From Candidatus Aenigmatarchaeota archaeon (GTDB lineage: Archaea; Aenigmatarchaeota; Aenigmatarchaeia; CG10238-14; SCSR01), in assembly GCA_016213525.1 (NCBI GenBank), contig JACRAE010000005.1:17405-81404 (forward strand): a stretch of 64,000 bases of DNA, in the 5' to 3' direction. Under the pieces are notes generated by a model that saw only the letters and a list, made by a program, of their open reading frames with translations, did not search any database and was not told where the DNA came from. Numbering within the stretch: position 1 is the first letter of the stretch; each line of letters opens with the position of its first letter. This document shows, one piece after another, positions 1 to 64,000 of the stretch. A program made the translations under genes and the position numbers.

Positions 1-275
1 ATGGATGCACTAAACAACGTATCTTGGAATCACCGCAGCGGCTCCATATTGTCTATCGTACCTGCATATTGCTTGATGGGTGCTTAATTGGGGATGATTC
101 CTCCCAGTAACGGATGACCCAGCCAGAAAAAATTTTCATCGATCAAGGACCGCTCCGGCGTCTTGGGAAAGAGGAGACCAAGTCTGATCCCTAAGGAATC
201 ACCCAACACCCAAACTTATGGACTTCTAGGATCCTCCCCAAAACCTTGGAGGTAAGACGCCGGGCGGTCTTGGTC

Positions 276-896
276 CTAGTTATGCCTGGGACGTTTTAGG
301 GTGGAATTTCTGGTTGCGTCGGTCAGGGGTTTGACTTCCTCCCTCTTCAGCCTCCAATAAAGGCTCTGTACGAAGTCTAGGTCGGCCACCGCGTGGTCCT
401 CTATCCTCTTGAAGTCCCTGTTCCTGTAGAACGACTCGACTTCGGTGTTCCTGTGCCTCGGACCGGATATGTCGAGCCTCGAAGACACGTCGTCCGCGTT
501 CAGCCCCTTGAACCTCATGCCGTTGAAGGGCAGCATGCACTGGAGAGTGTCGACCGTCGCTATGTTGCAGAAGAAGTCCTCCAGGTTGCCGTGGCCGTCT
601 ATCCCGTTGGCCGCCATCCTGCGTATCAGGGTGGGTACGTCGAACCTGAGTATGTTGTGCCCCACTAGTATCAGGAACCCGTCCCTCCTCATGATTTTGA
701 GATCCGTCAGGAAAGACGACAGTATGTTCTTCTCGGATGACTCCCACTCCTTCAATATTTTCGTATTCCCGTCGAAGTCCCTGTACTGTACCGATATGAC
801 CTTCGTAGAGTCAGAGCGGAACCCGTTCTCCGAGAAAGTCTCGATGTCTATGTACAGCAGCATGACGAACGAAAATAACTTCACGCCGGGCGCCAT
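276..896 (-). CDS. DEDD-type 3'-5' exonuclease (DnaQ / PolB-exonuclease-like, RNase H fold)
   Basis: 206-aa ORF with hand-recognised Exo I YIDIET, Exo II GHNILRFD and Exo III HAVADLD motifs. Confidence 0.6.
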   Translation of the reverse strand: MAPGVKLFSFVMLLYIDIETFSENGFRSDSTKVISVQYRDFDGNTKILKEWESSEKNILSSFLTDLKIMRRDGFLILVGHNILRFDVPTLIRRMAANGIDGHGNLEDFFCNIATVDTLQCMLPFNGMRFKGLNADDVSSRLDISGPRHRNTEVESFYRNRDFKRIEDHAVADLDFVQSLYWRLKREEVKPLTDATRNSTLKRPRHN

Positions 897-923
897 TTAA
901 CGGCTCGCGACCACTCGCGGTGG

Positions 924-3900
924 TCAGCCTATGTAGCCGGACACGCCCATCGTGTCGTCTTCCTTCTGGCGCACGCGCTTCTGCCTCTCGACGAACTTCT
1001 CGTAGTGCGCGCGCACCTCCTTCGAGATGCTCGGCGTCAGCTTCTTCAACGCGTCTTCGAAGTGCTTTGACTTGACTTCGTCCGCCTTGACGTCCTCCCT
1101 CAGGGCGTTCATCGCGGCCTCCCTGCAGAGCGAGTCCAAGTCTGCACCCGAGAATCCGTCGGTAGACTTTGCTATTTCCTTCAGGTCTATCCCTTTCAGC
1201 GGCATATGATTTACATGAACTTTCAATATTTCTAATCTTGCCTTTTCGTCTGGGGGAGGTACCATTACGTATCTATCGAACCTACCTGGTCTCAATATTG
1301 CAGGATCTATAATGTCTGGTCTATTCGTAGCCGCAATAACTACGACTCCCTTTAATTCTTCAAGACCAGACATCTCGGTTAGGAGTTGGGATACTATACT
1401 TTCACTCGAATGTTCCCCTCCAGATATATTTCTTTTTGGAGCTAACGAATCTATTTCATCAAAGAATATTACTGTGGGAGCTACCTGCCTCGCTCTTCGG
1501 AAGAGGTCGCGTATCATTTTTTCCGATTCACCCACCCACTTACTTTTTAGTTCCGGCCCCTTAACAGATATGAAGTTCGCACCGCTCTCATTTGCAACGG
1601 CCTTCGCGAGTAGGGTCTTACCTGTACCTGGAGGACCATAGAGCAAAATTCCTTTTGGAGGTTGTATACCCATTCTTTCGAATCCCTCTGGATTTTTCAA
1701 TGGCCATTCGACCATTTCTATTAGTAATTGTTTCACTTCCTCAAGTCCACCTATGTCTTTCCATTTTACTTTAGGAATTTCAACTAGGACTTCACGCATA
1801 GCAGAAGGTTCTACTACTCTAATAGCATTATCGAAGTCGTCTTTTGTTACACCCTTCTCAAGTTTTTTAATTATGTCTTCAGACAAATCTTCTTCCTTCC
1901 AATTTATTTCTGGAAGAACTCTTCTTAGAACACTCATAGCCGCTTCTTTTGTAAGTGCCCATAAGTCAGCACCCACATAGCCATATGTTTTTTCAGCCAT
2001 GTCTTTAATAATTTTTTCTTTAAGTTTCTTTTCTATTGGTGTCCAGTTTTCTCCCAATAGAATTTTTATACCAGATTCCAGCTTTATCCAAAAATCTCTT
2101 GAGTTATTTGATATACCTAGATAACTTTGGATTATTTCTTTCTGTTCATCATCTAATTTAGGTAAAATTCTGTTTTTAATATTTTCTATAGAACTTAAGT
2201 CCTCAAACTTCTTCAATATAATTTCCTTTTTTTGTCTATACTCAATATTTTTGACATGAGGCCCTGTTAGAATCTCTTCAATATCCTTTATACTATAAGC
2301 ATTTAGTATGTTAAATTTTTCCTCTTTAGACAAACTGTATTCTTTTTGTATATCCTCTAAGAGCAAATTCTTGAATATTGAAAATATTTCCTGATAGAAT
2401 GTTACATGATTCTGGAGTACTCCATTATTGATTAAATATATATTTTTAGAAAATATTTCAGTTTCTTCTTTTTCACGACCAAGTTGTTTTATCAAATTAT
2501 TTTTTTGAGATATTTCATCTTTTTGGGCATTAATTTCGTTATCTATCCTTTGTATCTGATTTGGTAAAATTGTTTTTATTTTTCTATCTACATTGGATAT
2601 GTCAGAATCTATTTGTTCAATTTCGCTCTGAAGTTCCTTGTATTTAGCGGCTCCCTTTTCAGATTTGAAAGCTATATGAGACGTAGAATGTCCTATAATC
2701 TGATCCGATAAATTTTCTATATCGTCTCTGAATTTTTTTTCTTTGTTTTTTAACGTTTTTAATTCTTTTTCATATGAATCTATTTCAGATAATATTTTAT
2801 CCTTGTTTTTTTCTAGGTGTTTTATATCATCCTCGTGTTCCTTAATTTCATCTTCTGCTCGTTTTGTATTATTTTGTATGTTCTTTATTTTGGATTTGAA
2901 ATCATCTTCGATATTTTCTTTTTTGAATTTTTCAGCTAATTCATTGAGTCCATTTTGAACTATTAGTAAATCTATTGGGGGATCAAGTGGCATATTTGCA
3001 GTGTGTATTTTCAATATCTCTAATCTACCCTTGTAATCCGGCACTGGTATTTCAATTTCTCTATCAAAACGTCCTGGTCTTCTTAGAGCAGGATCTATTG
3101 CATTTTGTCTGTTTGTAGCAGCTATTACTATGACCTTGCCTCTTTTCTTAAGACCATCCATGAGTGTGAGTAATTGAGAAACTACTCTTCTTTCAACTTC
3201 TCCTGTAGCATCTTCTCTTTTCGGAGCGACGGAATCAATTTCATCAATAAATATTATTGATGGGGCATTTTTTTCGGCATCTTCAAATATTTTACGTAAA
3301 TTTTCTTCGGACTGACCATACCATTTGCTCATTATTTCTGGTCCAGAAATTGATACGAAGTTCGCACCGCTCTCACTCGCAACGGCCTTCGCGAGTAGGG
3401 TCTTACCTGTACCTGGAGGACCATAGAGCAAAACACCCTTCGGTGGTTCCACTCCAAGTTTATCAAAAAGTTCTGGGTGTCTGAGTGGTATTTCAATCAT
3501 TTCACGTACTTTTCCTATTACTGGACCCAATCCTCCAATATCTTCATAACTTACGATTGGCATAGTTCTCTCTTCTATTTTCATAGCTTCTGGAAGTTCT
3601 GCCAAAATGTCCAAATCGGTGACGTCAGTTATCTTAACTATAGAATTACTTGGATCTGTATTTGTCACAATGAATCTAACTTCTCCTGCTAACGGTGTAA
3701 ATATCATATCTTCGAATGGATTGGAGCCGAAAAATTCTTCGAATATGTTTCCCCCTCTGGCACGCTTCCTGACGACAGGCGACGGAATCAATATGTCTCC
3801 CTTCGCGACCGGGCGCATGTAGATGTTCTGCTTGATCAGGTTCGGCGATATGTGGATTATCATTCCCTTCTCTGCAGGGGCTATCGTGACGCGCTTGGCC

Positions 3901-4193
3901 TCCTTAACTTCTGCTTTCTTGACTTTTACTAACTCCCCAACGCCGCTCCCAGAGTTCCTCCTGGTTATCCCGTCCATGCGAATAATATTCAAACCAACGT
4001 CTGCGGGGTACGCGCGCATCGCTATCGCCGCGGTCTTCCTGTTCCCCTCTATCTCGACCACGTCGCCCTCTTTTATGCTGAGCTTGTTCATGTTGTTCGA
4101 GTCTATCCTGACGATTCCCCTGCCAGCTTCCTCCCTCGCGGTCAGCTCGCCGACCTTCAATTTCGTGTCTGAGCCGGGCGTTTTCTCTGCCAT
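924..4193 (-). CDS. cdc48: Cdc48/VCP/VAT-type double-ring AAA+ ATPase with a ~330-aa insertion in the D1 lid
   Basis: 1089-aa ORF. N-domain GRGIVRID...GDVVEIEG. Two Walker A GPPGTGKT, Walker B IIFIDEID and VIFFDEID, and two ATNR..IDPA(L/I)LRPGRFD second-region-of-homology segments. Confidence 0.92.
1567..1648. repeat. 82-nt GC-rich patch (D2 Walker A region), ~96% identical to 3352-3433
   Basis: Hand alignment gata[t/c]gaagttcgcaccgctctca[t/c]t[t/c]gcaacggccttcgcgagtagggtcttacctgtacctggaggaccatagagcaaaa, 3 mismatches. Confidence 0.9.
3352..3433. repeat. 82-nt GC-rich patch (D1 Walker A region), partner of 1567-1648
   Basis: Same alignment as above. Flanking sequence of the two AAA domains is clearly diverged at nucleotide level. 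Confidence 0.9.
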
Positions 4194-4194
4194 A

Positions 4195-4569
4195 TTAGAA
4201 ATCTTCCTCTTCCTGCATTATCTTCTTTTTCATCGGCCTCATTTCCTTGAAAAGCTCGTCTCCGTCGTCTAGGAGGACCTTGAACGTCCTCATCATGACC
4301 TTCTTGCTCCAGTCGTCGAAGAAGTCCATCATCTTGTCGGCGTCCCCCTCCGGCACTAGGAAAGAAGACTGGTCGACCTTCTCGTGCGGCATCTCCTCGA
4401 TCACGCCCTCGCGGTGGTACACGTACTTCTTCTTCCCTCCAGGAACTGTCTGGGTCCAGCCGTAGAGCTCCTTGTAGAACTTCGTCTTCTCGGAGTTGCT
4501 GACCCCGGAGGACTTCATAGTGAACGTGAACATCACGGCCTTCTTTTCCTTCCTTTCGTCCTCGGACAT
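4195..4569 (-). CDS. Hypothetical protein (124 aa), translationally coupled to cdc48
   Basis: The TAA stop lies 1 nt from the cdc48 ATG. TATA-like tttatata sits ~25 nt upstream of the ATG. Alternating beta/alpha-like pattern (AVMFTFTMK / KTKFYKELYGW / YVYHREGV) and an acidic tail. Confidence 0.6.
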   Translation of the reverse strand: MSEDERKEKKAVMFTFTMKSSGVSNSEKTKFYKELYGWTQTVPGGKKKYVYHREGVIEEMPHEKVDQSSFLVPEGDADKMMDFFDDWSKKVMMRTFKVLLDDGDELFKEMRPMKKKIMQEEEDF

Positions 4570-4581
4570 TTAGTGTATTAG

Positions 4582-4624
4582 TGTAGGCTAAGTATATAAA
4601 GTTTTGTGTACGGTTGTAGGCTAA
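4582..4624 (-). promoter_or_regulatory. TATA box (4593-4600) bracketed by a 10-nt direct repeat tgtaggctaa (4582-4591 and 4615-4624)
   Basis: Read directly. The TATA lies ~25 nt upstream of the 4569 start codon. Confidence 0.45.
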
Positions 4625-4626
4625 AA

Positions 4627-4862
4627 TTAATTTTTGGTGGAATCTACAGCCTTCAGTTTCCCGTCCCTGCCTATCTCGGCGACGTGCATCCCTATCGAGG
4701 TCACGTCCAGCTTGGAGAAGTCGACCTCTGCCATCTTCTCGGAGGATATCCAGACCCCACCCTTCCAATCAGAGAGAACAAAGAATCCAGAGAGTTTCAC
4801 ATCATAACCGTTGACCTTCAGCCTCCTCTCGAGGTCCTCCACCTTCCTCTTGTCGAGCACAT

Positions 4863-4881
<19 letters not shown>
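4627..4881 (-). CDS. Hypothetical 84-aa protein, overlaps the end of the upstream methyltransferase gene by 19 nt
   Basis: ORF only. No motif recognised. Confidence 0.35.
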
Positions 4882-5819
<938 letters not shown>

Positions 5820-5859
5820 TCGGGCAAACGTTCATTAGCCAACCGTGGAAAATAGTTCA

Positions 5860-8800
5860 ATGGGGAGTCGGATGGGCACGAAACAAGTTGCGGCAATTTT
5901 GCTGGCGGTCTCAGTGCTCGGTCTGGCGGTAGCCATGGCGCCGGCCTTGGGGGAGGATTCGTTCCATTCAGTTGAGTTCGAATCGAAAGTACACGACGAT
6001 GTGAAAGAGGAGGTAGCCGCCGATCCGAACGACACCATAGAGGTCATCGTCGAGACCTCGGGCGGCGACGAATCTGCCCAGAGGGAGGCAATCGAGCTTA
6101 TTGGTAACATAACCCACGACTACTCCACAATAGATTCTTTTTCGGTGGAAATCAGACCGGAAGATCTGGACGAACTGTCCCAGGAAGATTTCGTCACGAG
6201 CATAGAGCCAGACCCAATATTCATTGCTCAGCTGCAGACCAGCGTGCCCCTGGTAAACGCCTCAGTCACATGGTCGCGCACGGTTTCCGGGGTCAATCTT
6301 ACCGGTAGAGGGATAGGAGTCTGTATAATCGACACCGGGGTCAACTACACGCACCCTGACCTTGGCGGATGCCCGGCGACGTCCGACATAAACACGGCCG
6401 GGTGCTCCAGGGTAGTTGCAGGATACGATTTCGTCAACGACGACAACAACCCCATGGACGACGTCGACCATGGCACGCATGTAGCAGGCATAGTTGGTGC
6501 TAACGGCGGAATAGTTGGGGTAGCTCCAAACTCCAGCATAATAGCGATAAAATCGCTCGCTCCGGGCAACCCGCCTTCCGGGACCCTGTCGGACATTGTG
6601 GCGGGCATAGACTGGTGCGTGAGCAACGCTACCTCGCTGAACATAAGCGTAATCAGCATGAGCCTGGGAGACGGCGGTACATATGCCGGATACTGCGACG
6701 GCACATACCCTTCAATGACGGCTGCGATAAACTCAGCCATTTCCAGCAACATAACGGTCGTGGTAGCCTCTGGGAACGACGGCAGCACGTCTGGAATGTC
6801 CAACCCGGCATGCGTGACGAACGCAACGTCGATAGGATCTACCACGGACTCCGACGTGTTCAGCAGCTTTAGCAACAGGAACTCCATTCTGGATCTGGCC
6901 GCCCCGGGGTCCACCATAAACTCGACCAGGATACAGGGAGGCTACGTGGAGTTCAGCGGCACCTCCATGGCGACGCCGCATGCGGCCGGGATGTTCGCCA
7001 TCTTGTACCAGAAGTACAAGCTCCTGTACAACGCGAAGCCTGCCGTGGGCCTTCTGGAGAGCATCAGCAAGTCTAGTGGCGTCATGATATACGATTCCGG
7101 AGTCGGGATGAGCTTCCCGAGAATAGATGTTCTCAACACGTCTCAGCAGATACGCTCCACCTACTCGTCGCACGTCTCGGGAAACTCAACGATCGAGAGG
7201 GGATCTCAGGTGAATTTTTCCGCCATGTGGTCCAGCAACGTAAACCTTGGATTTGCCGTGCTGTCGACCAACGAGACGGGCGCGTTCCTGAACAAGACTG
7301 AGAACTATGGATCCCCGCAGACGCTCTTCGCCATGAACTGGAGCAACTTCACATGGTCGAACTCGTCCGTTCCCAATGGAACCGTAGTACTGTGGAGGAT
7401 ATACGCCAACGACAGCGCCGGGAACCAGAATGCCACCGACGCGCTGAACTTCACCGTACTGGACACCACGATATACATGACGAACTCCACCAAGACGAAC
7501 GACACGTCTTACTCGTCCGGCGCGTTCTATTCGTTCAACGTGACGGTGACCGAGTTCACGGGCACGGGGAACGTGACGTTCGAGTGGGACTCGTCCCAGA
7601 ATTCCACGGTGTATCTTTACCAGACCCTGAACTCGAGCTCCAGCGTCTTCATGGCCAACAAGACCGACCTCCCGGCCGGTAACTACACTTACAGGTGGAT
7701 TGCGAACGACACGCTCGGAAACAGGAACTCCGCATCTGGCACCTTCAACCTGTCTAAGGCACAGCCGGCGATGATCCTGTCGTCGACACCCTCGAACTCC
7801 ACGGTGTTCGGCGGGTTCACAGCAGCAAATGGTACCATCGTCACTGGGGATGTCTCCTTCATTCTGAGCCTGACCAGAAATGGGACGGTCGTCAACACGA
7901 GCTCCAGCAGGTCCGTCACCGAAAACGTAACTCTAGGGTCTGGCACCCACAACTACACCCTGACGTACAACGGGACCCAAAACTACACCTCATTTTCAAT
8001 ATCGAACTTGACTTCCGTCAGCACGGCCCCGACTTCAATAGGCCTCTTCCTCAACGGTACCCAGGGAAACTTCACCTATGACAGGTCTTCCCAGGTGAAC
8101 ATCACCGCCAGGGTCAACGTGACGGGCGCCGGATTGAACGTCTCCATATTCCTGAACAGCAGCGGGACGTCCATTGAAGTCAACTCGTCTTCAAACACCG
8201 CCTCATATTTCATCGGAACCTCGGGACTGAACCTGGGGATCTACAATGTCACCGCGTCATACAACGGAAGCAGCTCGAACTATTCTCGGAGCAGTCAGAC
8301 TTTCTTCTTCTCCGTGAGGGAGTTCTATAGGAACTTCTCCGTGAGCATACAGAACGGGACCTTGGAGTTGGTGGACGCCGATGAGGCGAACACGACCCTA
8401 GACTTCCTGACCAACGACACGGTAATCAACAACGAGACAAACGTGTCGGTTGGCAGCGACAACCCCGTGGGCGCCAACCCGTCCGGAATCTCGATAGGCA
8501 AGTTCCTCAGGATAAACGTGAGCTCCCGCATAGCGAGCAACCTCACCTATGCCGTGATAAGGTTCAGTTACCTGGACTCCGACGTCCCATCGGGCGCGGA
8601 CGAGAGCACGCTGAGGCTGTTCAGGTGGAACGGCTCGTCCTGGGTCAGGTTCGACGGCCAGTTCATCGGGGGCGTGGACACGTCGAGCAACGTTGTGTTC
8701 GCCAACACAACGCAGTTCAGCGACTTCACGGTGGCAGGCGAGGCCGCGTCGTCGCCGGCGCCCGTCTCGGTCTCATCCTCGGGAGGCGGAGGAGGAGCCC

Positions 8801-9129
8801 CGTTGAAGAAATCGAACGTCTCAGTTGAGAAAGAAAACAATACGACCGAGATCCCCGTTGTTTCCGAAGAAAATGTTCCCGATGTGGTTTTGGTGGAGAA
8901 CACGACGGCAGCCGAAGAAAGTCCCGACTCGTCCGGGGACGCCGCGGAGCCCCAGACGGCGTATCTGTCATATGCCACCACAGCTCTGGCAGTTATTGGC
9001 GTGGCGGCCGTCTTGTTTTCAATCAGGCGCAAAATATCCCGCCTGTTGGAATTCCACAGGAGGCCCTGGCGCCAGCGGGGATCCGGCCTGCACTTCCACA
9101 AGAACTCTAGGCGGAGGAGGCCTTCTTAG
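5860..9129 (+). CDS. Secreted subtilisin-like (S8) serine protease with a long N-x-S/T-rich stalk and a C-terminal TM anchor
   Basis: Signal-like MGSRMGTKQVAAILLAVSVLGLAVAMA. Catalytic triad contexts CIIDTGV, HGTHVAG, GTSMATPH. C-terminal YATTALAVIGVAAVLFSIRRK. The ORF-track start (GTG 5845) is replaced by the ATG at 5860. Confidence 0.88.
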   Translation: MGSRMGTKQVAAILLAVSVLGLAVAMAPALGEDSFHSVEFESKVHDDVKEEVAADPNDTIEVIVETSGGDESAQREAIELIGNITHDYSTIDSFSVEIRPEDLDELSQEDFVTSIEPDPIFIAQLQTSVPLVNASVTWSRTVSGVNLTGRGIGVCIIDTGVNYTHPDLGGCPATSDINTAGCSRVVAGYDFVNDDNNPMDDVDHGTHVAGIVGANGGIVGVAPNSSIIAIKSLAPGNPPSGTLSDIVAGIDWCVSNATSLNISVISMSLGDGGTYAGYCDGTYPSMTAAINSAISSNITVVVASGNDGSTSGMSNPACVTNATSIGSTTDSDVFSSFSNRNSILDLAAPGSTINSTRIQGGYVEFSGTSMATPHAAGMFAILYQKYKLLYNAKPAVGLLESISKSSGVMIYDSGVGMSFPRIDVLNTSQQIRSTYSSHVSGNSTIERGSQVNFSAMWSSNVNLGFAVLSTNETGAFLNKTENYGSPQTLFAMNWSNFTWSNSSVPNGTVVLWRIYANDSAGNQNATDALNFTVLDTTIYMTNSTKTNDTSYSSGAFYSFNVTVTEFTGTGNVTFEWDSSQNSTVYLYQTLNSSSSVFMANKTDLPAGNYTYRWIANDTLGNRNSASGTFNLSKAQPAMILSSTPSNSTVFGGFTAANGTIVTGDVSFILSLTRNGTVVNTSSSRSVTENVTLGSGTHNYTLTYNGTQNYTSFSISNLTSVSTAPTSIGLFLNGTQGNFTYDRSSQVNITARVNVTGAGLNVSIFLNSSGTSIEVNSSSNTASYFIGTSGLNLGIYNVTASYNGSSSNYSRSSQTFFFSVREFYRNFSVSIQNGTLELVDADEANTTLDFLTNDTVINNETNVSVGSDNPVGANPSGISIGKFLRINVSSRIASNLTYAVIRFSYLDSDVPSGADESTLRLFRWNGSSWVRFDGQFIGGVDTSSNVVFANTTQFSDFTVAGEAASSPAPVSVSSSGGGGGAPLKKSNVSVEKENNTTEIPVVSEENVPDVVLVENTTAAEESPDSSGDAAEPQTAYLSYATTALAVIGVAAVLFSIRRKISRLLEFHRRPWRQRGSGLHFHKNSRRRRPS

Positions 9130-11344
9130 CCGCCTTAGCCCGCGGCTTCGCCTTGGCATTCTTCTTTCCCCAGTCGGCCTTCGTCTCGCACTTCGGGTCG
9201 ACGCACATCCTGAACGGCCTCTTGCCCCTGCGCACGACCTGTATCATAGGCGTCCTGCACTTCTCGCACGCCTTGCCTAGAGGCACTATCTTGGCCATGC
9301 CCGGCAGCGGGTAGCCGGTCTGGCACGACGGGAGCCAGACCTTCTCCTTCCAGGCGCACTTGCACTTGCCCTTCACGCCGCCGCACATGCCGCACTTGCA
9401 CTTGCACGCGGTCCTCGTGAACTTGCACTTCTCGCAGCGGAAGTAGCTCGAGCACCCGACGAAGAACTTGCCGCTGAACCTCGACCTCAGTATCTTGAGC
9501 TCGCCGGTCTTGCAGACTATGCACGAGCCGAGCCTCCTCGCGTCCTCCCTCGACTCGACGAGGGCTCCGAGCAGCTTCTTGCCTATCTCCTTCTCGTGCT
9601 TCCTGAAGTCCTCGAGCACGTCAGTCAACGCCTCCTTAGCGTCCTCGACGACCTTCTCCCTGCTCATCTTGCCCTCCATAACGGCGTCCGTCTCGTCTTC
9701 GAACTTCTTGGTGAGCTCCTCGCTCAGTATCCTAGGGGCGTAGTCCTTCAGCGCCCCGATGACGCTCTCGCCGAGCTTCGTTACCTTGATGCTCTGGCCG
9801 AGGATGTAGTTCCTGTCATAAAGGGTCTTCAATATCTCTGCCCTCGTCGCCTTCGTGCCGAGGTTCCTGCTCTCCATCTCCTTCAGTATCGAGCCCTGGC
9901 TGAACCTCCCCGGCGGCTGCGTCTCCTTCTTCGCAGACTCGAGCTTGGTGACCTTCAGCCTGTCGCCGGCCGCCATCTCAGGCAGCAAGAGCTCCTCGGT
10001 AGACATGTAGGGCGAGTAGAACTCCGTCCATCCGGGCTCTATCGTCCTCTTGCCGACGACTGAGAACATGTTTCCCCCGACGTCGAGGGACACGGTGTTG
10101 CTCTCCCTCGTGGCCGCGTCGGCGAACACGGACAGGAACCTCCTGACTATGAGGTCGTACACCTTCCTCTGCTGCGAGGTCAGGAACTTCACGTCCGGGG
10201 TCTCGAAAGTGGGATAGACGGCGGGGTGCGCCGGGTCGTCCTTCTTGCCCTCGTTTGGCACGAGCTTGTCCTTGACCAAGAGGTCCTTCGCGAAGGACTG
10301 GTATACCTTGATCTTGGCGAGCGCGCTGATTATCTTGACGTAGTTTATGTTCGCCGGCAGCTTCTGCGACGATGACCTGGGATAGGATATGTAACCCTTC
10401 TGGTAGAGGCTCTCAGCGATGGAGAGAGTCTGCGTCGGGGAATATTTGAACTGGGCGTAGCACTCGGACTGGAGGTCCGTCGTGTTGAACGGGACGGGCG
10501 GAGACTGCTTGTACTCCCTCTTCTTCACGTCCTTGACTACGGCGTCCTTGCCCTTCGAGCCCTTCAGCACAGAGTCCGCCTCGGACTCCTTCCACAGCTT
10601 GTCCTCCTCGTACGATGCCGGGATATCCTTGCCGCCGATTCTGACGAGCATCTGCAGCTCCCAGAAGGGCTTCGGCTTGAACTTCCTGATCTCCAGCTCC
10701 TTCTCGTAGAGCATCGATAGCGTTGGGCCCTGGACCCTGCCCGTCGACAAAATTGCGAATCCCTTCTCAGCTGAGTTCTTTATAGCGAGCGTCAGCGCCC
10801 GCGTCAGATTGATCCCCCAGAAGAAGTCGAGGTAGTGCCTAGTGAGGCCCGCCTCGGTCTGGCCCATGTCGAGATGCTTGCTCGCGTTCTCATAGGCATC
10901 GACTATCTCGTCCTTCGTCATCGTCGAGAACTTCATCCTCGCCGCGTCCCTCTTGCTGCTCATCATGCTGAGCACGTTGTAGCCGATGACCGCGCCCTCG
11001 GTGTCGTAGTCCGTCGCCACGATGAAGCTGCTGCCCTTCTTCATCACCTCCTCCATGTTCTCAAAATATTTCTTGGAGAACTCGTGGCCCTTCTTAGAAT
11101 GGGACGGGACCCACTGGACGTTGAATATCGGGTACTTCCATCCGGTGCCGTCCTTTATCGTGTCCAGGCCGAACAGGTGGCCGACGGCGCACCCCACAAT
11201 TATGTTCCTGTCCCCCCTCTTCAGCTCGTACCAGAAGGCGTCCCTCTTCTCGACCTTCCTCGCCTTGCCTTCTGAGAGGGCCTGAGCGATCTTAGTCATC
11301 GCGTCCGGCTTCTCGGTTATGATTACGGTGGTGCCCGCAGGCAT
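9107..11344 (-). CDS. topA: DNA topoisomerase, type IA (archaeal TopA/Topo III-like) with C-terminal zinc ribbons
   Basis: 745 aa. Toprim start VIITEKPDA, then GYISYPRSSSQ (catalytic Tyr context) and multiple CxxC..CxxC C-terminal fingers. Confidence 0.9.
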   Translation of the reverse strand: MPAGTTVIITEKPDAMTKIAQALSEGKARKVEKRDAFWYELKRGDRNIIVGCAVGHLFGLDTIKDGTGWKYPIFNVQWVPSHSKKGHEFSKKYFENMEEVMKKGSSFIVATDYDTEGAVIGYNVLSMMSSKRDAARMKFSTMTKDEIVDAYENASKHLDMGQTEAGLTRHYLDFFWGINLTRALTLAIKNSAEKGFAILSTGRVQGPTLSMLYEKELEIRKFKPKPFWELQMLVRIGGKDIPASYEEDKLWKESEADSVLKGSKGKDAVVKDVKKREYKQSPPVPFNTTDLQSECYAQFKYSPTQTLSIAESLYQKGYISYPRSSSQKLPANINYVKIISALAKIKVYQSFAKDLLVKDKLVPNEGKKDDPAHPAVYPTFETPDVKFLTSQQRKVYDLIVRRFLSVFADAATRESNTVSLDVGGNMFSVVGKRTIEPGWTEFYSPYMSTEELLLPEMAAGDRLKVTKLESAKKETQPPGRFSQGSILKEMESRNLGTKATRAEILKTLYDRNYILGQSIKVTKLGESVIGALKDYAPRILSEELTKKFEDETDAVMEGKMSREKVVEDAKEALTDVLEDFRKHEKEIGKKLLGALVESREDARRLGSCIVCKTGELKILRSRFSGKFFVGCSSYFRCEKCKFTRTACKCKCGMCGGVKGKCKCAWKEKVWLPSCQTGYPLPGMAKIVPLGKACEKCRTPMIQVVRRGKRPFRMCVDPKCETKADWGKKNAKAKPRAKAAKKASSA

Positions 11345-11385
11345 TCAATAATATTGGCTGGTTGTATTTAAAAGCCCCGTCGGAG

Positions 11386-12726
11386 TCACTCGATGATGAC
11401 CGGGCGCGACCTTCCCGACTGGAACATCCTCTCGATGTTGCCGAGCCTCGTCTCCATGCCGACTATCCTCGACAGCATGTCGGAGATCTCTATGTTTATC
11501 ACGTTGAGCGGCTCGTGGGCCTCCTTGACGGCCTGCCTCAGGTCCTGCTTCATCCTGTCGACGGCGGCCTCCATGTCCCTGAACTGGGTGCCGCTCAGCT
11601 TCGACTCAAGCTGCGACATCCTGTCCCTCAGCGCGCTGGTCTCGTCCTTCGTCGCCCTGTCCAAAACGGATATCTTGTTCTCGTCCATCCTCTTCATTAT
11701 CTCGTCCCTCATCCTGTCGAACTCCTGCCTCAGCTGCGGGAAGACGCGCTCGAACTCCCTTATCTTGTCGAGCCTCTGGTCCAGGTTCTCGTAGAACCCC
11801 TCCACCCTGCTCGAGACGCGCTTGACCTCGTTCTCGATGAACTTGAACTCCTCCATCCTGGCCTGCAGGTCCTTGGCGAGGCCGGACGCCTTGTCGAACG
11901 TGTCGAACCTCTGCATGAGAGACCTGACCTTCTGCATGTCGTCCGAGAGGCTCTTGGACACGCCCTCTATGGCGTCCATCCTCGAGTTGACAACTGAGAA
12001 GTTCCTGTTTAGAGCCTCGAAGTCCCTCTTCATCTCCTGGGACATCTGCTCCGGAGACCTGGTCTGCATGAAGGACATGGTCTTGTCGAGCTTCTCGATC
12101 TTCATGTCCACCTCCACCTTCCTCTTGATGAGCTCCTCGAGGACGGTCTTGACGTTCTCTATCCTGGCGGACAGCAGCTGCGTGTCCTGAGGCATGGACG
12201 GGGACCCGGCCTGCATCGCGCCCTGCTTCATGGATGCTATCTCGTGGGACAGGTCGTCGAGTCCCCTCTTGACCTCGTCCAGGGACGACATCTTTCTCTC
12301 GAGCTCGTCGATAAGCGCAATCTTTTCCGGCGCCATCTGGGACTCGGGCTTCTGCGGGCCCATCCCGTTCCTTATGTCCTCCATGAGGTCCTTGAGCTCC
12401 TCTATCCCGGCGGTCTCTACCATGACCAGGTCCTCCAGGTCCTCGACCCTCTGCTTGATGTCTGGCAGCTGCGCTATGTCAGAAATTGACTCCTGGCTCA
12501 TGCCGGAGAACTTCGACATCGTGTCCTTGAACTCCGCCAGGCCGATCTCCAGGTCTACTATCTTCTTCTCGGTATGCGACAACGACAACTTCACCTTGTT
12601 CTCTATGTCCGAGGCGCTCGGATGGTGCTGCGGTTCCGCCCTCCTCTCCTCTTTCGGCCTTGGCACGTCTTCGCTTGACATAACGTGGGACTCTTGTTCA
12701 GAAGCCGAGCCGTCTTCTTCGGGCAT
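11386..12726 (-). CDS. Long coiled-coil protein, function unknown
   Basis: 446 aa, Met/Glu/Asp/Arg/Lys-rich heptad-like sequence throughout, with an acidic/basic disordered N-terminus. Confidence 0.65.
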   Translation of the reverse strand: MPEEDGSASEQESHVMSSEDVPRPKEERRAEPQHHPSASDIENKVKLSLSHTEKKIVDLEIGLAEFKDTMSKFSGMSQESISDIAQLPDIKQRVEDLEDLVMVETAGIEELKDLMEDIRNGMGPQKPESQMAPEKIALIDELERKMSSLDEVKRGLDDLSHEIASMKQGAMQAGSPSMPQDTQLLSARIENVKTVLEELIKRKVEVDMKIEKLDKTMSFMQTRSPEQMSQEMKRDFEALNRNFSVVNSRMDAIEGVSKSLSDDMQKVRSLMQRFDTFDKASGLAKDLQARMEEFKFIENEVKRVSSRVEGFYENLDQRLDKIREFERVFPQLRQEFDRMRDEIMKRMDENKISVLDRATKDETSALRDRMSQLESKLSGTQFRDMEAAVDRMKQDLRQAVKEAHEPLNVINIEISDMLSRIVGMETRLGNIERMFQSGRSRPVIIE

Positions 12727-12751
12727 GATATAAGTTCGTTTTTCAGGGGTA

Positions 12752-13270
12752 TTATCTTTTATCCTTCAGGTAAAGGTAGTACCACACGCACACTACCAGA
12801 GCCACCATCATGGCTGACCAGAGGAGGCCGTGGACCAGGTCGAAGCCCGGCAGGCCGTAGTTGACGTACACGAGCGAGGTCGTCACCAACCTCAGCAGGT
12901 TGAAGAAGGCTATGGCAGGCAGGGCGAACGCGAGGAAGGCGAGCTTCTGGCGCAGGCTCCCGACGCCGGACGCGAAGACGAGCGCGAACATGGCGTATAG
13001 GGACTTCCAGCCCGTCGAGTCCCATGAGAGGTCTATCTGGTACAGGGAATTGCCGCTCTTCACGCCTATGTTGTGGCCGTCCAGCGACGTCTCGTATCCG
13101 AGCGAGCCCAGCGACTGCGAGAGCCCGGCGGCCCAGACGTCCCGGAACTCCGTGGACTCCAGACCGAAATAGACCGCGAGATACAGCGGAAGCGCCAGCA
13201 AGTTCAGCTTCAGGACGAACCAGAGGGCGCGCCTCAGAATAGGTATTTTATCCTCGAACAATGTGACCAC
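12752..13270 (-). CDS. Exosortase/archaeosortase-family-like 4-TM membrane protein (variant active site)
   Basis: 172 aa. IDLSWDSTGWKSLYAMFAL compared with the family xxCSGxxS block, FFNLLRLV (conserved Arg block) and FDLVHGLLW (conserved His block). Confidence 0.5.
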   Translation of the reverse strand: MVTLFEDKIPILRRALWFVLKLNLLALPLYLAVYFGLESTEFRDVWAAGLSQSLGSLGYETSLDGHNIGVKSGNSLYQIDLSWDSTGWKSLYAMFALVFASGVGSLRQKLAFLAFALPAIAFFNLLRLVTTSLVYVNYGLPGFDLVHGLLWSAMMVALVVCVWYYLYLKDKR

Positions 13271-13301
13271 TTTTATTTTCTTTGTTTTACCGTCGGATAT
13301 C

Positions 13302-14843
13302 TCAGTCGGATGCCCAGTCCATGAGGTTCCTCTTCTTGTTGACGATTCCCGTCTCTTTCATGTCCCTCAGGACTTTCTTCATCTTCCTTTCCTTGTTCAT
13401 CGAGGAGAAGAAGTACGCCTCGTCCCTCGTGCCCCGCGTTATCAGGAATATCGCCTTGCCGGCCGAGTGCCTGCCTATCCTCCCCCTCCTCTGTATGGCC
13501 CTTATCTCGCTCGGCACGGCCTCGTGGAATATCGCATAGTCGACGGACGGCACGTCTATCCCCTCCTCGCTCACCGAGGTGCCGCACAGGACGTTGAACT
13601 TGCCGTCCCTGAACCTCTTCAACACGTCTATCTGCTCGTCCTGCGACATGCCGCTGCCGTTCTTCATCGACTGCCCGACCAGCGTCTCCGTCGGTATCCC
13701 GTCCTTCTCCAGGAACTTCTTGATCTTGTCGACGGTCGACCTGAAGTTCGCGAAAATTATTATCTTCGTCTCTGGGTCCTTGTCGACGAAGTCCCTCACC
13801 ATCTCCCTTATCTTGTCCGTCTTCGGATGGTCTATGTCCCTGTCGTTCAGACCCTCAATCAGACCGATTGCGTCAATAATCTTCCCGTGCTTCAACAGCC
13901 TCTGGTCGGTCCTCTTCTTGCTGCCCTTCATCTTCTCGAAGTACTCGTGCAGGAATGGTATTCCCTGCGTCTCGATGAGCTCAATCGCATGGCTGAGCTT
14001 GATGGCCTCGGCCGACCTGATGAGGGGCCAGATGAGCATGTAGTTCTTAGTGGCGGAGTACCTCGCGGCGGTCCTGTTCTGAAGGCCCAGCAGCATGGTC
14101 CTGCTCGGTATCGTGGTCGGAACGTAGTGGTGGGACTTGAGCCACTCCATGTCCTCCTTCAGCACGTCCTGCAGGAGGCCCCTTATCCTCTTGAAGTCCT
14201 CTGGGAAGTCGACGTAGACGTAGTCCCTGTCGACGGGCTTGACGTACTCCTCGACGTCGCCGTCCGACTCGCTCCTTATCTCGACGGCCTTGATGAACAG
14301 GTTCTTGCACACCTCCTTGATCTTCGATTCTGTCCAGCCGGGAGAGGCCGTGAGAGCCAGAACCAGGGGCTGCCTCGACTGCAGCATGAACTTCCTCGCT
14401 ATGTCGGAATACGCGTAGTCCTTCACGCCCCTGTGAGACTCGTCGAAGGTGACGAAAGAAAAATCGCGCATGTTCAGCCTCCCCTCTCTTAGGTCGTTCT
14501 CTATCGTCTGCGGCGTCGCGATTACGACGGTCGCGCCATCGTACATCTCTGCCCTCTCGTGCGGCGGGGTCTTGCCCGTCACCAAAACTATCTTGCCTTT
14601 CGGTATGCTCGTCAGGGACTCGAAGCTCTTCTTGTGCTGGGCGTTCAGAGGCCTCGTGGGGGCAGTGATGAGGACCTTCGTACCGGGGAACTTCTCCAGC
14701 CTCTCCACCGCGACCAGGACGGAGATCAGCGTCTTCCCCATACCGGTGGGCAGGACGACGAGAGTGCTCCTCTCAGACGCCGCCTTCGCTATGTTTTTCT
14801 GGTAGTCGCGCACCTCGACGTCGCCGGTCTTGAGAAGCGCCAT
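13302..14843 (-). CDS. hef: Hef/FANCM/MPH1-type SF2 helicase, helicase module only
   Basis: 513 aa. Motif I LPTGMGKT, motif II DESH, motif VI QRRGRIGR, and an insertion domain between the RecA lobes. No ERCC4 nuclease or HhH region. Confidence 0.85.
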   Translation of the reverse strand: MALLKTGDVEVRDYQKNIAKAASERSTLVVLPTGMGKTLISVLVAVERLEKFPGTKVLITAPTRPLNAQHKKSFESLTSIPKGKIVLVTGKTPPHERAEMYDGATVVIATPQTIENDLREGRLNMRDFSFVTFDESHRGVKDYAYSDIARKFMLQSRQPLVLALTASPGWTESKIKEVCKNLFIKAVEIRSESDGDVEEYVKPVDRDYVYVDFPEDFKRIRGLLQDVLKEDMEWLKSHHYVPTTIPSRTMLLGLQNRTAARYSATKNYMLIWPLIRSAEAIKLSHAIELIETQGIPFLHEYFEKMKGSKKRTDQRLLKHGKIIDAIGLIEGLNDRDIDHPKTDKIREMVRDFVDKDPETKIIIFANFRSTVDKIKKFLEKDGIPTETLVGQSMKNGSGMSQDEQIDVLKRFRDGKFNVLCGTSVSEEGIDVPSVDYAIFHEAVPSEIRAIQRRGRIGRHSAGKAIFLITRGTRDEAYFFSSMNKERKMKKVLRDMKETGIVNKKRNLMDWASD

Positions 14844-14899
14844 AACAATTAGACCCCGGCGCAGATATTAAGTCTTAACTATCCATAGATGTTTTTAGA

Positions 14900-15520
14900 A
14901 TGAGCCAGCGCTTAGCTGACCCAATTGCCGCTTCGGTCGAGAAGGACGTCCTGGAGCCGCTCAAGTCCTATTTCAAAGACCGACCTTTCTACTACGATCC
15001 GTTCAAGAGGAGGGATGACGTGGGGCGCTCGTTCGAGAGGTACGTGAGGGGCAATATTTCCAGGATGGTTTCGAAGGTGTCGGATTCGGACGGCTATTCC
15101 GTGTCCAGGCTGGTGCCCGACTTCTTTATATCGGACGACTACATGAACTACATGTCAGTGAAAAACGGCTCGGTCTTCGGCGCAATCGGTAACAGGGTGG
15201 TCGAGATAATGGGCGAGGGCAACTTCATAATCTACGACCGCAGCATGAGGAATTTGACCGAGATAGACGACTTCCTGAGGTACAAGAAAAACGACATGGA
15301 AGCGGACGGCGTGCCGATAATTTTTGAGGCTACGGTTTCAAAGAACCACAGCGGCGTGTCGGCCAGCAGGAAATCAGGCCTGATATCGAACATGATGGGA
15401 GCCGAGGCCATGTACGTCGGGATAGAGATGGGGAACACTCCGCATACTAGAATATTGAGCCACGGGCGGCGGGAGAAGAAAATGGTAGTCGGGTCCGTGC
15501 CGCAGGACTGGGCGCGATGA
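14900..15520 (+). CDS. Hypothetical protein, paralogue of 15568-16119 (possible PD-(D/E)xK-like fold)
   Basis: 206 aa. Shared blocks EKDVLEPLKSYF/DREVFIPLESFL, GRSFERYV/GHRFQRLL, TEIDDFLRY..VPIIFEATVSK/AEIDLLAEY..VPMIFEFTLSS. Confidence 0.6.
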   Translation: MSQRLADPIAASVEKDVLEPLKSYFKDRPFYYDPFKRRDDVGRSFERYVRGNISRMVSKVSDSDGYSVSRLVPDFFISDDYMNYMSVKNGSVFGAIGNRVVEIMGEGNFIIYDRSMRNLTEIDDFLRYKKNDMEADGVPIIFEATVSKNHSGVSASRKSGLISNMMGAEAMYVGIEMGNTPHTRILSHGRREKKMVVGSVPQDWAR

Positions 15521-15567
15521 GTGGAAATTCGAAAGCGATATATCTCTTCGCTGGTGTTTAATTTTCG

Positions 15568-16119
15568 ATGAGTCTGTTAGTTGAGGAGACTATCGCGGAC
15601 GAGTTGGACAGGGAGGTCTTCATACCGCTGGAGAGCTTCCTCCACGACGAGGTCCTCAACGAAAGAGACGCAAAATATTTTTCAAAGGGACATAGGTTCC
15701 AGAGGCTGCTTAGCAGGCTGGTGAGGGACATCATCGGGGAAAAGCCCTCGGTCGACATCGCGGTGGCGGAGTACGCCCTCGGGGCGTGGCCGTCCGACTA
15801 CCGGTTCGTGAGGCGCAAGATGGGTCCCACGGTCTTCTATCAGGACAGGACGACGGTCGCAGAGATAGACCTGTTGGCGGAGTACAGGTCGAGGCGCGCC
15901 GTCGTGCCTATGATATTCGAGTTCACGCTCTCGAGCGAGAGCATGGAAAAGCAGGCGAAGCTGGACGTGGTGAGGAGGTTCTACAACAACAGCGAGCCCT
16001 ACTTCTGCAAGATAAGGCCGAAGTGCGGCGACGAGGCGCCGGGGCTCTACAGGTACGATGAAAATCCGCTGTACAGGAAGATAGTGCTCCCGGTGCAATC
16101 CACGGCGAAGAGGGACTAG
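15568..16119 (+). CDS. Hypothetical protein, paralogue of 14900-15520
   Basis: 183 aa. See the alignment blocks above. Confidence 0.6.
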   Translation: MSLLVEETIADELDREVFIPLESFLHDEVLNERDAKYFSKGHRFQRLLSRLVRDIIGEKPSVDIAVAEYALGAWPSDYRFVRRKMGPTVFYQDRTTVAEIDLLAEYRSRRAVVPMIFEFTLSSESMEKQAKLDVVRRFYNNSEPYFCKIRPKCGDEAPGLYRYDENPLYRKIVLPVQSTAKRD

Positions 16120-16170
16120 GGGTCCGCAAGTGCGCGTCTGGTTTTAACCTCAGGAGTCCCATAAGGTCTA

Positions 16171-16857
16171 ATGAGGCTTGCAGCATTATTTTCAGGCGGG
16201 AAGGACTCGACCTTCGCCATAATGGAGGCCATAAAGTCCGGCCACGAGGTGACGCACCTCATCACCATGGCACCGGAGAAGGACGACTCCTACATGTTCC
16301 ACTACCCGTGCATAGACCTGACGCGGATGCAGGCCGAAGTCATGGGGATAAGGCAGGTATGGAAGGAGACCGCCGGAAACAAGGAGTCGGAGCTGGTCGA
16401 CCTGAGGGAGGCGATATCTTCCCTGAAGGGTCAGATAGACGGCGTCCTTTCCGGGGCGGTGTCCAGCGAGTACCAGAAGTCCAGGATAGACGGCATGTGC
16501 AGACAGCTTGAGATTCAGAGCGTCGCGCCACTATGGGGCAGGGACGCCTACGACCTCATGAAGGAGGAGGCCGGCGCCATGGACATAATGATTACCGCCG
16601 TGTCGACGAATGGCCTTGACAAAAACTGGCTGGGCAGGAAGATCAGCACGCCCGTCGTGGAGGAGCTCAGGATGCTGGCCCAAAAGTCGCACTTCAACAT
16701 ACAGTTCGAGGGTGGGGAGGCCGAGACGTTCGTCACGAACAGCCCCCTGTTTTCTAAAAAGATAGTGGTCGGGGACTACGAGAAGGTCTGGGACTCCAGG
16801 ACGTCGAGCGGCTACATACGGGCGAAGAACGTCAAGCTCGCCCCGAAGAAGATTTAA
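16171..16857 (+). CDS. PP-loop ATP pyrophosphatase, MJ0570/DPH6 (diphthine-ammonia ligase) family
   Basis: N-terminal LFSGGKDS PP-loop. 228 aa with the typical family length and layout. Confidence 0.8.
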   Translation: MRLAALFSGGKDSTFAIMEAIKSGHEVTHLITMAPEKDDSYMFHYPCIDLTRMQAEVMGIRQVWKETAGNKESELVDLREAISSLKGQIDGVLSGAVSSEYQKSRIDGMCRQLEIQSVAPLWGRDAYDLMKEEAGAMDIMITAVSTNGLDKNWLGRKISTPVVEELRMLAQKSHFNIQFEGGEAETFVTNSPLFSKKIVVGDYEKVWDSRTSSGYIRAKNVKLAPKKI

Positions 16858-16888
16858 CTGGGCGCCTGCTAATTTTTGAATACGGGAT

Positions 16889-16972
16889 GCCGAGGTCGCA
16901 TAACCCGGTATTGCACCGGTCTCGAAAACCGGCGGGCGCAAGCCCTTGGGGGTTCAAATCCCCTCCTCGGCG
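16889..16972 (+). tRNA. tRNA-Ser (anticodon CGA)
   Basis: Hand-folded. Acceptor GCCGAGG/CCTCGGC, anticodon arm CCGGT-CTCGAAA-ACCGG, long variable arm GGGC-GCAA-GCCC, T arm GGGGG-TTCAAAT-CCCCT, discriminator G. Confidence 0.9.
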
Positions 16973-17041
16973 CTACCTTGAGTTCAATTTTCGGGCTTCT
17001 GGGGTAGCGAACCTAGAAAAGAATCCTTCCGTGACTGACGT

Positions 17042-17449
17042 TTAGAAGAGACCGAGGGCCGGCAGCGTTATAGGCAGGGCGGCCATCATTATCAGGCCGA
17101 CCCCCATCCTTGCCATGCGCGGGACGTCCTCTATGAAGTCCTGTGTTATGTGGAGCTGGCGGTAGCGGAATATGGACCACGCGCCGTCGATAAAGATCAA
17201 GAACCCGGCCACCAGGGGGTTGAGGACGCCCGCGAACCACGTCACGCCTATGCCCAGGCGGGCCCACCTCAGGGCGTGCTCCTCCTGGTTCTGTTTTTGG
17301 TACAGCTTGATGGACAACAATGCGTCCCCCACGAGCCACACCAATGGGAACGACTTCGTCAAAACTGCAAGCGTCGCTAGGCCAAGCGTGGTCTTCTTTC
17401 CAAAGAGGAGCTTTACCCTCTTGTCCAGCCCTTTGATTTTGAACTTCAT
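17042..17449 (-). CDS. Hypothetical membrane protein (135 aa)
   Basis: Several hydrophobic spans. No motif recognised. Confidence 0.5.
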   Translation of the reverse strand: MKFKIKGLDKRVKLLFGKKTTLGLATLAVLTKSFPLVWLVGDALLSIKLYQKQNQEEHALRWARLGIGVTWFAGVLNPLVAGFLIFIDGAWSIFRYRQLHITQDFIEDVPRMARMGVGLIMMAALPITLPALGLF

Positions 17450-17681
17450 TTTATCTCAAACCTAAGGTTTTCCGCTTCCCTATCCTATAACTTCGAATCG
17501 GGGCATATTACCCCCTTTCGGCTACACGTAGGTATACTGACAAGCTTAAATATCTGCCTGAGGACAATATCTATCAACTCAGATTACGGATAGTACTGAA
17601 TAAAGGACTTTTCCTAATTTCCGAGTGGCCTGGCCTAAAACCAGGCTGAAAAAACACAAAAAACAAAGGAGGAAACAAAAT

Positions 17682-18134
17682 ATGAGATTCGAAGGTAACA
17701 GAGGAAGTAGCGGAAGCGGAGGCTTCGGCGGAAGGAGGTTCGGAGGCGGCGGCTTCGGAAGAGGCAACGACTCTAGGGACAGCAGATCCGACGAGCCTAA
17801 GCCGGTCAAGGTCGGCGAGGAGTACGACGTCGAAATATCAGAGACGGGCTCCCGCGGTGACGGCATAGCGAGGGTGAACAACTTCGTGGTGTTCGTGAAC
17901 GGCGCCAAGCAGGGCGAGAAGACCAAGATCAGGATAACTGACGTCAGGGACAGGTTCGCAATAGGCCAGAAGGCCGACGCTGCGAGCGCTGAACAGGCCG
18001 TCGAGGGCACGGACGACATGTCCGAGGCTTCCGACGTGACTGCGACTGAGGTCAAGTCCGCCGAAGGCGACGTGTCTGAGGAGGGCGACGAGCCCGCCGA
18101 CGACGCGGAATCCACTGATGAAGAGGACCAGTAA
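17682..18134 (+). CDS. TRAM-domain RNA-binding protein with an N-terminal RGG/GFG-rich region and an acidic tail
   Basis: AAGGAGG SD 7-8 nt upstream of the ATG at 17682. TRAM core VGEEYDVEISETGSRGDGIARVNNFVVFVNGAKQGEKTKIRITDV. Confidence 0.8.
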   Translation: MRFEGNRGSSGSGGFGGRRFGGGGFGRGNDSRDSRSDEPKPVKVGEEYDVEISETGSRGDGIARVNNFVVFVNGAKQGEKTKIRITDVRDRFAIGQKADAASAEQAVEGTDDMSEASDVTATEVKSAEGDVSEEGDEPADDAESTDEEDQ

Positions 18135-18154
18135 AACAGGTCCGCTTCACAGGA

Positions 18155-18185
18155 TTTTTTAATTTAATTTTCTTTCTTTCATTTT
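18155..18185 (+). terminator. Oligo-T tract cluster downstream of the TRAM gene
   Basis: attttttaatttaattttctttctttcatttt, consistent with archaeal oligo-T termination. Confidence 0.5.
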
Positions 18186-18246
18186 ACAGGCCGCCGGGGC
18201 CGGCTGAATCCTCAAAAATATCCCCTTGGAAAACTGAGTATAACCC

Positions 18247-18783
18247 ATGGAAAACACGGAGAACGGCGTCCGTTACAGGGCTTCCGCCAGGGCGTTCGTC
18301 GGGAACTACGTCCTTGCGGCTGGCTTGGTCGTGCTGTCGTTCCTTGTAGGGTCCAGGTTTGACCTGGGGGAAAGCCAGATTCTGATCTATGTCCTGTTTT
18401 GGTCGGCTGCTGCGATTCTAGCTTCCGAGTCCCTCGTCCAAGGTATCCTCAAGCAGTACAAGGTGTCCGGGAGCGAGGTGGTGAAGATTGAGGGAGTCTT
18501 GAGGAAGAAGAGGCACTCGATACCGCACCAGAGCGTCGGCCAGGTCAAGGTGTCCAAGGGGATACTCGGCAGGCTCCTGAACTACGGTACGGTAGAGGTT
18601 GAGGGCCAGAACGAGAACAACACCATAGTCATGAGGCACGTCCACGACCCGGACGAGATACGCAGGATAATCAGGCATAAGATTGACTCATACAAGGTGA
18701 CGCCAGGAAAGAGGGCGACGAAGCGCGGGGAGGAGCCGGAAGACGCGGACGAGGACATCGAGGGCGACGCCGAGGAAGAGTAG
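18247..18783 (+). CDS. Membrane protein with a bacterial-type PH (YdbS/YdbT-like) domain
   Basis: Two N-terminal TM spans followed by EGVLRKKRHSIPHQSVGQVKVSKGILGRLLNYGTVEVEG. Confidence 0.6.
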   Translation: MENTENGVRYRASARAFVGNYVLAAGLVVLSFLVGSRFDLGESQILIYVLFWSAAAILASESLVQGILKQYKVSGSEVVKIEGVLRKKRHSIPHQSVGQVKVSKGILGRLLNYGTVEVEGQNENNTIVMRHVHDPDEIRRIIRHKIDSYKVTPGKRATKRGEEPEDADEDIEGDAEEE

Positions 18784-18818
18784 AAATTTTAATAAACAGC
18801 TGCCGCTTAGACTAGTTA

Positions 18819-19700
18819 ATGCCGGTCAACGCTGGTCCCGAGTACGGAATCGCCGAGAGGAGGTTCCAGGAGGCCAAGACGAAGGAGCAGAAGATAGCCG
18901 CCCTTGAGGAGATGATTAGGACCCTGCCTAAGCACAAGGGCACCGACCACATGCTCGCCCAGCTGAGGAAGAGGCTCGCCCGGCTGAGGGACGAGGCCGA
19001 AGCAGCGTCGAAGTCTGGCAAGAGCACCGGAGTCGGCCTGAGGAAGGAGGGCGCGGCGCAGGTGTGCATGATAGGTCCCACCCAGTCCGGCAAGAGCACG
19101 CTCCTGAACTCCCTGTCCAACGCCCAGGTAAAGGTGAGCGACCACGCGTTCACGACGAAGAAGCCCAACGTGGGCATGATGTTCTATGGGGACGTCCCGA
19201 TACAGGTGATAGAGATACCGTCGACCTTCGACGCTCAGTACCTTTCGATAGCCAGGACCTGCGATTTGATACTCGTCCTGCTGGACTCGACTCAGGACGT
19301 GACGAAGCAGGAGGCGGCCATAAAGAAGCTCCTGGACGACAAGGCGATAACGGTGCAGACGATTTTTGTGAGGAACAAGCGCTTCGTCGAGAGGTCGAAG
19401 TACATCAACGTGTCGGCGAAGGACGGGTTCGGCCTGGACGGCCTGAAGGACCTTATATGGAAGAAGCTGAACCTGATACGCGTCTACACCAAGTCCCCGA
19501 ACGGCAAGAAGCAGCTCCCGCCGGTCGCCATGAGGCCCGGTTCCACGGTGAGGCAGCTCACGTCAAACATACACAAGGAATTCCTGAAGACGTTCATGTT
19601 CGCCAGGGTCTTCAACGAGACCAAGTACAGCGGCCAGAAGGTCGGGCTGGACTACGTGCTGAAGGACATGGACGTAGTCGAGATACACACCGAGATCTAG
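18819..19700 (+). CDS. DRG-family GTPase with a C-terminal TGS domain
   Basis: N-terminal helical KHKGTDHMLAQLRKRLA, P-loop GPTQSGKST, TGS-like C-terminus ...YVLKDMDVVEIHT. Confidence 0.85.
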   Translation: MPVNAGPEYGIAERRFQEAKTKEQKIAALEEMIRTLPKHKGTDHMLAQLRKRLARLRDEAEAASKSGKSTGVGLRKEGAAQVCMIGPTQSGKSTLLNSLSNAQVKVSDHAFTTKKPNVGMMFYGDVPIQVIEIPSTFDAQYLSIARTCDLILVLLDSTQDVTKQEAAIKKLLDDKAITVQTIFVRNKRFVERSKYINVSAKDGFGLDGLKDLIWKKLNLIRVYTKSPNGKKQLPPVAMRPGSTVRQLTSNIHKEFLKTFMFARVFNETKYSGQKVGLDYVLKDMDVVEIHTEI

Positions 19701-20128
19701 AGGAAGCTCTGCAGGAAGATCAGCACGCCGAAGTAGCTCAAAGCGAGGCTCAACAGCCACTGAGTGAACGCAATCATCCCGGCCTGCACGGGACCGACCT
19801 TCAGGAGCAGCATCACCAGGAAGCCCCAGACCACGCCGGGCATGACCGATGCCAGGACGAAACCGAGCACGTTCGTCTGGAGCATCGTCGCTATGTCCTG
19901 GCTGTCGTACGCCATCAGCGGGAATATGTACGCCTCGAACACGAAGGCGCTGATTATGACGTTCAGACATGCGACGCCCATGGCCGCCAACAATCCTCCC
20001 TTGGCCCCGACTATCCTTGAGGTCAGGAAAAGAATCATGCCAGATATGACAGTGGTTACTGCGAGGCTCATCACGCCCCCGAAGGTGAACAGAAAGTCTA
20101 TCATCGTTGCTTCTGCCATAAAAAACAA
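19697..20128 (-). CDS. Hypothetical membrane protein (143 aa)
   Basis: 4-5 hydrophobic spans. Confidence 0.5.
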   Translation of the reverse strand: MFFMAEATMIDFLFTFGGVMSLAVTTVISGMILFLTSRIVGAKGGLLAAMGVACLNVIISAFVFEAYIFPLMAYDSQDIATMLQTNVLGFVLASVMPGVVWGFLVMLLLKVGPVQAGMIAFTQWLLSLALSYFGVLIFLQSFL

Positions 20129-20149
20129 TCGCGTTTCCGAATCTTAATG

Positions 20150-22015
20150 TTATCTCTTTTCCGAGAGCCTCTTCACCGTCTTTATGACGAGCTGGGGGTC
20201 CGCCTTGCCGCGAACCTTCGACATGACGATTCCAACGAGCTTGCCCGGGTTCGATTCCGCCTCCGACATGGTCTTCGAGACGACCTCCTCTATCTCCTTC
20301 TCCGTCATCATCTCCAGCTTGAGGTCTCCCATTATCTCGGCTGCCGACTTTTCCGGATGCTTCGCGGCGTACTTCAGGACCTCCGGTATGGCCTCCTTCG
20401 CCAGCATACCCTTCGACACGGCGCCGAACATGTCGAAGAACAGGTCGTCCGGCACCGGACCGATGTCGACGCCTTCCCTTCTCTGGAGATCCTTTGCGAC
20501 CGAGACGAACGTGTTCGCGACCACTGAAGCGTCCGCCCCGCTGCGCCTTATCGACTCCTCGAATATGTCGGCGTGCGGCGACCTCATTATCTCGTTGACC
20601 AAGGAGTCAGACATCTTGTACTGCGACTTGAACCTCGCCGCCTTCTTCGGTATGAGCTCTGGCAGGTTCTGCCTTATCTTCTCAATCAGATCTTCGCTTA
20701 TCGGGACCGGCTGTATGTCAGTTTCAGGGTACATCCTCTTCGAGCCGGGCAGCGGCCTGTTGTACCTGCTTGAGCCGTCAGGGGAGACGCTCCTCGTGCC
20801 CTCCTGCGGACCCTTCAGAAGAATCCTTGCCCTCTCGATTATTTCTTTTGCGACCCTTCCCTTCGTCTTGCCCTCGCCCAGAACAATTATCGCGTCCTCC
20901 TTCCCGACCTTCAGGTGGCGCCTGAGATTCTCGAAGTCCTCGACGAGCCCATACTTTGAGAGGTCCTCGTCCGTGTGGAAGAGTCCCTTCAGGCCGAAAG
21001 CGACCGCCACGTCCGCCATCTCCCTTCCGAGCGTCTTGCCCTCGAACAGTGGCCTCTTCAATAGACCGTCGAATTTCGGGAGCACGACCGAGAATATGTT
21101 GCCCCCACTGTCGAGCGTCGACCTCAGTATCTTGTTCTCCGTTCCGGACAGGAAGTCCGACACGCAGACCGGGTCGTCGTGTATTTTTTTTAGCCCCCTC
21201 CTCTTCAGTTCATCGGCGAGCGAGATGAGCGATATCTGGCGGTTGATCTCGTTCTCCATGGCGACGGACAGCATGCCGAGCTCCTGTATGCCTTTCAGCT
21301 CGTTCCTGGCCCCGCCCCTCACGGAGACGTTGAGGTCCTGCCTTATCGCGCCCATGTTCTTCTTGGCCTTGCCAGTCGAGCGCACTACCATCCCTATCTC
21401 GAATGCTATATCCTCGACGTCCTTGGGCGAGAATCCCTCGAGGAGTCCGGTCGCTATCTCAATCAGGGGAACCCCGAGTCTGCTGAGCCTGTATCTCACT
21501 ATGCCGCCCTCCTCGCCGACTATCGAAGACGCGTCCTCTTCCAGCGACACCTGGTCTATGGGTATCCTCCTTCCGTTATATTCCATGTGCCCGCCCATGC
21601 CCACGACCATAGTCCTCTGGAAGGACGTGGTGTTGCTACCGTCTATCACCGCCTTCCTCATGACGTGCACCTCGTCCGGAATCTTGCAGTTGAGCATTAG
21701 AGACACGGCTATCCCCGTCTCCAGCGCCTCCTGGTTCAACATGTGCGGGGGCTCCTCGTCCATCTCGACTTGGCAGGTCTCGCCGCGGAACGCCTCGTAA
21801 ACAAAAACCCTGTCCCTCATCACCTCGTACTGAGCGGCCACGTCGTACTCGCCGAGCTCGCTCGCCACAGGGTGCTGCTTCCTCACCACTGTCCCGACTG
21901 GCACCTCGCCTCTCATCTGGGTCGAGCAGCCGCAGAACAGCTTCTCCCTCGTGTTGAGCTGGTTGTGCACCTCTATGCCGGCCTTCAGGCCCAGATCTTC
22001 TTTGTCGGCGCTCAT
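20150..22015 (-). CDS. gatE: Glu-tRNA(Gln) amidotransferase subunit E
   Basis: 621 aa. N-terminus GLKAGIEVHNQLNTREKLFCGC, with family-typical length and C-terminal helical domain. Confidence 0.9.
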   Translation of the reverse strand: MSADKEDLGLKAGIEVHNQLNTREKLFCGCSTQMRGEVPVGTVVRKQHPVASELGEYDVAAQYEVMRDRVFVYEAFRGETCQVEMDEEPPHMLNQEALETGIAVSLMLNCKIPDEVHVMRKAVIDGSNTTSFQRTMVVGMGGHMEYNGRRIPIDQVSLEEDASSIVGEEGGIVRYRLSRLGVPLIEIATGLLEGFSPKDVEDIAFEIGMVVRSTGKAKKNMGAIRQDLNVSVRGGARNELKGIQELGMLSVAMENEINRQISLISLADELKRRGLKKIHDDPVCVSDFLSGTENKILRSTLDSGGNIFSVVLPKFDGLLKRPLFEGKTLGREMADVAVAFGLKGLFHTDEDLSKYGLVEDFENLRRHLKVGKEDAIIVLGEGKTKGRVAKEIIERARILLKGPQEGTRSVSPDGSSRYNRPLPGSKRMYPETDIQPVPISEDLIEKIRQNLPELIPKKAARFKSQYKMSDSLVNEIMRSPHADIFEESIRRSGADASVVANTFVSVAKDLQRREGVDIGPVPDDLFFDMFGAVSKGMLAKEAIPEVLKYAAKHPEKSAAEIMGDLKLEMMTEKEIEEVVSKTMSEAESNPGKLVGIVMSKVRGKADPQLVIKTVKRLSEKR

Positions 22016-22578
22016 TTTCTAACCATTTCCCTTATCTCCTCGAAAACTTCTCTGATTTCGGGGGTCTTAATCTTCATGTCGGCGGTCTTCAGGAATACAG
22101 TCAAGTCATCGCCCGTCCTGTCCCGGTACTCGAGAAGCTGCACGCAGTAGTCTAGTATGTCGAGATCCTTCACCAAAACGGACTCCGGAGTTTTCCTCTC
22201 CTCATATTCCCTCCATAAGTCCAGGAACTCCCCGGCGGAGTCGGCCGGCAGCTTCGATATGATTCTCCTCGTGGCGTCGTCACCCAACCTTTTTTTCTCT
22301 TCGTTGCTCACTGTCTGGTCCCTCTCATCGAGCCTCGTCGCTATGTCGCCCGTGTAGACCTCGCCGATGTCGTGCACAATTGCCATCTTGATGCATTTGT
22401 CGGCGTTGAGTCCGAGCCTCTTGGCGAAAACCATTGCGAGCATGGCAGTGCTGAACGAGTGGTCCGCCACGCTCTCCGGCTCCTCGACGCCGGTTATTAC
22501 CCAACCAGATCTTTCGATGTCCTTCAGCTTGATTACCTCACGGAGAAATTCCAGTTCGCCCGACAAAGAATCACTCAC
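22012..22578 (-). CDS. HD-domain phosphohydrolase (YfbR/HDDC2-like)
   Basis: The GTG start overlaps the gatD TGA (GTGA), and the stop overlaps the gatE ATG (ATGA). H..HD..D pattern ESVADHS, AIVHDIGE, KDLDILD. The upstream part of the 360-aa track ORF overlaps gatD out of frame and is rejected. Confidence 0.75.
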   Translation of the reverse strand: MSDSLSGELEFLREVIKLKDIERSGWVITGVEEPESVADHSFSTAMLAMVFAKRLGLNADKCIKMAIVHDIGEVYTGDIATRLDERDQTVSNEEKKRLGDDATRRIISKLPADSAGEFLDLWREYEERKTPESVLVKDLDILDYCVQLLEYRDRTGDDLTVFLKTADMKIKTPEIREVFEEIREMVRK

Positions 22579-23921
22579 ACCAGGAACGAGGACGGCTCTA
22601 TGTCCTTCGACAGTTCGCCCGCGAAGTTGGTCGACATCATCTCCCTCACCTTGTCCATGTCCTTCGTGTGGCCGAGGACCCACATCAGCTTCACCAGAGC
22701 CGTCTCCGGAAGCCAGTCCGCCCCGTCTCCTATCACGCCGGCCTGCTTCAGGAGCCTGCCGGCACTGTAGACATTCAAGTCGAGCCTGCCGTAGATTGTC
22801 TGGGGCGCCATGACCACAGGGACGCCGGAGTCTACGAGGCTCCTGACAGCCGGCACCACGCTCTGCGCGAACTTCTCGTTCGACGGGTTCGTCGGGACGT
22901 GACCCAGCCCCGTGCCGGAGAGGACGACGCCGTCGAAGAACTTCTTCGAGGCCTCGATGAGCTCGGGCTTTATCCCGGGATGTATCTGGATGAGCCCCAC
23001 GTCGGGGTTCATCTTGTCGTCGAGCCTGATTTTCCTGCCGGACCTCTTCGAATAATCTGACCTGAGGTATTCCACCTTCGCGTCGGAGAACCACAGCTTC
23101 GCGTAGGGCAGGGTGTTTATCGAGCGGAAAGCGTCCCTCCTGCTGGTGTGCATCTTCCTGACCTTGTTCCCCTGGTGCAGGTAGCAGTAGTCGTCGTTGC
23201 TCGTCGCGTGCATGCAGACCGAGACCTCGGCCACGTCGGAGTGCGCCGCCGCGTTGGTAGCGCAGACCAGGTTCATAAGGTTGTCGCTGCTGCCCCTGTC
23301 GCTGCTCCTCTGCGCGCCCACGACAACGACGGGGGCCGGCAGGCTTTGGAGCATGAAGCTCAGGGCCGCGGCGGTGTAGTTCATTGTGTCCGTGCCGTGC
23401 ATGAGGACGACGCCGTCGGCGCCGGACTCAATCTCCCTCGCCGATTCCTTGGCAATAATCTTCCAGTGCTCCGGCGTCATGTCCTCAGAGAAAAGCCTGA
23501 AGAGCTCGCGCCCTTTGACGTTGGCTATCCCCTTCAGCTGGGGGAAGGACTTCAGGAGGTCACCTGGAGAGAACTCTGGGAAAACCGCACCGGTGTCGTA
23601 CTCGACCCTAGAGGCTATGGTGCCGCCCGCCCCCATTATGGAGACTAGCGGCTTCTTCGAGTCGTGCTGGGCCTCCACAACCGCGTGCCTGTGCGACACC
23701 GCCTTCCCCTTGCCTAAAAATTCAATCTCGACGCCCTTTCCGTACCTGATGCCCACATTGTACCCGTTGTCCTGCTTTATCACGAGGGACGACGTGTCTG
23801 AGAGCTCTATCCTAGGGAGGAGCATCCCCTCGACGGTGAAGCCGTCCTTGGTGACGCCGACCCTGTCACCCACAGATATTTTTTTCGCCTTCAGGGCCCT
23901 GTCTATGTCCAGAGAATACAT
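22575..23921 (-). CDS. gatD: Glu-tRNA(Gln) amidotransferase subunit D (asparaginase-like)
   Basis: 448 aa. GAGGTIASRVEYDTGAV and HGTDTM asparaginase-type motifs. Confidence 0.9.
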   Translation of the reverse strand: MYSLDIDRALKAKKISVGDRVGVTKDGFTVEGMLLPRIELSDTSSLVIKQDNGYNVGIRYGKGVEIEFLGKGKAVSHRHAVVEAQHDSKKPLVSIMGAGGTIASRVEYDTGAVFPEFSPGDLLKSFPQLKGIANVKGRELFRLFSEDMTPEHWKIIAKESAREIESGADGVVLMHGTDTMNYTAAALSFMLQSLPAPVVVVGAQRSSDRGSSDNLMNLVCATNAAAHSDVAEVSVCMHATSNDDYCYLHQGNKVRKMHTSRRDAFRSINTLPYAKLWFSDAKVEYLRSDYSKRSGRKIRLDDKMNPDVGLIQIHPGIKPELIEASKKFFDGVVLSGTGLGHVPTNPSNEKFAQSVVPAVRSLVDSGVPVVMAPQTIYGRLDLNVYSAGRLLKQAGVIGDGADWLPETALVKLMWVLGHTKDMDKVREMMSTNFAGELSKDIEPSSFLV

Positions 23922-23956
23922 TTTCCTCTAACAAATGTTTGTAGCCGATGCTTTAA

Positions 23957-25099
23957 TCACTTTGCGAACATTATTTCGACCACGTCGTTGTTCCTGAGCT
24001 CGTAGTCCGCCGCCAGCCTCTTCTTGGTCTTCGCGTCCACGCCGGCTATGAACTTCTCGCCCAGAGAGGTGTGTATCTTGAACGCCAGCTCCTTGACGGT
24101 GGTCCCCCTCGGCACGAGGTGCACGTCGGGCAGCACGTTGCCCTCCTTGTCGGACATCTTGTTGACGTTCGCCACCGGGTAGACCGCTATGCAGTCCATT
24201 GTCTCGAATACCGCCTTGTTTATGCAGTCCTGAACGCCGGTCGAGCCGTACAGGTCCAGGACCTTCTGCTTGATTATTTCCAGCGCGTGCCTCTGCCTGT
24301 CGTCGAGACTGCCGACAATCTCGAAGCCGCCGCCCGGAAGGTATTTTATCATCCCCTTCTCCGCAGCCTTCTTGAGGACTATCTCGGCCTCCGCGGACGA
24401 GGGGACGGCAGACACCTCTCCCCTCAATTTTCTCGAGTTCTCCCTCGCCGACTCCACATCGCACTTATTGGCGGCTATGATTATCGGCTTCGACTTCATC
24501 CTGAGGGCCGTTGCGAACTCGGTCGAGATAGGATTCTCGTGCTCTAGGAGCGCCGCCTCTATCTCGGGCTTCGAGATCTCCAGACCGCTGAGCTGGTCGG
24601 AGAGCACTTGGACGACCTCTTCCTGCGTCTTCGCCTTCGAGAGCTTTGGGCCGGCCTTCTCCAGGATTGAGTGCATCCACCAGTCTATCTCCCTCTCCAA
24701 AAATTCCACGTCCCTCATGGGCTCGTGGCCCGACGTAGGGTTGCCCTCCTCGTCCGTCTGGCCCGACGCGTCGACGACGTGTATCAACACCGAAGCCTGG
24801 CGTAGGTCGTCGAGGAACTTGTTCCCCAGCCCCTTTCCCTCATGCGCGCCGGGGACGAGGCCGGCGACGTCGACCATCCTTACCGGCACGAACCTCTTCC
24901 CGTCCTTGCAGTGGCCGCTCTTCGGGCTGCATTTCAGTCCGAACTCCTTCTCGACGCAGTCGATTATTGCATATCCTATTCCCATGTTCGGCTGTATCGT
25001 CGTGAACGGTACGGGCGATATCTTGACGTCGATCATCGTCGCCGCCTTGAAGAACGAGCTTTTACCGGAAGACGGTTTCCCAACGAGCCCTATGATCAT
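23957..25099 (-). CDS. Obg/YchF-like GTPase/ATPase with a C-terminal TGS domain
   Basis: P-loop GKPSSGKSS, DVAGLV, NKCD, TGS-like end ...YELRNNDVVEIMFAK. Confidence 0.8.
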   Translation of the reverse strand: MIIGLVGKPSSGKSSFFKAATMIDVKISPVPFTTIQPNMGIGYAIIDCVEKEFGLKCSPKSGHCKDGKRFVPVRMVDVAGLVPGAHEGKGLGNKFLDDLRQASVLIHVVDASGQTDEEGNPTSGHEPMRDVEFLEREIDWWMHSILEKAGPKLSKAKTQEEVVQVLSDQLSGLEISKPEIEAALLEHENPISTEFATALRMKSKPIIIAANKCDVESARENSRKLRGEVSAVPSSAEAEIVLKKAAEKGMIKYLPGGGFEIVGSLDDRQRHALEIIKQKVLDLYGSTGVQDCINKAVFETMDCIAVYPVANVNKMSDKEGNVLPDVHLVPRGTTVKELAFKIHTSLGEKFIAGVDAKTKKRLAADYELRNNDVVEIMFAK

Positions 25100-25134
25100 T
25101 TTTGTTCACCGCAGAATAACACAGGTTAATCCGT

Positions 25135-25653
25135 CTAGGCCCTGTTCTTTACCCTCTTCTTGATCTTCTCGAGCATCGGCTCCTTCTCGCCGACCAGCTT
25201 GAGGTACGCGAAGTCGGGGTGTATGCCCGAGCTGTTCGTTATGTTGACCTCGACGTGCTTTATCCCGGCCTCGGACCGTATCTGGTTGTTGATGAACGCC
25301 TCAAGATTGGCAAAGTCCTCCGCCACCAGGGACAGTATGAGGTTGTGGTTGCCCGAGGCGCGCATTATCCTGAGAACCCTCGGGGAGTTCGAGAGCCTCT
25401 TAATCAACGAGTCGACCGTGTCCTGGTCCGCCTCTATGCCGACGGCCGCCCCCACCGGATAGAGCTCCTGGATGTTTATCAAAATAGTGGGCTTGATTAT
25501 CCTGTTCTTAATCAACCTGTCAATCCTCTCCTTTATCGCCGCTGGGGTGACGCCGAGGTCGTTGGCGAGCTTCGTATATTTCACCCTCCCGTCCTTAATC
25601 ATCTCGGAAATGATGTATTTGTTCACTTCGTCTAAATTATTTTTAGTTTTCAT
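25135..25653 (-). CDS. Lrp/AsnC-family transcriptional regulator
   Basis: HTH ...GRVKYTKLANDLGVTPAAIKERIDRL followed by a RAM-like C-terminal domain. Confidence 0.85.
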   Translation of the reverse strand: MKTKNNLDEVNKYIISEMIKDGRVKYTKLANDLGVTPAAIKERIDRLIKNRIIKPTILINIQELYPVGAAVGIEADQDTVDSLIKRLSNSPRVLRIMRASGNHNLILSLVAEDFANLEAFINNQIRSEAGIKHVEVNITNSSGIHPDFAYLKLVGEKEPMLEKIKKRVKNRA

Positions 25654-25836
25654 GCCCTCAACACGTTTTTTTAATTCTTTAAGGCATATAAGCTTTATTC
25701 TTTGAAAATATGGCAGGAAGCCGTGTTTTATATAAATAATTTATGATTTCGGCCCAAAATCACCATTTTTCTTAGGCAACCCATATATAGTCCGTTCCGG
25801 CATTAGGACAGTAGATGGATTCGGAGATGGAAGAAA

Positions 25837-26385
25837 ATGATATACAAGAACAACGAGACGACGATATGCCGTCTATGCCTGGAGCCGGTGACGAACTTCA
25901 TCTGCACCGACTGCCTGTTTGACAACATCCAGAAATGGGTTTCGGCCAACTCGACAAACCCGTTCCAGGTGAGGATTCTCCTGAGGGGGAAGCACTCCGA
26001 CGTGAGGAGGGTGCTCTCCAACGACGCGAACCGTGGCTTTTGTGTTTCCTGCAAGAGCGAGGTGGACGAGATCGCCTGCCCGTGCTGCTACCTTTACGAG
26101 ATGGGGACCGCGATAAAATCGATCGAGCCCGGGCTGGTCAAGGGCTTCGAGCGCGACTTCAACTTTGACGTCATAGTTCACCACAACATGTCGCAGGTCA
26201 GTCTCTGGGAGTCGATGCACGGCAGGATTCTCGCCTCCCGCTCCTTTAGGCCCATACTGATAACGGACAAGAGGAGGGGCACCGATTTGAACTCATGCGA
26301 AAGTTGCGAGGTTGACTCCGAGGAGCTGGCCGACGTTGGGGGCCACTGGCTCTGCGAGTCCTGCCGCGACGAAGCGCCCGAATAG
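25837..26385 (+). CDS. Cys-rich protein with three zinc-ribbon-like knuckle pairs
   Basis: CRLC..x8..CTDC; CVSC..x9..CPCC; CESC..x16..CESC. Confidence 0.55.
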   Translation: MIYKNNETTICRLCLEPVTNFICTDCLFDNIQKWVSANSTNPFQVRILLRGKHSDVRRVLSNDANRGFCVSCKSEVDEIACPCCYLYEMGTAIKSIEPGLVKGFERDFNFDVIVHHNMSQVSLWESMHGRILASRSFRPILITDKRRGTDLNSCESCEVDSEELADVGGHWLCESCRDEAPE

Positions 26386-26418
26386 GATTTTCCGGCGGAA
26401 CGACGTCCTGTCTAGGGT

Positions 26419-26835
26419 CTAGAATGGGTTTCTCGACTTCGCCATCTCGAGGAGCTGCTTCACCATCTTCTCGATTTGGACGAGCCTCTCGTTGAGGTTC
26501 TCGTTCTGCAGCCTTATGCTGTCCACCTGGGTCATCATGAGGTCGATCTTCGCCTTCATGTTCTCCTGAGACGCGAACTGGTTCTGGTGCGCCTGCGACG
26601 GCTGCGGAAGCGGGGGCAGGGGGGCGGAGCCGTATCCCTGCGACGGATAATTTTGAGGCGGGTAGTTCTGAGGTAGCTGCTGCTCGTCGTACGACATCTT
26701 CTGGTCGGGGCCGAAGACGGGCTTGTTCATGCCAAGCGACGAGGAATAGTCGCCCGGGCCGGAGTCGACTGACGTGTCGTCCGCCTTCTTCTTCAAAAAG
26801 TTCAAGTTGACGCCGTCGAACAGTCCCATAATCAT
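26419..26835 (-). CDS. Hypothetical protein: amphipathic N-terminus, P/Q/Y-rich linker, C-terminal coiled coil
   Basis: 138 aa. ATGA overlap with the upstream gene. MIMGLFDGVNLNFLKKK ... QNYPPQNYPSQGYG ... KIDLMMTQVDSIRLQNENLNERLVQIEKMVKQLLE. Confidence 0.65.
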   Translation of the reverse strand: MIMGLFDGVNLNFLKKKADDTSVDSGPGDYSSSLGMNKPVFGPDQKMSYDEQQLPQNYPPQNYPSQGYGSAPLPPLPQPSQAHQNQFASQENMKAKIDLMMTQVDSIRLQNENLNERLVQIEKMVKQLLEMAKSRNPF

Positions 26836-27356
26836 GGTATTGGTACGGATGGTATTTTAAGCGTTGTCCTTATCTCGTCCACCAGCCTGTCTATCCTCCT
26901 CTTGTGCCATTCGAGGTAGCGCCTCCTCCTCGGCTGGTAGTAGCCCGCCATGTACGGGAAGAAGAAAAGAGGGAACAGAAACTTGTTTATCGGGTTGCCT
27001 AGAAAACCGTCGAACTTCGTCTCGAGCCACCCGTGTATCTCTATCCTCAGGACGCCGTCCTTCGTCGGGTCCGTCGGCTGAGATCCCTGCATCTTGATGT
27101 CCACCCTGAAGCTGGTGAGCTTGTCTATGCCCTTGTCCACGAAGAGGTGGATGAAGAACGGCCTCGGGTCGGCGGTTATGTCCCACCTGAAGTCCGGCTC
27201 GAACATGTTCGTCCCCTTGACCTCCCATATAGTCTTCATCAGCTGGTCCAGCCTGTGGTAGACGGCCATCGGGTTCGGACCCTTATAGTCTATTTGTATG
27301 TACTCCCTCGGCGCAGGTATCTCGTCTCTGATTACATTCGAGAGGCGGAGGTCCAC
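26832..27356 (-). CDS. Hypothetical protein, tandem paralogue (174 aa)
   Basis: Shares YKGPNP/YTGPNP, DFRWD/DFKWD and a C-terminal basic helix with 27362-27889. Confidence 0.7.
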   Translation of the reverse strand: MDLRLSNVIRDEIPAPREYIQIDYKGPNPMAVYHRLDQLMKTIWEVKGTNMFEPDFRWDITADPRPFFIHLFVDKGIDKLTSFRVDIKMQGSQPTDPTKDGVLRIEIHGWLETKFDGFLGNPINKFLFPLFFFPYMAGYYQPRRRRYLEWHKRRIDRLVDEIRTTLKIPSVPIP

Positions 27357-27361
27357 TCATC

Positions 27362-27889
27362 TCACTCCTTCGGAAGTATGTTCAAAAACGCCTTTATCTC
27401 GCGCTGGAAGTCTAGGAGAAGCCCGCGGCATTGCTCCCTGTAGACGTACCTCCTCTCCTGGTAGAACATCTTGTGCCAGAACGACCTGAAAATCTCGTAT
27501 ATGAGGCTCTTCTCCCAGACAGTGTCCTGCGGATAGTCCGTCCTGATTACGGCGTCTAGGGACAAGCGGAAGCTCCCCTCCTTGCCGAACTCCTTGCTCG
27601 GCTTCACGTCGCCGTTGAAGTCAACCCAGAGGAGCATGTAGGTGAAGCGGTCGAAGTCCTTGAACGCCTCTATCGCTCCGGAGAACTTCTCGGGCACGCC
27701 GGCGCGGTCCCATTTGAAGTCCCTCTCCTGGATGTTCTCGGGCTTAATCTTCAAATTGTCCTTGAGGAGTTCCATTATCTTCGCGTATGCCTTGTGCGGG
27801 TTCGGGCCCGTATAAGTGAGCCATATCTTAGGAGTCGGAAGCAGGCAGTCCTCTTCTATAGTGAGTTTTTGTCTTGCGAATATGGGCAT
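27362..27889 (-). CDS. Hypothetical protein, tandem paralogue (175 aa)
   Basis: See above. First gene of the minus-strand operon. Confidence 0.7.
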   Translation of the reverse strand: MPIFARQKLTIEEDCLLPTPKIWLTYTGPNPHKAYAKIMELLKDNLKIKPENIQERDFKWDRAGVPEKFSGAIEAFKDFDRFTYMLLWVDFNGDVKPSKEFGKEGSFRLSLDAVIRTDYPQDTVWEKSLIYEIFRSFWHKMFYQERRYVYREQCRGLLLDFQREIKAFLNILPKE

Positions 27890-27945
27890 ACTGATACCTA
27901 TTAGTTGTCGTAACCTATTAATTATTTAAAAGGATAGTGTTTCTT
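27890..27945. promoter_or_regulatory. AT-rich bidirectional promoter region with back-to-back TATA-like elements
   Basis: cctattaattatttaaaagg (27914-27933) lies ~25 nt from the ATG 27889 (minus) and ~15-25 nt from the ATG 27946 (plus). Confidence 0.5.
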
Positions 27946-28119
27946 ATGCCAGATATAGTAACGGGATTGGCGGGGGGTCTGCTCATAGTCGGGGGCTTGG
28001 CCATGATCTTTGTTTTCCCCGACATTAACGAGTATCAATCCAAGGCGTTCTCGTACACCGGGATACTCATCGGCGCTATAATGACTGCAACTGGCATAGG
28101 GCTGATGGTGTTCACATGA
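27946..28119 (+). CDS. Small two-TM membrane protein (57 aa from ATG; the track start is GTG 27937)
   Basis: Two hydrophobic spans GLAGGLLIVGGLAMIFVF and GILIGAIMTATGIGLMVF. ATGA overlap with the next gene. Confidence 0.55.
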   Translation: MPDIVTGLAGGLLIVGGLAMIFVFPDINEYQSKAFSYTGILIGAIMTATGIGLMVFT

Positions 28120-29870
28120 GCTGGGTAGGCGGGGCGTACCTCAACCACAAGTACGCGAAGGACGGTCTGCCCGCGATGCTCGGTCCCAACATGGGGGCGG
28201 CCGAAGGTCTGTATGCGGGGTTCATACCGGGCGAGATAATCCACATGTCCCCGCCCAACGCGAGGTCGCAGATGATGATAGACACCCCTCTCGGGAAGGC
28301 GAGTGGTATATTTTTCGGCTTCATGTGGCAGATGAGGAAGCGCGGGTTCCACATCGTCAAGGCTAACGAGTGGATAGAGGTGTCTCCAGTCCATTCTCAA
28401 TATTACCAGCTCACGGTGCAGCAGAAGCAGACATTAGAAGGTCAGATTAAGGCTGCCCTGCACAGCGTCCACACTTCCATATCGGACGCCGAACTCATCT
28501 ACCACGACATGAGGAGGTATAAGGAATATATGAATTATTTCGAGAGGCTGGAGGAGGCCAAGACGAAGAAGAATATGGAGGAATACAAGAAGAACAACCA
28601 GACGCTGAAGTCAATTTTCATAGACCAGGTGGATGTCCACACCGGCGAGGGGGTCGCGCTGAAGCTGATTGTGTCCAGGTGGCCTACGATAATCGTCGAC
28701 TTCATGCGCATATCTGACGAGGACGACGACCCGGGGAAGATAGCTACAAAATACCAGTTTTCAGAGGCGGAAGGCGTCGTGCTCGCGACCAAGAACAAGC
28801 TGTACAAGGAATGGAGGGAGCTTTTCAAGGGCACCGTGATGGGTAGATGGGAAAACCTGAGGGAGCTCTCTTCCGCTAGGAAGCGCTCCATAGGTGAGTA
28901 CAGGAACATGGTGAAGCCCTACATAATGAGGCACAAGATGATTAGGGAGATGGGGGAGACCAAGACCGGCAGGGACGTTCTGCAGGGTTTCTCTTGGTGG
29001 AGGCCGTCCACCCAGGCGGTGTCTATAGACGCGGCCGAATATTGGATGTGGAAGCCTTTCTGGCCCCCCGAGATACACAGGCCATCTTTGCAGTACTTCA
29101 AAGAGAAGATACCGATAACGAGAATGAGGTATCCGAAGGATATGAAGGATTCGATAAGCGACAATTGGGACATAGTAAAGGAGAAGGGGTACGCCGAGCT
29201 CGAGACATTTTTGACCGGGATAGAGCCAGTCGACAAGTGGGTCTGGTATCTGAAGGACACGATGTCAAAGTGGTATAAAGACAACTTCAATTACCGCGCG
29301 AAGCTCGACCTCATAGACGTGCTCGATGCCAGGAAGGAGCTCAACGACATGTACACGGAATATGGGAGGTGGGACTGGCTGCCGAGCCCGTACTTCATGT
29401 GCCTGGAGGTGGAGACGTTCCGCGTCGTTGTCAGGAACCCCGACGGCACGGAGTCGGAGACTTTCATATTGGGCGATTATCCGAGGCACCCGCTCATGTG
29501 CCCTCTGGACTCGCAGAATGTAATACTTCTCAGACTGCTGGAGCTGAAGCTGCAGCAGAAGGAGGTCGAGAACTACATCACCGACATGGTCGGAGAGTCT
29601 GTAGATGGCCAAAAACTCGAGGATGCAATCAAGAACGACTATCCGAACCTCTTCAACAAGGGGAACAAGGTGAAGACAATAAAAAATGAGGCGAAAGGCA
29701 AGCTGAAAAAACCAACCGACTGGGAGAGGTCCTTCAAGCTCACCAGGTCCTCCGGCCTGTACGACACCATATTCATGGAGAGGGTGGCTGCGATAATGCT
29801 GAAGGAGGTCAACGGGACCGCCTACGCCCTAGCGAGAGGATACTTCAGGTCGGCAGTCGGAGTGCCTTGA
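28116..29870 (+). CDS. Large hypothetical protein (584 aa), Trp/Tyr/Lys-rich
   Basis: Uninterrupted ORF in host-like composition. No P-loop or other motif that I recognise. Confidence 0.75.
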   Translation: MSWVGGAYLNHKYAKDGLPAMLGPNMGAAEGLYAGFIPGEIIHMSPPNARSQMMIDTPLGKASGIFFGFMWQMRKRGFHIVKANEWIEVSPVHSQYYQLTVQQKQTLEGQIKAALHSVHTSISDAELIYHDMRRYKEYMNYFERLEEAKTKKNMEEYKKNNQTLKSIFIDQVDVHTGEGVALKLIVSRWPTIIVDFMRISDEDDDPGKIATKYQFSEAEGVVLATKNKLYKEWRELFKGTVMGRWENLRELSSARKRSIGEYRNMVKPYIMRHKMIREMGETKTGRDVLQGFSWWRPSTQAVSIDAAEYWMWKPFWPPEIHRPSLQYFKEKIPITRMRYPKDMKDSISDNWDIVKEKGYAELETFLTGIEPVDKWVWYLKDTMSKWYKDNFNYRAKLDLIDVLDARKELNDMYTEYGRWDWLPSPYFMCLEVETFRVVVRNPDGTESETFILGDYPRHPLMCPLDSQNVILLRLLELKLQQKEVENYITDMVGESVDGQKLEDAIKNDYPNLFNKGNKVKTIKNEAKGKLKKPTDWERSFKLTRSSGLYDTIFMERVAAIMLKEVNGTAYALARGYFRSAVGVP

Positions 29871-29882
29871 GGTGACTAGTCT

Positions 29883-31727
29883 TTGACCGGGCGCGGAAGT
29901 TACGACATAGGAATCACGAGCGGCTGGTATGGGATTGCCAAGTCCTCGGATTTACTCGGTCTGGCACAGAAGATATCCGCCGCCACAACCAGCGGCGCCA
30001 ACTTCGTGCAGGTGGACTTTGAGAACACCGCGGAGTTCGTCGAGCCCGACGTCATCGACAGGCTGCGCCAGACCATGCAGAGCCTGCAGCTTTTCTGGGG
30101 CGCGCACGGCGAGATAGGCGAGACGATGGCATGGGAAAGCTCTATTGACGTTCACTGGAAACAGTCCCACAGGAGGCTCCATCAATACTTGGACGGACTC
30201 TATGATTATTTTGTAATGGGTAAGGATACTAGGAATCCAGGGGACAAGAGCCAGTACTTCAAATTTAGGCCGTACTACCTCAACTTCCATGCTTCCAACT
30301 CGCACCCTCTCGGTCTCTTTGTCGAGAAGTTCAGATACAGCGGCCACATACAGGCGTGTATAGACGGCAGCGACAGCTGGGAGGATTTCCTGAACAAGCC
30401 GTACAACGTGGAGCTGAAAAAATGGTTCCAAAGGAACGTCCTGTACCACATCTACGCCAGGGAAACGGGGAGACTCTACCTGAACGAGGAAGAGGTGATA
30501 GACGCCATGGTAAGATCCTTCCTCGGGAAGAGGCAGTCTTCTGGCGGCAAGCAGAGCGAAGAGGAGACGAAAAAAGAATATGCTGAATTTATGGCCGCGT
30601 TCAAGGAACCGTCCAAGGACGAGAATAAGCAACAGGAGATATTCAATTCTGCCTTTGAAGACTGGCTGACGATGTCTGCGCTGAGGAGGGTGAGGGGGAT
30701 GATAATCGAGGAGGAGTGGGCGTACGCGCTGATTGCTAAGTATCTAGAATTCAGGAGGGGCGACTCGGACGAGCCGTTGTGGAACATGTTCTTCGGAAGT
30801 AAGAAAATGGAGGACTTGGAAAAAGAATGGAGCACGAAGGACAAGGAGATAAAGCTTTTCGACAAGAAGAAGGGTCTGGTAAACCTTTTCCCGGAGATTA
30901 TTGCGATGGTGGCCACTAGATACATCATAGGTCACTTCAAGGAGAAGGCGTCGCCCGAGATGATCCAAGACAAGAAGCTCGAGCTCGCGAGGAAGAAGAA
31001 GGAGTGGGACCCGTTCTACGAGAAGACCGCCCTCGAGAAGCTGAACGAAGTCAAGGTCGTCATAACTTTCGAGACACCGGATGTGCTTGAGAACCAGAGG
31101 GAGGGACTTCAGAGGATAATCCATGCGAGGCACATCCATCTGATGGTGAAGGCGTTCAACCATCCGTACATCAAGGGATGGATAGACGCGGAGCACTACC
31201 TGCACAACGGGTTCGACCCCATAGATGAGATAAGATCCTGTCCGGACGGTTCTTTAGAGGACTTCACGGGGTTCCATGTAGGGTCGCCGAAGCCGTACGC
31301 GCCCGGCCACGACCTGATAGACGTGGGGAGCGAGGGCCAGAGGTGGATCTACGTGTACGCGTACGAGATGAGGAAGAAGGGGTTCGGCATGAAGGACAGG
31401 GGCCTGATAATTTTCGAGAGGGGCGGGGGAAGGGGAGGAGGCAACATGCCCGTACATTATCTTGGCCAGTCTGTCACGTCGATAAGGCTAATCATAGACG
31501 AGCTGAAGAAGGACACGGAGCCGAACAAGCTACCGCTGGCGTTCTTCGGCGTGTCGTCCGACGGGTTCCAGTCGATGGAGAGGCAGACCGCTATAATGAA
31601 GGAGCACTACTGGGACCCGCTCAAGGGCATGCTCTCCGTCCCGGAGGAGGAGTACACGTTCTTCGGCAAGGCAGCACTGGACAAGGGAAAGAAGCCCGAG
31701 GAGTGGAAGAAGGAAGAGCTACGCTGA
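29883..31727 (+). CDS. Hypothetical protein, probable xylose-isomerase/endonuclease-IV-like TIM barrel with a large helical insertion
   Basis: TTG start (in-frame TAG 6 nt upstream) with GAGGTGA SD 7-8 nt upstream. Strand-end pattern IGITSG, FVQVDFEN, FWGAHGE, YLNFHASN, VVITFETPD, GWIDAEHYLHNG, GFHVGS..GHDLIDVGSEG, LIIFERGG. Confidence 0.7.
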   Translation: MTGRGSYDIGITSGWYGIAKSSDLLGLAQKISAATTSGANFVQVDFENTAEFVEPDVIDRLRQTMQSLQLFWGAHGEIGETMAWESSIDVHWKQSHRRLHQYLDGLYDYFVMGKDTRNPGDKSQYFKFRPYYLNFHASNSHPLGLFVEKFRYSGHIQACIDGSDSWEDFLNKPYNVELKKWFQRNVLYHIYARETGRLYLNEEEVIDAMVRSFLGKRQSSGGKQSEEETKKEYAEFMAAFKEPSKDENKQQEIFNSAFEDWLTMSALRRVRGMIIEEEWAYALIAKYLEFRRGDSDEPLWNMFFGSKKMEDLEKEWSTKDKEIKLFDKKKGLVNLFPEIIAMVATRYIIGHFKEKASPEMIQDKKLELARKKKEWDPFYEKTALEKLNEVKVVITFETPDVLENQREGLQRIIHARHIHLMVKAFNHPYIKGWIDAEHYLHNGFDPIDEIRSCPDGSLEDFTGFHVGSPKPYAPGHDLIDVGSEGQRWIYVYAYEMRKKGFGMKDRGLIIFERGGGRGGGNMPVHYLGQSVTSIRLIIDELKKDTEPNKLPLAFFGVSSDGFQSMERQTAIMKEHYWDPLKGMLSVPEEEYTFFGKAALDKGKKPEEWKKEELR

Positions 31728-32438
31728 CTTCTTCAGGAAAGAGTCCGCCATCTGTATCTCGTCCTGGTCCCTGGGGTCCATCCAGAAGCCTTCCGCTATC
31801 TGGAACCCAAAATCAAATCCTTCGTCGATGAGAATCTGTATGGAGTCCGTGAGCTCGTACTCCCCCCTCACGGAGAGCTTCGTCTCCTCTATCGCCCTGA
31901 ATATCTCCCTCGGCAGGACGAAAAGCCCGGTGAGGGCGAGGTTGCTCGGAGGCACCTCGGGCTTCTCTATTATTTTCTTGACGTGAAATCCGTCGACCTG
32001 CATTATACCGTACTTGCTCGGATTGGCAACGGTCTTTCCGCAGAGGACCCCGTCGAAGTGCTCGGACTTCTTGAGTATAGCGTCGAGTATCTTCTTGTCA
32101 AAGATATTGTCCCCGTAGATGAGGACGAAGCTCTTCTCCGATATCTTGTCCCTGACGCATCTGACGGCATCGGCCGTGCCGCCCTTCGGGTTCTCCTGGT
32201 GAACGTACTCCATCCTCACGCCGAATTCGGAGCCGTCGCCGAAGAACTCCATTATCTGCTCCTTCATGTAGTTGACGACAATGACTATGTCCTTCAGGTC
32301 CTTGTCCCGGAGTACCTCGACCGTCCTCTGGAGGAGCGGCTTCTCCGAGTACTTTACCATGGTCTTCTGGTTCTCGCCGATTGCGGGTCTGAGCCTGGTG
32401 CCCATCCCTGCGGCTAGTATGACGGCCTTCATTTGCAT
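31719..32438 (-). CDS. Sugar-phosphate nucleotidyltransferase (RmlA/GlmU N-terminal type)
   Basis: MKAVILAAGMGTRLRP signature. 239 aa. Confidence 0.8.
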   Translation of the reverse strand: MQMKAVILAAGMGTRLRPAIGENQKTMVKYSEKPLLQRTVEVLRDKDLKDIVIVVNYMKEQIMEFFGDGSEFGVRMEYVHQENPKGGTADAVRCVRDKISEKSFVLIYGDNIFDKKILDAILKKSEHFDGVLCGKTVANPSKYGIMQVDGFHVKKIIEKPEVPPSNLALTGLFVLPREIFRAIEETKLSVRGEYELTDSIQILIDEGFDFGFQIAEGFWMDPRDQDEIQMADSFLKKSA

Positions 32439-32521
32439 CTTAATCTAATGTCGGAGGGAGCTTTATAATTCTTTCCAGAAACCGGTCAAACACTTAAGAG
32501 CCGAGACCATCAAGTGATAAT

Positions 32522-33379
32522 ATGGCTTTTGACAAGCTGCAGGAAGAGCTCGCGGACACGCATCTCGCGAAGAAGCAGCCCAAGGCGGAGGAAGGAATGA
32601 ACAAAGAGGAGGTAATCGAGAGGGTCGTCAAGTTCACAAACGAGGCCAGGAAGCACTACGGCGACATGATAAAATCGGTCCTTATTTTCGGCTCCATAGT
32701 GAGGGGCGACGCAGTGAAGACAAGCGACGCGGACGTATGGGTAATTTTGGACGACACGGCGACGAAAGGAACGGACGACATAGACAAGGTGCAGTCGCAC
32801 CTGTTTCTCATAGCGCACGAGCTGAAGGACGTGCACGTCCAGACCACGCCTCTGACGGAGTTTTGGCATTGGATTAAGACCGGGTCGCCCGAGCTCGTCA
32901 ACTTCCTGAGGTACGGCCTCCCGATATACGACAGCGGCTTCATCAAGCCGGTGCAGAGGATGCTAGCGATGGGCCTGCTGCCGCCGAGCGAGGAGACGAT
33001 AAGCATACGCGCGCGCGCCGCCGAGGCAAGGCACAGGAAGGTGAAGCTCGACATGAAGTCGATGGTGTTCGAGCTGAGGTATTGCGCGAGCGACATCATA
33101 CAGGCCACGGTGATGCACCACTACAAGGCGCAGCCGGACCTCAAGGACATACCGAAGTTCCTGGAGAAGCTGGTTCAGGAGGGTAAGCTTGAGGCCGAGT
33201 GGGTCGAGAACTTCCAGAAGATGAACAAGATGTGGAAGGACATAGACCACAAGGTCGTCAAGGACGTCGACTCCGCATACCTTGAGGGAGCGCTCGTCCT
33301 GTCGAGGCGCATCATAGACAGGTTTAAGAAGCTCATCCCGAAAGAAGTCCTAGGAGAAGAGCTGCCGGAGGAAGATTAG
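32522..33379 (+). CDS. Pol-beta-superfamily minimal nucleotidyltransferase fused to a helical (HEPN-like) C-terminal domain
   Basis: FGSIVRGDAVKTSDADVWVILDD (GS..x..D.D). Paralogue of 33522-34727. Confidence 0.7.
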   Translation: MAFDKLQEELADTHLAKKQPKAEEGMNKEEVIERVVKFTNEARKHYGDMIKSVLIFGSIVRGDAVKTSDADVWVILDDTATKGTDDIDKVQSHLFLIAHELKDVHVQTTPLTEFWHWIKTGSPELVNFLRYGLPIYDSGFIKPVQRMLAMGLLPPSEETISIRARAAEARHRKVKLDMKSMVFELRYCASDIIQATVMHHYKAQPDLKDIPKFLEKLVQEGKLEAEWVENFQKMNKMWKDIDHKVVKDVDSAYLEGALVLSRRIIDRFKKLIPKEVLGEELPEED

Positions 33380-33380
33380 A

Positions 33381-33515
33381 ATGGAGTATGTGGGAAAAAT
33401 AAGCAAGGCCATAGCCGCGAGCTGTCACGGCAGGAGCATGTCAGTTTTCTATCTGGGAAACAATGTTTTTTCTCTGGGAAAGATCTACAAAGAAAGCGTC
33501 TACAAGAACAAGTGA
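33381..33515 (+). CDS. Possible 44-aa ORF between the two nucleotidyltransferase genes
   Basis: The ATG lies 2 nt after the upstream stop. No motif. Not in the ORF track because it is under 60 aa. Confidence 0.25.
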   Translation: MEYVGKISKAIAASCHGRSMSVFYLGNNVFSLGKIYKESVYKNK

Positions 33516-33521
33516 TTACAG

Positions 33522-34727
33522 TTGACAGAAAACCAGAACGAGGCCAGACCCGCGGCTCAGGGCCCTAAGAACAAGGAGGAGAGGGCGGCCATAGCGGAGG
33601 CCTTCGCCAAGGAGGTTTTGAAGAAGTACGGGAAGTACGTCAAGGCCGTCGTGATGATGGGGTCCGTCGCCAGGCAGGAGTTCAAGCCGCTGAGCGACAT
33701 AGACGTCTTCGTCGTCATAGACGACACGGCCATGGACTTCAACCCGGAGATGAAGGAGAAGATAGACGAGGAGCTCGAGCAGATTGCGGACAACGTCCCA
33801 GGCTCCGTCGTTGTGACGAAGAACTCACAGGGAGAGGAGGACAAGACGAACTTGTTGTCGGTCCAGCCGACATACACGCTCACCGAGTTCTGGGACTACG
33901 CGAGGGTCGCGCACCCGATAATATACAACTTCATCAAGGAGGGCGTGCCGATCTACGACACGGGGTTCTTCGAGCCGATAAAGAGGCTCCTCGAAATGGG
34001 CAGGATACCGTCCACGAGGGAGGCCATAGAGAGCTACATGGAAGGAGCGCCCAAGAAGATAATGCGCGCGAAGACGGTGAAGCTGCTCATGCTCGCCGAG
34101 GATTCCTATTATGCGATGCTCAACACGTCTCAGGCCGTGCTGATGTTCATGGGTCTGGAGCCGCCGGTGCCGAACAAGGCGTACGAGGAGGTGAAGAGGT
34201 ACCTAGTGGAGCCAGGGATACTCGAGCCGGAGTACGGCGAGTGGCTCAGGGAGATAATCGAGATTAGGAAGAAGATAGAGCACAAGGAATTGATGGAGGT
34301 ATCCGGATCGTTCGTGGACGAGTGGCTCGACAGGGCGGAGAAGTACACCGACAAGATGTTCAGCCTCCTGAACGCGCTCGAGATGAGGAAGAAGGAGAAG
34401 ATTCTCGAGAGGACCCAGGAGGTTCTGCAGAAGGCCGCGATTACCGCGCTCAAGACGCTGCACAAGATGCCGGAGGAGGCGGAGGCGGCCGAGGTCATGA
34501 GGAAGATCGACATGCCGCTGAGGGACGCCTTCAAGAAGGAGTTCATAGACACGAGGAAGGTCGATCCTTACTATTGGGACATATGGAACAGGATAGACGA
34601 GATGAAGAAGATGTCCGACGACAAGAAGCTCGACAAGATATCCGAGAAGGAAGTCAACGACATGCGCGAGTATGTGAGGAAGCTCATACACGAGCTCGCA
34701 AAGAATCTGAAGACGGACGAAGAGTAG
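33522..34727 (+). CDS. Pol-beta-superfamily nucleotidyltransferase with a longer helical C-terminal region containing an R-x4-H motif
   Basis: MGSVARQEFKPLSDIDVFVVIDD; EIRKKIEHK. TTG start as given in the track. Confidence 0.7.
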   Translation: MTENQNEARPAAQGPKNKEERAAIAEAFAKEVLKKYGKYVKAVVMMGSVARQEFKPLSDIDVFVVIDDTAMDFNPEMKEKIDEELEQIADNVPGSVVVTKNSQGEEDKTNLLSVQPTYTLTEFWDYARVAHPIIYNFIKEGVPIYDTGFFEPIKRLLEMGRIPSTREAIESYMEGAPKKIMRAKTVKLLMLAEDSYYAMLNTSQAVLMFMGLEPPVPNKAYEEVKRYLVEPGILEPEYGEWLREIIEIRKKIEHKELMEVSGSFVDEWLDRAEKYTDKMFSLLNALEMRKKEKILERTQEVLQKAAITALKTLHKMPEEAEAAEVMRKIDMPLRDAFKKEFIDTRKVDPYYWDIWNRIDEMKKMSDDKKLDKISEKEVNDMREYVRKLIHELAKNLKTDEE

Positions 34728-34735
34728 TTTTTGTT

Positions 34736-35608
34736 ATGTCCCTGAAGATAGTGGCCCTGGGCTGCATACATGGAGTGCTCAAGAAGAGCGTCGTCGAGGC
34801 AATCAAGAGGGAGGGACCGGAAGCCATATTGGTGTCAGGGGACTTCACAGGCAGCGTCCACGACGACGAGGTGAGGAAGTATGAGAAGGACCTAGTCGAG
34901 AATTTCGGGCCCATATCCCAGTTCTGGCCGCTGAGGGTGCAGATAGACTCCGAGAAGAAGTTCGCGAGGTGGGGCAGGATAGCAGCCGAGAACACCGCCA
35001 AGGTTTTCAACGACCTGGACAAACTGGGAATACCGCTCTATTACGTGCACGGCAACTGGGACTCGGTGTCCACCGACGGCAGGGGCATGTTAGAGAACTC
35101 GGGCGACTTCTTCATAGACCAGGTCGAGGGGAAGAACCTGAAGTTCATACACGAGAAGGTCGTAAAGGTCGGTGGCTTCAGCGTCATAGGATTCGGCGGC
35201 TATCGCGGCAGCTCGGCTAAGGAGTACCTGATTGGAGACCTCCCAGAGGACGATCCGAACATGGAGGGGATAAGGCAGGTCAGGGAAGACATGAGGCGCA
35301 GGATGGAGAGGCTGTTCGGAAAGATCAAGGACCCGAGCAGGGCCATACTTCTGACGCACGATCCTCCGTACAAGCTGCACGACTACCTGGAGGCGGCGAA
35401 GAAGAACTACGGCGAGAAGGTCACGCGCGAGGTCATAGAGAAGTACGAGCCGGCGGTGTGCGTCTGCTCACATTTCCACGAGCACCAGGGTCTGGGAAAA
35501 ATAAAGAAGACTCTGGTCGTGAACAGCGGATACGGGAGGGAGGGGCAGTTCACCCTCATCGAGGCCGACGCCAGCGGCAGAGTCAGCGTGACTTTGAAGA
35601 AAGTCTGA
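34736..35608 (+). CDS. Calcineurin-like metallophosphoesterase
   Basis: The ATG at 34736 starts MSLKIVALGCIHG. Also GDFTG, HGNWD, THDPP, CSHFHEH. The upstream part of the 428-aa track ORF overlaps the previous gene and is rejected. Confidence 0.75.
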   Translation: MSLKIVALGCIHGVLKKSVVEAIKREGPEAILVSGDFTGSVHDDEVRKYEKDLVENFGPISQFWPLRVQIDSEKKFARWGRIAAENTAKVFNDLDKLGIPLYYVHGNWDSVSTDGRGMLENSGDFFIDQVEGKNLKFIHEKVVKVGGFSVIGFGGYRGSSAKEYLIGDLPEDDPNMEGIRQVREDMRRRMERLFGKIKDPSRAILLTHDPPYKLHDYLEAAKKNYGEKVTREVIEKYEPAVCVCSHFHEHQGLGKIKKTLVVNSGYGREGQFTLIEADASGRVSVTLKKV

Positions 35609-35614
35609 CCGCGG

Positions 35615-35908
35615 CTAGTATATTCCCCTGAAGACGTTCGTCGCCCCCTTCTGGGCGAGATAGAGCAGGAATATGACGGTCACAAGATTCACCGTAAACG
35701 CGTCGAAGGACATCAGCAGGAAATAGAGGCCGCAGACGGAGTCGAGGGCGCTGACGACGCTGTTCTTCATCACGGCGGATATTGCGCCCTTTGAGATTAG
35801 ATACAACGAGAGCAGCACGCTGACGCCCATGGACGAGACATCCAGATAGAGGTCGAGAGCGAAAACAACCGCAATCAGAATGTAAACGACGCCGAAGACA
35901 AGCCTCAT
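35615..35908 (-). CDS. Small membrane protein (97 aa)
   Basis: Three hydrophobic spans. Confidence 0.5.
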   Translation of the reverse strand: MRLVFGVVYILIAVVFALDLYLDVSSMGVSVLLSLYLISKGAISAVMKNSVVSALDSVCGLYFLLMSFDAFTVNLVTVIFLLYLAQKGATNVFRGIY

Positions 35909-35920
35909 ATTTCCACACCG

Positions 35921-36472
35921 TCAGATGCCCAGCATGCCCTCTGGGCCCCACGTCCTCTCCTTGACGCCGAGCTTCTCGTTGCAGTATCTGGCCATGATGA
36001 ACAGGAGGTCGGACAGCCTGTTGACGTACCTCAATATCTCCGGGTTCACGTACTCGCTCTTGGAGAGGGACACTAGCCTCCTCTCGGCCCTCCGTGCAAC
36101 CGTCCTTGCAACATGCAGGGCAGAGGACACGTTGCTGCCCCCGGGAAGGACGAACTTTCTTATGGGAGTCAGATGGGACTCGACATCGTCCGACGACTTC
36201 TCCAGCCACAGTACGTCGTCTGCCTTGATTCTGGACTCGCTGCCCTTCGCTGTCACGGTGGCGAGCTCGGCTCCGATTGAGAAGAGGTCGTTCTGCACCC
36301 TGTCTAAAATTACGTTTACCTTCTCCTGGGTGGAAACGGACTGGGCCATTCCAATGAAGCTGCTAAGCTCGTCTATCGTGCCGTAAGCCTCGACGCGCGG
36401 GTCGTTCTTCGAGACGGCACCTCCCACGAGAGAAGTCTCGCCCTTGTCACCGTTGTGGACCTTCTTCATCAT
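35921..36472 (-). CDS. ATP:cob(I)alamin adenosyltransferase, PduO/MMAB type
   Basis: GDKGETSL, RVEAYGTIDELSSFIG, family-typical 183 aa. Confidence 0.85.
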   Translation of the reverse strand: MMKKVHNGDKGETSLVGGAVSKNDPRVEAYGTIDELSSFIGMAQSVSTQEKVNVILDRVQNDLFSIGAELATVTAKGSESRIKADDVLWLEKSSDDVESHLTPIRKFVLPGGSNVSSALHVARTVARRAERRLVSLSKSEYVNPEILRYVNRLSDLLFIMARYCNEKLGVKERTWGPEGMLGI

Positions 36473-36509
36473 TGTATATTGAGCCGGTAGAAATAAATTC
36501 GAGTCCGAA

Positions 36510-37538
36510 TCACTCGCCGTTCGTCTTCTTCTCGACCTCTTCCTCTATGCCGAGCTTTTCGATGAGTTCCTTGTACCTGTTCCTTATGGTGACCTCCGTG
36601 ACCCCGACTATGTCAGCTACTTCCCTCTGGGTTCTCTTCTCTCCTATGAGGACGGTCGCGATGTAGATCGCGGCAGCAGCGACGCCGGTCGGCCCCTTGC
36701 CGCTCGTGACGTCGTACTTCTCCGCCTTCTTCAAAATCTCGACGGACTTAGCCTGGACCTTGTCCGACAGACCGAGCATGGAGCAGAACCTCGGTATGAA
36801 CGTAACGGGGTTCGCGGGCAGTATCCTCACGTGGAGCTCCCTCGCGATGTACCTGTACGTCCTTCCAATCTCCCTCTTCTCCACACCAGATGCCTCGGAT
36901 ATCTCGTCAAGCGTCCTAGGCGAGTCGAACTCGCGCGACACGGCGTACGTCAGGGCGGCCACCACAGACTCGATGGACCTTCCCCTGACGAGGCCCTTGT
37001 TCACGGCCTCCTCATAATAACGAGCAATCCTCTCGTGGATCGGCCTGGGCAGATTCAGGAACGAGACTATCCTCTGCAGTTCCGAGAGCGCAAACGACAG
37101 GTTCCTGTCCTTGGACTTGATGAGCCTCTTGTGCCATTTGGTGAGCCTGTAGTACTGGGCCCTCTTCCTGGCGTGCACCTTGTATAGCTCGCCGAGCCCC
37201 TTGCCTATCTCGGTCGTCAGACCCTTGTCATGCTTCGTGAAGGTCAGAGGCGCACCGCTCCTGGCCCTCCTCGACATCTGCTCGGAGTCGAATGCCCTCC
37301 ACTCCTGACCCGTATCAATAATATCCTGCTGCATTACTAGGCCGCACTTCGAGCACACCAGCTCACCCCTAGTCGAGTCCTCGGTGAAGTTTGTGTTCTT
37401 GCAGTCCGGGCATATCCTGCCCTTCTTTGCGACGGGCTTCGCCTCTTTGGAGGTCTTCGAGCCCCTCGGGCTCTTCATAACTTTTACGCTTCTCACGCCC
37501 TTCGAGCTCTTTGCGGTCTTTGTTGCCATTTTCATCAC
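36510..37538 (-). CDS. tfb: Transcription initiation factor B (TFIIB homologue) with a Lys-rich N-terminal extension
   Basis: Zn ribbon CPDC..x15..CSKC, B-finger/linker, two cyclin-fold repeats, C-terminal ...VTEVTIRNRYKEL. Confidence 0.92.
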   Translation of the reverse strand: MMKMATKTAKSSKGVRSVKVMKSPRGSKTSKEAKPVAKKGRICPDCKNTNFTEDSTRGELVCSKCGLVMQQDIIDTGQEWRAFDSEQMSRRARSGAPLTFTKHDKGLTTEIGKGLGELYKVHARKRAQYYRLTKWHKRLIKSKDRNLSFALSELQRIVSFLNLPRPIHERIARYYEEAVNKGLVRGRSIESVVAALTYAVSREFDSPRTLDEISEASGVEKREIGRTYRYIARELHVRILPANPVTFIPRFCSMLGLSDKVQAKSVEILKKAEKYDVTSGKGPTGVAAAAIYIATVLIGEKRTQREVADIVGVTEVTIRNRYKELIEKLGIEEEVEKKTNGE

Positions 37539-37733
37539 TGTCTATCGGACGAGAGTCCACAAGACTTAAGAAAGTATGAGCCGATAAGCATTTAAAGCTT
37601 TTCGGGCGGCAGAAAATCTTTCCTTCAAGCAAAGAATCTGTTGGCTGAGGGCCGATTTTCTCGGTCTGTCTCAGTTTCGTCCCCCATCCGGGGGGCAAAA
37701 AAATTATTTAAATGACACTTTCGATATCTTTCT

Positions 37734-37937
37734 ATGGTCAAAGATTTCCCGCTGTCTCCTCTGGAGAAGGTTGCGAGGAAAGCAGGCGCGGAGAGGGTGT
37801 CCGCCTCCGCCTTGAGGGAGATGAGGGTCGCACTTTTGGAGATGTCCGACAAGGTAGCGACGGAGGCCGTGGCGGCATGCCGCCACGCGAAGCGCGTGAC
37901 CGTCAAGAGAGAGGACATAAAGATGGCAGCGAGATGA
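37734..37937 (+). CDS. Archaeal histone (HMf-type histone fold)
   Basis: 67 aa. LPLSPLEKVARKAGAERVS ... AKRVTVKREDIKMA. TATA-like ttatttaaat ~25 nt upstream. Confidence 0.88.
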   Translation: MVKDFPLSPLEKVARKAGAERVSASALREMRVALLEMSDKVATEAVAACRHAKRVTVKREDIKMAAR

Positions 37938-37941
37938 AAAA

Positions 37942-38337
37942 ATGGCAGACAAAACGACAGTGGGGATAAGTCAGCTCAAGGAAGGGAGCTTCGTTATACT
38001 AGACGACGTGCCGTGCCGTGTCGACAAGATAAACATATCGACCTCGGGCAAGCACGGCCACGCCAAGGTGAGGCTGGACGCGAGAGGGCTCCTAGATGGG
38101 GTGACGAAGAGCATAATCAAGCCTTCGCACGACACGGTCAGCGTTCCGATAATCCTGAAGAGGAAGGGCCAGGTCCTAGCGATACTCGGCGACGGCAAGG
38201 CGCAGATAATGGACATGGAGAACTTCGAAGTCCTGGAGATGGAGATACCGGACGACAGGAAGAGCGAGATTGTCCCGGCGGCCGAGATAGAGTACTTTGA
38301 AATTTTGGACATCAAGACGCTGAAGAGGATCAAGTAG
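37942..38337 (+). CDS. eif5a: Translation initiation factor 5A (aIF5A)
   Basis: Hypusination loop STSGKHGHAKV. 131 aa. Confidence 0.92.
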   Translation: MADKTTVGISQLKEGSFVILDDVPCRVDKINISTSGKHGHAKVRLDARGLLDGVTKSIIKPSHDTVSVPIILKRKGQVLAILGDGKAQIMDMENFEVLEMEIPDDRKSEIVPAAEIEYFEILDIKTLKRIK

Positions 38338-39072
38338 ATGAAAGCGGACCTTTCCGTTGCAGAGAAGTTCTCCGTACCAGTTGCGATAGTCATAGTCGCA
38401 GTTGCAGTCTTCGTCTCCGGCACGGCGTCGTTAGCGGGCATGAAAATAATAACCACCAGCGGCACTTCCGACATGAAGGTCGCCCCCGACGAGATGACCA
38501 TATCCTTAGCAGTTGAGAGCGAGGCCGCGACCGCGAAAGAGTCTCAGCAGGAGAACACCGAGGTGTCGAACCTTGTGATGGCGTTCTTGGCGGATAATCT
38601 GCCTCTGAGCGACTTCCAGACCACACAGTTGACTGTCTACCCCATGACGGAATACGACCCCAGGACTGGCGAGGTGACGCGGACTGGATACAAAACTACG
38701 CACGTGATAACTGTGAAGACGTCGCAGATAGATGATGCAGGTAAGATTATAGATGGTGTCATAGACTCTGGGGCAAACAGGATAGACCAAATATCGTTTT
38801 ACTTGAGCGACGAAAGGGAGAGGGAGGTGAGGTCTCAGATGCTAGACGACGCTGCTGCCCAGGCGAGGAGCAAGGCGCAGTCGATAGCCTCCGGATTGGG
38901 TTCGAGGATAGTCGGGGTGAGGAGCGCCAGCGAGTCCTCGTTCTACGCGGCCCCCTTCTATGCTAGGTCTGAGGCTTTGGTGGCGAAGGACGTCCTTGGC
39001 GGATCGACACAGGTCGCGCAGGGAGAAGTCGAGGTGTCTGCTTCCGTGTCGGCCTCTTTCGACATAGCCTAA
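38338..39072 (+). CDS. SIMPL/DUF541-family secreted protein
   Basis: Signal anchor, then MKVAPDEMTISLAVESEAATAKESQ... and family-like C-terminal GEVEVSASVSASFDI. Confidence 0.7.
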   Translation: MKADLSVAEKFSVPVAIVIVAVAVFVSGTASLAGMKIITTSGTSDMKVAPDEMTISLAVESEAATAKESQQENTEVSNLVMAFLADNLPLSDFQTTQLTVYPMTEYDPRTGEVTRTGYKTTHVITVKTSQIDDAGKIIDGVIDSGANRIDQISFYLSDEREREVRSQMLDDAAAQARSKAQSIASGLGSRIVGVRSASESSFYAAPFYARSEALVAKDVLGGSTQVAQGEVEVSASVSASFDIA

Positions 39073-39155
39073 GAAATATCCTGTACCGAGCTATGGGGTG
39101 CCCGAAACGGGCGTCAAAAAGAAAATAAAATAAAATCAAAGAATCGATTGTGTGC

Positions 39156-39425
39156 TTACTTGACCATTCCGCAGTGAGCGGAGCAGCATGCGCACGCCTT
39201 CAACTTCATGACCTTACCGGCACCTATCAACAGTATTCCGACGAAGTAGTAGCCTATCGTCCAGGACAGGCCTGTAGACTCTAAGCTGCCTTGAAGCTGA
39301 AGCTGCGAAACAAATCCTTGTACTACTAGGAAGAGTCCGACCGCCATCACGATGGCAGATACGATCATCCATACAGGATTGCAAGAGCACTTTTCGCCCT
39401 TTTCACTTTTGCCCATTCTTGGCAT
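39156..39425 (-). CDS. Small Cys-rich membrane protein (89 aa)
   Basis: MPRMGKSEKGEKCSCNP..., two TM spans, C-terminal KACACCSAHCG. The longer track ORF would overlap corA and is rejected. Confidence 0.5.
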   Translation of the reverse strand: MPRMGKSEKGEKCSCNPVWMIVSAIVMAVGLFLVVQGFVSQLQLQGSLESTGLSWTIGYYFVGILLIGAGKVMKLKACACCSAHCGMVK

Positions 39426-39516
39426 GAGAATAATTCGGGAACGGCGTATATAAGTTTTCGGAGAGGTTTTGTGAGTTTGTTTTATCTTCAGCCGCGAGAG
39501 ATAGCTATAACATACC

Positions 39517-40476
39517 ATGCTGAAGATAGCCGCCTTCAAGAGGGGCAAGCCCGTAAAGAACATCTCCGTCAAGAAGATACGGGGACTGATGTCCAGAAGC
39601 AGCATGGTGTGGGTTGATGTTGAGAGGGGCAGCCGGAAGGATTTCGATTTCATATCCAAAACGTTCAAATTACACCCCCTCACAGTCGAGGACATGAGGA
39701 ACTCCAACAGCCTACCGAAGATAGACATAGTTGGAAAGGAGTACACGATGGTTATTTTCCACGAGGTCTACTACGACAGGCAGGTGAAGAAGATTCGGAT
39801 GAGCGAGGTCGACTTCTGCATAGGCAAGAACTTCATAATAACAGTTCACCAAGTCGCGTCCGCGAGCATAGAGTCGGTGAGGAGGAAGTTCATGTCGGGA
39901 ATATATCCGGACGTCTCCCCAGACAGGGTGATGCACGGCGTAATGGACTCCGAGGTCGAGGGCTACGTCACGATGATGGACCAGCTAGACTCGGAGATAG
40001 AGCACCTCGAGAACAGGCTGCTGAAGGGCAGGACGGACGGCATACTCGGGATATTGAGCGACCACAGGAGGGAGGTGACGGAGCTGAGGAAGATAGTCGG
40101 CCCCCAGAGGGAGATAATAAGCAAGATATACCACGGAGAGTCGCCGATTGTGTCCGAGGGCATGCTGTTCTATTTCAGGGACATATCCGACAACATGTTC
40201 AGGTTCTATTCCAGCCTGGAGTCCCACAGGGACGCCGTGACCAGCGCGTTCGAGACCTACACGTCCATACAGTCGAACAACATAAACAAGGTGCTGAAGC
40301 AGCTGTCGATAATATCCACGGTCTTCCTGCCGATGTCCTTTGTGGCCGGCATATACGGTACAAACTTCCAGTTCGTGCCGGGCCTGAGCCACAGCTACGG
40401 ATTCTATGTCATGCTGCTCTTGCTGCTGGTCATAGGGACCGGCATGTACACGTACTTCAAGAGAAAGTACAAGTGA
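39517..40476 (+). CDS. corA: CorA-family divalent cation transporter (GTN variant of the GMN motif)
   Basis: 319 aa. Two C-terminal TMs with GIYGTNFQFVPG at the loop. Confidence 0.85.
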   Translation: MLKIAAFKRGKPVKNISVKKIRGLMSRSSMVWVDVERGSRKDFDFISKTFKLHPLTVEDMRNSNSLPKIDIVGKEYTMVIFHEVYYDRQVKKIRMSEVDFCIGKNFIITVHQVASASIESVRRKFMSGIYPDVSPDRVMHGVMDSEVEGYVTMMDQLDSEIEHLENRLLKGRTDGILGILSDHRREVTELRKIVGPQREIISKIYHGESPIVSEGMLFYFRDISDNMFRFYSSLESHRDAVTSAFETYTSIQSNNINKVLKQLSIISTVFLPMSFVAGIYGTNFQFVPGLSHSYGFYVMLLLLLVIGTGMYTYFKRKYK

Positions 40477-40536
40477 AGTCGGGAACCGCGAAAAATGTAG
40501 GGGGGTTTCTAGCGTCCGCGAAGAAGGCGTGAGGGC

Positions 40537-40698
40537 TCACGCGTTCTCTCTAACGCATTTCTGACAGGCTATCACGCCTCTGTTCTCCACAATCTCTCCG
40601 AATATCGTCCTGCATCCGCAGGCGGGGCAAGTTATCTTGTCCGCGGTCAGGCCCGTATTCCTGAGACCGTAGATTATGTTCCTTATTATTCCTTTCAT
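40537..40698 (-). CDS. 53-aa zinc-ribbon micro-protein (not in the ORF track)
   Basis: My translation: MKGIIRNIIYGLRNTGLTADKITCPACGCRTIFGEIVENRGVIACQKCVRENA, with CPAC..x17..CQKC. Confidence 0.45.
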   Translation of the reverse strand: MKGIIRNIIYGLRNTGLTADKITCPACGCRTIFGEIVENRGVIACQKCVRENA

Positions 40699-40847
40699 CA
40701 AATCCCACCATTATCACGTCTTGGTTTCTACGCATTTCAACCCATCGGGTAAAATCACAAAAATCATGCCTCTGTTATATAAAATCGGCATACTTACGTC
40801 CGACAGGAAAATCCAACCTTTCGATTGAATCCTTAGAAAAATTTTGC

Positions 40848-40870
40848 GACACTGTCACAAGATCAAGCTG
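40848..40870 (-). other. 3' half of the pre-23S processing stem
   Basis: gacactgtcacaagatcaagctg is complementary (1 mismatch) to 44390-44412. Confidence 0.75.
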
Positions 40871-41194
40871 TTTGTCAAGGTCTGGTAATCTCGAGCTATT
40901 GGAAATCGCGGGCTGAAATTCTCGCGCGAACGCTTGAACCTTACACCCCAATCCCATCAATCTCGTAGTCTACGAGTGCCCTCGTCCCGACTCTAGCCTT
41001 GCGGCCAGACTCGAGAGTGGCAATCTATTATTTCCGGACGGTTTCGAGCTTAGATGCTTTCAGCTCTTATCCGTGTATGGCTTGGCTGCTCGGCAGTGCC
41101 GATTGACAACCGATACACTAGAGGCCACGGAGGCATGTTCCTTTCGTACTTATGCCTCCTTCCGGTCAGATTGCTTACACCTCTAGTAGATAGC

Positions 41195-41228
<34 letters not shown>

Positions 41229-41341
41229 AGCGTCCCCCTTTAACCAGTGGACACCTGTACCCTTGGCTGCTGCTGCACAGCCAGGAGGGGGGGAGCCGAC
41301 AGCGACGCACCAACGCGCCGGGTCAATATGCCCGTCTTACG

Positions 41342-41455
41342 ACGGTTTATCGAATCCCAATTCGCTGATCGTTTAGTTTAGAGCTTGTAGGCTCTTTTTG
41401 CTATCAGATTCAGAAATATGTGGGAGTGAAAACCACTACTGTGGGCTTTCACCGG
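41342..41455 (-). other. 114-nt insertion in the 23S helix-89-equivalent loop (candidate intron or expansion)
   Basis: Conserved flanks ...GTGGCCGGTGAAAG | insert | GCATATTGACCCGGCGCGTTGG... compared with E. coli CCCAAGAG|UUCAUAUCGAC (~2472/2473). Confidence 0.6.
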
Positions 41456-41618
41456 CCACGGGCCCATTATCCCCGAGGTAGCTTTTCTTAGACCACCGGG
41501 CCCCATTAAGAAGCCTCGATGTATCGCTAACCCATGCTTTCGCAGCTGGATTCCGTACTTTTTAGAATCCAGTCAGCCCAGCTTTTGCGTTTGCACTCTA
41601 CTCCGGATTTCTGTCGGG

Positions 41619-41827
41619 TGATGCAAATCGTTATTAAACATCGCAAAGCGTCCACGAAAATTCTCTTGTACACTCATCAGCTACCTCTGTCTTCATCCTT
41701 TCGAAAGTCAGACTGGAGCGATCTAGTCACTGTGTCATTTCAGTTTCTTTTACGTGGGCAATGCCTCTAAAGCTGTTAGGTTTTTTAGTCCTCATGCTCT
41801 TCGAGGCAAAATGCGACTTGCATCATG
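41619..41827 (-). other. ~209-nt insertion in a domain V hairpin loop of 23S (candidate intron)
   Basis: Flanks ATCCGGGG | insert | CCCGACAGAAATCCGGAG compared with E. coli AUCCUGGUCGGACAUCAGGAG (~2300-2316). The insert termini TGATGCAA / TTGCATCA are perfectly complementary. Confidence 0.65.
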
Positions 41828-42027
41828 CCCCGGATGAGCTGAGCTTTGGGAGCCCTTGATACCTTTTCAAGGGCGTGCCGCCCCAGCCGAACTGCCCATC
41901 TGACGGTGTCCCCTTTTGGGGTGAGCAGTAAAGTTCCCGAATGATGGTGTTACACTTTCCCCTATCCCAAGACCTAAATCTTGGGCATAACGGGTCCCAC
42001 CTACTCTATGAAGCGGAAACTTTACCA

Positions 42028-42064
<37 letters not shown>

Positions 42065-42210
42065 TATCCCACTAGAGGTCTCTGGCTTATTCACCAGAAT
42101 GGCAATTTCACTGGGTACCCGCCCAGGACAGCGGGAAGATTGTTGAGCCATTCAGACGGGCCGTCATTTAAACGGCAAGGGATTACGCTACTTTACGACG
42201 GTCAGAGTTT

Positions 42211-42403
42211 GCGGGGTCCGAAATGAGGGAAACTTTCCATAACGACTTTGAATCGCTTGAAAAATCTCTCGATTTCTTTCTCCAACTCGTAATCCACCCT
42301 ACTGAATGATGCTCCTTGGCTAACCTGTTTAACGCCTCCCAGAAGTAGTTCGTTGGAACTGTGAAAGCAATACTTGCGTACTCGCCTCCCTCACTTCCTG
42401 ACC
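42211..42403 (-). other. ~193-nt insertion in the 23S helix-69-equivalent loop (candidate intron)
   Basis: Flanks GGCGGCGGTAA | insert | CTCTGACCGTCG compared with E. coli GGCGGCCGUAACUAUAACGGUCC. The insert ends pair as GAAGTGAGGGA / TCCCTCATTTC and GGTC / GACC. Confidence 0.7.
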
Positions 42404-44389
42404 TTACCGCCGCCGTTTACCGGGGCTTCGATCGGTTGGAACCGACTTTGACCTACCGGCACTGGGCAGGCTTAAGAGATTGTACTTGTGCTTGCGCATT
42501 GGCAATCTCCATCGTTTTTGTTAAACAGTCACCTTCCCCTTGTCACTGCGACCTGCTTCCCCTTGCGAGGAAACAGGCACTCCTTATACCAAGGATACGG
42601 AGCTAACTTGCTGATTTCCCTAGGCAGGGTTTTCCCAACACACCATGGTCTTTTCAACCAGTCTACCTGTTACGGTTCTCGGTACGGACATATAGGATCC
42701 TTGATTGCCCACTTTTCACGGGCACCTGGAATTCGCAGAACTCCGCATACGCGGGGCTGTTCGTGCATTCCTCCCCTTCTCCTCGTTACAAGACTCCAGG
42801 GACTTCAACACTTAACTTACGTCCACGTGTCCAGATGCGTCGCGAGCAACCCTTGCGTTGCCGCACGTACCCATATGGTATCGGAATATTAACCGATTTC
42901 CCTATCACTAAATCCGGTTAAGGTTTAGTTTAGGACCGACTTACCGCCAGCTGACGAACATTGCTGGCAAACCCTTAGACTTAAGGCGGTGGAGATTCTC
43001 ACTCCACTACGTTGCTACTCATGGCAAGATCTGCATTACCGAACGGTCCACCACTGCTTACGCAGAGGCTTCTGCCCGTACGGTACGCCTCCCTACTACC
43101 CCTTATCAGGGTCTATGGTATCGGTAGTTGACTTAGTCCCTTCCATCTTCAGAACGCACATCCTCGGCAGGTAAGCTATTACGCACTTTTTAACTGATGG
43201 CTGCTTCTGAGCCTACAGTCCTGCTGTCTGAGGATGCACATTTCCTTCTACGTTTAGCCAACATTTTGGGACCTTAACCATAGTTGGGGTTATTTCCCTT
43301 TCGCCAACCGAGTTTAACCCGGTAAGCTCATTCCAGACTTCTACGGCGGTACCAGGTTCGGAGTTTGGCAGCAAAGCTGAACCTTTCGGTCCTTGACTTC
43401 ACAATCAGTAACTCTACCCTGATACCGGCCTCGGTCTAGACTGCACTGACATGCATTTCGGGAGGAACCAGCTATCTCGTGTCTCGTTAGGCTTTTCACC
43501 CCTAATCCCAAATCACACGAGTGATTGGCAGTTCAACAACGCTTCGGCCCTCCACCATACTTTCGTACGGCTTCAGCCTGTTCAGGATTAGATCGACACG
43601 CTTCAGGTCGTAAACCAGCGACTTCACGCCCTTTCAGACGCCGCGCCACATTCAACATTACGCGCTTGTCGCTTTCGCTACGGCTACCTCGCTTAAACGA
43701 GTTAACCTCGCCGCTGATATACACTCCTTGCCCCGTTTTTCAAAACGGACGCTAAAACACTGTAAGCGACACCTCGTACTGCAGCCTCTCGACTGTTTCC
43801 TTCGGGTCGCACCTTCCGTGCCTTAGCTGACTTATACCGACTTGGTTTCAGGTTCTTTTAACCCGGCTCACGCCGTTCTTTTCAGCTTTCCGTCACCGTA
43901 CTATTGCACTATCGGACTTCGTTAGTATTTAGGGTTGGCACTTAATTCTGCCAGATTCACGCTCCGTATCTAGGGAACGTTACTCAGGATACTAGGCATT
44001 ATCCTTTCTCACTTCCTCTACGCGGCTATCACGCTTTAACGCGCGCCTTTCCAGGCGTCTTCGAGTCGCGAGACTGGGATAGACCCTAGTCCTTCAACTC
44101 CACATCCATATCGCATTACTGCGACTGTTCGGTTTGCCCTGCGCCACTTTCACTCGCCGTTACTAATGGCATGCAAATTTGTCTCTTTTCCTGCGGGTAG
44201 TAAGATGCTTCACTTCCCCGCGTTCCCGTACCTCTCGGTACCTACCGAAGTAGAAGATCCTCATTCGGACACCTCGGGGTCGTAGGCTGCATGCGCCTAA
44301 CCCGAGACTATCGCGGCTTGCCGCGTCCTTCTTCGGCTAACGAAGCCAAGCCATCCACCAAGCGGCTGTTATTACCAGACCTCTTTGAC

Positions 44390-44412
44390 CAGCTTGATCC
44401 TGTGACAGTGTC
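44390..44412 (-). other. 5' half of the pre-23S processing stem
   Basis: cagcttgatcctgtgacagtgtc, the partner of 40848-40870. Confidence 0.75.
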
Positions 44413-44693
44413 ATCTTTGTACGGCCTCCTTTAGACAGTTCGCTCCTCATCTTTTGGTCGGAGTCAAATTGCAGTCACTGGCCTATCCACTCTTCAACCC
44501 GCAGCGCAGCAGCTGAGGATTTGCATGTTGGTTGTATCGCGGAGCTAAAAACAGTCCGTAAACCCTCAGCTCAAAAGGTGTCCACCTCTTCAACCACTTT
44601 CGCGTCAGATACGAACACTTGGAATCACAGCTAAGGAAAAAGGACCAATGCAGATTTTATTCTGCCATACCTAAGCACCGTGTCAGAAGTATA

Positions 44694-45176
44694 CTATGAC
44701 GTTAAGGTATATAAACCTTTTTTCAGGCGCCGGATATCGAAAACGACCTCGCTCGCGACGTCCTTGACCCTGGTAATCGCCGGTATCCTGAACATTTCGC
44801 TGCCGGGACCGTAGACCTCACCCTCGAGCTCTTTCCTGCACATCGCCATCATCTCCCTTACGTCCTCCAAGTCGCCTTTGATTGCAGAATCGACCCTGTT
44901 GTCGAATTTCGCGACGTCCAGACCTCTGTACATGGAATCGAGCTTTCCGAGCAGCCTCGAGCTGCGTTCCGCGAGCCTGTAGACCTCTCCCATCTTTTCG
45001 GCGTTTAGGTCGGCTCTGGCCCTCTGGCTCCCGACGAATATCCTCTTCGAGTTGCAGAACAGGTACTCCAGGTCCTCCGTGAATATGTCAAGGTGCTCCA
45101 TTGTGAACTCTCCCCTTCCTCTGCGTCTGGAAAACATGCCATACATCGCGGAGCCCACGCCGGATAGGTAGGACAT
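44694..45176 (-). CDS. Hypothetical protein (160 aa)
   Basis: ORF only. Confidence 0.5.
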   Translation of the reverse strand: MSYLSGVGSAMYGMFSRRRGRGEFTMEHLDIFTEDLEYLFCNSKRIFVGSQRARADLNAEKMGEVYRLAERSSRLLGKLDSMYRGLDVAKFDNRVDSAIKGDLEDVREMMAMCRKELEGEVYGPGSEMFRIPAITRVKDVASEVVFDIRRLKKGLYTLTS

Positions 45177-45236
45177 AATTAAGGCGATGTCGGCGAGGGA
45201 TTTAAGCGTTCGACCCCCACAGAGCGATTTTTATCC

Positions 45237-45878
45237 ATGTCTTCCCAAATTACATGTATGTTAGAATTGGTTGGTCCCCTGTTTTCGGGTCTGGCTGAAT
45301 CGAGTTTCCTGAGCATGATGTCATTCACAGCCGGTCTCGTGATTTACGCGATTTTTATATGGCACTTCCATAGGTATGTAAGCACAAGGGACGTGTTCAG
45401 GTGGGACACAGAAAAATATGAGAGGTCCGGAGCACTCGGGAAGCTCGGCCATGGAATCGCCTACCTGGTCAAGTATCTGATAGCGTATCCGGTCCTGGTG
45501 TTCGTCTGGTTCGGCGTCTTCGCTGCTTTCATGTTCGTCCTCGGAGGGAGCTTCCAAGTTCAGACTATATTATTGGTATCGTTCGCCCTGGTCACAGCCA
45601 TAAGGATATGCTCCTACTACAAGGAGGAGCTGGCAGTCGAGCTCGCGAAGATCGTGCCGTTCAGCATACTCGCGGCCTTCGTCCTGCAGCCGTCCGCATT
45701 CAACTTCGACGCGACTCAGAAGGTGTTCGAGCTGGGGTCCTTCCTGGGCGACATCTTGAGCTTCATGATATTCTCGGTTTTCGCCGAGTGGGTCATAAGG
45801 ATAGCCTGGTCCATAAAGAGGAAGCTGGCGCCCCACGTCCATCCGGAGCTCGACATAGTCGAGAGATTCGGCCGCTGA
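45237..45878 (+). CDS. Hypothetical multi-pass membrane protein (213 aa)
   Basis: 5-6 hydrophobic spans. Confidence 0.55.
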   Translation: MSSQITCMLELVGPLFSGLAESSFLSMMSFTAGLVIYAIFIWHFHRYVSTRDVFRWDTEKYERSGALGKLGHGIAYLVKYLIAYPVLVFVWFGVFAAFMFVLGGSFQVQTILLVSFALVTAIRICSYYKEELAVELAKIVPFSILAAFVLQPSAFNFDATQKVFELGSFLGDILSFMIFSVFAEWVIRIAWSIKRKLAPHVHPELDIVERFGR

Positions 45879-45923
45879 CACGGATTGGAAATCTTTAAGG
45901 TCAAAAAACACGAATTTTATATC

Positions 45924-46070
45924 ATGTCAAAGAAGAAATGCGTCCAGTGCGGCAAGGAGACGGAGAAGTGGACCCTCAGGCAGGGGAAGCCGTTCTGCTC
46001 GCAAGCCTGCGTCAAGAAGTACGGGGAGAAGCACGGAAGCAAGAAGTCGGACGTGTGTGAATTTTGCTAG
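45924..46070 (+). CDS. TRASH-like zinc/metal-binding micro-protein (48 aa)
   Basis: MSKKKCVQCGKETEKWTLRQGKPFCSQACVKKY fits C-x2-C-x(~20)-FCSxxC. Additional C-terminal CEFC. Confidence 0.55.
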   Translation: MSKKKCVQCGKETEKWTLRQGKPFCSQACVKKYGEKHGSKKSDVCEFC

Positions 46071-46804
46071 ACGGAATAGCCCTCGAGGAGTCGATAAGGA
46101 ACATATCGTTCCAGCTGATTCTTCTGGCGACGCTGGTGATAACAGTCGTGGTTTTGGTGTCGTTCTTCCACAAGAGGAAGGGTGAGAAGGAGAAGATAGT
46201 CCTCTTCCTTGCCATACTCGTGTCTTCCGTTTCGGTCACAGTTTTCATGTCCGCGTCAACGGTCTACATAAACACTATATCCGAGACGGGCGGCCCGATA
46301 CACTGGCACGCCGACTTCGAGATATGGAAGTGCGGCCAGAAGCTCAACGTGATGGACCCTACCGGCATAGAGAACCGGATTGGGACTCCGCTTCTACACG
46401 AGCACAACGACGACAGGATGCACGTGGAGGGCACGGTGGTGAGGAAGTCCGAGCTTAACATGGGTAAGTTCTTCCAGGTAATCGGCGGCCACATATCAAA
46501 CAGCGATTTCTTCATACCGACCAACAGCGGCGTAGTGGGCGCGACTAACGGCGACCTGTGCGACGGCAAGGTCGGGAAGCTGCAGGCCTTCGTTTACAGG
46601 GTCACGAACCCCGACGAGTTGAAGAGGTGGAAGTTCGTGCAGGAAAAGGTCGGCGACATACCAAGCCACGTCCTGTCGCCTTACAGCCTAATACCACCCG
46701 GAGACTGCATAATCATAGAGTTTGGCGAGGAGAAGGATACGACCGAGCACATGTGCGAGACCACCAGGATATCCATTCAGAGAGGTGAATTGAGTGGCGG
46801 TTGA
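46064..46804 (+). CDS. Membrane-anchored extracytoplasmic His/Cys-rich protein of unknown function
   Basis: Two N-terminal TM spans. GPIHWHADFEIWKCGQ ... LLHEHNDDRMHVEG. TTG start overlaps the upstream stop. Confidence 0.6.
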   Translation: MLDGIALEESIRNISFQLILLATLVITVVVLVSFFHKRKGEKEKIVLFLAILVSSVSVTVFMSASTVYINTISETGGPIHWHADFEIWKCGQKLNVMDPTGIENRIGTPLLHEHNDDRMHVEGTVVRKSELNMGKFFQVIGGHISNSDFFIPTNSGVVGATNGDLCDGKVGKLQAFVYRVTNPDELKRWKFVQEKVGDIPSHVLSPYSLIPPGDCIIIEFGEEKDTTEHMCETTRISIQRGELSGG

Positions 46805-47504
46805 GGCCTTCCTTCCGTCGATTGGCATCGTTACGACGACCGCCGTAATAGATTCCATCAACCCCTGCGCCATAGGTGTCCTGATTCTGATGATTTCCGT
46901 CCTCATGTCCGGTAAGCATGGGGTCAGGAAGATGCTCGTGTTGGGCGGGCTCTACATAGCCGCAATTTTTGTAACTTATCTCGCGGCCGGGCTTGGCCTC
47001 CTCTACTTCCTCACGAACCTACCGCTGGCTATAACGGAGTACATCTCAATCGGAGTCGGGACCCTGATTATATTTGCGGGAATGCTGGAGGTGAAGGACT
47101 ACTTCTGGTATGGCCGAGGATTCTCGCTCACCATACCGCACCAAGTCACGGACAAGATACACGACCTGACCAAGAACGTGACCATACCGGGCGTGATAAT
47201 TCTGGGCTGCTTCGTGGCTGCGGTGGAGCTGCCCTGCACCGGCGCCCCGTATCTGGCCATAATCACGCTACTGTCCCAGTACTTCGACTTCACCGCGCTT
47301 CTGCTGCTGATCTACTACAATGTGATATTCGTGATGCCGCTGATAGTCATATTGGTGCTTGTGGCGTTCGGTATGAAGCTCCACAAGGTGAAGAAGTGGA
47401 AGCAGGATTACAGGGGCTTCATGAGGCTGCTCATAGGACTGATGCTGATAGGCATGGGATGGCTCCTGATAGCCATATCCAACAACATGATAAACTTCGG
47501 GTGA
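46794..47504 (+). CDS. CcdA/DsbD-family thiol-disulfide transmembrane electron transporter
   Basis: INPCAIGVL and ELPCTGAPY Cys motifs in TM1 and TM4. 6 TM spans. Confidence 0.75.
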   Translation: MAVEAFLPSIGIVTTTAVIDSINPCAIGVLILMISVLMSGKHGVRKMLVLGGLYIAAIFVTYLAAGLGLLYFLTNLPLAITEYISIGVGTLIIFAGMLEVKDYFWYGRGFSLTIPHQVTDKIHDLTKNVTIPGVIILGCFVAAVELPCTGAPYLAIITLLSQYFDFTALLLLIYYNVIFVMPLIVILVLVAFGMKLHKVKKWKQDYRGFMRLLIGLMLIGMGWLLIAISNNMINFG

Positions 47505-47508
47505 AAAC

Positions 47509-47784
47509 ATGGCTCAAACGCACATAGTGAAAAGGAAGGGTCGCAAGGAGAGGTTCGACGAGAGGAAGATCTATCTGTCGTGCTTCGCGTCCTGCAGGGT
47601 CGTCGGCATACCCGACAAGCAGAACGAGAAGATATGTGGTTCAGTGGTGAAGAGCGTCAGGGCCTGGGTCAAGAACAAGCGCGAGGTCAGGTCTAAGGAC
47701 ATAATGAAGTTCGTCGTATCATCTCTCAGGAAACACGACAAGGACGCCGCGTTCATGTACGAGACCCACAAGGACATAGGCTAG
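47509..47784 (+). CDS. Stand-alone ATP-cone domain protein (91 aa)
   Basis: HIVKRKGRKERFDERKIYLSCFASC... has the typical ATP-cone start. Confidence 0.65.
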   Translation: MAQTHIVKRKGRKERFDERKIYLSCFASCRVVGIPDKQNEKICGSVVKSVRAWVKNKREVRSKDIMKFVVSSLRKHDKDAAFMYETHKDIG

Positions 47785-50396
47785 GGCTTCTTCCTGAAAA
47801 TCTCGCGGTCGAACACTTCCGGCACTATTAGGAACGCGACGCTCGAGAGGCCGAACACCATCACCCAATCTTCGATTGTCAGAGGCACCGTCTCGAAAAC
47901 CTCCTCCAGTACACTGGTCTGCACCACGGCCACCTGAAGTATTATCGAGGAAGCAGCCGCCAGAAGGAGCCACTTGTTGTTTATCGGGTTCATTCTGAAC
48001 ACCCCCCTGGTCTCAGAGCGGCAGTTGAAAACTAGGAAGATCTCGAATATCACCATCGTGGAGAAGGCCATCGTCCTGGACTTCTCAATCCCCTGGGGCA
48101 GGGCAATCATGAACGCCGCCATCGTCACAGCGAATATTGTGATTCCTGACGCGATGACGAACAGCCAGTCGTTGTCGAGTATCTTCTCCTTCGGGCTCCT
48201 GGGTCTGCGCTTCATCACGTCCTTCTCCTTCGGGTCCATTCCCAGAGCCAGTGCGGGCAAACCGTCGGTCACGAGGTTCATCCAGAGGAGCTGAACCGGC
48301 AGCAGGGTGGGCAGCAGCGCCGGCCCGAAGCCTATGACCATGGGTATGGTGATGAATAGGACCTCTCCTGTGTTTGCAGCCATCAGATATTTGATGAACT
48401 TCTTTATGTTGTCGTATATCCCTCTGCCCTCCTCCACCGCCGAGACTATGGAGGAGAAGTTGTCGTCCAAAAGAACCATGCTAGAAGCCTCCTTTGCAAC
48501 GTCGCTGCCTTTTATTCCCATCGCGACGCCGATCTCCGCGGACTTGAGCGCCGGCGCGTCGTTGACGCCGTCCCCGCTAACCGCGACTATGTGGCCCAGA
48601 GACTTCAGCTTCTTGACTATCCTCAGCTTGTGGTCGGGGGATATCCTCGCGAATATGTCCATCGTTTTCACCTTGGCCTCGAACTCCTTCTCGTCCATGG
48701 AGTCGATGTCCTCGCCGCTGACCGCGTCGCCCTCGAGCCCGACCTCGTTCGCGATTGCCCTTGCGGTTATCTTGTGGTCGCCGGTCAGCATTATCGTCCT
48801 TATGCCAGCCTGCTTGCAGACCGCTATCGCCTCCTTCGTCTCCTTGCTCGGGGGGTCAATCATGGCGACGAGGCCCACGAAGTGCATGTCCTTCTCCACG
48901 CTTTCCTCCTTGTAGCCCCTCCCGAGCCTCTTGTAGGACATCCCGAGCACCCTCATGCCGTTCGATGCGAACCTATGGACAGCCTCCATCGCCCTCTCCT
49001 TCTCAGCCCTCGTCATCTTGCAAGAGGCGAGGATTACCTCGGGCGCGCCCTTCGAGTACGCGAAGACCTCCGTCCCGACCCAGTTTATGGTTGTCATCCT
49101 CTTCCTGAAAGACGAGAACGGCAGCTCGCCGACCCTCTTATAATCGTCCTTCATCCTCGCTTTGTCTGCCAACACCACGAGAGCGCCCTCCGTCGGGTCG
49201 CCTATGACCTTCCACGAGCCCTCGTTCTTCATTATCGCGTTATTGCAGAGCCTGCCAACGCGGACCAGCATCGCGGCGCTCGGATACGAAGTTATGTCGA
49301 TTTTCTTGCCGTCGATGGTGAAGTCGCCCTTGGGCTCGAATCCGACGCCAGACACGTCAGCTTCCTTGCCGCCGAACCAGATTTTCCTGACGGTCATCTC
49401 GTTAGTGGTCATGGTGCCGGTCTTGTCCGAGCATATGACGTCGGCCGAGCCGAGAGCTTCGACCGAGGCGAGCCTCCTGACCACCGCGTTCCTCTTCAGC
49501 ATCCTCTGAGTTCCTATGGACAGAGTCAGCGCCGTGACCGCCGGGAGGCCCTCCGGTATCACCGCCACGGCGAGGCTGACCGCGGTGAGGAATATCAGGA
49601 ACGGCTCGAGGCCGTTCATCAGGCCCACCACAAAAATAACCGACGCTATGCCGAGCGATATCTTGCCTATCGTGAGGCCGAATACGTCCATCTTCTTCTG
49701 GAGCGGCGTAGGCTCCTCCTCCTCCTGGACGAGGGACGCTATCCTCCCGAGCTCCGTCTTCATCCCGGTGCTGACCACTATGCCCTTTCCCCTACCGGAC
49801 ACGACTAGGGTACCCATGAATCCCATGTTGGTCCTGTCACCTATCGCCATCTCACCTTCCTTCTTTTCGACGGTCTTGCTGACCGGCACGGACTCCCCGG
49901 TAAGGGCGGACTCGTCTATCCTGAGTCCCGTGACCTCCATCATCCTCATGTCGGCGGGAATCCTGTCGCCCTCCTCGACCGAGACTATGTCGCCAGGCAC
50001 GAGTTCTTCGGCAGAGACTTGGAGCGGTTTGCCGTCCCTAGTCACGATTATCTTCGAGACTATCATTTTCCTCAGGGCCTCAATCGCCCTCTCGGCCTTG
50101 TATTCCTGGTGGAAACCGAGGGCAGCGTTCAGGACGACTATTATTCCTATGGCAGCTGCGTCGGACGCCTCCCCGAGCACGAGCGAGACGATTGCGGCTA
50201 TGATAAGGACTATTACCAGGACGCTCCTGAACTGTTCGATGAACATCCTAGCAGGGGATTTTTTTGGCTTCCTCACGAGCCTGTTCGGTCCGTTCTTTTT
50301 CAGCCTGGCAGCCGCTTCCTCCTTGGACAGACCGTGCGGCGACGTCTTCAGGCTGGACATCAGAAGTCCGAAGTCAGTGTTATACCAGCTAGCCAT
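47781..50396 (-). CDS. P-type cation-transporting ATPase (type II, Ca2+/Na+-like)
   Basis: TGES (LTGESVPV), phosphorylation site ICSDKTGTMT, MLTGDHKITA, VSGDGVNDAPAL. 871 aa with ~10 TMs. Confidence 0.9.
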   Translation of the reverse strand: MASWYNTDFGLLMSSLKTSPHGLSKEEAAARLKKNGPNRLVRKPKKSPARMFIEQFRSVLVIVLIIAAIVSLVLGEASDAAAIGIIVVLNAALGFHQEYKAERAIEALRKMIVSKIIVTRDGKPLQVSAEELVPGDIVSVEEGDRIPADMRMMEVTGLRIDESALTGESVPVSKTVEKKEGEMAIGDRTNMGFMGTLVVSGRGKGIVVSTGMKTELGRIASLVQEEEEPTPLQKKMDVFGLTIGKISLGIASVIFVVGLMNGLEPFLIFLTAVSLAVAVIPEGLPAVTALTLSIGTQRMLKRNAVVRRLASVEALGSADVICSDKTGTMTTNEMTVRKIWFGGKEADVSGVGFEPKGDFTIDGKKIDITSYPSAAMLVRVGRLCNNAIMKNEGSWKVIGDPTEGALVVLADKARMKDDYKRVGELPFSSFRKRMTTINWVGTEVFAYSKGAPEVILASCKMTRAEKERAMEAVHRFASNGMRVLGMSYKRLGRGYKEESVEKDMHFVGLVAMIDPPSKETKEAIAVCKQAGIRTIMLTGDHKITARAIANEVGLEGDAVSGEDIDSMDEKEFEAKVKTMDIFARISPDHKLRIVKKLKSLGHIVAVSGDGVNDAPALKSAEIGVAMGIKGSDVAKEASSMVLLDDNFSSIVSAVEEGRGIYDNIKKFIKYLMAANTGEVLFITIPMVIGFGPALLPTLLPVQLLWMNLVTDGLPALALGMDPKEKDVMKRRPRSPKEKILDNDWLFVIASGITIFAVTMAAFMIALPQGIEKSRTMAFSTMVIFEIFLVFNCRSETRGVFRMNPINNKWLLLAAASSIILQVAVVQTSVLEEVFETVPLTIEDWVMVFGLSSVAFLIVPEVFDREIFRKKP

Positions 50397-50463
50397 CGAT
50401 TAGAATTCGGTTTCGATTGGCTTAAAAAAGGAAAAATTGGGAAAAAACCCGCTCGCGCGGCCC

Positions 50464-50553
50464 TCACTTGGCGTGAGTCTCCCTTACGTGCTTGAGGAAC
50501 CCCTTCTTCTCTGGGAATCCCTGATTGCACGACGTGCATTTGAATTCGTCCAT
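50464..50553 (-). CDS. 29-aa single classical C2H2 zinc-finger micro-protein (not in the ORF track)
   Basis: My translation MDEFKCTSCNQGFPEKKGFLKHVRETHAK fits F-x-C-x2-C-x3-F-x5-F-x2-H-x4-H. Confidence 0.5.
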   Translation of the reverse strand: MDEFKCTSCNQGFPEKKGFLKHVRETHAK

Positions 50554-50711
50554 GTGATATCACCTAACCATCCGTTCTTCCCGTGGATAATAAGCGTTCC
50601 CTTGATTTTCAGTGCTTTTCGGGCGGCTTTTGCCAAATAAATCACCTTTCCCAGTGCCAGATCCGAATAGCATGAGAATCTTTATTACACTTGCGGGCTA
50701 CATTACTGTTA

Positions 50712-51272
50712 ATGGAGAAGGAAAGGCCTATTGGGCAGAGGCTGACGATTTTTTTGATTTTGGCCGTCGTGCTGGGGGGAATGTGGCTCGTCGGTACGAG
50801 CGGGATTAACACTGGTCTCACGTCCGGCACCCTCGTTACGAAGACGATTCTCAACGTCGACCTGAAGTCGGAGGACATAGGGCCCATTTACATAGGCGGC
50901 GGGGATCCGGAGACGCAGACTCTCACGTTCTCGTTCAGCGGCCACGACAAGGGCAGCGACTCCCTGAATCTGCACTCGGCCGGCGGCGGCACGGTGATAA
51001 TTTTCGAGAAGTCCGAGTTCGACAGGTTCGTTGAGCTCACCGGATGCTGCCCGGTCACGTCATTCTCGCCGGAGGACCTCGTCGGATACAAGATTCTTGC
51101 GGCCTCGTCGGGTCAGAACAACATGGTTACGCTCCACTACTCGCCGCTCGTCGAGGAGAACGTCGTGATATGGTCGCCCACGCCCAACGTCATCTGGGGC
51201 AAGCGCACCTGGACAGAGACAAATATCCGCCTGGCAATAGGCGGCGGCAAGGAAAAAGACAGGGCCAGGTAG
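50712..51272 (+). CDS. Hypothetical signal-anchored protein (186 aa from ATG)
   Basis: N-terminal TM LTIFLILAVVLGGMWLVG. The rest is beta-rich and unrecognised. Confidence 0.5.
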   Translation: MEKERPIGQRLTIFLILAVVLGGMWLVGTSGINTGLTSGTLVTKTILNVDLKSEDIGPIYIGGGDPETQTLTFSFSGHDKGSDSLNLHSAGGGTVIIFEKSEFDRFVELTGCCPVTSFSPEDLVGYKILAASSGQNNMVTLHYSPLVEENVVIWSPTPNVIWGKRTWTETNIRLAIGGGKEKDRAR

Positions 51273-51319
51273 AGTCTCAATCGAGAAGGCGCACGAAAGG
51301 CTCGCCAATATTTTCTGAG

Positions 51320-51394
51320 TGGACCGGACGGGATTTGAACCCGCAGCCTCCCGCTTGCAAAGCGGGCGTTATAACCAGGTTTAACTACCGGCCC
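51320..51394 (-). tRNA. tRNA-Ala (anticodon TGC)
   Basis: Hand-folded. Acceptor GGGCCGG/CCGGTCC with G3:U70, anticodon arm CCCGC-TTTGCAA-GCGGG, T loop TTCAAAT, discriminator A. Confidence 0.9.
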
Positions 51395-51446
51395 GAATGG
51401 CTAATGTAATTAGGTGGCGGCTGGATTTTAAATAAGGCGGCGGGGC

Positions 51447-51989
51447 TCACTTGTCTTCCAGGAGCTCGGGCCTGAGAGCATGGTAGCGCTTCGCGTACTT
51501 GTCGTTCGACAGGAAGAGCGGCGGCTGGTTCTTCGTCCTGTGCGGGTCGCGCAGGCCGTCGTGCAGGTAGCTGCTGTCCTCCACCTCGAACAGGTCGAGG
51601 AGGTCGTTGTAGAGCTTGTGGACCGAGCAGTACCACTCAATCAGCTCCCTGTAGTACTCGTTCCTGTACTTGCTGAATATCACGTTCCTGAAGGTGCTGC
51701 TCTCCAGCTTGATCATCATCTGCAGGGTGTCGAGGTGTATGTGGAGTTTCTGGAGTATGAGGAACCTTGCCCTGTCGTTACCCTTCTTCAGCTTTACCGC
51801 TCCCCTGCTCTCCAGCACCTCTGCTAGGTTGTCGTCCACCATGTTGTATATCTCGCTGATTTGGCTCGAGAGGTTGAGTATGTTGCCCTCCTCCCTCGCT
51901 CTCTGGGAGCCCCTCCACCTCTCCATGAAGCCGACTATCGACAGGAACAGCGCGGTCACGGCCAACCAGTCAAAAATGAACTCTGCCAT
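51447..51989 (-). CDS. Hypothetical protein with an N-terminal TM span (180 aa)
   Basis: ORF only. Confidence 0.5.
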   Translation of the reverse strand: MAEFIFDWLAVTALFLSIVGFMERWRGSQRAREEGNILNLSSQISEIYNMVDDNLAEVLESRGAVKLKKGNDRARFLILQKLHIHLDTLQMMIKLESSTFRNVIFSKYRNEYYRELIEWYCSVHKLYNDLLDLFEVEDSSYLHDGLRDPHRTKNQPPLFLSNDKYAKRYHALRPELLEDK

Positions 51990-52014
51990 CGAAGAATAAT
52001 TCTCCGCCGAGACT

Positions 52015-52866
52015 TTAAAGTTTAGAGAACGCGAGCGCGAAGGCGCCCAATATGATGACTACTGCGCCCAGGACTATCTTGACGATGGTCTTCCTGTCCC
52101 TGACTTCCCTGAAGAAGAACAGGCCCCAGGCGACCGAGAACAGAAGGGCAAGCTGGGTGAGCGGGAATCCGACTGCTATGCCCAGAAGGGAAATCGCATA
52201 GAGGCCAAATATGTTCGCGATGCTCCACATTAGTCCGGACGTCAGGCCGGCGCCGACTTCAGGCATGGCAATCTTTCTGACCTTGGCGAAGAACATAGCC
52301 GCGCCGCCAATCGCTATGCCCGTTGCCATCGGGAATATGAAGTCGGCCGCCGGGACGTTGCCGAGCTTGGCGGGCACGAATATGGCGCCGAAGACCAGAC
52401 CAGCGACGACCGCGTACATTACGCCCGTCAAGTCGACCTTAACTTTCTTTTCCTTGCTGGCGGAGACCATCGGAAGGCCCAGCAAAATCAATGTTATCCC
52501 AGAGGCAGCGAAGAGAACACCGTTGGCTTGTTCCTGGAAGAACAGAGTGCCCCAGAGGAAGGACGTAAGTATCGATATTCCAAGTACCAGAGACATCCCT
52601 TTGGCGAGACCCAGTTTCTTAACTGCGAGTATGTTACAGACGTTGCCCACGCCCCATATCAGACCAGAAAATAGGCCGTATGGGTTGAGAGACAGCGACG
52701 CGCCCAGAATAAGTGCTATTAAGGTGCTGCTAGCAAGTACGCCGGCACATACGATGACGTGGTAGTGGAACGGGTCCGGGTTCTTCAGCCTCTTCATCGG
52801 GACGAACATCGAGCCCCACATCAGGGCTGCGATTGCCGCGGCAACGAAGCCGAAGAGCTCGTACAT
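52015..52866 (-). CDS. DMT-superfamily transporter, GRP (glucose/ribose uptake)/TMEM144-like
   Basis: 283 aa, ~10 TMs, N-terminus MYELFGFVAAAIAALMWGSMFVPMK. Confidence 0.6.
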   Translation of the reverse strand: MYELFGFVAAAIAALMWGSMFVPMKRLKNPDPFHYHVIVCAGVLASSTLIALILGASLSLNPYGLFSGLIWGVGNVCNILAVKKLGLAKGMSLVLGISILTSFLWGTLFFQEQANGVLFAASGITLILLGLPMVSASKEKKVKVDLTGVMYAVVAGLVFGAIFVPAKLGNVPAADFIFPMATGIAIGGAAMFFAKVRKIAMPEVGAGLTSGLMWSIANIFGLYAISLLGIAVGFPLTQLALLFSVAWGLFFFREVRDRKTIVKIVLGAVVIILGAFALAFSKL

Positions 52867-52926
52867 AAAATAAATCTCAGTGACACCTTACGTTTCTGTT
52901 AGTATCTTCCGGGCTGGAATTTGATG

Positions 52927-52942
52927 CCCAGAGGCAGCGACC
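52927..52942 (-). other. 3' half of the pre-16S processing stem
   Basis: cccagaggcagcgacc is complementary (1 mismatch) to 54531-54546. Confidence 0.7.
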
Positions 52943-52978
52943 TACCTTGCACATGAATTGTCTACACTCGTTAAAACG

Positions 52979-54526
<1,548 letters not shown>

Positions 54527-54530
54527 TGGC

Positions 54531-54546
54531 GGTCGCTGCCTCTAGG
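54531..54546 (-). other. 5' half of the pre-16S processing stem
   Basis: ggtcgctgcctctagg, the partner of 52927-52942. Confidence 0.7.
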
Positions 54547-54767
54547 TTTCATCCACCAGCCCGCGAAGGGCCAAACAAAAACACGAAAAATCGTGGTTTC
54601 TTTATTACCTATCCCGATTGCGACTCGGGACTTACGTTCGCTCGCCTTCTTAGAATGACTAGACTTCTTCAACCGCAGGCCTTTGGTGCCGCCAAAGGTC
54701 ACGTAGAAGTCTCAACGTACTTCCATGAGGCAGATAGTTTATTGAACAGGAGGATATTTAAGCGTTT

Positions 54768-55178
54768 TCAGAATCTTCCGGTGCCCGACTGGAGGTACTT
54801 TTCCATGTCGAGTATGCCCTGGAAGAACTCCTTCTTGCCCTCGTTGAAGTGGGTCTTCACCTTGCCGACCCCAGGTACCTCGACCAGCATGCCGTAGTTC
54901 TCCATGAAGTTCGTCAGGACGTCCACGGCCTCGGACTTGTCGACGTCGATGTTTATCATGTCCGGGAATATCTTGTATGCGTTCATAAAATTGGCGTGGT
55001 CCATCTGCATCGTGAAGGTGACGAGGATTGCATAGCCGCCGTAGAACTTCACCGTTATGTAGTTGCCGCCGAGTATCGATGTCTTGTCGGGCTTGTTGTA
55101 GGCGTCCTCTATCTGCTCCTTCGTCAGCCCGAAAACCGGCGCGAACTTCTCTATCATCTTGCTCCAGACTATCTGCAT
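54768..55178 (-). CDS. Hypothetical protein (136 aa)
   Basis: ORF only. Confidence 0.5.
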   Translation of the reverse strand: MQIVWSKMIEKFAPVFGLTKEQIEDAYNKPDKTSILGGNYITVKFYGGYAILVTFTMQMDHANFMNAYKIFPDMINIDVDKSEAVDVLTNFMENYGMLVEVPGVGKVKTHFNEGKKEFFQGILDMEKYLQSGTGRF

Positions 55179-55282
55179 TCAGTAGACTTGGTGGCGCATA
55201 TTAAAATATTTTTTGGCTGGTTTTCAGCCCGCGCACATCCATATAAAAAGCTTAGCTTCGATATCACCTTCAGGTAGTAAAC

Positions 55283-55849
55283 ATGTCCATGGCCAGCAAT
55301 CACCAGAGGAACAGGTTCAGGAACTCTGTGAACTATCTGAGGCAGGTAGAGAGCCTGTTTGGCGACACTTTTCATTATGACAGAGCCCAGATAGAGAACT
55401 TCTTAGACGACCAGGATGGGACCCAACGGCTCGAGCAAGACCTTACGACGAGGAACACCGGCGGAAGCAGCCTGAGTGAGAACCGCAGGAGGTTCCACGT
55501 TGGCCAATATAGGGAGGCTTTTGGGAGGGATGGGTCTAGAGCGAGGAGGATTGGTAGAAGTGTGGCGACCAAAATGGCTTCCTACGGCAGCCATACGGTA
55601 GGCGTCGTTTTTGGCGCAGTCGGAGTCCTTGCGGGGCTTGCATACACGGCTGGTATTGACTACACATCACCATCCCCCGTTTACCATCGTATTTTTGAGC
55701 AGACCATCCAAGATTACGTAACTCCGGCACTACAGACATTTGGCAGACACGCATTGGATGTGGTTGCCGGAGCTGGCATATTTTACATGGCAGGACGCGT
55801 AGCCAGAAGGGTCGTGTCCAACAGGTTCGGAAGTAATCGCGGACCATAG
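55283..55849 (+). CDS. Hypothetical protein with C-terminal hydrophobic spans (188 aa)
   Basis: ORF only. Gly/Ala-rich TM-like VGVVFGAVGVLAGLAY and VVAGAGIFYMAG. Confidence 0.45.
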   Translation: MSMASNHQRNRFRNSVNYLRQVESLFGDTFHYDRAQIENFLDDQDGTQRLEQDLTTRNTGGSSLSENRRRFHVGQYREAFGRDGSRARRIGRSVATKMASYGSHTVGVVFGAVGVLAGLAYTAGIDYTSPSPVYHRIFEQTIQDYVTPALQTFGRHALDVVAGAGIFYMAGRVARRVVSNRFGSNRGP

Positions 55850-55860
55850 GTAGGAAAAAT

Positions 55861-55936
55861 TGGTCCCGAGCCGGGATTTGAACCCGGCCATCCAGCTCCA
55901 CAGGCTAGTGCGCTACCAGGCTACGCTACTCGGGAC
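55861..55936 (-). tRNA. tRNA-His (anticodon GTG) with an encoded G-1
   Basis: Hand-folded. G-1 lies opposite C73, acceptor TCCCGAG/CTCGGGA, anticodon arm CTAGC-CTGTGGA-GCTGG, T arm CCGGG-TTCAAAT-CCCGG. Confidence 0.88.
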
Positions 55937-56002
55937 ATGCCTTGAATGGTAATCGTATTCTGTCGGTAAAGCTTTTATTAACTCCGACCCAATAATAAGT
56001 TA

Positions 56003-56458
56003 ATGACCAATGTGATGATCACTTGGGGACTCGTCTTCCTAATCGGCATGTTCGCCACGCATTACATAGGAGTGGACCCGTGGATTTCTTGGGTAGTGTG
56101 GCTGGCGGTGCTCTTTTTCGGCAACATAATCGTCGGCAAGATGATGGGCAAGGCCCCGCGAGAGATAACCCACATGTGGATGGTAGTGAACGTCCTCGGC
56201 GCGCTGATTACGATAGCGTTTTTGACTAACACCATAGCGTTCGAAGAGTCGAAGGTCATGGCGATATGGTTCTTCCTGATGGGAGCGGCCGTGTTCGCCG
56301 GTGCGCACCAGGCGAAAAACCCGGAGCAGATATTCATGGGTCTCCTGTGGATTGCGACGGGAATCGTGCTGCCGACGTGGTTCGCCGACTCGTCGTTCTT
56401 GATAGGCGGCTTGGTGTTCGGCCTGCCTCCCGTGATCGGCGGGCTTCTGAAAAAGTAG
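56003..56458 (+). CDS. Hypothetical 4-5 TM membrane protein (151 aa)
   Basis: Hydrophobic spans throughout. Confidence 0.55.
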   Translation: MTNVMITWGLVFLIGMFATHYIGVDPWISWVVWLAVLFFGNIIVGKMMGKAPREITHMWMVVNVLGALITIAFLTNTIAFEESKVMAIWFFLMGAAVFAGAHQAKNPEQIFMGLLWIATGIVLPTWFADSSFLIGGLVFGLPPVIGGLLKK

Positions 56459-56517
56459 GTCCGATATCCCGCTACTCTGATTGTTCAAGGGTGCCGTCTT
56501 AGTTTGAAGATTAGGGA

Positions 56518-56631
56518 TGCTGGGGGGGAGATTTGAACTCCCGATTCCGGCGTTTCTTAGCTCTCATCCTTGCGTCGAAGCTCATACGGCGTATGAGCGC
56601 CGTGTCCTAGACCAGGCTAGACGACCCCAGC
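56518..56631 (-). tRNA. tRNA with CAT anticodon (elongator Met or Ile2) carrying a 38-nt intron at 37/38
   Basis: Acceptor GCTGGGG/CCCCAGC and anticodon stem CGGCG...CGCCG, which only closes if 38 nt (CGCCGTATGAG...CTAAGAA) are removed. Exon CTCATA pairs with intron TATGAG. T arm GGGAG-TTCAAAT-CTCCC. Confidence 0.85.
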
Positions 56632-56672
56632 GGAATTTTACTAATTTAGTCTCGGCATCTAATTTAAAGAGT

Positions 56673-57119
56673 TTATCGCTTCCCATGGATTCTCTTCGCG
56701 CGTCTGAGATCCATCGTCAGATAGATTGCGGCAGCTGCAGACACCACGACCGCGGCCTGGAAGTACGGCGAATCCCAGACATTATATTTGTAATTACCGG
56801 TCTGGAGGCTTGGTGCCTGACCGTTGAGGTAGTAGTACCTCCAGACGTTGAAGTTTCCGTCGCTCTCCGACGCCCAGGCAGAGACCTCGCCGGCCTTTAT
56901 CGACTCGTCCATCTCCAGCTTCTTTATCCCCATCCAGACGGCGCCCTTGTATTCGTAGTATCCCTGCCAGGCGGCTTTCTGTTCCCCAAATGGCGGGAAC
57001 GGGGACGTGTCGTAGCATGGCCTGCCGGGCCAGTCAGGGCTCTCGACACAGGCCGCGCCCACGCCGGAGATGGAGACGATGAAAACTGAGAGGAATGCCC
57101 AAACAGCAGCGGCGCTCAT
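56673..57119 (-). CDS. Hypothetical secreted protein with a C-terminal TM anchor (148 aa)
   Basis: Signal-like MSAAAVWAFLSVFIVSISGVGA, Trp/Tyr-rich ectodomain, C-terminal AAVVVSAAAAIYL + RRAKR. Confidence 0.55.
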   Translation of the reverse strand: MSAAAVWAFLSVFIVSISGVGAACVESPDWPGRPCYDTSPFPPFGEQKAAWQGYYEYKGAVWMGIKKLEMDESIKAGEVSAWASESDGNFNVWRYYYLNGQAPSLQTGNYKYNVWDSPYFQAAVVVSAAAAIYLTMDLRRAKRIHGKR

Positions 57120-57180
57120 GGGGAATAATTGAGCCGAGATTGGTTAAATATCGGACGCGACAAATAATCTAAAGATAAAC

Positions 57181-57774
57181 ATGAAGGTCGTCGTGGCTGC
57201 GCTCCCGGGTTCTGGAAAGACGACACTCATGAAGATGCTCCAGGAAAGGATGCCCAACATAGTAATTGTGAACGTCGGCAGCGCCATCGCGAAGATGGCG
57301 ATGAAGGAGCTGAAGATAAAGAGCCGCGACGAGCTCAGGAAGGTCCTTACCGTCAGACAGCAGAGGCACTTTCAGGAGGCAGTGGCGAGGAAGATAGCAA
57401 GGATGGGCGCGAGGGACGTTGTCATAGACACCCATACGGCCGTGAAGACCCCGTACGGCTTCTTCCCGGGCATGAGCGAGACCCCCGTTCACATCGTGAA
57501 GCCGGACGCGATAGTCGTCCTGGAGTTCAGCCCGAGGGACATAATCGAGAGGAGGAGGAAGGACAAGACGAGGAAGAGGGACGACGACACAGAGCAGCTG
57601 CTTGAGGAGCACCAGGACGCCAGCCGGTACTTCGCATTCGGGGCGGGCCAGCACGCGGACGCAGTTGTGAAAGTAATCAACCTGAGGTACAGGCAGAGGA
57701 GGCCGTTTGAGCACACAATGAGGGCGGCTGACGAAATAGTTAAATTGTTCGAGAACCAAGGGAAATCATCATGA
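57181..57774 (+). CDS. adkA: Archaeal-type adenylate kinase
   Basis: P-loop ALPGSGKTT. VIDTHTAVKTPYGFFPGM and RRRKDKTRKRD blocks resemble the AdkA family. Confidence 0.88.
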   Translation: MKVVVAALPGSGKTTLMKMLQERMPNIVIVNVGSAIAKMAMKELKIKSRDELRKVLTVRQQRHFQEAVARKIARMGARDVVIDTHTAVKTPYGFFPGMSETPVHIVKPDAIVVLEFSPRDIIERRRKDKTRKRDDDTEQLLEEHQDASRYFAFGAGQHADAVVKVINLRYRQRRPFEHTMRAADEIVKLFENQGKSS

Positions 57775-58319
57775 TAGAGAAGACGCTAGTTGTGCTGAAG
57801 CCCGACGCCGTGAAGGCGGGACTGGAGAGGCAGATAATATCCAGATACCAGAAGGCCGGCCTGCACGTTGTCAAGAGGAAGGAAGTGATTCCGGACAGGA
57901 AGCTAGCGGACAACCACTACGCCGCGACGGAGCCGCAGATAGTCGGCATGGGTCACAAGACCCTCTCATCCGCGAAGGAACTCGGCAAGTTCGAGGAGAT
58001 GGTCGAGCTGTTCGGCACCGACGATCCGAGGAAGATAGGGGAGGAGCTGAGGGAATGGTCCCTCCAGTTCATATCATCCGGCAAGGTAGTTGCTTTCATT
58101 TTGGAGGGCGAGGATGCCATAAAGACGGTCAGGAGGATAACAGGCTTCACGGACCCGACCAAGGCGGACGCGGGCACGATACGCGCCGACATGAGCAAGG
58201 ACTCCATATCCAAGGCGAACTTCGAGAGGCGCGCTTGCGAGAACCTCGTGCACGCCTCCGGCGACCCAGAGGAGGCCAAGAGGGAGATAGCTCTCTGGTT
58301 CGGAATGGAAGAAGTATGA
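57771..58319 (+). CDS. ndk: Nucleoside diphosphate kinase (with a ~30-aa internal insertion)
   Basis: EKTLVVLKPDAV, active-site NLVHASG. 4-nt overlap with adkA. Confidence 0.85.
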   Translation: MIEKTLVVLKPDAVKAGLERQIISRYQKAGLHVVKRKEVIPDRKLADNHYAATEPQIVGMGHKTLSSAKELGKFEEMVELFGTDDPRKIGEELREWSLQFISSGKVVAFILEGEDAIKTVRRITGFTDPTKADAGTIRADMSKDSISKANFERRACENLVHASGDPEEAKREIALWFGMEEV

Positions 58320-58465
58320 GCCTCGACGAGGATTTTGTAAGGAAGAAGCTGAAGAAACTAAGGGACAGGTTCCCAGGCATGGACATAGATCAGGTCGAAC
58401 GCGAGCTCTTCCCGCTCAAGGATGAGATGCACGTCAAGGTAGGCAAGAAGAAGAAAGACGACTAG
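58316..58465 (+). CDS. Possible 49-aa Lys-rich micro-protein
   Basis: ATGA overlap with the ndk stop. MSLDEDFVRKKLKKLRDRFPGMDIDQVERELFPLKDEMHVKVGKKKKDD. Confidence 0.4.
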   Translation: MSLDEDFVRKKLKKLRDRFPGMDIDQVERELFPLKDEMHVKVGKKKKDD

Positions 58466-58475
58466 CTGATTTTTC

Positions 58476-59393
58476 TTACTCTCTCTGCAGGAGGCTGGAA
58501 TAGACTATCGGCAGCAGCACAGTGGCATCGCCGTCGATGTGAGAGTACTTGGCCTCGGGCTTTATCTTGCCCCAGCTGACGGCCTCCTTAAGCCTCGCGC
58601 CGCTCATGCTGCCGTCGTACTCAACGGCTGTCGAGATGTAGACCGCATAGTCGAGGCCGTGCTTGAACTGGTTCCACCATATCACGTGGTGCTTCGATAT
58701 CCCGCCGCCGATCATCAGGGCGCCCGACCTCTTGGCGTTCCAGACCATGTCCGACAGGAGCTTCTCGTCCTTCAGCAGATTGATGCGGAACTCCTTGTCC
58801 TGGGCGAACTGCCATATCTGGTAGCCGACGCTGCCGTCAGTTATGCCCGGCACTATCACCGGTATTTTGTTCTTCCAGCACCAGTACAAAATAGAGTCTT
58901 CGTCGAGCCTCTTGCCGATCTCCCAGCACAGCTCGTGAGTCGATATCTCCTTCCTCTCGTTCTGTATGTCGCGAAGCCAGTCCATCATCTTCTCCTCGAT
59001 TATGGTCCCGTACGAGTCGTTCGGGATGAAGACGTTCCCCAACCTGTTGATTCCCTCTTTCGCCAGCTCCGCGTCGTCCGCCTGGAACGTGCCCTCGTAG
59101 TAGTCCTTGAAGCAGCGGGCTATGTCGTGGTCCAGCGTGCCGCATGTCGTGAGGACGACGTCGAACATGTTGTTCTTCAGCATGTCCTTCAGCACGCCCC
59201 TCGTACCGGTTGCGACTATATCGGCCGTGAACGAGAGAAAATTGAGGGAGTTCGCGTCCTTCATCATGCTCTCCAGGACGTCTATACCGATGGCGAGGTG
59301 CTTCGAGCTGAATCCGCCTCCGTCCTTCATACCCTGAATTATCTGGTCCACGCTGGTGGACTTCGTTATCTTCAGGTCCTTCACAGGTTCCAT
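58476..59393 (-). CDS. dys: Deoxyhypusine synthase
   Basis: 305 aa. ...MIGGGISKHH... and family-typical layout. The partner substrate aIF5A is at 37942. Confidence 0.85.
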   Translation of the reverse strand: MEPVKDLKITKSTSVDQIIQGMKDGGGFSSKHLAIGIDVLESMMKDANSLNFLSFTADIVATGTRGVLKDMLKNNMFDVVLTTCGTLDHDIARCFKDYYEGTFQADDAELAKEGINRLGNVFIPNDSYGTIIEEKMMDWLRDIQNERKEISTHELCWEIGKRLDEDSILYWCWKNKIPVIVPGITDGSVGYQIWQFAQDKEFRINLLKDEKLLSDMVWNAKRSGALMIGGGISKHHVIWWNQFKHGLDYAVYISTAVEYDGSMSGARLKEAVSWGKIKPEAKYSHIDGDATVLLPIVYSSLLQRE

Positions 59394-59474
59394 AGAGATT
59401 CTTGCCCCGCGGATGTATTTAAAACAACACGTGCTTTTCTAATCTTTAATTTTCCCACACGACAAGCTAATGGT

Positions 59475-61145
59475 ATGACCAAGGACGTTTTGGCCGCCCT
59501 GAAGACGGCCGGAGTGAAGGCAGAGGCTTCCCAGCTTGAGAAGCCCCCACAGCCGGAATTCGGAGAGGCGAGCTTCCCCTGCTTCCCGCTGGCGAAGGTC
59601 TACAAAAAAAATCCAGTCCAAATAGCGCAGGAGATAGCCGCGAAGATCAGGGTACCGAAGGGCTCGATGGTGTCGAAGGTCGAGGCGAGGGGAGGGTACG
59701 TGAACTTCCATTACGATTATAGAAAGTTCGCTGCGTCGGTCCTGTCTGGGACGAAGAAGACGAAGAAGAAAGTGGGAAGAGTGATGATCGAATACTCTCA
59801 ACCCAACCCAGTCCACCCGATGCACATAGGACATGCGAGGAACACGTTGCTCGGTGATTCGCTCGCGAACATATTGGAGCACGCGGGCAACAAAGTGACA
59901 CGCGCGAACTACATGAACAACGTCGGGCTGCAGGTGGCGAAGCTCGTGGCCGCGTACGACATGTGGGGCGAGGGCAGGGAGCCCGAGGGCAAGCCGGATG
60001 CGTGGCTCTGGAAGTTCTACATAAGGTTCCACGAGGAGGCGCAGGTGAATCCAAAGTTGGAGGCGGAGGCGAGGAGGCTGCTACTGAAATACGAGGTCGA
60101 GAGGGACAAATCTACTGTTAAGAGATGGGACAGGATAGTCGGCTGGTGCATCGATGGATTCAAGGAGACGTACAAAAGGCTCGGCGTGGACTTCGACGTC
60201 TACTTCTACGAGATAGACTACCGAGCGCCGGGGAGGGAGATTGTGAAGAAGGCGGTTAAGAAGAACATAGCCGCGAAGACCGACGAGGGCGCAGTCTTCT
60301 GCGACCTGACGAGCCACGGCATTCCAGGTACGATAATCCAGAGGTCAGACGGTACAGGTCTCTACATAACGAGCGACCTAGGGCTCTCGGTGCACAAGTT
60401 CGAGAAGTACAAGCTCGACAGGTCCATCTGGGTGACGGCATCGGACCAGGACGCGCACTTCCAGCAGCTGTTCAAGATTTTGGAGGTCATGGGATACAGG
60501 TTCCACGACAGGTGCCAGCACTTTTCCTACGGTCTCGTCGACCTGCCGGAGGGCAAGATGTCCTCGAGGCAGGGCAGGGCGGTGATGCTCGACGATGTTA
60601 TGGACGAGATGGTCGCGCTCGCAGACGCCGAGGTTTCGAAGAGGAACCCGGGCATGTCGGCTAGAGATAGGAAGAAGATATCGGGACAGATAGCGATTGG
60701 CGCCCTGAAGTATGCCATGGTGAGAATAGAGCCGAGGATGAACATGACCTTCGACTGGGACCAGATGATGGGCCTCGAGGGGAACACCGGTCCCTACCTC
60801 CAGTACGCGCACACGAGGTGCGTCGGCATACTGCGGAAGTCCGGGAAGTTCGTCAAGGCGACCTCTTATGCGGACATCAACGAATACGAGAAGGCCCTGA
60901 TAAGGAAGTTGTCGGAGTTCGACCACGTCGTGGAATCCGCGGCGAGGGAGAGCAGACCGAGCATGGTGTGCAATTATGGGTTCGAGCTTGCCACCGTCTT
61001 CAACTCCTTCTACCACAACTCCCAGGTCATAGGACTTTCAGATCCGAAGCAGACGAACTTCAGGATCGCGTTGGTGAAACAGACAAAAGACACACTGGGT
61101 AAGGTGTTCGGTCTGGTGGGTATGGAAGCGCCCGAGAAAATGTAG
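59475..61145 (+). CDS. argS: Arginyl-tRNA synthetase
   Basis: The ATG at 59475 is in frame with the track ORF. HIGH-type PMHIGHARN, KMSK-type GKMSSRQG, C-terminal anticodon-binding domain. The upstream 312 codons of the track ORF are antisense to dys and are rejected. Confidence 0.9.
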   Translation: MTKDVLAALKTAGVKAEASQLEKPPQPEFGEASFPCFPLAKVYKKNPVQIAQEIAAKIRVPKGSMVSKVEARGGYVNFHYDYRKFAASVLSGTKKTKKKVGRVMIEYSQPNPVHPMHIGHARNTLLGDSLANILEHAGNKVTRANYMNNVGLQVAKLVAAYDMWGEGREPEGKPDAWLWKFYIRFHEEAQVNPKLEAEARRLLLKYEVERDKSTVKRWDRIVGWCIDGFKETYKRLGVDFDVYFYEIDYRAPGREIVKKAVKKNIAAKTDEGAVFCDLTSHGIPGTIIQRSDGTGLYITSDLGLSVHKFEKYKLDRSIWVTASDQDAHFQQLFKILEVMGYRFHDRCQHFSYGLVDLPEGKMSSRQGRAVMLDDVMDEMVALADAEVSKRNPGMSARDRKKISGQIAIGALKYAMVRIEPRMNMTFDWDQMMGLEGNTGPYLQYAHTRCVGILRKSGKFVKATSYADINEYEKALIRKLSEFDHVVESAARESRPSMVCNYGFELATVFNSFYHNSQVIGLSDPKQTNFRIALVKQTKDTLGKVFGLVGMEAPEKM

Positions 61146-61155
61146 CTTCAAGACC

Positions 61156-61521
61156 TCACCCATACCGCTGGGAATTCTCAGACTTGACGATTGCAGACGA
61201 TATTTCATCGAGGGCCCCGTTGAATGAATTTATGTCGGCGTATGCCACGGTCTGGAGGGTGTCGTAGATTATCCTGGACATGAATATACCTCCACCGCTC
61301 CTCATCAGATTGAATTTGTTGTAGTTTTTGAGACCCCTCAGATAATCATTCATGGATTCAATTTCCTTATTTTCCGATTCAGATTTTGTATAAGTATCTG
61401 GGAGCGTCAGGTCTACGGTAAGGCTCCTTCCCGGATTCTCCATTATGTATCTGGTGAAATCATTCAGGCTCTCCTGGTAGCTCCTTATTGCACCAACATT
61501 CTCCGAACCGATGGTCATCAT
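61156..61521 (-). CDS. Hypothetical protein (121 aa), lower GC than its neighbours
   Basis: ORF only. Confidence 0.45.
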   Translation of the reverse strand: MMTIGSENVGAIRSYQESLNDFTRYIMENPGRSLTVDLTLPDTYTKSESENKEIESMNDYLRGLKNYNKFNLMRSGGGIFMSRIIYDTLQTVAYADINSFNGALDEISSAIVKSENSQRYG

Positions 61522-61659
61522 AAAATCTTCATCGGCGGTTGGGTGTATATAAAAAATCTAAAATAATTTGTTTAACGGTAAAATTTTTCCGATGAAACGG
61601 GGCTTATTCTGGGAGAACGATACAAAAAGTATTTATAATACTAAATATTGAGTCATAAC

Positions 61660-62577
61660 ATGACGTACTTTGTAGAGGAGACGGAGGACGGCCAGAAGGT
61701 GTTCAAGACGACGGTCGTTGACTCGAGGAAGGCGGGAGTTCTGGGCTCGGACCTGTCCTTGAGGGTCCTTATCGAGCTGTCGAAGAAGCCGCAGTGCGCC
61801 ATGGACGTCGCCAGGAGGCTGAAGGAGCATGAGCAGAAGATTTACTACCACGTTAGGAGGCTCGAAGGCGCCGGGATAGTGAAGCTCATAGGGAGGGAGA
61901 AGAGGGTCGGGTCCTTCGCCAAAATATATTCGGTGACATCTCCGTACATGACGGTGAAGCTGTTCGAAGGCGACCACGTGAGCGACCTGAAGACCAAGCC
62001 GGCCCACGTGGACTTCTTCAGAGGCTTCATCAAAGACGGCAGGCTGAACGCGACCATAGTCGTTGGGTCGCCCGAGCCCCACGGCAAGTACGGGGCGCAG
62101 GCGTATGACGCGCCGGCGGCCATAGACCTGGCTCTGATGCTCGGGACCTTCGTGAAGGACGCGTCGCCGAACTACAAGCTAGACACGGAGATGAGGGACG
62201 AAGACATGGGGCAGAATCTTATTTTGATAGGCGGCCCAAAGGCCAACATAATCATAGACAGAATAAACGCGAGCCTTCCGGTGTATTTCGACACGAGGAA
62301 GGACTTCAACATAGTGTCGAAGATGTCCGGTTCCGTATATTCTGTAGATCACGTCGGAATGGTTGTGAAGATGAGGAATCCATATGATGCGAAGAAGGAG
62401 ATATTGGTCCTGTCCGGGAAGCACTTCAACGGCACCAAGGCGGCCGTGGTGGCAATGATGAGGCACATGCGCAAGCTGAACGACGTGACTAGCAAGGACG
62501 GGTCGGTCGCAAGGGTCGTCCGGGGTATAGACAGGAACTCAGATGGCAAGATAGATGACGTCGAGTTCCTTGAGTAG
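61660..62577 (+). CDS. ArsR-type winged-HTH protein with an uncharacterised C-terminal domain
   Basis: TATA-like gtatttataata ~25 nt upstream of the ATG at 61660. wHTH LRVLIELSKKPQCAMDVARRLKEHEQKIYYHVRRLEGAGIV. Confidence 0.65.
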   Translation: MTYFVEETEDGQKVFKTTVVDSRKAGVLGSDLSLRVLIELSKKPQCAMDVARRLKEHEQKIYYHVRRLEGAGIVKLIGREKRVGSFAKIYSVTSPYMTVKLFEGDHVSDLKTKPAHVDFFRGFIKDGRLNATIVVGSPEPHGKYGAQAYDAPAAIDLALMLGTFVKDASPNYKLDTEMRDEDMGQNLILIGGPKANIIIDRINASLPVYFDTRKDFNIVSKMSGSVYSVDHVGMVVKMRNPYDAKKEILVLSGKHFNGTKAAVVAMMRHMRKLNDVTSKDGSVARVVRGIDRNSDGKIDDVEFLE

Positions 62578-62622
62578 CTTATTTAAATTAAAAATATCAA
62601 TTCCTTGAGAAGCGATGCTCTG

Positions 62623-62916
62623 ATGGATTTCGATAAGGCGACCCCTAAAGGCTGCAATGTGACCAGGGAGAAATATGAGGATCTAGTCGATAGGCACATA
62701 GAGGAGATGAACATGAGAAGTCGTATAGACTCTTACGACGCCATAGAGGAGTGCGCCGAGTTTCTGAGCCCGTACGTTAGCAGTTACGAGCTACGTTCCA
62801 GATCCAGATCGCCGACCAGGGGCAACTTGGAAACCCTTAATTACTTTCAGATTACGCGCGCCCCTATGGGATTCTGTGCCGTGATGCCTGTCAAAAAAAG
62901 AGAATACAAATTCTGA
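62623..62916 (+). CDS. Hypothetical protein (97 aa from ATG)
   Basis: ORF only. Confidence 0.35.
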   Translation: MDFDKATPKGCNVTREKYEDLVDRHIEEMNMRSRIDSYDAIEECAEFLSPYVSSYELRSRSRSPTRGNLETLNYFQITRAPMGFCAVMPVKKREYKF

Positions 62917-62919
62917 AAA

Positions 62920-63051
62920 CTAGTTTATGCCCAGAATCTTATCGCAAACGGCGCAGGACACTATCTCGACGTCGTTCACCTGCGTGAGCCTCTTAATGCG
63001 CACGTCCTTCTCGGCATTTATCGTGGACCCGCAGTGCGGACAGATTGCCAT
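62920..63051 (-). CDS. 43-aa zinc-ribbon micro-protein (not in the ORF track)
   Basis: My translation MAICPHCGSTINAEKDVRIKRLTQVNDVEIVSCAVCDKILGIN, with CPHC..x25..CAVC. Confidence 0.45.
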   Translation of the reverse strand: MAICPHCGSTINAEKDVRIKRLTQVNDVEIVSCAVCDKILGIN

Positions 63052-63103
63052 GAGGAATAAATCGCGGCAGCATTATTTAAGGATAAAATTTGGATGATGG
63101 TTT

Positions 63104-63739
63104 ATGTCAATCAGGGAGCTCAGCGTGCCGATGGAGGACGAGTTCAGCAAACAGCCCTATGGGTTCAAGGTTCAGGTGCTTCCTTTTCCTGCGGTCAAGT
63201 CCAATTATGTGGCGGTTTTTTCTCTGGGAAGGGATGACATCTACGAATATTTCGGGGCAAGGAAATCGGACATAGAATCCTTCAAGTATGTGAACGGACT
63301 GACGGACGTCAAACGTCCGGTTTTGTCGGAGCCTAGATTTATGGGAGGCAACGCATACGCCGACGTAATGTCCTTCAGCAGGCCAAAGTCCCATAAGGTG
63401 GTCGGACCTTACGTAAGAAGCCGAGGAGACACAGGATCCTTGTTGAGCGGCCATTATTCTTGCACTTGCGAGGCGGGGGACAACACGAGGCACGAGGTCA
63501 ATTTGAAGGGGTGTGCACACATGGTGTCGTTGATTGACAGCATGAGCCTCAGTAGAGGCACCCATCACATGGGGTTCGCTTCCGACGACATGAACAGGGC
63601 AGTTACCTGGGTCATACGTAAGTACGCGCGAGACAAGAAAAAAATAGATTCCGCGAGCTTCTACAGACTGTTTCCGAATTATCCTGACAAGCTGAAGAAG
63701 ATAGTGAGGGACAATTTCCTTCCGACTAAAACAACCTAA
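63104..63739 (+). CDS. SWIM zinc-finger protein
   Basis: CTCEAGDNTRHEVNLKGCAH fits C-x-C-x14-C-x-H. Confidence 0.55.
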   Translation: MSIRELSVPMEDEFSKQPYGFKVQVLPFPAVKSNYVAVFSLGRDDIYEYFGARKSDIESFKYVNGLTDVKRPVLSEPRFMGGNAYADVMSFSRPKSHKVVGPYVRSRGDTGSLLSGHYSCTCEAGDNTRHEVNLKGCAHMVSLIDSMSLSRGTHHMGFASDDMNRAVTWVIRKYARDKKKIDSASFYRLFPNYPDKLKKIVRDNFLPTKTT

Positions 63740-63993
63740 ATCTCTTCGCCCTTCTCTTGCACCCAGTTCTCTATTGCCTTGCCCAAATTTACGACGGTGT
63801 GCTGACCGTTCGGCATCTTGCGTTTAATCGTCATGGGCATCAAGCCATTCCTGAACTCTGCCTTCGCTATCTCAAAGGATGTGGTCTCAGTTGTCTTCGC
63901 GAGGACTGGAGCGCCCAGCGAGACCTGAAGGGACCTGGCGCCTATCAGCCTGGCCGCCTCGAATCTTGTAAGTTTGTCGTTTGGCCAATTCAT
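63736..63993 (-). CDS. rpoK: DNA-directed RNA polymerase subunit K (Rpo6)
   Basis: LTRFEAARLIGARSLQVSLGAPV core. 85 aa. Confidence 0.85.
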   Translation of the reverse strand: MNWPNDKLTRFEAARLIGARSLQVSLGAPVLAKTTETTSFEIAKAEFRNGLMPMTIKRKMPNGQHTVVNLGKAIENWVQEKGEEI

Positions 63994-64000
63994 AAAAATC

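What the first reader, a model, noticed from the sequence alone, without database searches (positions are those of the whole stretch)
1989..2984. Cdc48/VAT-type AAA+ ATPase with a ~330-aa coiled-coil-like insertion in the D1 lid (ClpB/Hsp104 M-domain-like topology)
In canonical archaeal Cdc48/VAT, the D1 segment ...IHTRNMPL is followed within about 20 residues by ...YGFVGADL. Here HTANMPL (aa ~397-403) and YGYVGADL (aa ~737-744) are separated by about 330 residues ([39 protein letters not shown] ... [14 protein letters not shown]). This segment is K/E/I/N/L/Q-rich with a heptad-like character. The reading frame is unbroken, there are no intein signatures, and the protein reaches 1089 aa against roughly 730-750 for typical homologues. 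The insertion sits in the small alpha-helical subdomain of the first AAA ring. ClpB/Hsp104 carry their coiled-coil M-domain, which couples the ring to Hsp70, at the topologically equivalent position. A Cdc48 with an M-domain-like arm would be a convergent architecture and could act as a regulator or adaptor docking site. That function is inference only.
Basis: partly seen in the sequence, partly recalled or inferred. Interest (0 to 1): 0.7.

Follow-up and report, generated by a model that had tools for sequence, protein, structure and literature searches.

The report
Cdc48 unfoldase carrying a coiled-coil arm
An archaeal Cdc48/VAT protein-unfolding ATPase really does carry a rare ~320-residue all-helical insertion (a long coiled-coil hairpin plus a helical domain with no detectable relatives) on the rim of its first ATPase ring, and in this contig it arrived inside a 2.5-kb block of foreign, AT-rich DNA.

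Summary
ORF 924-4193(-) encodes a 1089-aa Cdc48/VAT. Against T. acidophilum VAT, and against its own closest relatives (758-769 aa), it has about 320 extra residues (aa 404-725) in the loop between the first two helices of the D1 lid.

The insert is not an intein, not a lid duplication and not a match to any known domain. AlphaFold predicts three parts:
- a conserved base helix;
- a roughly 110 Å antiparallel coiled-coil hairpin;
- a seven-helix domain with no sequence or fold relatives.

A second, uniformly AT-rich gene from another sample (P0005) has a homologous insert at the same site. Both hairpin arms are shorter there and the helical domain is conserved, so the insert is a real domain under selection, though very rare.

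The comparison with the ClpB M-domain is only partly supported. The insert is in the same subdomain but probably in a different loop, it is larger, and it is not homologous. The site is three residues after the equivalent of human p97 N387, at the N-D1 interface.

New result: codons 144-997, which include the insert, have GC3 of 0.24 against 0.77 for the rest of the gene and its neighbours, and they branch elsewhere in the tree. The gene is therefore either a recombinant or an assembly chimera. Function is inferred only.

The parts
924..4193 (-). cdc48/VAT gene, 1089 codons plus stop
   Evidence: Unbroken ORF. Pfam finds CDC48_N, CDC48_2, two AAA and two AAA_lid_3. TIGR01243 scores 1000.9 bits against a cut-off of 802.65. 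Collinear with VAT and p97 structures except for the insert. 100% identical to NCBI MBI4894426.1, a Candidatus Aenigmarchaeota MAG.
3603..4193 (-). N domain (aa 1-197: double-psi barrel plus beta-clam)
   Evidence: Pfam CDC48_N covers aa 11-95 and CDC48_2 covers aa 119-197. The AlphaFold strands match. aa 140-170 form a low-confidence loop.
3045..3554 (-). D1 large AAA subdomain (aa 214-383)
   Evidence: Pfam AAA covers aa 254-383. Aligns without gaps to human p97 201-396 with an offset of 13. Walker A GPPGTGKT (aa 258-265) and Walker B IIFIDEID (aa 313-320) are read directly from the sequence.
2985..3044 (-). D1 lid helix 1 (aa 384-403, ...[15 protein letters not shown])
   Evidence: Helix 387-398 in the model. 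N400 is equivalent to p97 N387 and L403 to p97 L390.
2019..2984 (-). The insertion (aa 404-725, about 322 residues)
   Evidence: Absent from VAT and from the nearest relatives. Boundaries come from the profile comparison with lids that lack the insert. Predicted all-helical with pLDDT 64-87. Homologous insert in P0005.
2913..2984 (-). Insert base: conserved [10 protein letters not shown] motif and helix 409-425
   Evidence: P405, P406, D408, I411, Q413 and L416 are invariant between the window protein and P0005. Helix in the model. Archaeoglobaceae short inserts start with a similar [DE]P-x-[YFI]-D motif, but hhalign gives E = 0.026, which is not significant.
2694..2912 (-). Coiled-coil arm 1 (aa 428-500, one 73-residue helix)
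   Evidence: Constant heptad register over aa 432-500. Single helix with pLDDT 76-87. Generic coiled-coil hits only.
2673..2693 (-). Hairpin turn (aa 501-507, within [16 protein letters not shown])
   Evidence: The heptad register shifts here. pLDDT is below 50 at aa 501-510.
2427..2672 (-). Coiled-coil arm 2 (aa 508-589, one 82-residue helix)
   Evidence: Heptad pattern. Single helix. In P0005 both arms are about 22-25 residues shorter (about 48 and 60 aa), as expected for an antiparallel hairpin.
2019..2426 (-). Conserved seven-helix domain of the insert (aa 590-725)
   Evidence: 45% identical to P0005, with invariant motifs FYxEIFSIFxNL, TGP, SIExIK, LPxLDxExKE and [14 protein letters not shown]. 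Modelled alone it gives pLDDT 74.5 and pTM 0.67 with seven helices. No relatives by sequence or by fold (best E 0.58 in PDB and 0.53 in BFVD, TM at most 0.31).
1761..2018 (-). Rest of the D1 lid and the D1-D2 linker (aa 726-811)
   Evidence: [18 protein letters not shown] aligns with the native [18 protein letters not shown]. Aligns to VAT 381 onward.
927..1760 (-). D2 AAA module and C-terminal tail (aa 812-1089)
   Evidence: Second Pfam AAA and AAA_lid_3 (aa 1002-1046). Walker A is aa 853-860 and Walker B aa 908-915, read from the sequence. The tail ends in YIG, and Y1087 and G1089 are invariant in 60 relatives.
1203..3764 (-). Foreign low-GC block (codons 144-997) containing the end of the N domain, D1, the insert and most of D2
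   Evidence: GC3 is 0.24 inside and 0.77 outside. The two-change-point likelihood ratio is 214, with support intervals at codons 142-160 and 995-1017. Neighbouring genes have GC3 0.71-0.84. Nucleotide identity to the syntenic orthologue L002 is 84-94% outside the block and 60-77% inside it. Bootstrap support for (Q,P0002) is 95.5% on the gene ends and 0% on the centre.
4195..4569 (-). Conserved 124-aa gene immediately upstream; its stop abuts the cdc48 start
   Evidence: 98% identical to the L002 gene and 48% identical to the L001 gene, in the same position. No family in Pfam, NCBIfam, PHROGs or PADLOC. It is also present next to the insert-less orthologue, so it is not specific to the insert.

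Best explanation
This is a functional-looking Cdc48/VAT double-ring AAA+ unfoldase with a genuine, translated accessory module of about 322 residues spliced into the surface loop between helices 1 and 2 of the D1 lid.

Shown:
- The module is all-helical in the model. It has a conserved base helix, a roughly 110 Å antiparallel coiled-coil hairpin whose length varies between lineages, and a conserved seven-helix domain that leads back into the lid.
- It has no detectable homologues outside two Aenigmarchaeota-type Cdc48 genes.
- It enters the protein three residues after the equivalent of human p97 N387. In p97 that residue touches N-domain residue R155 when the N domain lies flat against D1.

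Inferred:
- In the hexamer, six such arms sit on the outer rim of the D1 ring beside the N domains.
- Their most likely role is as a peripheral regulatory or docking arm that binds a partner (a cofactor, a substrate class or a neighbouring arm). Through its attachment to the lid and its position at the N-D1 interface, the arm would couple that binding to N-domain position and D1 nucleotide state.
- This is the same design logic as the ClpB/ClpC middle domains or the Vps4 beta-domain, but it arose independently.

Origin in this contig: the module was not inserted on its own. It came as part of a 2.56-kb AT-rich block (codons 144-997) from an unsampled low-GC relative, replacing the centre of the resident GC-rich gene. 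I lean towards real recombination (about 0.55-0.6) over an assembly chimera.
For: Identity as Cdc48 and intact motors.

Insert boundaries and site.

Real, conserved domain: P0005, from a different sample (ENA ERZ27247725; 40% GC contig; GC3 about 0.24 across the whole gene), has a homologous insert at the same site. Identity is 38% overall and 45% in the C-terminal domain, with conserved hydrophobic and aromatic residues, and both hairpin arms are shorter by a similar amount.

Structure: the AlphaFold full-length model gives the insert pLDDT 64-87 with helices 409-425, 428-500, 508-589 and seven more. The C-terminal domain modelled alone gives pTM 0.67. Heptad registers agree with a hairpin.

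No known relatives.

Position at the N-D1 interface: an offset of 13 to p97, together with the R155C/N387C disulfide that locks the N domain coplanar with D1 and lowers ATPase activity (PMC3318706).

Precedent for regulatory coiled coils inserted in the AAA-1 small subdomain: PMC4023160 and PMC5699869.

The loop is a recurrent insertion site: Archaeoglobaceae D1 lids carry 60-67 extra residues there, and the D2 lids of P0194 and P0235 have inserts at the equivalent loop.

Mosaic.

Evidence favouring recombination over a chimera:
- Both junctions fall in surface loops. One is the N-domain loop at aa 140-170 (pLDDT below 50). The other is the D2 lid loop between helices 1 and 2.
- Neither junction lies in the most conserved nucleotide stretches.
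- No exact match of 12 nt or longer to the orthologue L002 lies near either junction.
Against: - Only two insert-bearing sequences exist, so conservation statistics and the AlphaFold alignment depth for the insert are minimal.
- Model coordinates could not be inspected, so the hairpin pairing and the direction of the arm relative to the ring are inferred from secondary structure, heptads and arm-length covariation.
- There is no expression or proteomic evidence.
- No partner is identified. The conserved upstream 124-aa gene also accompanies the insert-less orthologue.
- The function is inferred purely by analogy.
- The mosaic could be an assembly artefact, in which case this organism does not own the insert.
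- Distribution searches were limited. Motif scans used only very conserved patterns from two sequences. The two sub-query searches of the 5.8-billion-protein set failed to retrieve even the parent proteins. The 50%-identity representative library probably hides insert-bearing Cdc48 proteins behind insert-less representatives.
Confidence: 0.6

Rival explanations
1. Assembly chimera. The contig belongs to a GC-rich Aenigmarchaeote whose real cdc48 has no insert. The assembler routed the path through reads of a co-occurring AT-rich relative between codons ~144 and ~997. The insert would still be real, but it would belong to another, unsampled organism.
For: - GC3 changes sharply from 0.77 to 0.24 and back within one gene, with no sign of amelioration.
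- The syntenic orthologue L002 is GC-rich throughout and lacks the insert.
- This is the only coding low-GC patch in 64 kb.
- Cdc48 is highly conserved, the source is a metagenome-assembled genome, and homologous recombination between sequences about 70% identical is itself unlikely.
Against: - Graph assemblers need shared k-mers at both switch points. Using L002 as a proxy, there is no exact match of 12 nt or longer between nt 3814 and 3332, or around 1203-1130. The longest shared runs in the foreign block (20 and 18 nt) lie at the D2 Walker A region, not at the junctions.
- Both junctions lie in poorly conserved surface loops.
- No near-identical donor gene and no host-native centre turned up among the 8000 scored relatives.
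Confidence: 0.38
2. Assembly or tethering arm rather than a regulator. The 110 Å hairpins link hexamers to each other (as ClpC middle domains do in the resting state) or anchor the unfoldase to a cellular structure such as the membrane or a host-contact apparatus of these DPANN archaea.
For: Long solvent-exposed coiled coils commonly mediate self-association. ClpC middle domains make head-to-head contacts between assemblies (PMC5699869). The hairpin length is not conserved while the globular domain is, as expected for a spacer carrying a binding head or base.
Against: The globular domain sits at the base of the hairpin in sequence order, next to the lid, not at the tip. The tip is a poorly conserved loop. 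No transmembrane or known binding motif was found. No data exist on oligomers.
Confidence: 0.2
3. True ClpB/Hsp104/ClpC-type middle domain, either homologous or captured, that couples the ring to Hsp70.
For: Both are coiled coils inserted in the small subdomain of the first AAA module (PMC4023160).
Against: - No M-domain or Clp family hit for the insert in Pfam, NCBIfam or PDB profiles.
- The fold search of the conserved domain found nothing.
- The insert is about 2.5 times larger and has a globular domain.
- In E. coli ClpB, lid helix 1 begins at residue 340 (sequence verified). By my recollection of the published structure, not checked here, it is followed by two more lid helices before the middle domain at about residue 410, so ClpB's entry point would be a different loop. 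Sequence-level equivalence could not be established.
Confidence: 0.03
4. Non-functional or removed sequence: an intein-like or other self-splicing element, a mobile-element remnant, or a disordered low-complexity expansion tolerated in a surface loop.
For: AT-rich and K/E/I/N-rich composition. Inteins are common in Cdc48 proteins of this clade: P0047, P0057, P0077, P0089, P0090, P0102, P0104 and P0117 carry intein Pfam families.
Against: - No intein or HINT/LAGLIDADG hit.
- The insert starts with D-P-P and ends ...KLKE|K, with no Cys/Ser/Thr at the start and no His-Asn at the end.
- It is predicted all-helical, not a beta-rich HINT fold.
- There are no flanking direct repeats, no significant terminal inverted repeats, no tandem repeats and no nested ORF.
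- It is conserved at 38-45% identity with invariant hydrophobic-core motifs in a lineage whose AAA core is about 76% identical.
Confidence: 0.04

Closest known systems
Archaeal Cdc48/VAT (T. acidophilum VAT, PDB 5g4f/5vc7) and eukaryotic p97/Cdc48
   Same: Same family and domain order (N, D1, D2). It is above the TIGR01243 cut-off. D1 aligns without gaps to p97 201-396. Walker motifs, aromatic pore loops and arginine fingers are intact.
   Different: About 322 extra residues between D1 lid helices 1 and 2. VAT has about 18 residues there and the closest relatives have 13-14. I found no description of such an insert in the searched literature.
ClpB/Hsp104 middle domain (85 Å coiled-coil propeller, binds Hsp70)
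   Same: [quoted passage not shown] This is a precedent for repression and adaptor coupling through such an element (PMC5699869).
   Different: No sequence or fold similarity. The present insert is larger, is a single long hairpin rather than a two-bladed propeller, and adds a seven-helix domain. It enters after lid helix 1, whereas ClpB's enters after the third lid helix (published structures; ClpB sequence checked). The host family is a classical AAA clade member, not an Hsp100.
ClpC middle domain (single coiled-coil hairpin, binds MecA, mediates the resting state)
   Same: A single antiparallel coiled-coil hairpin protruding from the AAA-1 small subdomain, used for adaptor binding and self-association (PMC5699869).
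   Different: The ClpC hairpin is much shorter and has no attached globular domain. There is no detectable homology.
Short helical inserts at the same lid loop in other archaeal Cdc48 proteins (Archaeoglobaceae D1; P0194 and P0235 D2)
   Same: Exactly the same loop, directly after ...HTRNMP[LI]. They are helical and charged. The Archaeoglobaceae inserts start with EP-x-Y-D/x-x-F-V-L, resembling [10 protein letters not shown] here and EPPFDMMIIQ in P0005.
   Different: Only 60-67 extra residues in the Archaeoglobaceae D1 lids, and about 50-90 in the two D2 lids. They have no long hairpin and no [14 protein letters not shown] domain. Profile comparison gives E = 0.026 at 1.9% probability, so homology is not established.
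Vps4 beta-domain and the dynein stalk and buttress (my own knowledge, not tested here)
   Same: Accessory elements inserted in AAA lid subdomains that serve as docking sites (Vps4 beta-domain binds Vta1) or as long antiparallel coiled-coil levers (dynein AAA4 and AAA5 lids).
   Different: Different AAA families, different loops and different folds. These are cited only as design analogies.

Membership tests
CDC48/VAT/p97 family (TIGR01243) | Whole-protein score above the curated family cut-off | tested here: met
   1000.9 bits against a cut-off of 802.65, covering model positions 2-732 of 733.
CDC48/VAT/p97 family (TIGR01243) | N-terminal double-psi barrel plus beta-clam N domain | tested here: met
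   Pfam CDC48_N scores 92.5 bits (cut-off 35.1) and CDC48_2 scores 23.6 bits (cut-off 22.4).
CDC48/VAT/p97 family (TIGR01243) | Two tandem classical AAA modules, each with its AAA_lid_3, and intact Walker A and B motifs | tested here: met
   Two AAA stretches and two AAA_lid_3 stretches. GPPGTGKT occurs twice, and IIFIDEID and VIFFDEID are read from the sequence. The protein is collinear with VAT and p97 chains.
CDC48/VAT/p97 family (TIGR01243) | Hexameric ring assembly and ATP-driven unfolding | not testable with these tools
   Needs biochemistry or EM. Only a monomer could be modelled.
ClpB/Hsp104/ClpC middle (M) domain | Coiled coil inserted in the small subdomain of the first AAA module | tested here: met
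   The insert lies between D1 lid helices 1 and 2. It has a heptad-bearing 73-residue plus 82-residue helical hairpin. The ClpB definition comes from PMC4023160.
ClpB/Hsp104/ClpC middle (M) domain | Same entry point in the lid (after the third lid helix, about 70 residues after the start of the lid) | tested here: inconclusive
   Here the entry point is directly after lid helix 1. In E. coli ClpB the lid starts at residue 340 (sequence verified) and the middle domain starts near residue 410 according to published structures. BLASTP and hhalign could not align the two lids, so the mismatch rests on literature knowledge.
ClpB/Hsp104/ClpC middle (M) domain | Sequence or fold homology to M-domains (motif 1 and motif 2 propeller) | tested here: not met
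   No Clp or Hsp100 family or PDB chain was hit by the insert. Foldseek on the conserved domain gave a best E of 0.58.
ClpB/Hsp104/ClpC middle (M) domain | Binds Hsp70 or an adaptor and represses or activates the ring | not testable with these tools
   Requires interaction and ATPase assays.
Inteins | HINT splicing blocks, a nucleophile at insert residue 1, and His-Asn followed by Cys/Ser/Thr at the C-terminal junction | tested here: not met
   No intein Pfam hit, although inteins are detected in relatives. The junction residues are L|DPP and KE|K. The predicted fold is all-helical.
Duplicated AAA lid | Profile similarity of the insert's globular domain to D1 or D2 lids | tested here: not met
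   hhalign aligns only the native segment [14 protein letters not shown]. The weak Vps4 lid hit in the PDB (E = 0.15) is not significant.

The most novel reading that the evidence does not exclude
A lineage of DPANN (Aenigmarchaeota) Cdc48 unfoldases has independently evolved an M-domain-like control element: six roughly 110 Å coiled-coil arms, each with a new helical domain, at the N-D1 interface. These arms gate N-domain movement and ATPase activity or recruit a dedicated partner. This module-bearing motor core can move between distantly related genomes as a cassette by replacing the centre of the resident essential gene in frame.
Probability: 0.2. Interest if true: 0.72.

Novelty: new variant of a known kind. 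Interest (0 to 1): 0.52.

Why it matters
Cdc48/p97 is thought to be regulated almost entirely through its N domain and C-terminal tail by separate cofactors. A built-in peripheral arm on the D1 lid, right at the N-D1 interface that controls p97 activity and is mutated in human disease, would be a natural experiment. It would show how lid-attached elements can control a classical-clade AAA+ unfoldase, and it would be a second, independent invention of the ClpB/ClpC solution.

The seven-helix domain is a fold and sequence family with no detectable relatives. If the mosaic is real, it also documents in-frame replacement of about 80% of an essential, highly conserved gene between genomes that differ by about 50 percentage points in GC3. 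If the mosaic is an artefact, it is a useful warning about chimeric genes in deposited metagenome-assembled genomes.

Tried and rejected
1. Intein or self-splicing element: no HINT or LAGLIDADG families, the wrong junction residues and an all-helical model.

2. Mobile-element insertion: no nested ORF, no target-site-like direct repeats and no tandem repeats. There is only a 15-nt, 87% inverted repeat (2050-2064 / 2968-2982) in AT-rich sequence, probably chance.

3. Lid duplication: rejected by hhalign.

4. Known domain: Pfam, NCBIfam, PHROGs, PADLOC and PDB profiles give only sub-threshold generic coiled-coil hits such as APG6_N, LmuB, JetC and tape-measure proteins.

5. Homologues of the insert elsewhere:
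- A profile search of 1.84 billion representatives gave six weak hits, all generic coiled-coil proteins matching the hairpin part only.
- The search for related loci found none in the GTDB, JGI metagenome or viral collections.
- A degenerate DNA pattern for [14 protein letters not shown] found none in GTDB representatives or JGI metagenomes, although it does hit the window and L001.

6. Two sub-query searches of the 5.8-billion-protein set (insert alone, and insert plus flanks) failed to return even the parent proteins P0001 and P0005. Those negatives are therefore uninformative.

7. P0010 (1081 aa, Nanopusillus) looked like a second long variant, but it is an exact tandem duplication of the D1 block, not this insert.

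8. Homology to the Archaeoglobaceae short insert is suggestive at the first ~20 residues but not significant.

9. Residue-level alignment of the ClpB and Cdc48 lids failed.

10. Other low-GC patches in the window (17.4, 25.6 and 61.3-61.6 kb) are intergenic. The adjacent Lrp-like gene has a normal GC3 of 0.80, so there is no second foreign gene.

11. The look-up of encoding contigs has no record for P0001, so the source contig could not be re-fetched.
Full report
**Observation**

The window's first long gene, 924-4193 on the minus strand, is an unbroken 1089-codon ORF. Pfam finds CDC48_N, CDC48_2, two AAA modules and two AAA_lid_3 domains. NCBIfam TIGR01243 (CDC48 family) scores 1000.9 bits against a cut-off of 802.65.

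Against the solved T. acidophilum VAT (5g4f), residues 12-403 align to VAT 9-376 and residues 723-1066 to VAT 381-722. About 320 residues therefore have no counterpart. A profile comparison with lids that lack the insert shows that [10 protein letters not shown] (aa 726-735) is the native second lid helix, so the true insert is aa 404-725. The composition is K/I/E/N-rich and G/P/A/V-poor.

**What the insert is**

It is not an intein. There are no HINT or LAGLIDADG hits, although inteins are detected in several relatives. The junction residues are L|DPP and KE|K, and the model is all-helical. It is not a mobile element: there is no nested ORF, no meaningful flanking repeat and no tandem repeat. 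It is not a duplicated lid.

AlphaFold2 was run on the full protein with a 60-sequence alignment (mean pLDDT 74). For the insert it predicts, at pLDDT 64-87:
- helix 409-425;
- one 73-residue helix (428-500);
- a low-confidence turn (501-507);
- one 82-residue helix (508-589);
- seven shorter helices (592-735), the last of which runs into the native lid.

A simple heptad analysis shows a constant register over aa 432-500, a shift at the turn, and new registers over aa 509-575. This is what an antiparallel coiled-coil hairpin about 110 Å long would give. I could not inspect model coordinates, so the pairing of the two arms is inferred.

**A second, independent copy**

Searching the whole protein against 5.8 billion proteins returned an identical NCBI entry (MBI4894426.1, Candidatus Aenigmarchaeota MAG, 253.5-kb contig). 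It also returned one other full-length match, P0005 (1038 aa, 60% identity, 99% coverage), from an ENA assembly of a different sample. P0005 lies on a 40% GC contig, and its gene has GC3 of about 0.24 throughout.

Its insert is at the same site and is homologous, at 38% identity overall. The base motif ([DE]PP-x-D-x2-I-x-Q) is conserved. The hairpin is poorly conserved, and both arms are about 22-25 residues shorter (about 48 and 60 residues). That coordinated change is what an antiparallel hairpin predicts. The C-terminal domain is 45% identical, with invariant hydrophobic and aromatic motifs: FYxEIFSIFxNL, TGP, SIExIK, LPxLDxExKE and [14 protein letters not shown].

The insert is therefore a real domain under selection, not an artefact of one assembly. 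It evolves much faster than the AAA core, which is about 76% identical between the two proteins.

**No known relatives**

- A profile of the two inserts, searched against 1.84 billion representative proteins, gave six weak hits. All were generic coiled-coil proteins matching only the hairpin part.
- PDB sequence profiles, NCBIfam, PHROGs and PADLOC gave nothing significant.
- The C-terminal domain modelled alone (pLDDT 74.5, pTM 0.67) has no fold match in the PDB (best E 0.58, TM at most 0.25) or in BFVD (best E 0.53).
- A degenerate DNA pattern for the most conserved motif hits the window and P0005's contig. It hits nothing in 185,579 GTDB species representatives or in the JGI metagenome contigs.
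- The search for related loci also found nothing.

There are caveats. Two sub-query protein searches failed to return even the parent proteins. The 50% representative library probably hides insert-bearing Cdc48 proteins behind insert-less representatives. The insert is rare, but the count of two is a lower bound.

**Where it sits**

The D1 region aligns without gaps to human p97 201-396 with an offset of 13. N400 therefore corresponds to p97 N387 and L403 to p97 L390. In p97, R155C/N387C forms a disulfide that locks the N domain coplanar with D1 and lowers ATPase activity, and disease mutations, N387H among them, cluster at this N-D1 interface (PMC3318706). The insert therefore emerges on the outer rim of the D1 ring, directly beside the docking site of the N domain.

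ClpB's 85 Å middle domain is indeed inserted in the AAA-1 small subdomain (PMC4023160). However, in E. coli ClpB the lid starts at residue 340 (sequence verified). Here the insert follows lid helix 1. Sequence methods could not align the two lids, so this difference rests on published structures. The analogy holds for the subdomain and the design logic, not for the loop, the size, the fold or the ancestry.

**The loop is a recurrent insertion site**

Scanning all collected relatives for the distance between the two lid motifs turned up eight Archaeoglobaceae Cdc48 paralogues with 60-67 extra helical residues at exactly this D1 loop. Two further proteins have inserts at the equivalent D2 loop: P0194 has 104 residues between the motifs and P0235 has 66. 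The Archaeoglobaceae inserts begin EP-x-Y-D..FVL, reminiscent of [10 protein letters not shown] here. Profile comparison gives only E = 0.026 at 1.9% probability. That is suggestive of a common origin by elaboration, but it is not established.

- Codon composition: third-position GC is 0.66-0.93 in codons 1-150 and 1001-1089 and 0.14-0.48 in between. Neighbouring genes have GC3 of 0.71-0.84. A two-change-point likelihood fit places the block at codons 144-997 (support 142-160 and 995-1017), with GC3 of 0.24 against 0.77 and a likelihood ratio of 214.
- Synteny: a JGI contig (L002) has the same gene order (RsmB/F methyltransferase, an 81-aa gene, a 124-aa gene, Cdc48, a PolB-exonuclease-like gene). 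Its 124-aa protein is 98% identical, and its 765-aa Cdc48 has no insert and a uniform GC3 of about 0.8.
- Nucleotide identity: window versus L002 is 83-94% in the flanks and gene ends but 60-77% in the centre, with third-position identity of 0.2-0.4.
- Phylogeny: neighbour-joining bootstraps give (window, P0002) 95.5% on the gene ends and 0% on the centre. On the centre, (P0002, P0004) excluding the window protein gets 100%, and the window protein branches outside the whole P0002-P0011 group.

The insert shares the codon usage of the D1 and D2 sequence around it. It is therefore long resident in an AT-rich donor allele, and the whole 2.56-kb block replaced the centre of a GC-rich resident gene.

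Whether nature or the assembler did this cannot be decided without reads. I lean towards real recombination (about 0.55-0.6), for these reasons:
- Both junctions fall in surface loops: the N-domain loop at aa 140-170 (pLDDT below 50) and the D2 lid loop between helices 1 and 2.
- They do not fall in the nucleotide-conserved Walker regions where the longest shared runs lie.
- No exact match of 12 nt or longer to the orthologue lies near either junction.
- No donor or host-native version appeared among 8000 scored relatives.

None of these points is decisive. Either way the insert itself is real.

**Mechanism (inferred)**

The motor is intact: Walker A and B in both rings, aromatic pore loops KWYG and KWVG, and arginine fingers. 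The protein should therefore form the usual hexameric unfoldase.

Six lid-anchored arms on the D1 rim, next to the N domains, are best explained as a built-in regulatory or docking element. A conserved helical domain fixed to the lid would provide a binding surface, and a variable-length hairpin would reach neighbouring subunits, N domains or partners. Binding would be coupled to lid movement (nucleotide state) and to N-domain up/down position. ClpB and ClpC middle domains (PMC5699869) show that such elements can repress the ring and receive adaptors.

The alternatives are hexamer-hexamer assembly or tethering (0.2), a true M-domain (0.03), and junk or excised sequence (0.04). The conserved, translationally coupled upstream 124-aa gene is a candidate Cdc48 partner, but it also accompanies the insert-less orthologue.

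**Verdict**

This is a new variant of a known kind: a Cdc48/VAT with a large, rare lid insertion made of a coiled-coil hairpin and a novel helical domain, carried here in a foreign block. Interest is moderate (0.52). The architecture is unusual for this family and experimentally tractable. Against that, only two sequences are known, the function is unproven, and ownership by this genome is uncertain.

Noticed in passing
window 1203-3764 (-), codons 144-997 of cdc48: GC3 drops from about 0.77 to 0.24 and the phylogenetic position changes, so the centre of this essential gene is foreign. Either it is a recombinant or it is an assembly chimera in a deposited MAG.
   Followed up: yes
window 4195-4569 (-); L001 2672-3049; L002 2212-2586: A 124-125-aa gene with no family in any library lies immediately upstream of cdc48 in all three loci. 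Its stop abuts or overlaps the cdc48 start. It is 98% identical to the L002 gene and 48% identical to the L001 gene. It is a possible conserved Cdc48 partner in Aenigmarchaeota.
   Followed up: partly
P0168, P0179, P0185, P0191, P0222, P0227, P0230, P0231 (Archaeoglobaceae); P0194, P0235: Other archaeal Cdc48-family proteins carry 60-67 extra helical residues at the same D1 lid loop (starting EPEYD..FVLEAL). P0194 and P0235 have inserts at the equivalent D2 lid loop, with 104 and 66 residues between the motifs. The loop between lid helices 1 and 2 is a recurrent insertion hotspot.
   Followed up: partly
P0010 (1081 aa, Candidatus Nanopusillus sp.): This Cdc48 contains an exact tandem duplication of about 320 residues covering the D1 module and its lid, giving three AAA modules. 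It may be an assembly artefact or a very recent duplication.
   Followed up: no
window 40879-44381 (-) and 52979-54526 (-): The 23S rRNA match spans 3503 nt against a 2987-nt model, about 500 nt extra, so it may hold an intron or expansion. The 16S and 23S genes are about 8.6 kb apart, with tRNA-Ala (51319-51394) and an 871-aa ORF (47781-50396) between them.
   Followed up: no
window 56518-56631 (-): A 114-nt tRNA match found by Rfam but not by ARAGORN. It is probably an intron-containing archaeal tRNA.
   Followed up: no
window 927-935 (-), C-terminus of Cdc48: The protein ends in ...GYIG. Y1087 and G1089 are invariant in all 60 aligned relatives. This is a HbYX-like tail with the Tyr one position further from the end than in the canonical proteasome-docking motif.
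   Followed up: no
window 5845-9129 (+): A 1094-aa S8 subtilase with a signal/anchor-like N-terminus, a very long Asn-x-Ser/Thr-rich region and a C-terminal hydrophobic anchor. It is probably a heavily glycosylated surface protease.
   Followed up: no
window 2050-2064 and 2968-2982: A 15-nt, 87% complementary inverted repeat lying near the two ends of the insert-coding region. The sequence is AT-rich and the repeat is most likely chance.
   Followed up: partly
tool behaviour: Searches of the 5.8-billion-protein set with the insert alone, or with the insert plus about 90 flanking residues, did not return the parent proteins P0001 and P0005, although these contain the query exactly. Negative results from such sub-queries should not be trusted.
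   Followed up: partly

Follow-up and report, generated by a model that had tools for sequence, protein, structure and literature searches.

A composition mosaic with a large helical insert in the single cdc48 gene of an Aenigmatarchaeota genome, a probable product of recombination with a low-GC relative

Introduction

The classic interspecies mosaic genes are the penicillin-binding-protein genes of Neisseria and Streptococcus. Among the archaea, examples are provided by the interspecies recombinants of haloarchaea and by the discontinuous conversion tracts of Sulfolobus. Here we describe a cdc48 gene that, if its joints are real, belongs to this known class of mosaic genes made by homologous recombination. 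As in the known mosaic genes, an internal block differs from the rest of the gene in composition, divergence and tree, and the reading frame and the gene order are intact. Unlike the known examples, the gene encodes an essential AAA+ unfoldase of a DPANN archaeon and has no second copy, and the block covers both ATPase rings and lies about 50 points of GC3 apart. Further, the block brings a 322-aa orphan insert, its donor is unsampled, and a selective agent is not evident.

The insert can be compared with two other systems. In ClpB/Hsp104, a coiled coil, the M domain, interrupts the small subdomain of the first AAA+ ring. The insert in cdc48 is likewise a long helical insertion at the junction of the large and small subdomains of the first ring, with predicted helices of 71 and 78 residues, and its position corresponds to that of the M domain by analogy, not by homology. 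However, the host protein is a classical-clade Cdc48, and the insert is approximately 2.5 times longer than the M domain and carries an extra predicted helical domain. The second system is the co-conversion that accompanies intein or intron homing. In the present gene, donor-type coding sequence adjoins the insert on either side over similar lengths, and the cdc48 genes of relatives often bear inteins. In contrast to an intein, the insert has neither intein nor endonuclease domains, lacks homologues, occupies a different site and, according to a structural model, is predicted to stay in the protein as helices.

Results

A single cdc48 gene with intact architecture

The window analyzed here is a stretch of 64,000 nucleotides (C3:17405-81404) from a genome of 662 kb in 7 contigs, with a GC content of 56%, an estimated completeness of 89% and an estimated contamination of 0.13%. 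Named homologues placed the genome in the Aenigmatarchaeota (DPANN). The host archaeon is symbiotic and has a reduced genome. The cdc48 locus lies 18 kb inside the 253-kb contig C3, and its features are listed in Table 1.

Pfam analysis of the 1089-aa protein identified CDC48_N (1.9e-26), CDC48_2, AAA in two stretches (6.7e-100) and AAA_lid_3 in two stretches. The protein thus has the CDC48/VAT/p97 architecture, in which an N domain is followed by two AAA+ modules, each with a lid. The Walker A motif GPPGTGKT starts at residues 258 and 853, one in each ring, and RPGRFD, which represents the RxGRFD arginine-finger block, is present in D1 as well as in D2. Identity to proteins named CDC48 family AAA ATPase is 72-85%. 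The reading frame is intact and every AAA+ domain was recovered, in agreement with the original prediction, made from the DNA letters, that the frame is undisrupted. Orthologues are typically 760-770 aa long, and the present Cdc48 is longer by 322 residues.

The genome contains one copy of cdc48, which rules out a second copy as an internal donor. RadA is encoded in the genome. Mobile-element genes were not found beside cdc48, where the gene order is conserved with relatives. Genes resembling those of mobile elements do occur elsewhere in the genome, in other low-GC islands; one of them is an HNH-type ORF at C4:79073-79477.

Table 1. Positions in the window of the features of the cdc48 locus
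Feature	Position	Strand	Basis
cdc48 (CDC48/VAT-type double-ring AAA+ ATPase), 1089 aa	924..4193	-	ORF and Pfam
Host-type 5' end, codons 1-143 (N domain), GC3 ~0.7-0.87	3765..4193	-	composition, identity to relatives
5' boundary zone, support codons 142-160	3740..3797	-	change-point fit, codon inspection
AT-rich core, codons 144-996, GC3 0.26	1206..3764	-	composition, identity, trees
D1 Walker-A patch, GC-richer island (GC3 0.55) within the AT-rich core	3348..3413	-	composition
In-frame 322-aa orphan insert, codons ~410-731, 23-33% GC	2001..2966	-	alignment to orthologues
D2 Walker-A patch (GC3 0.58), partner of the D1 patch	1566..1622	-	composition
3' boundary zone in the D2 lid, intermediate composition, support codons 995-1017	1130..1215	-	change-point fit, codon inspection
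Host-type 3' end, codons 997-1089 and stop, GC3 0.8-0.97 from codon ~1021	924..1205	-	composition, identity

Base composition switches twice within the gene

Hand counts in the original prediction had indicated an AT-rich ATPase core between GC-rich coding ends. Sliding GC reproduced every one of these counts. The gene ends had values of 0.66 (positions 901-1020) and 0.57 (4021-4140), and the core had values of 0.39 (1201-1320), 0.36 (3601-3720) and 0.23 (2401-2520). Outside the tract, the remainder of the window had a GC of 0.50-0.61, consistent with the predicted value of approximately 55%. GC at each codon position indicated that the switch resides at synonymous sites. GC3 was 0.6-0.97 at codons 1-150 and 1021-1089, and 0.13-0.50 at the codons between.

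When the GC3 of cdc48 was fitted by likelihood with two change-points, the first was located after codon 143 (support 142-160; window ~3714-3767) and the second after codon 996 (support 995-1017; window ~1143-1208). GC3 was 0.26 inside and 0.78 outside the resulting tract, and the log-likelihood gain was 105 units. The positions match the transitions that had been placed at ~3755-3780 and ~1170-1200, and the proposed check of codon usage therefore confirmed the mosaic. Over 2.56 kb, the tract takes in what is left of the N domain, then D1 and the insert, then D2 as far as its lid.

The segment differs in composition from the genome as well as from the remaining gene. The 1-kb windows of lowest GC in the whole genome are those of the cdc48 tract (0.28 vs a mean of 0.563, SD 0.039). 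Further, the same change-point fit was applied to all 370 ORFs of at least 250 aa, and no comparable intragenic mosaic was detected in another conserved gene. The other strong signals among these ORFs were a small shift in GC3 (0.90 vs 0.76) in an ORF of 9013 codons and signals in glycine-repeat surface protein(s).

The boundaries are graded and lie inside domains

The mosaic had been described as sharp. Instead, codons ending in G or C and codons ending in A or T alternate at window ~3797-~3740 and ~1215-~1130 with no clean break, so that each boundary is a zone of approximately 60-85 nt of intermediate composition. One junction is situated within the latter half of the N domain and the other within the D2 lid; neither coincides with a domain border or with the most conserved DNA. 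As judged by eye, the exact runs shared with GC-rich relatives in the junction zones appear to be about a dozen bases long. The donor-type arms that flank the insert are nearly equal in length (~250-268 and ~264-286 codons), which mildly hints at a conversion tract centred on the insert.

The Walker-A patches of D1 and D2 are nearly identical in DNA. For the richest 15-codon window, a permutation test gave p = 0.04, a weak signal, and the idea that these GC islands are remnants of the recipient gene was set aside for this reason.

Closest relatives have uniform, insert-free cdc48 genes

The best full-length matches of the protein were P0002 (85% identity; contig L051), P0003 (84%; L052/L053) and P0004 (84%; L054). 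The query and all these contigs have the same gene order, namely an S8 protease, an RsmB/F methyltransferase, two small ORFs, cdc48 and an exonuclease-like ORF. The cdc48 genes of the relatives are free of the insert and uniform in composition, with a GC3 of 0.80 in L051, 0.49 in L052 and 0.84 in L054. Thus, the gene family as such is not mosaic.

In a three-way DNA alignment of the query, L051 and L054, the flanking genes and both ends of cdc48 in the query were 84-93% identical to L051/L054. The 5' end of cdc48 had 85-93% nucleotide identity to these contigs and 96% amino-acid identity to P0002, and the 3' end had 87-89% nucleotide identity at window 901-1050. Within window 1201-3750, the query was only 62-80% identical to L051/L054, and in the partly aligned window 1951-2100 adjoining the insert the values were 57-65%. 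L051 and L054 were 77-93% identical to each other throughout the same columns. In protein comparisons, the ends were nearest to P0002 (96% and 85%), and four segments of the core were roughly equidistant from all members of the clade; the best match of the core was P0003, with 85% amino-acid identity.

A low-GC member of the same GTDB genus is available. In this genome (G001) the locus has 28% GC and cdc48 has a GC3 of 0.09. Published genomes of Aenigmarchaeota have GC contents of mostly 25-48% (PMC8407114). Low-GC congeners are the rule, and the GC-rich clade of the query is the exception.

The ends and the core have different phylogenies

Separate trees were constructed for the ends (residues 1-145 and 1005-1089) and the core (residues 160-409 and 732-995). 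In the ends tree, the query and P0002 were sisters (ultrafast bootstrap 96, SH-aLRT 85), the query having a short terminal branch (0.045), and a position of the query outside (P0002, P0003, P0004) was rejected (p-AU 0.003). In the core tree, the query was located within the same four-member genus-level clade (95/92) on a branch of 0.23-0.25, approximately 5-fold longer than that of the ends. Here P0002 and P0004 formed a pair that excluded the query (support 99). The sister relation (query, P0002) was rejected for the core (p-AU 0.003, log-likelihood difference 23); the grouping (query, P0002, P0004) was not (p-AU 0.18). The result for the core was unchanged when intein-containing relatives were added, with the inteins removed by column selection. 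Thus, the two segments differ significantly by AU tests.

The long branch of the core was also evident in unique substitutions, counted at sites where four relatives agree. The query had unique substitutions at 35 of 428 conserved sites in the core and at 3 of 169 in the ends, and the relatives had 6-12 in the core and 3-6 in the ends. The replacements on the long branch of the core are mostly conservative. At third positions, the core was 29-55% identical to each of the available genes, which is the level given by shared base composition alone and indicates that the donor lineage is unsampled. Accordingly, none of the available genes was identified as the donor lineage or parental allele of the core.

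Comparisons by segment had been proposed as a check, and the same composition profile in all orthologues with congruent phylogenies had been named as the result that would speak against replacement. That outcome was not observed. The closest three relatives are uniform and the trees conflict, with the ends sister to P0002 and the core rejecting that relation.

The insert is an orphan at a recurrent site

Two D1 motifs, 'HTxNMPL' and '[12 protein letters not shown]', enclose the insert at the point where the D1 lid starts. Lys, Glu, Asn and Ile are abundant in it. A word-indexed search of 5.8 billion proteins matched only the query itself, and phmmer over 1.84 billion cluster representatives gave 0 hits. 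In Pfam, nothing exceeded the threshold for the insert, and only generic coiled-coil families were found below it. With 0 phmmer hits and no Pfam match, the insert was rejected as a homologue of the M domain. It was also rejected as an intein, since splicing and endonuclease domains are absent in Pfam; by eye, its start lacks Cys/Ser/Thr and its end lacks His-Asn. The inteins present in cdc48 of many relatives lie at a site other than that of the insert. A tandem or internal duplication was ruled out as its origin, as no such duplication was detected. There is a 15-nt imperfect inverted repeat near the borders of the insert, which is probably due to chance.

An AlphaFold2 model based on an alignment of 34 sequences predicted two long helices (428-498 and 512-589) separated by a short turn, with a pLDDT of 73-90 (means of 10-residue blocks) over most of both. 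A helical domain was predicted with lower confidence at 593-735, after the two helices.

Inserts at the same site were found in 5 of 40 related genomes. They add 51, 57, 66, 89 and more than 140 residues and are all shorter than that of the query. Counting the query, the exact D1-lid site is therefore occupied in 6 of 41 genomes. The first and last ~20 residues of the shorter inserts resemble the borders of the query insert. Similarity was detected between the inserts of G003 and G036 (E = 7e-9) and between those of G005a and the query (E = 0.007). The distribution is patchy even inside one genus, in which the insert is present in G036 and absent in G028 and G033. In a literature search, no report of a D1-lid insert was found for archaeal Cdc48.

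The mosaic is found on a single contig

In the search of 5.8 billion proteins, the mosaic protein was a singleton with one member on one contig, and an exact-protein look-up, which may not have included records of this genome itself, returned no matching record. A peptide specific to the core ([12 protein letters not shown]), searched as a degenerate DNA pattern, had 0 occurrences in metagenome contigs and 0 in genome contigs, and loci related to the whole protein were not found among metagenome contigs. When a fragment spanning the junction (residues 61-260) was used for the search, the best match was 72% identical, and the junction was recovered from no independent assembly. Among viral contigs there was no close relative; the best match was a distant AAA protein, 28% identical across 104 residues. 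The mosaic, its junctions, the insert and a near-identical donor were thus absent from every other assembly in the collections searched. As there is no second assembly with the mosaic, the joints rest on a single contig.

Discussion

We consider that cdc48 is probably a real recombinant into which the AT-rich core was imported. The recipient is an Aenigmatarchaeota lineage of ~56% GC, a sister species of the L051/L054 populations, and its cdc48 would originally have been GC-rich and insert-free like theirs. The DNA donor would have been a low-GC member of the same genus-level clade in which the enlarged helical D1-lid insert had already evolved. RadA-dependent homologous recombination or gene conversion may then have replaced codons ~144-996, and the 966-nt insert would have entered with them, flanked by homologous arms of ~0.8 kb on either side. 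The resulting hybrid protein would have a native N-terminal domain and C-terminal tail, and both ATPase rings and the helical appendage would be foreign. We infer that the joints exist in the DNA of the cell, as well as the direction and mechanism of the transfer.

A single import from a low-GC congener would explain at once why the composition switches, why the divergence is local, why the trees conflict and how the insert arrived. The existence of low-GC relatives in the same genus and the RadA encoded in the genome count in its favor. Against it, the DNA identity of donor and recipient is only ~70%, which is low for homologous recombination, and the core belongs to the same small clade, with a conflict that is one node deep and a long branch. 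The original prediction of replacement by recombination with a low-GC cdc48 held in part. It agrees with the uniform, insert-free orthologues, the loss of identity confined to the tract and the discordant trees. The donor would not be a distant one; most likely, it is a long-branched, unsampled member of the same genus-level clade.

The main competing explanation, which the original prediction had named as its alternative and to which we assign a clearly smaller but substantial probability, is a chimeric contig. The sample would have contained a GC-rich organism and a low-GC relative, and the assembler would have entered the insert-bearing cdc48 of the relative near codon 145 and left it near codon 1000. 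Inter-genome chimeric contigs resemble the present case in that a block of foreign composition lies in a conserved gene of a MAG, on a single contig. The supposed donor is of the same genus-level clade, so that co-occurrence is possible, and the singleton protein and the lack of either junction in any independent assembly are as expected for an artefact. The orphaned GC-rich core of ~1.6 kb would probably have been too short for binning, and its absence from the bin is therefore little informative. However, an assembly error of this kind needs two in-frame homologous mis-joins within a 253-kb contig, between partners with a GC3 of 0.78 and 0.26. The exact runs that the junction zones share with the GC-rich relatives, apparently around a dozen bases by eye, are shorter than the k-mers commonly used in assembly. 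Both joins are in weakly conserved DNA away from the Walker-A patches, the most conserved DNA, which counts against a k-mer chimera, and the boundaries are zones of intermediate composition with no single switch. Further, a similar segment occurs in no other conserved gene of the genome, and the contamination estimate is very low.

Two other origins of the core appear far less probable. Rapid local change in place, following the origin or arrival of the insert and caused by relaxed constraint or AT-biased mutation, is improbable in our estimation. The grouping of the core with the same four-member clade as the ends, the p-AU of 0.18 for (query, P0002, P0004) and the conservative nature of most replacements are compatible with such change, but no known process takes GC3 from ~0.8 to 0.26 over 2.5 kb, with boundaries inside domains, and leaves the remaining gene and the genome at ~0.8. 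The synonymous turnover is moreover complete, third-position identity being at the level of composition only, and the sister relation to P0002 seen in the ends is rejected for the core. Even less probable is a special case of recombination in which a fast-evolving, AT-rich cdc48 on a virus or plasmid, derived from the same clade, recombined with the chromosomal gene. A copy of this kind would cover the low GC, the long within-clade branch and the orphan insert together, and the HNH-type ORF and other mobile-element-like genes in low-GC islands of the genome would fit with it. Against this, the best match among viral contigs is confined to 104 residues at 28% identity, and the surroundings of cdc48 are free of mobile-element genes and keep the gene order of the relatives.

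Within the preferred explanation, recombination with a congener, a more specific and rather unlikely version is that the D1-lid site is a hot spot of exchange in Aenigmatarchaeota. Cassettes encoding helical inserts, 50 to more than 320 residues long and with related borders, would move between lineages through gene conversion of the break-repair type, dragging ~0.8 kb of donor coding sequence on each side. The occurrence of same-site inserts in 6 of 41 genomes, their patchy distribution and the near-symmetric donor arms fit with this version. Such movement would amount to the homing of a functional module without an endonuclease, in an essential gene.

If the mosaic is an artefact, it warns that a housekeeping gene in a highly contiguous bin of low contamination can conceal an in-frame chimera. 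With real joints, both motor rings of the sole Cdc48 of this archaeon would have been swapped for those of a relative whose DNA is ~70% identical and ~50 points lower in synonymous GC. This would imply that homologous recombination among DPANN archaea is very permissive, and that an essential machine can acquire a large new appendage in a single step.

Low-GC regions elsewhere in the genome

Several regions of low or uneven GC content were found outside the window (Table). The island on contig C4 encodes a 184-aa Cys-rich, zinc-ribbon-like protein and a 135-aa protein with an HNH-endonuclease-like pattern, and is probably a small mobile element. On contig C5, long coding sequence is scarce in the low-GC stretch, the sole exception being a 232-aa ORF. 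The block on contig C2 is packed with genes for sugar-modifying enzymes (a methyltransferase, epimerases/dehydratases, a DegT-type aminotransferase and glycosyltransferases) and is a glycosylation island of the typical low-GC sort. In both paralogous surface-protein genes, GC3 is ~0.3 in the N-terminal glycine-rich repeats compared with ~0.8 in the remainder of the gene. Foreign DNA was rejected as the source of this drop, which is due to codon choice inside the Gly runs.

Features in and around cdc48, in its relatives and elsewhere in the query genome (C2–C5, contigs of the query genome; G, related genomes; L, cdc48 loci or contigs of relatives; P, homologous proteins)
Feature	Location	Strand	Remarks
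Walker-A-motif DNA of D1 and D2	window 3348-3467 and 1563-1682		query cdc48
Imperfect inverted repeat	window 2050-2064 and 2968-2982		15 nt, 87% complementary; near both insert ends
124-aa ORF	window 4195-4569	-	stops 1 nt ahead of cdc48 start codon
Low-GC island	C4:78476-79477		1 kb, 28-39% GC; outside window
Low-GC stretch	C5:17250-20000		26-43% GC; outside window
Low-GC block	C2:56000-66000		10 kb, 41-50% GC; outside window
Paralogous surface-protein genes	C3:178735-181788 and C4:41865-45686		outside window
D1-lid inserts at query's site	L014 (G005:C55), L042 (G031), L047 (G003), L048 (G030), L049 (G036)
Intein-lengthened cdc48 loci	L043 (G002), L044 (G021), L045 (G007), L046 (G008), L047 (G003), L048 (G030), L049 (G036)
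Intein-lengthened Cdc48 proteins	P0045, P0055, P0094		Pfam

Insertions in cdc48 and its upstream neighbor

In many Aenigmatarchaeota, cdc48 is 1200-1900 codons long because inteins are present, and Pfam lists intein and LAGLIDADG domains in the lengthened proteins. The inteins occupy at least two sites (including past query residue ~290 in D1, past ~345-355, and in D2). In the G002 gene, the intein (GC3 0.17-0.33) is AT-richer than the exteins.

The D1-lid inserts of relatives share the site of the query insert and comprise 51 to >140 helical, Lys/Glu-rich residues. Their borders are related, and their distribution is patchy: the insert is present in G036 and absent from its congeners G028 and G033. 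The inverted repeat close to the ends of the query insert is probably a chance feature of AT-rich DNA.

The ORF upstream of cdc48 has a counterpart of 124-126 aa in the same place in the syntenic contigs of the closest relatives (L051, L052, L053 and L054). The 124-aa product had no Pfam match and may be a co-expressed partner of Cdc48.

Similarity of the D1 and D2 Walker-A regions

Within the query gene, the DNA surrounding the Walker-A motifs of D1 and D2 is near-identical (3 mismatches over ~82 nt). Such near-identity within a gene was also observed in L038 (G001), L040 (G006), L030 (G028), L031 (G033) and L052, and it recurs in relatives whatever their GC content. The sequence that the two Walker-A regions share nevertheless varies by species. 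This pattern suggests that gene conversion between the D1 and D2 ATPase modules is ongoing across the cdc48 family.

Follow-up and report, generated by a model that had tools for sequence, protein, structure and literature searches.

The six genes analysed here form two divergent operons that are inherited vertically throughout Aenigmarchaeota, a phylum of tiny archaeal symbionts, and most likely encode subunits of one membrane-associated protein complex. The near-universal shared order of the genes points to what is probably one undescribed protein machine. The function that we favour, with low confidence, is that of a membrane-tethered metalloenzyme complex with a lipid-like or phosphoester cargo.

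In the very small genomes of DPANN archaea, any gene that is conserved probably matters, yet a large share of the conserved core has no annotation. In at least 177 species-level genomes, the module brings together six orphan families, apparently as one machine, and it is probably central to Aenigmarchaeota cell biology. Among its proteins, p584 has a confident model with no structural neighbour, p614 is a far-diverged version of a familiar metalloenzyme barrel, and p175 belongs to a family that reaches other DPANN lineages.

Layout and distribution of the module

The window, i.e. the whole stretch of 64,000 nucleotides that was analysed, comes from a Candidatus Aenigmarchaeota MAG, and p614 is 100% identical to a protein of a 'Candidatus Aenigmarchaeota archaeon' MAG. 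An earlier note on this DNA had described six ORFs in two divergent arms between positions 26419 and 31727, and all six were confirmed in place (Table 1). Its reading of the junctions was equally accurate: ATGA overlaps join p174 to p138 and p57 to p584, spacers of 5 nt and 12 nt separate p175 from p174 and p584 from p614, and the TTG start of p614 is preceded by a GAGGTGA Shine-Dalgarno motif. The note had also reported that P-loop NTPases were absent and that no protein could be assigned confidently to a family. Both statements hold, as none of the six proteins contains a Walker A motif and none maps to a characterised family. The six window proteins gave no significant match in Pfam, NCBIfam, PADLOC or PHROGs, and for the system as a whole there was no match in these databases, in PDB or in the literature.

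Table 1. Features of the divergent module and of its downstream flank, in window positions
Feature	Positions	Strand	Remarks
p138	26419..26835	-	ORF
p174	26832..27356	-	ORF
p175	27362..27889	-	ORF
Divergent intergenic spacer	27890..27945	.	56 nt, GC 0.27
p57	27946..28119	+	ORF; stop overlaps p584 start (ATGA)
p584	28116..29870	+	ORF
p614	29883..31727	+	ORF, TTG start
Sugar-1-phosphate nucleotidyltransferase gene	31719-32438	-	Inserted; separates p614 from the Pol-beta-type pair in the window
Pol-beta/KNTase-type nucleotidyltransferase	32522..33379	+	285 aa, neighbour outside the core; Pfam NTP_transf_2/Polbeta
Second Pol-beta/KNTase-type nucleotidyltransferase (NTP401)	33522..34727	+	401 aa, neighbour outside the core; kanamycin nucleotidyltransferase match E 4e-5

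The AT-rich spacer between the arms, in which the note had placed a putative shared promoter, has the position and composition described. It contains a TTAATTATTTAAAA stretch that could provide putative TATA box(es) for both arms. In other loci the counterpart spacers measure ~60 nt and have an AT content of 75-90%; a CTAAAAAG-TATA-like box, conserved within clades, lies ~25 nt ahead of the start codon of the microprotein. A single bidirectional promoter common to both arms is plausible from these motifs.

Relatives of p584 were retrieved in 177 species-representative genomes, and those with a phylum name were all Aenigmatarchaeota. Gene neighbourhoods were compared in 80 fetched loci, with counts taken over the loci that had enough flank (55, or 47 for p614). 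The order p138-p174-p175 <-> p57-p584-p614 was near-invariant (46/47 to 53/55); p174, p175 and p57 were each present in 53 of the 55 loci, p138 in 48/55 and p614 in 46/47. In the Aenigmarchaeota sampled, the module was universal and single-copy. Dozens of genomes share this arrangement at a protein identity of just 30-60%, which is more than chance.

The six protein families

The two-TM microprotein proposed for p57 holds, with hydrophobic segments at residues 3-28 and 37-57 and the layout TM1, FP..YQ loop, TM2. A GTG at 27937, upstream of the ATG, would yield 60 aa; the L006 ortholog begins MPDL, which favours the ATG start and 57 aa. There is also an alternative form of ~111 aa, with extra N-terminal hydrophobic segments and a weak match to DUF308 (E 0.002, below the cut-off). 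Two tandem microproteins were seen in many lineages, a second two-TM paralogue of 47-50 aa being often found at the p57 position, which corrects the earlier picture of a single one.

p584 (357 homologues) would be a large soluble protein according to its model, which is confident (pLDDT 84, pTM 0.77). The model contains two helices of ~58 residues (94-150 and 217-275), and the most conserved segment of the family, residues 168-196 (FIDQVDVHTGEG...RWPTIIxDF), lies between them. Other parts of p584 are rich in beta structure, residues 495-535 form a basic disordered linker, and a helix lies at the C-terminus. The fold is not a known one: Foldseek gave no match, its best E being 0.26 for PDB and 0.056 for BFVD (TM <= 0.17), and comparisons with Pfam and PDB sequence profiles gave none either. 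ESCRT-III/PspA, SMC and other coiled-coil scaffolds were considered for p584 and set aside, as no structural or profile similarity to them was found.

p138 has a conserved hydrophobic and basic N-terminus (MG[IL]F...KKK), a variable middle linker rich in P, Q and E, and a conserved C-terminal coiled-coil helix of ~45 aa. The family comprises 62 members, which occupy the same position in other loci, and 97% of them have at least two consecutive K/R within the first 40 aa. Of the earlier description of p138, the P/Q-rich linker and the coiled coil stood. The amphipathic character of the N-terminus found no numerical support, its hydrophobic moment being 0.51 compared with 0.52 in shuffled sequence; it is a hydrophobic/basic motif that is conserved instead. 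The coiled coil has weak matches to FlaC_arch, GvpT and YabA, all far below the cut-off. Small membrane-tethered coiled-coil adaptors follow, for example, a SepF/MinD-type MTS logic, in which an N-terminal membrane-targeting sequence is followed by a linker and an oligomerisation helix. With its K/R cluster, variable linker and conserved C-terminal helix, p138 resembles such proteins and may be a small adaptor-like protein. However, it has no sequence match to SepF, Min, ZapB or others, and its C-terminal part is a single coiled-coil helix whereas SepF has an alpha/beta domain.

p175 and p174, described earlier as tandem paralogues, are true paralogues (28% identity, E 3e-11). p175 is the most conserved member of the module, with 45-86% identity across the phylum and an invariant N-terminus (MPIFAR.K), C15 and C154. 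In its AF2 model (pLDDT 84), a b-b-a-b-b-b-b arrangement is followed by a 43-residue C-terminal helix, suggesting that both proteins may adopt a helix-grip-like alpha+beta fold. The best Foldseek matches of p175 in PDB were mostly Bet v 1, PYL, PR-10 and Ups1-Mdm35 structures, as well as Cyt1Aa, with weak scores throughout (E 1.9e-4 to 3e-3, probability 0.33-0.98, TM 0.15-0.30). The predicted resemblance to Bet v 1/START/SRPBCC proteins is weak; it consists in the curved antiparallel sheet and long C-terminal helix of the model and in a similar size (~170 aa). In contrast to these proteins, p175 has a b-b-a-b4-a rather than a b-a-a-b6-a topology, and p175 and p174 are always tandem paralogues. 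None of the 86 family members was hit by Pfam models of the SRPBCC/START/Bet v 1 clan at E <= 0.5, and profile comparison with PDB gave no hit. p174 (pI 9.2-9.3) and p175 are basic, the C-terminal helices of both proteins are rich in Arg and aromatics, and the last 50 aa of each carry a charge of ~+4, features that would suit binding to nucleic acid as much as binding to a membrane.

The earlier guess of a metal-dependent TIM barrel for p614 is supported through its homologues, and we regard p614 as a candidate metalloenzyme, probably a very divergent xylose-isomerase/Endo IV-like barrel. The window protein itself was not hit by any Pfam or NCBIfam profile. PF01261 matched 17 of 77 full-length homologues (30-34% identical), with a best E of 3e-10 and a best score of 35.1 bits against a cut-off of 31.1, over the C-terminal half of the barrel, so that membership of p614 is by transitivity only. 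Nine residues are invariant in the 77 sequences (H75, E77, H136, E397, D435, H438, H465, H476 and E512). They include the PF01261-type metal ligands Glu(b4) E397, Asp(b5) D435, His(b6) H465 and Glu(b8) E512, which are collinear, in low-confidence alignments, with motifs of a canonical PF01261 protein and of Nfo. In one low-confidence comparison (E 0.011) with an E. coli Nfo sequence, H136, E397, D435, H438, H465 and E512 align with H109, E145, D179, H182, H216 and E261, i.e. with six of the nine ligands of the Endo IV trinuclear site; for the beta2 His and the beta7 Asp/His, the counterpart in p614 is ambiguous.

Compared with the usual PF01261 barrel, p614 is twice the size. A conserved insertion, ~250 aa long and spanning roughly residues 140-390, separates the third barrel motif (H136) from the fourth (E397), and a conserved C-terminal extension of ~100 aa ends in ...PEEWKKEELR. 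p614 is also, unlike PF01261/Endo IV proteins, always found with p584 and p57. No nfo, UvdE or sugar-isomerase NCBIfam model matched p614 or its homologues, and the p614 profile gave no hit against PDB sequences. Membership of p614 in the Endo IV family itself was rejected for these reasons and for the incomplete ligand set. A match of the p614 profile to FtsZ (E 0.018) is weak and not credible.

Proposed mechanism and its closest alternatives

The conserved two-TM p57 and the hydrophobic/basic N-terminus of p138 favour a membrane-associated complex, as the earlier note had suggested. p57, translationally coupled to p584, would anchor the stalked scaffold of p584 to the membrane on its cytoplasmic side, while p138 would add a second, peripheral tether through its N-terminus and bind the complex through its coiled coil. 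A p175/p174 heterodimer would dock via the invariant N-terminal peptide of p175 and bind a hydrophobic or amphipathic ligand. Catalysis would fall to p614, as a hydrolase or isomerase with a multinuclear metal site whose substrate is a phosphoester or a sugar head-group. Host-dependent archaea of this kind are thought to need lipid acquisition or remodelling, and we favour a membrane lipid as the cargo, either acquired or remodelled at its head-group, with nucleic acid as the main alternative. This is the best explanation that we can offer, at a probability of roughly 30%.

A further-reaching version, which strikes us as quite improbable, would make the p175/p174/p138 trio a DPANN-wide, unrecognised lipid-transfer module. 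Aenigmarchaeota would have built it into an inner-membrane machine, with p57 as anchor, p584 as stalk and p614 as multinuclear-metal phosphoesterase, that imports archaeal lipids from the host and remodels them. Were this true, it would supply a missing mechanism of membrane supply for lipid-auxotrophic DPANN symbionts. Ca. Nanohaloarchaeum antarcticus, according to one report (PMC11035636), relies on its host for lipids. A lipid or a nucleic acid as cargo would in either case bear on how symbionts obtain building blocks that they cannot make, and p175/p174 and p614 are concrete, small, soluble targets for structural and biochemical work.

The strongest rival, itself unlikely, is a nucleic-acid repair or salvage machine. 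p614 would then be an Endo IV-like phosphodiesterase on DNA or RNA, the basic p174 and p175 (TBP-like fold) would bind nucleic acid, p584 would be a coiled-coil scaffold, and the two downstream Pol-beta-type nucleotidyltransferases would participate. Membrane tethering would serve the uptake or salvage of host nucleic acids, needed by nucleotide-auxotrophic DPANN. In its ligand pattern, to which the His of the NFH and DxxH motifs belong, p614 resembles a DNA-repair nuclease, and the basic p174 and positively charged C-termini are in keeping with this. NTP_transf_2 gene(s) directly follow p614 on the same strand in 43 of 47 loci, at a median offset of 3,684 nt from the p584 start. In addition, a DNA ligase gene adjoins the nucleotidyltransferase in L090 and lies a few kb off in L004, and DnaG/Toprim genes adjoin the p175-like arrays of L086 and L087.

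Against the repair reading, the ligand pattern comes from the single Nfo comparison described above, and the nfo and UvdE models found nothing. Both flanking proteins match NTP_transf_2/Polbeta and KNTase structures, but KNTase-like enzymes are not polymerases; the pair is absent from L092 and L093 and its genes, NTP401 among them, do not co-vary in rate with the six module proteins. No DnaG was found near the module in any Aenigmarchaeota locus examined, and none of the six proteins has a recognisable DNA-binding domain. A two-TM anchor and a membrane-type N-terminus would also be unusual for repair enzymes.

Next in order comes a structural scaffold that shapes the membrane or belongs to the cytoskeleton or division machinery, a reading that we likewise hold doubtful. 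p584 and p138 would assemble on the membrane through p57 and the p138 N-terminus, p174 and p175 would be structural adaptors, and the TIM barrel would be accessory or regulatory. The long coiled-coil helices of the p584 model, the adaptor-like architecture of p138 and the housekeeping role suggested by a universal single-copy module are in its favour, as is L093, where p584 is divergently paired with the p175-p174-p138 trio and p614 is absent. However, no structure or sequence match to ESCRT-III/PspA, SepF, FtsZ-associated, SMC or bactofilin proteins was found, and the invariant catalytic-type residue set of p614 argues for real chemistry.

Evidence for one functional unit

The earlier note had proposed that the six genes act as one functional unit. 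Neither outcome that it had named as refuting, a lack of synteny in all other genomes or a confident match of each gene to unrelated, well-characterised families, was seen, and the proposal is supported by the tight junctions, by a locus in which the genes are shuffled and still clustered, and by correlated rates of evolution. Median gaps within the arms are 1-4 nt (25 nt from p57 to p584), and in L092 a p174-like gene directly follows p614 on the same strand while p175 is divergent upstream. With YchF controlled, partial Mantel r among the six proteins was 0.45-0.86 (p=0.001), values that are inflated by shared phylogeny and p-distance saturation, compared with -0.16 to 0.04 between the six and NTP401, a control that may be blurred by paralogue mixing.

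These observations weigh on a rival account, in which six functionally unrelated housekeeping genes, just as the YchF and nucleotidyltransferase genes on the flanks, have stayed unrearranged because a reduced genome shuffles slowly. The flanks are indeed conserved too (YchF flanks the module in 38 of 55 loci, in addition to the NTP_transf_2 genes), and the six are lineage-specific orphans with no independent functional tie known. Nevertheless, insertions fall between the module and its flanks and none inside it, the start/stop overlaps and 1-4-nt gaps are kept at 30% protein identity, and the reshuffled cluster of L092 together with the rate co-variation specific to the six argues against mere frozen synteny, which we consider improbable. 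A mobile, viral or defence island, for which the all-orphan gene content would be typical, is effectively refuted, as the module is conserved vertically across the phylum and keeps its place on the chromosome, and the host-like composition (GC 0.537 in the module, 0.540 in the window) and lack of mobile-element hallmarks claimed earlier were both upheld, with 0 PADLOC hits for all six, just sub-threshold coiled-coil matches in PHROGs, no IMG/VR relatives and no integrase or repeats seen.

Some lineages (L093, L094, L086 and L087) have the p175-p174-p138 trio and lack the TIM barrel, which means that the core can do without the enzyme, and in other lineages the trio occurs without the plus arm. 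Tandem arrays of the p175 family (244 cluster representatives) are also present in MAGs labelled Nanohaloarchaea or Woesearchaeota, which, together with the trios that lack the plus arm, indicates a layered rather than monolithic module.

Layout and conservation of the six-gene module

The module consists of six open reading frames, named here by their length in amino acids, and all lie exactly where the earlier note had placed them. A minus arm (the trio p175, p174 and p138) and a plus arm (p57, p584 and p614) diverge from a spacer that is AT-rich, as described. The sequence itself shows the two ATGA start/stop overlaps, the 5-nt and 12-nt spacers and the GAGGTGA ahead of the p614 start codon, a motif that overlaps the p584 stop codon. 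Composition is host-like (module GC 0.537 versus 0.540 for the window). With 28% identity (E 3e-11), p175 and p174 are true paralogues. Hydrophobic segments occur only in p57, which has two, and the Walker A motif is absent from all six proteins, in agreement with the reported lack of a P-loop NTPase.

Features of the module and its immediate flanks, in window coordinates
Feature	Position	Strand	Remarks
182-aa Cys-rich protein	25837-26385	+	several CxxC pairs; convergent with p138; no Pfam match
p138	26419-26835	-	ORF
p174	26832-27356	-	ORF
p175	27362-27889	-	ORF
Divergent spacer	27890-27945		GC 0.27
p57	27946-28119	+	ORF
p584	28116-29870	+	ORF
p614	29883-31727	+	ORF, TTG start
Sugar-1-phosphate nucleotidyltransferase	31719-32438	-	PF00483, E 4e-39
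Tandem Pol-beta/KNTase-like nucleotidyltransferase paralogues	32522-33379 and 33522-34727	+	NTP_transf_2

Hypothetical proteins with 100% identity to p614 and p584 are encoded by a MAG named 'Candidatus Aenigmarchaeota archaeon', and the host of the module is a DPANN archaeon. We retrieved 87 homologues of p614, 357 of p584 and 142 of p175, the last with 45-86% identity across the phylum. These homologues bear no functional names and their stated organism is almost always Aenigmarchaeota; the exceptions are two bacterial labels, Kosmotogaceae and WOR-3, which are probably mis-binned. When one genome per GTDB species was scanned, p584 relatives were present in 177 genomes, and those named to phylum were all Aenigmatarchaeota.

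ORFs were called in 85 related loci and searched with iteratively built HMMs. The order p138(-) p174(-) p175(-) <-> p57(+) p584(+) p614(+) was recovered in essentially every adequately flanked locus. The conserved neighbourhood that the earlier note had proposed to look for is thus found in other genomes, with p174, p175 and p57 each at the expected place in 53 of 55 loci, p138 in 48 of 55 and p614 in 46 of 47. Median gaps are 1 nt (p584-p614), 4 nt (both p174-p175 and p138-p174) and 25 nt (p57-p584), the median divergent spacer is ~62 nt, and the tight junctions are kept at 30-60% protein identity. In many lineages p57 is preceded by another 2-TM microprotein in tandem, and in one divergent clade the form is ~111 aa long, with extra N-terminal hydrophobic segments and a weak DUF308 match. 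In the MAG JZ-2_201705_bins_269 the complete module is present twice, on two scaffolds (L008 and L018); either it is truly duplicated or the bin mixes two populations. On the archaeal contig of another, divergent copy (L090), a 1116-aa SecA-like protein is encoded (SecA_DEAD, P-loop_SecA; 10738-14088, minus strand), which is unusual for archaea.

One functional unit or frozen synteny

Synteny alone is not decisive between a functional unit and unrelated genes held in frozen order, because conservation extends, to a fair degree, into the flanks. On the side of the minus arm, 38 of 55 loci have a YchF GTPase gene, and one or more Pol-beta/KNTase-type nucleotidyltransferase genes directly follow p614 in 43 of 47; there are two of the latter in the window, likewise in several other loci. 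In the window, the sugar-1-phosphate nucleotidyltransferase gene is inserted between p614 and this pair, displacing it; its 3' end overlaps the p614 stop codon by 9 nt, and it occupies this site in only four related loci. The Cys-rich protein adjoins the module in only about 15-20. Insertions separate the module from its flanks in some loci, and none was found inside it.

Rearranged or partial variants exist in which the genes are still clustered. In L092, a p174-like gene immediately follows p614 on the same strand, with p175 divergent upstream and p138 3 kb off. L093 has p584 divergently paired with p175-p174-p138, without an adjacent microprotein or p614 gene, and L094 has the trio only. 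Pairwise-distance matrices of the six proteins from 32 loci gave partial Mantel r values, controlling for YchF, of 0.45-0.86 (all p = 0.001; highest for p584-p174, 0.86), values that are inflated by shared phylogeny and distance saturation. For NTP401, the adjacent 401-aa nucleotidyltransferase, r with the module proteins ranged from -0.16 to 0.04, a control in which paralogue mixing is possible. This rate co-variation is supportive only. A functional unit is favoured because the module is uninterrupted, its rearranged and partial variants are still clustered and a residual rate correlation is specific to the six. The earlier note had argued for one functional unit, and we put at about 0.8 the probability that the six genes work together as such a unit and are inherited vertically. 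An origin as a mobile or defence element can effectively be ruled out, as PADLOC and PHROGs gave no matches to the six proteins and their GC is host-like, in line with the absence of mobile-element hallmarks noted before.

Used in an exhaustive HMMER search, the p175 profile retrieved 244 cluster representatives, all single-domain and about 160-190 aa long, most of them Aenigmarchaeota p175 or p174 types. Some members come from MAGs labelled Candidatus Nanohaloarchaea (a tandem array of three genes, 158, 185 and 181 aa) and Candidatus Woesearchaeota (two genes, 171 and 164 aa, the 171-aa match being weak, hhalign E 0.043), and neither p584 nor p614 was found within 8 kb of these arrays. The system is therefore layered: tandem p175-like paralogues are the older core, common to other DPANN, and p584, then p57, p614 and the nucleotidyltransferases, are additions in Aenigmarchaeota. 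A p138 partner was confirmed only in Aenigmarchaeota and in L093 and L094. A DnaG/Toprim gene comes directly downstream of the Woesearchaeota and Nanohaloarchaea arrays (L086 8803-10125; L087 10149-11309). Linkage of the family to DnaG was dropped, since neither the window nor any Aenigmarchaeota locus has one close to the module. Over positions 3166-5916 of L094, the trio adjoins genes for a geranylgeranyl-reductase-like FAD enzyme and a ferredoxin, on the same strand and with a 78-aa ORF between, a single case that may be coincidence.

Component proteins

Pfam and NCBIfam returned nothing significant for the six window proteins, and PDB sequence-profile searches with family alignments A1-A5 gave nothing credible (stray FtsZ, TFIIIA and BPI matches, E > 0.01), which upholds the earlier statement that none can be confidently assigned. 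Scanning the p175 and p584 families member by member with Pfam yielded no recurrent family. Longer variants and neighbouring ORFs contained no informative domain fusions; apart from the DUF308 match mentioned above, they gave only a weak match to an Apg6 coiled coil.

The guess that p614 is a TIM barrel was borne out through its relatives. The xylose isomerase-like barrel family PF01261 was matched by 17 of 77 homologues (best E 3e-10; 35.1 bits against a cut-off of 31.1), over the C-terminal half of the barrel, the window protein itself matching nothing. Residues H75, E77, H136, E397, D435, H438, H465, H476 and E512 are invariant in the 77 sequences. Once a ~250-aa insertion is removed, the p614 profile aligns collinearly, with low support (E 0.011), with a sequence that we take to be E. 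coli Endonuclease IV (Nfo); the alignment came from local mode only, and global hhalign of the barrel-only profile gave none. The low-confidence p614/Nfo pairs are H136-H109 (each within an 'NFH' motif), E397-E145, D435-D179, H438-H182, H465-H216 and E512-E261. A canonical PF01261 protein from locus L001 gave the same alignment to p614, and the beta2 and beta7 ligands are ambiguous in the alignments. From the aligned invariant ligands and the PF01261 matches of its homologues, p614 is predicted to belong to the XI/Endo IV-like barrel superfamily as a highly diverged protein that probably carries a multinuclear metal site. Orthology to Endonuclease IV itself was rejected, nfo models being unmatched, and NCBIfam gave no match for the divergent p614 clade.

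The AF2 model of p175 (pLDDT 84) has the order b-b-a-b-b-b-b, then a 43-residue helix. Foldseek matches were mostly Bet v 1/PYL/PR-10/Ups1-Mdm35, plus Cyt1Aa, with marginal scores (E 2e-4 to 3e-3, TM 0.15-0.30), and the p175 family matched no sequence profile of the Bet v 1 clan in PDB-profile and per-member Pfam searches. A helix-grip, ligand-binding reading of p175/p174 may serve as a lead from the model, not as a claim of membership. Both proteins are basic, and their C-terminal helices are rich in Arg and aromatic residues.

The p584 model is confident (pLDDT 84, pTM 0.77), and two ~58-residue helices flank its most conserved segment. No structural neighbours were found by Foldseek in PDB or BFVD, nor any profile match among PDB sequence profiles and per-member Pfam. 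An HD-domain or enzymatic reading based on invariant H130-D131, D170, D173 and H175 was without Pfam or Foldseek support. At the N-terminus of p138 an MG[IL]F...K/R-cluster motif is conserved; a variable linker then leads to a C-terminal coiled-coil helix that is again conserved. A hydrophobic-moment test of amphipathicity was not discriminating for the p138 N-terminus. A gas-vesicle cluster, suggested by a weak match of p138 to GvpT (E 0.015), was dropped, GvpA/J/M and GvpN being absent.

Possible function and other features of the window

The module combines conserved co-location and coupling with a metalloenzyme-type barrel, paralogous small alpha+beta proteins and one integral membrane component, the 2-TM p57, which agrees with the membrane association suggested earlier. 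The mechanism we infer is a single membrane-associated complex, in which p57 would anchor p584 to the membrane, p138 would be a second tether, a p175/p174 heterodimer would bind a hydrophobic or amphipathic ligand and p614 would perform phosphoester or sugar chemistry. As a whole chain, lipid cargo included, it is speculative and rather unlikely to hold throughout. Repair or salvage of nucleic acids is the chief competing reading, supported by the Endo IV-like ligand set of p614, the basic helices of p175/p174, the adjoining Pol-beta-type nucleotidyltransferases, a DNA ligase close by in some loci and DnaG beside p175-like arrays in other DPANN. Lipid cargo is weakly favoured. Further rivals are a purely structural scaffold and a set of unrelated genes in frozen synteny.

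No description of the module was found in the literature searched. The system is described in none of the curated families, defence catalogues, phage families, solved structures or literature searched; it has no known counterpart, and we regard it provisionally as new. The lack of an assigned function does not in itself establish a novel mechanism. Among the components, p614 would represent a novel, extreme form within a known enzyme superfamily; the other five are orphan families.

Elsewhere in the window, a 1089-aa CDC48/VCP-like double-AAA ATPase (924-4193, minus strand) has two GPPGTGKT Walker A motifs and, between its ATPase domains, a ~330-aa K/E/N/I-rich, coiled-coil-like insertion whose DNA (about 2000-3000) has a GC of 0.24-0.30 versus about 0.55 around it. 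About 8.6 kb separate the unlinked archaeal 23S (40879-44381) and 16S (52979-54526) rRNA genes, both on the minus strand; tRNA-Ala (51320-51394) lies in this interval. The length of the 23S match, 3503 nt where the model has 2987, suggests an insertion or intron of about 500 nt. A 114-nt tRNA match at 56518-56631 (minus strand), detected by Rfam and not by ARAGORN, is probably an intron-containing tRNA gene.
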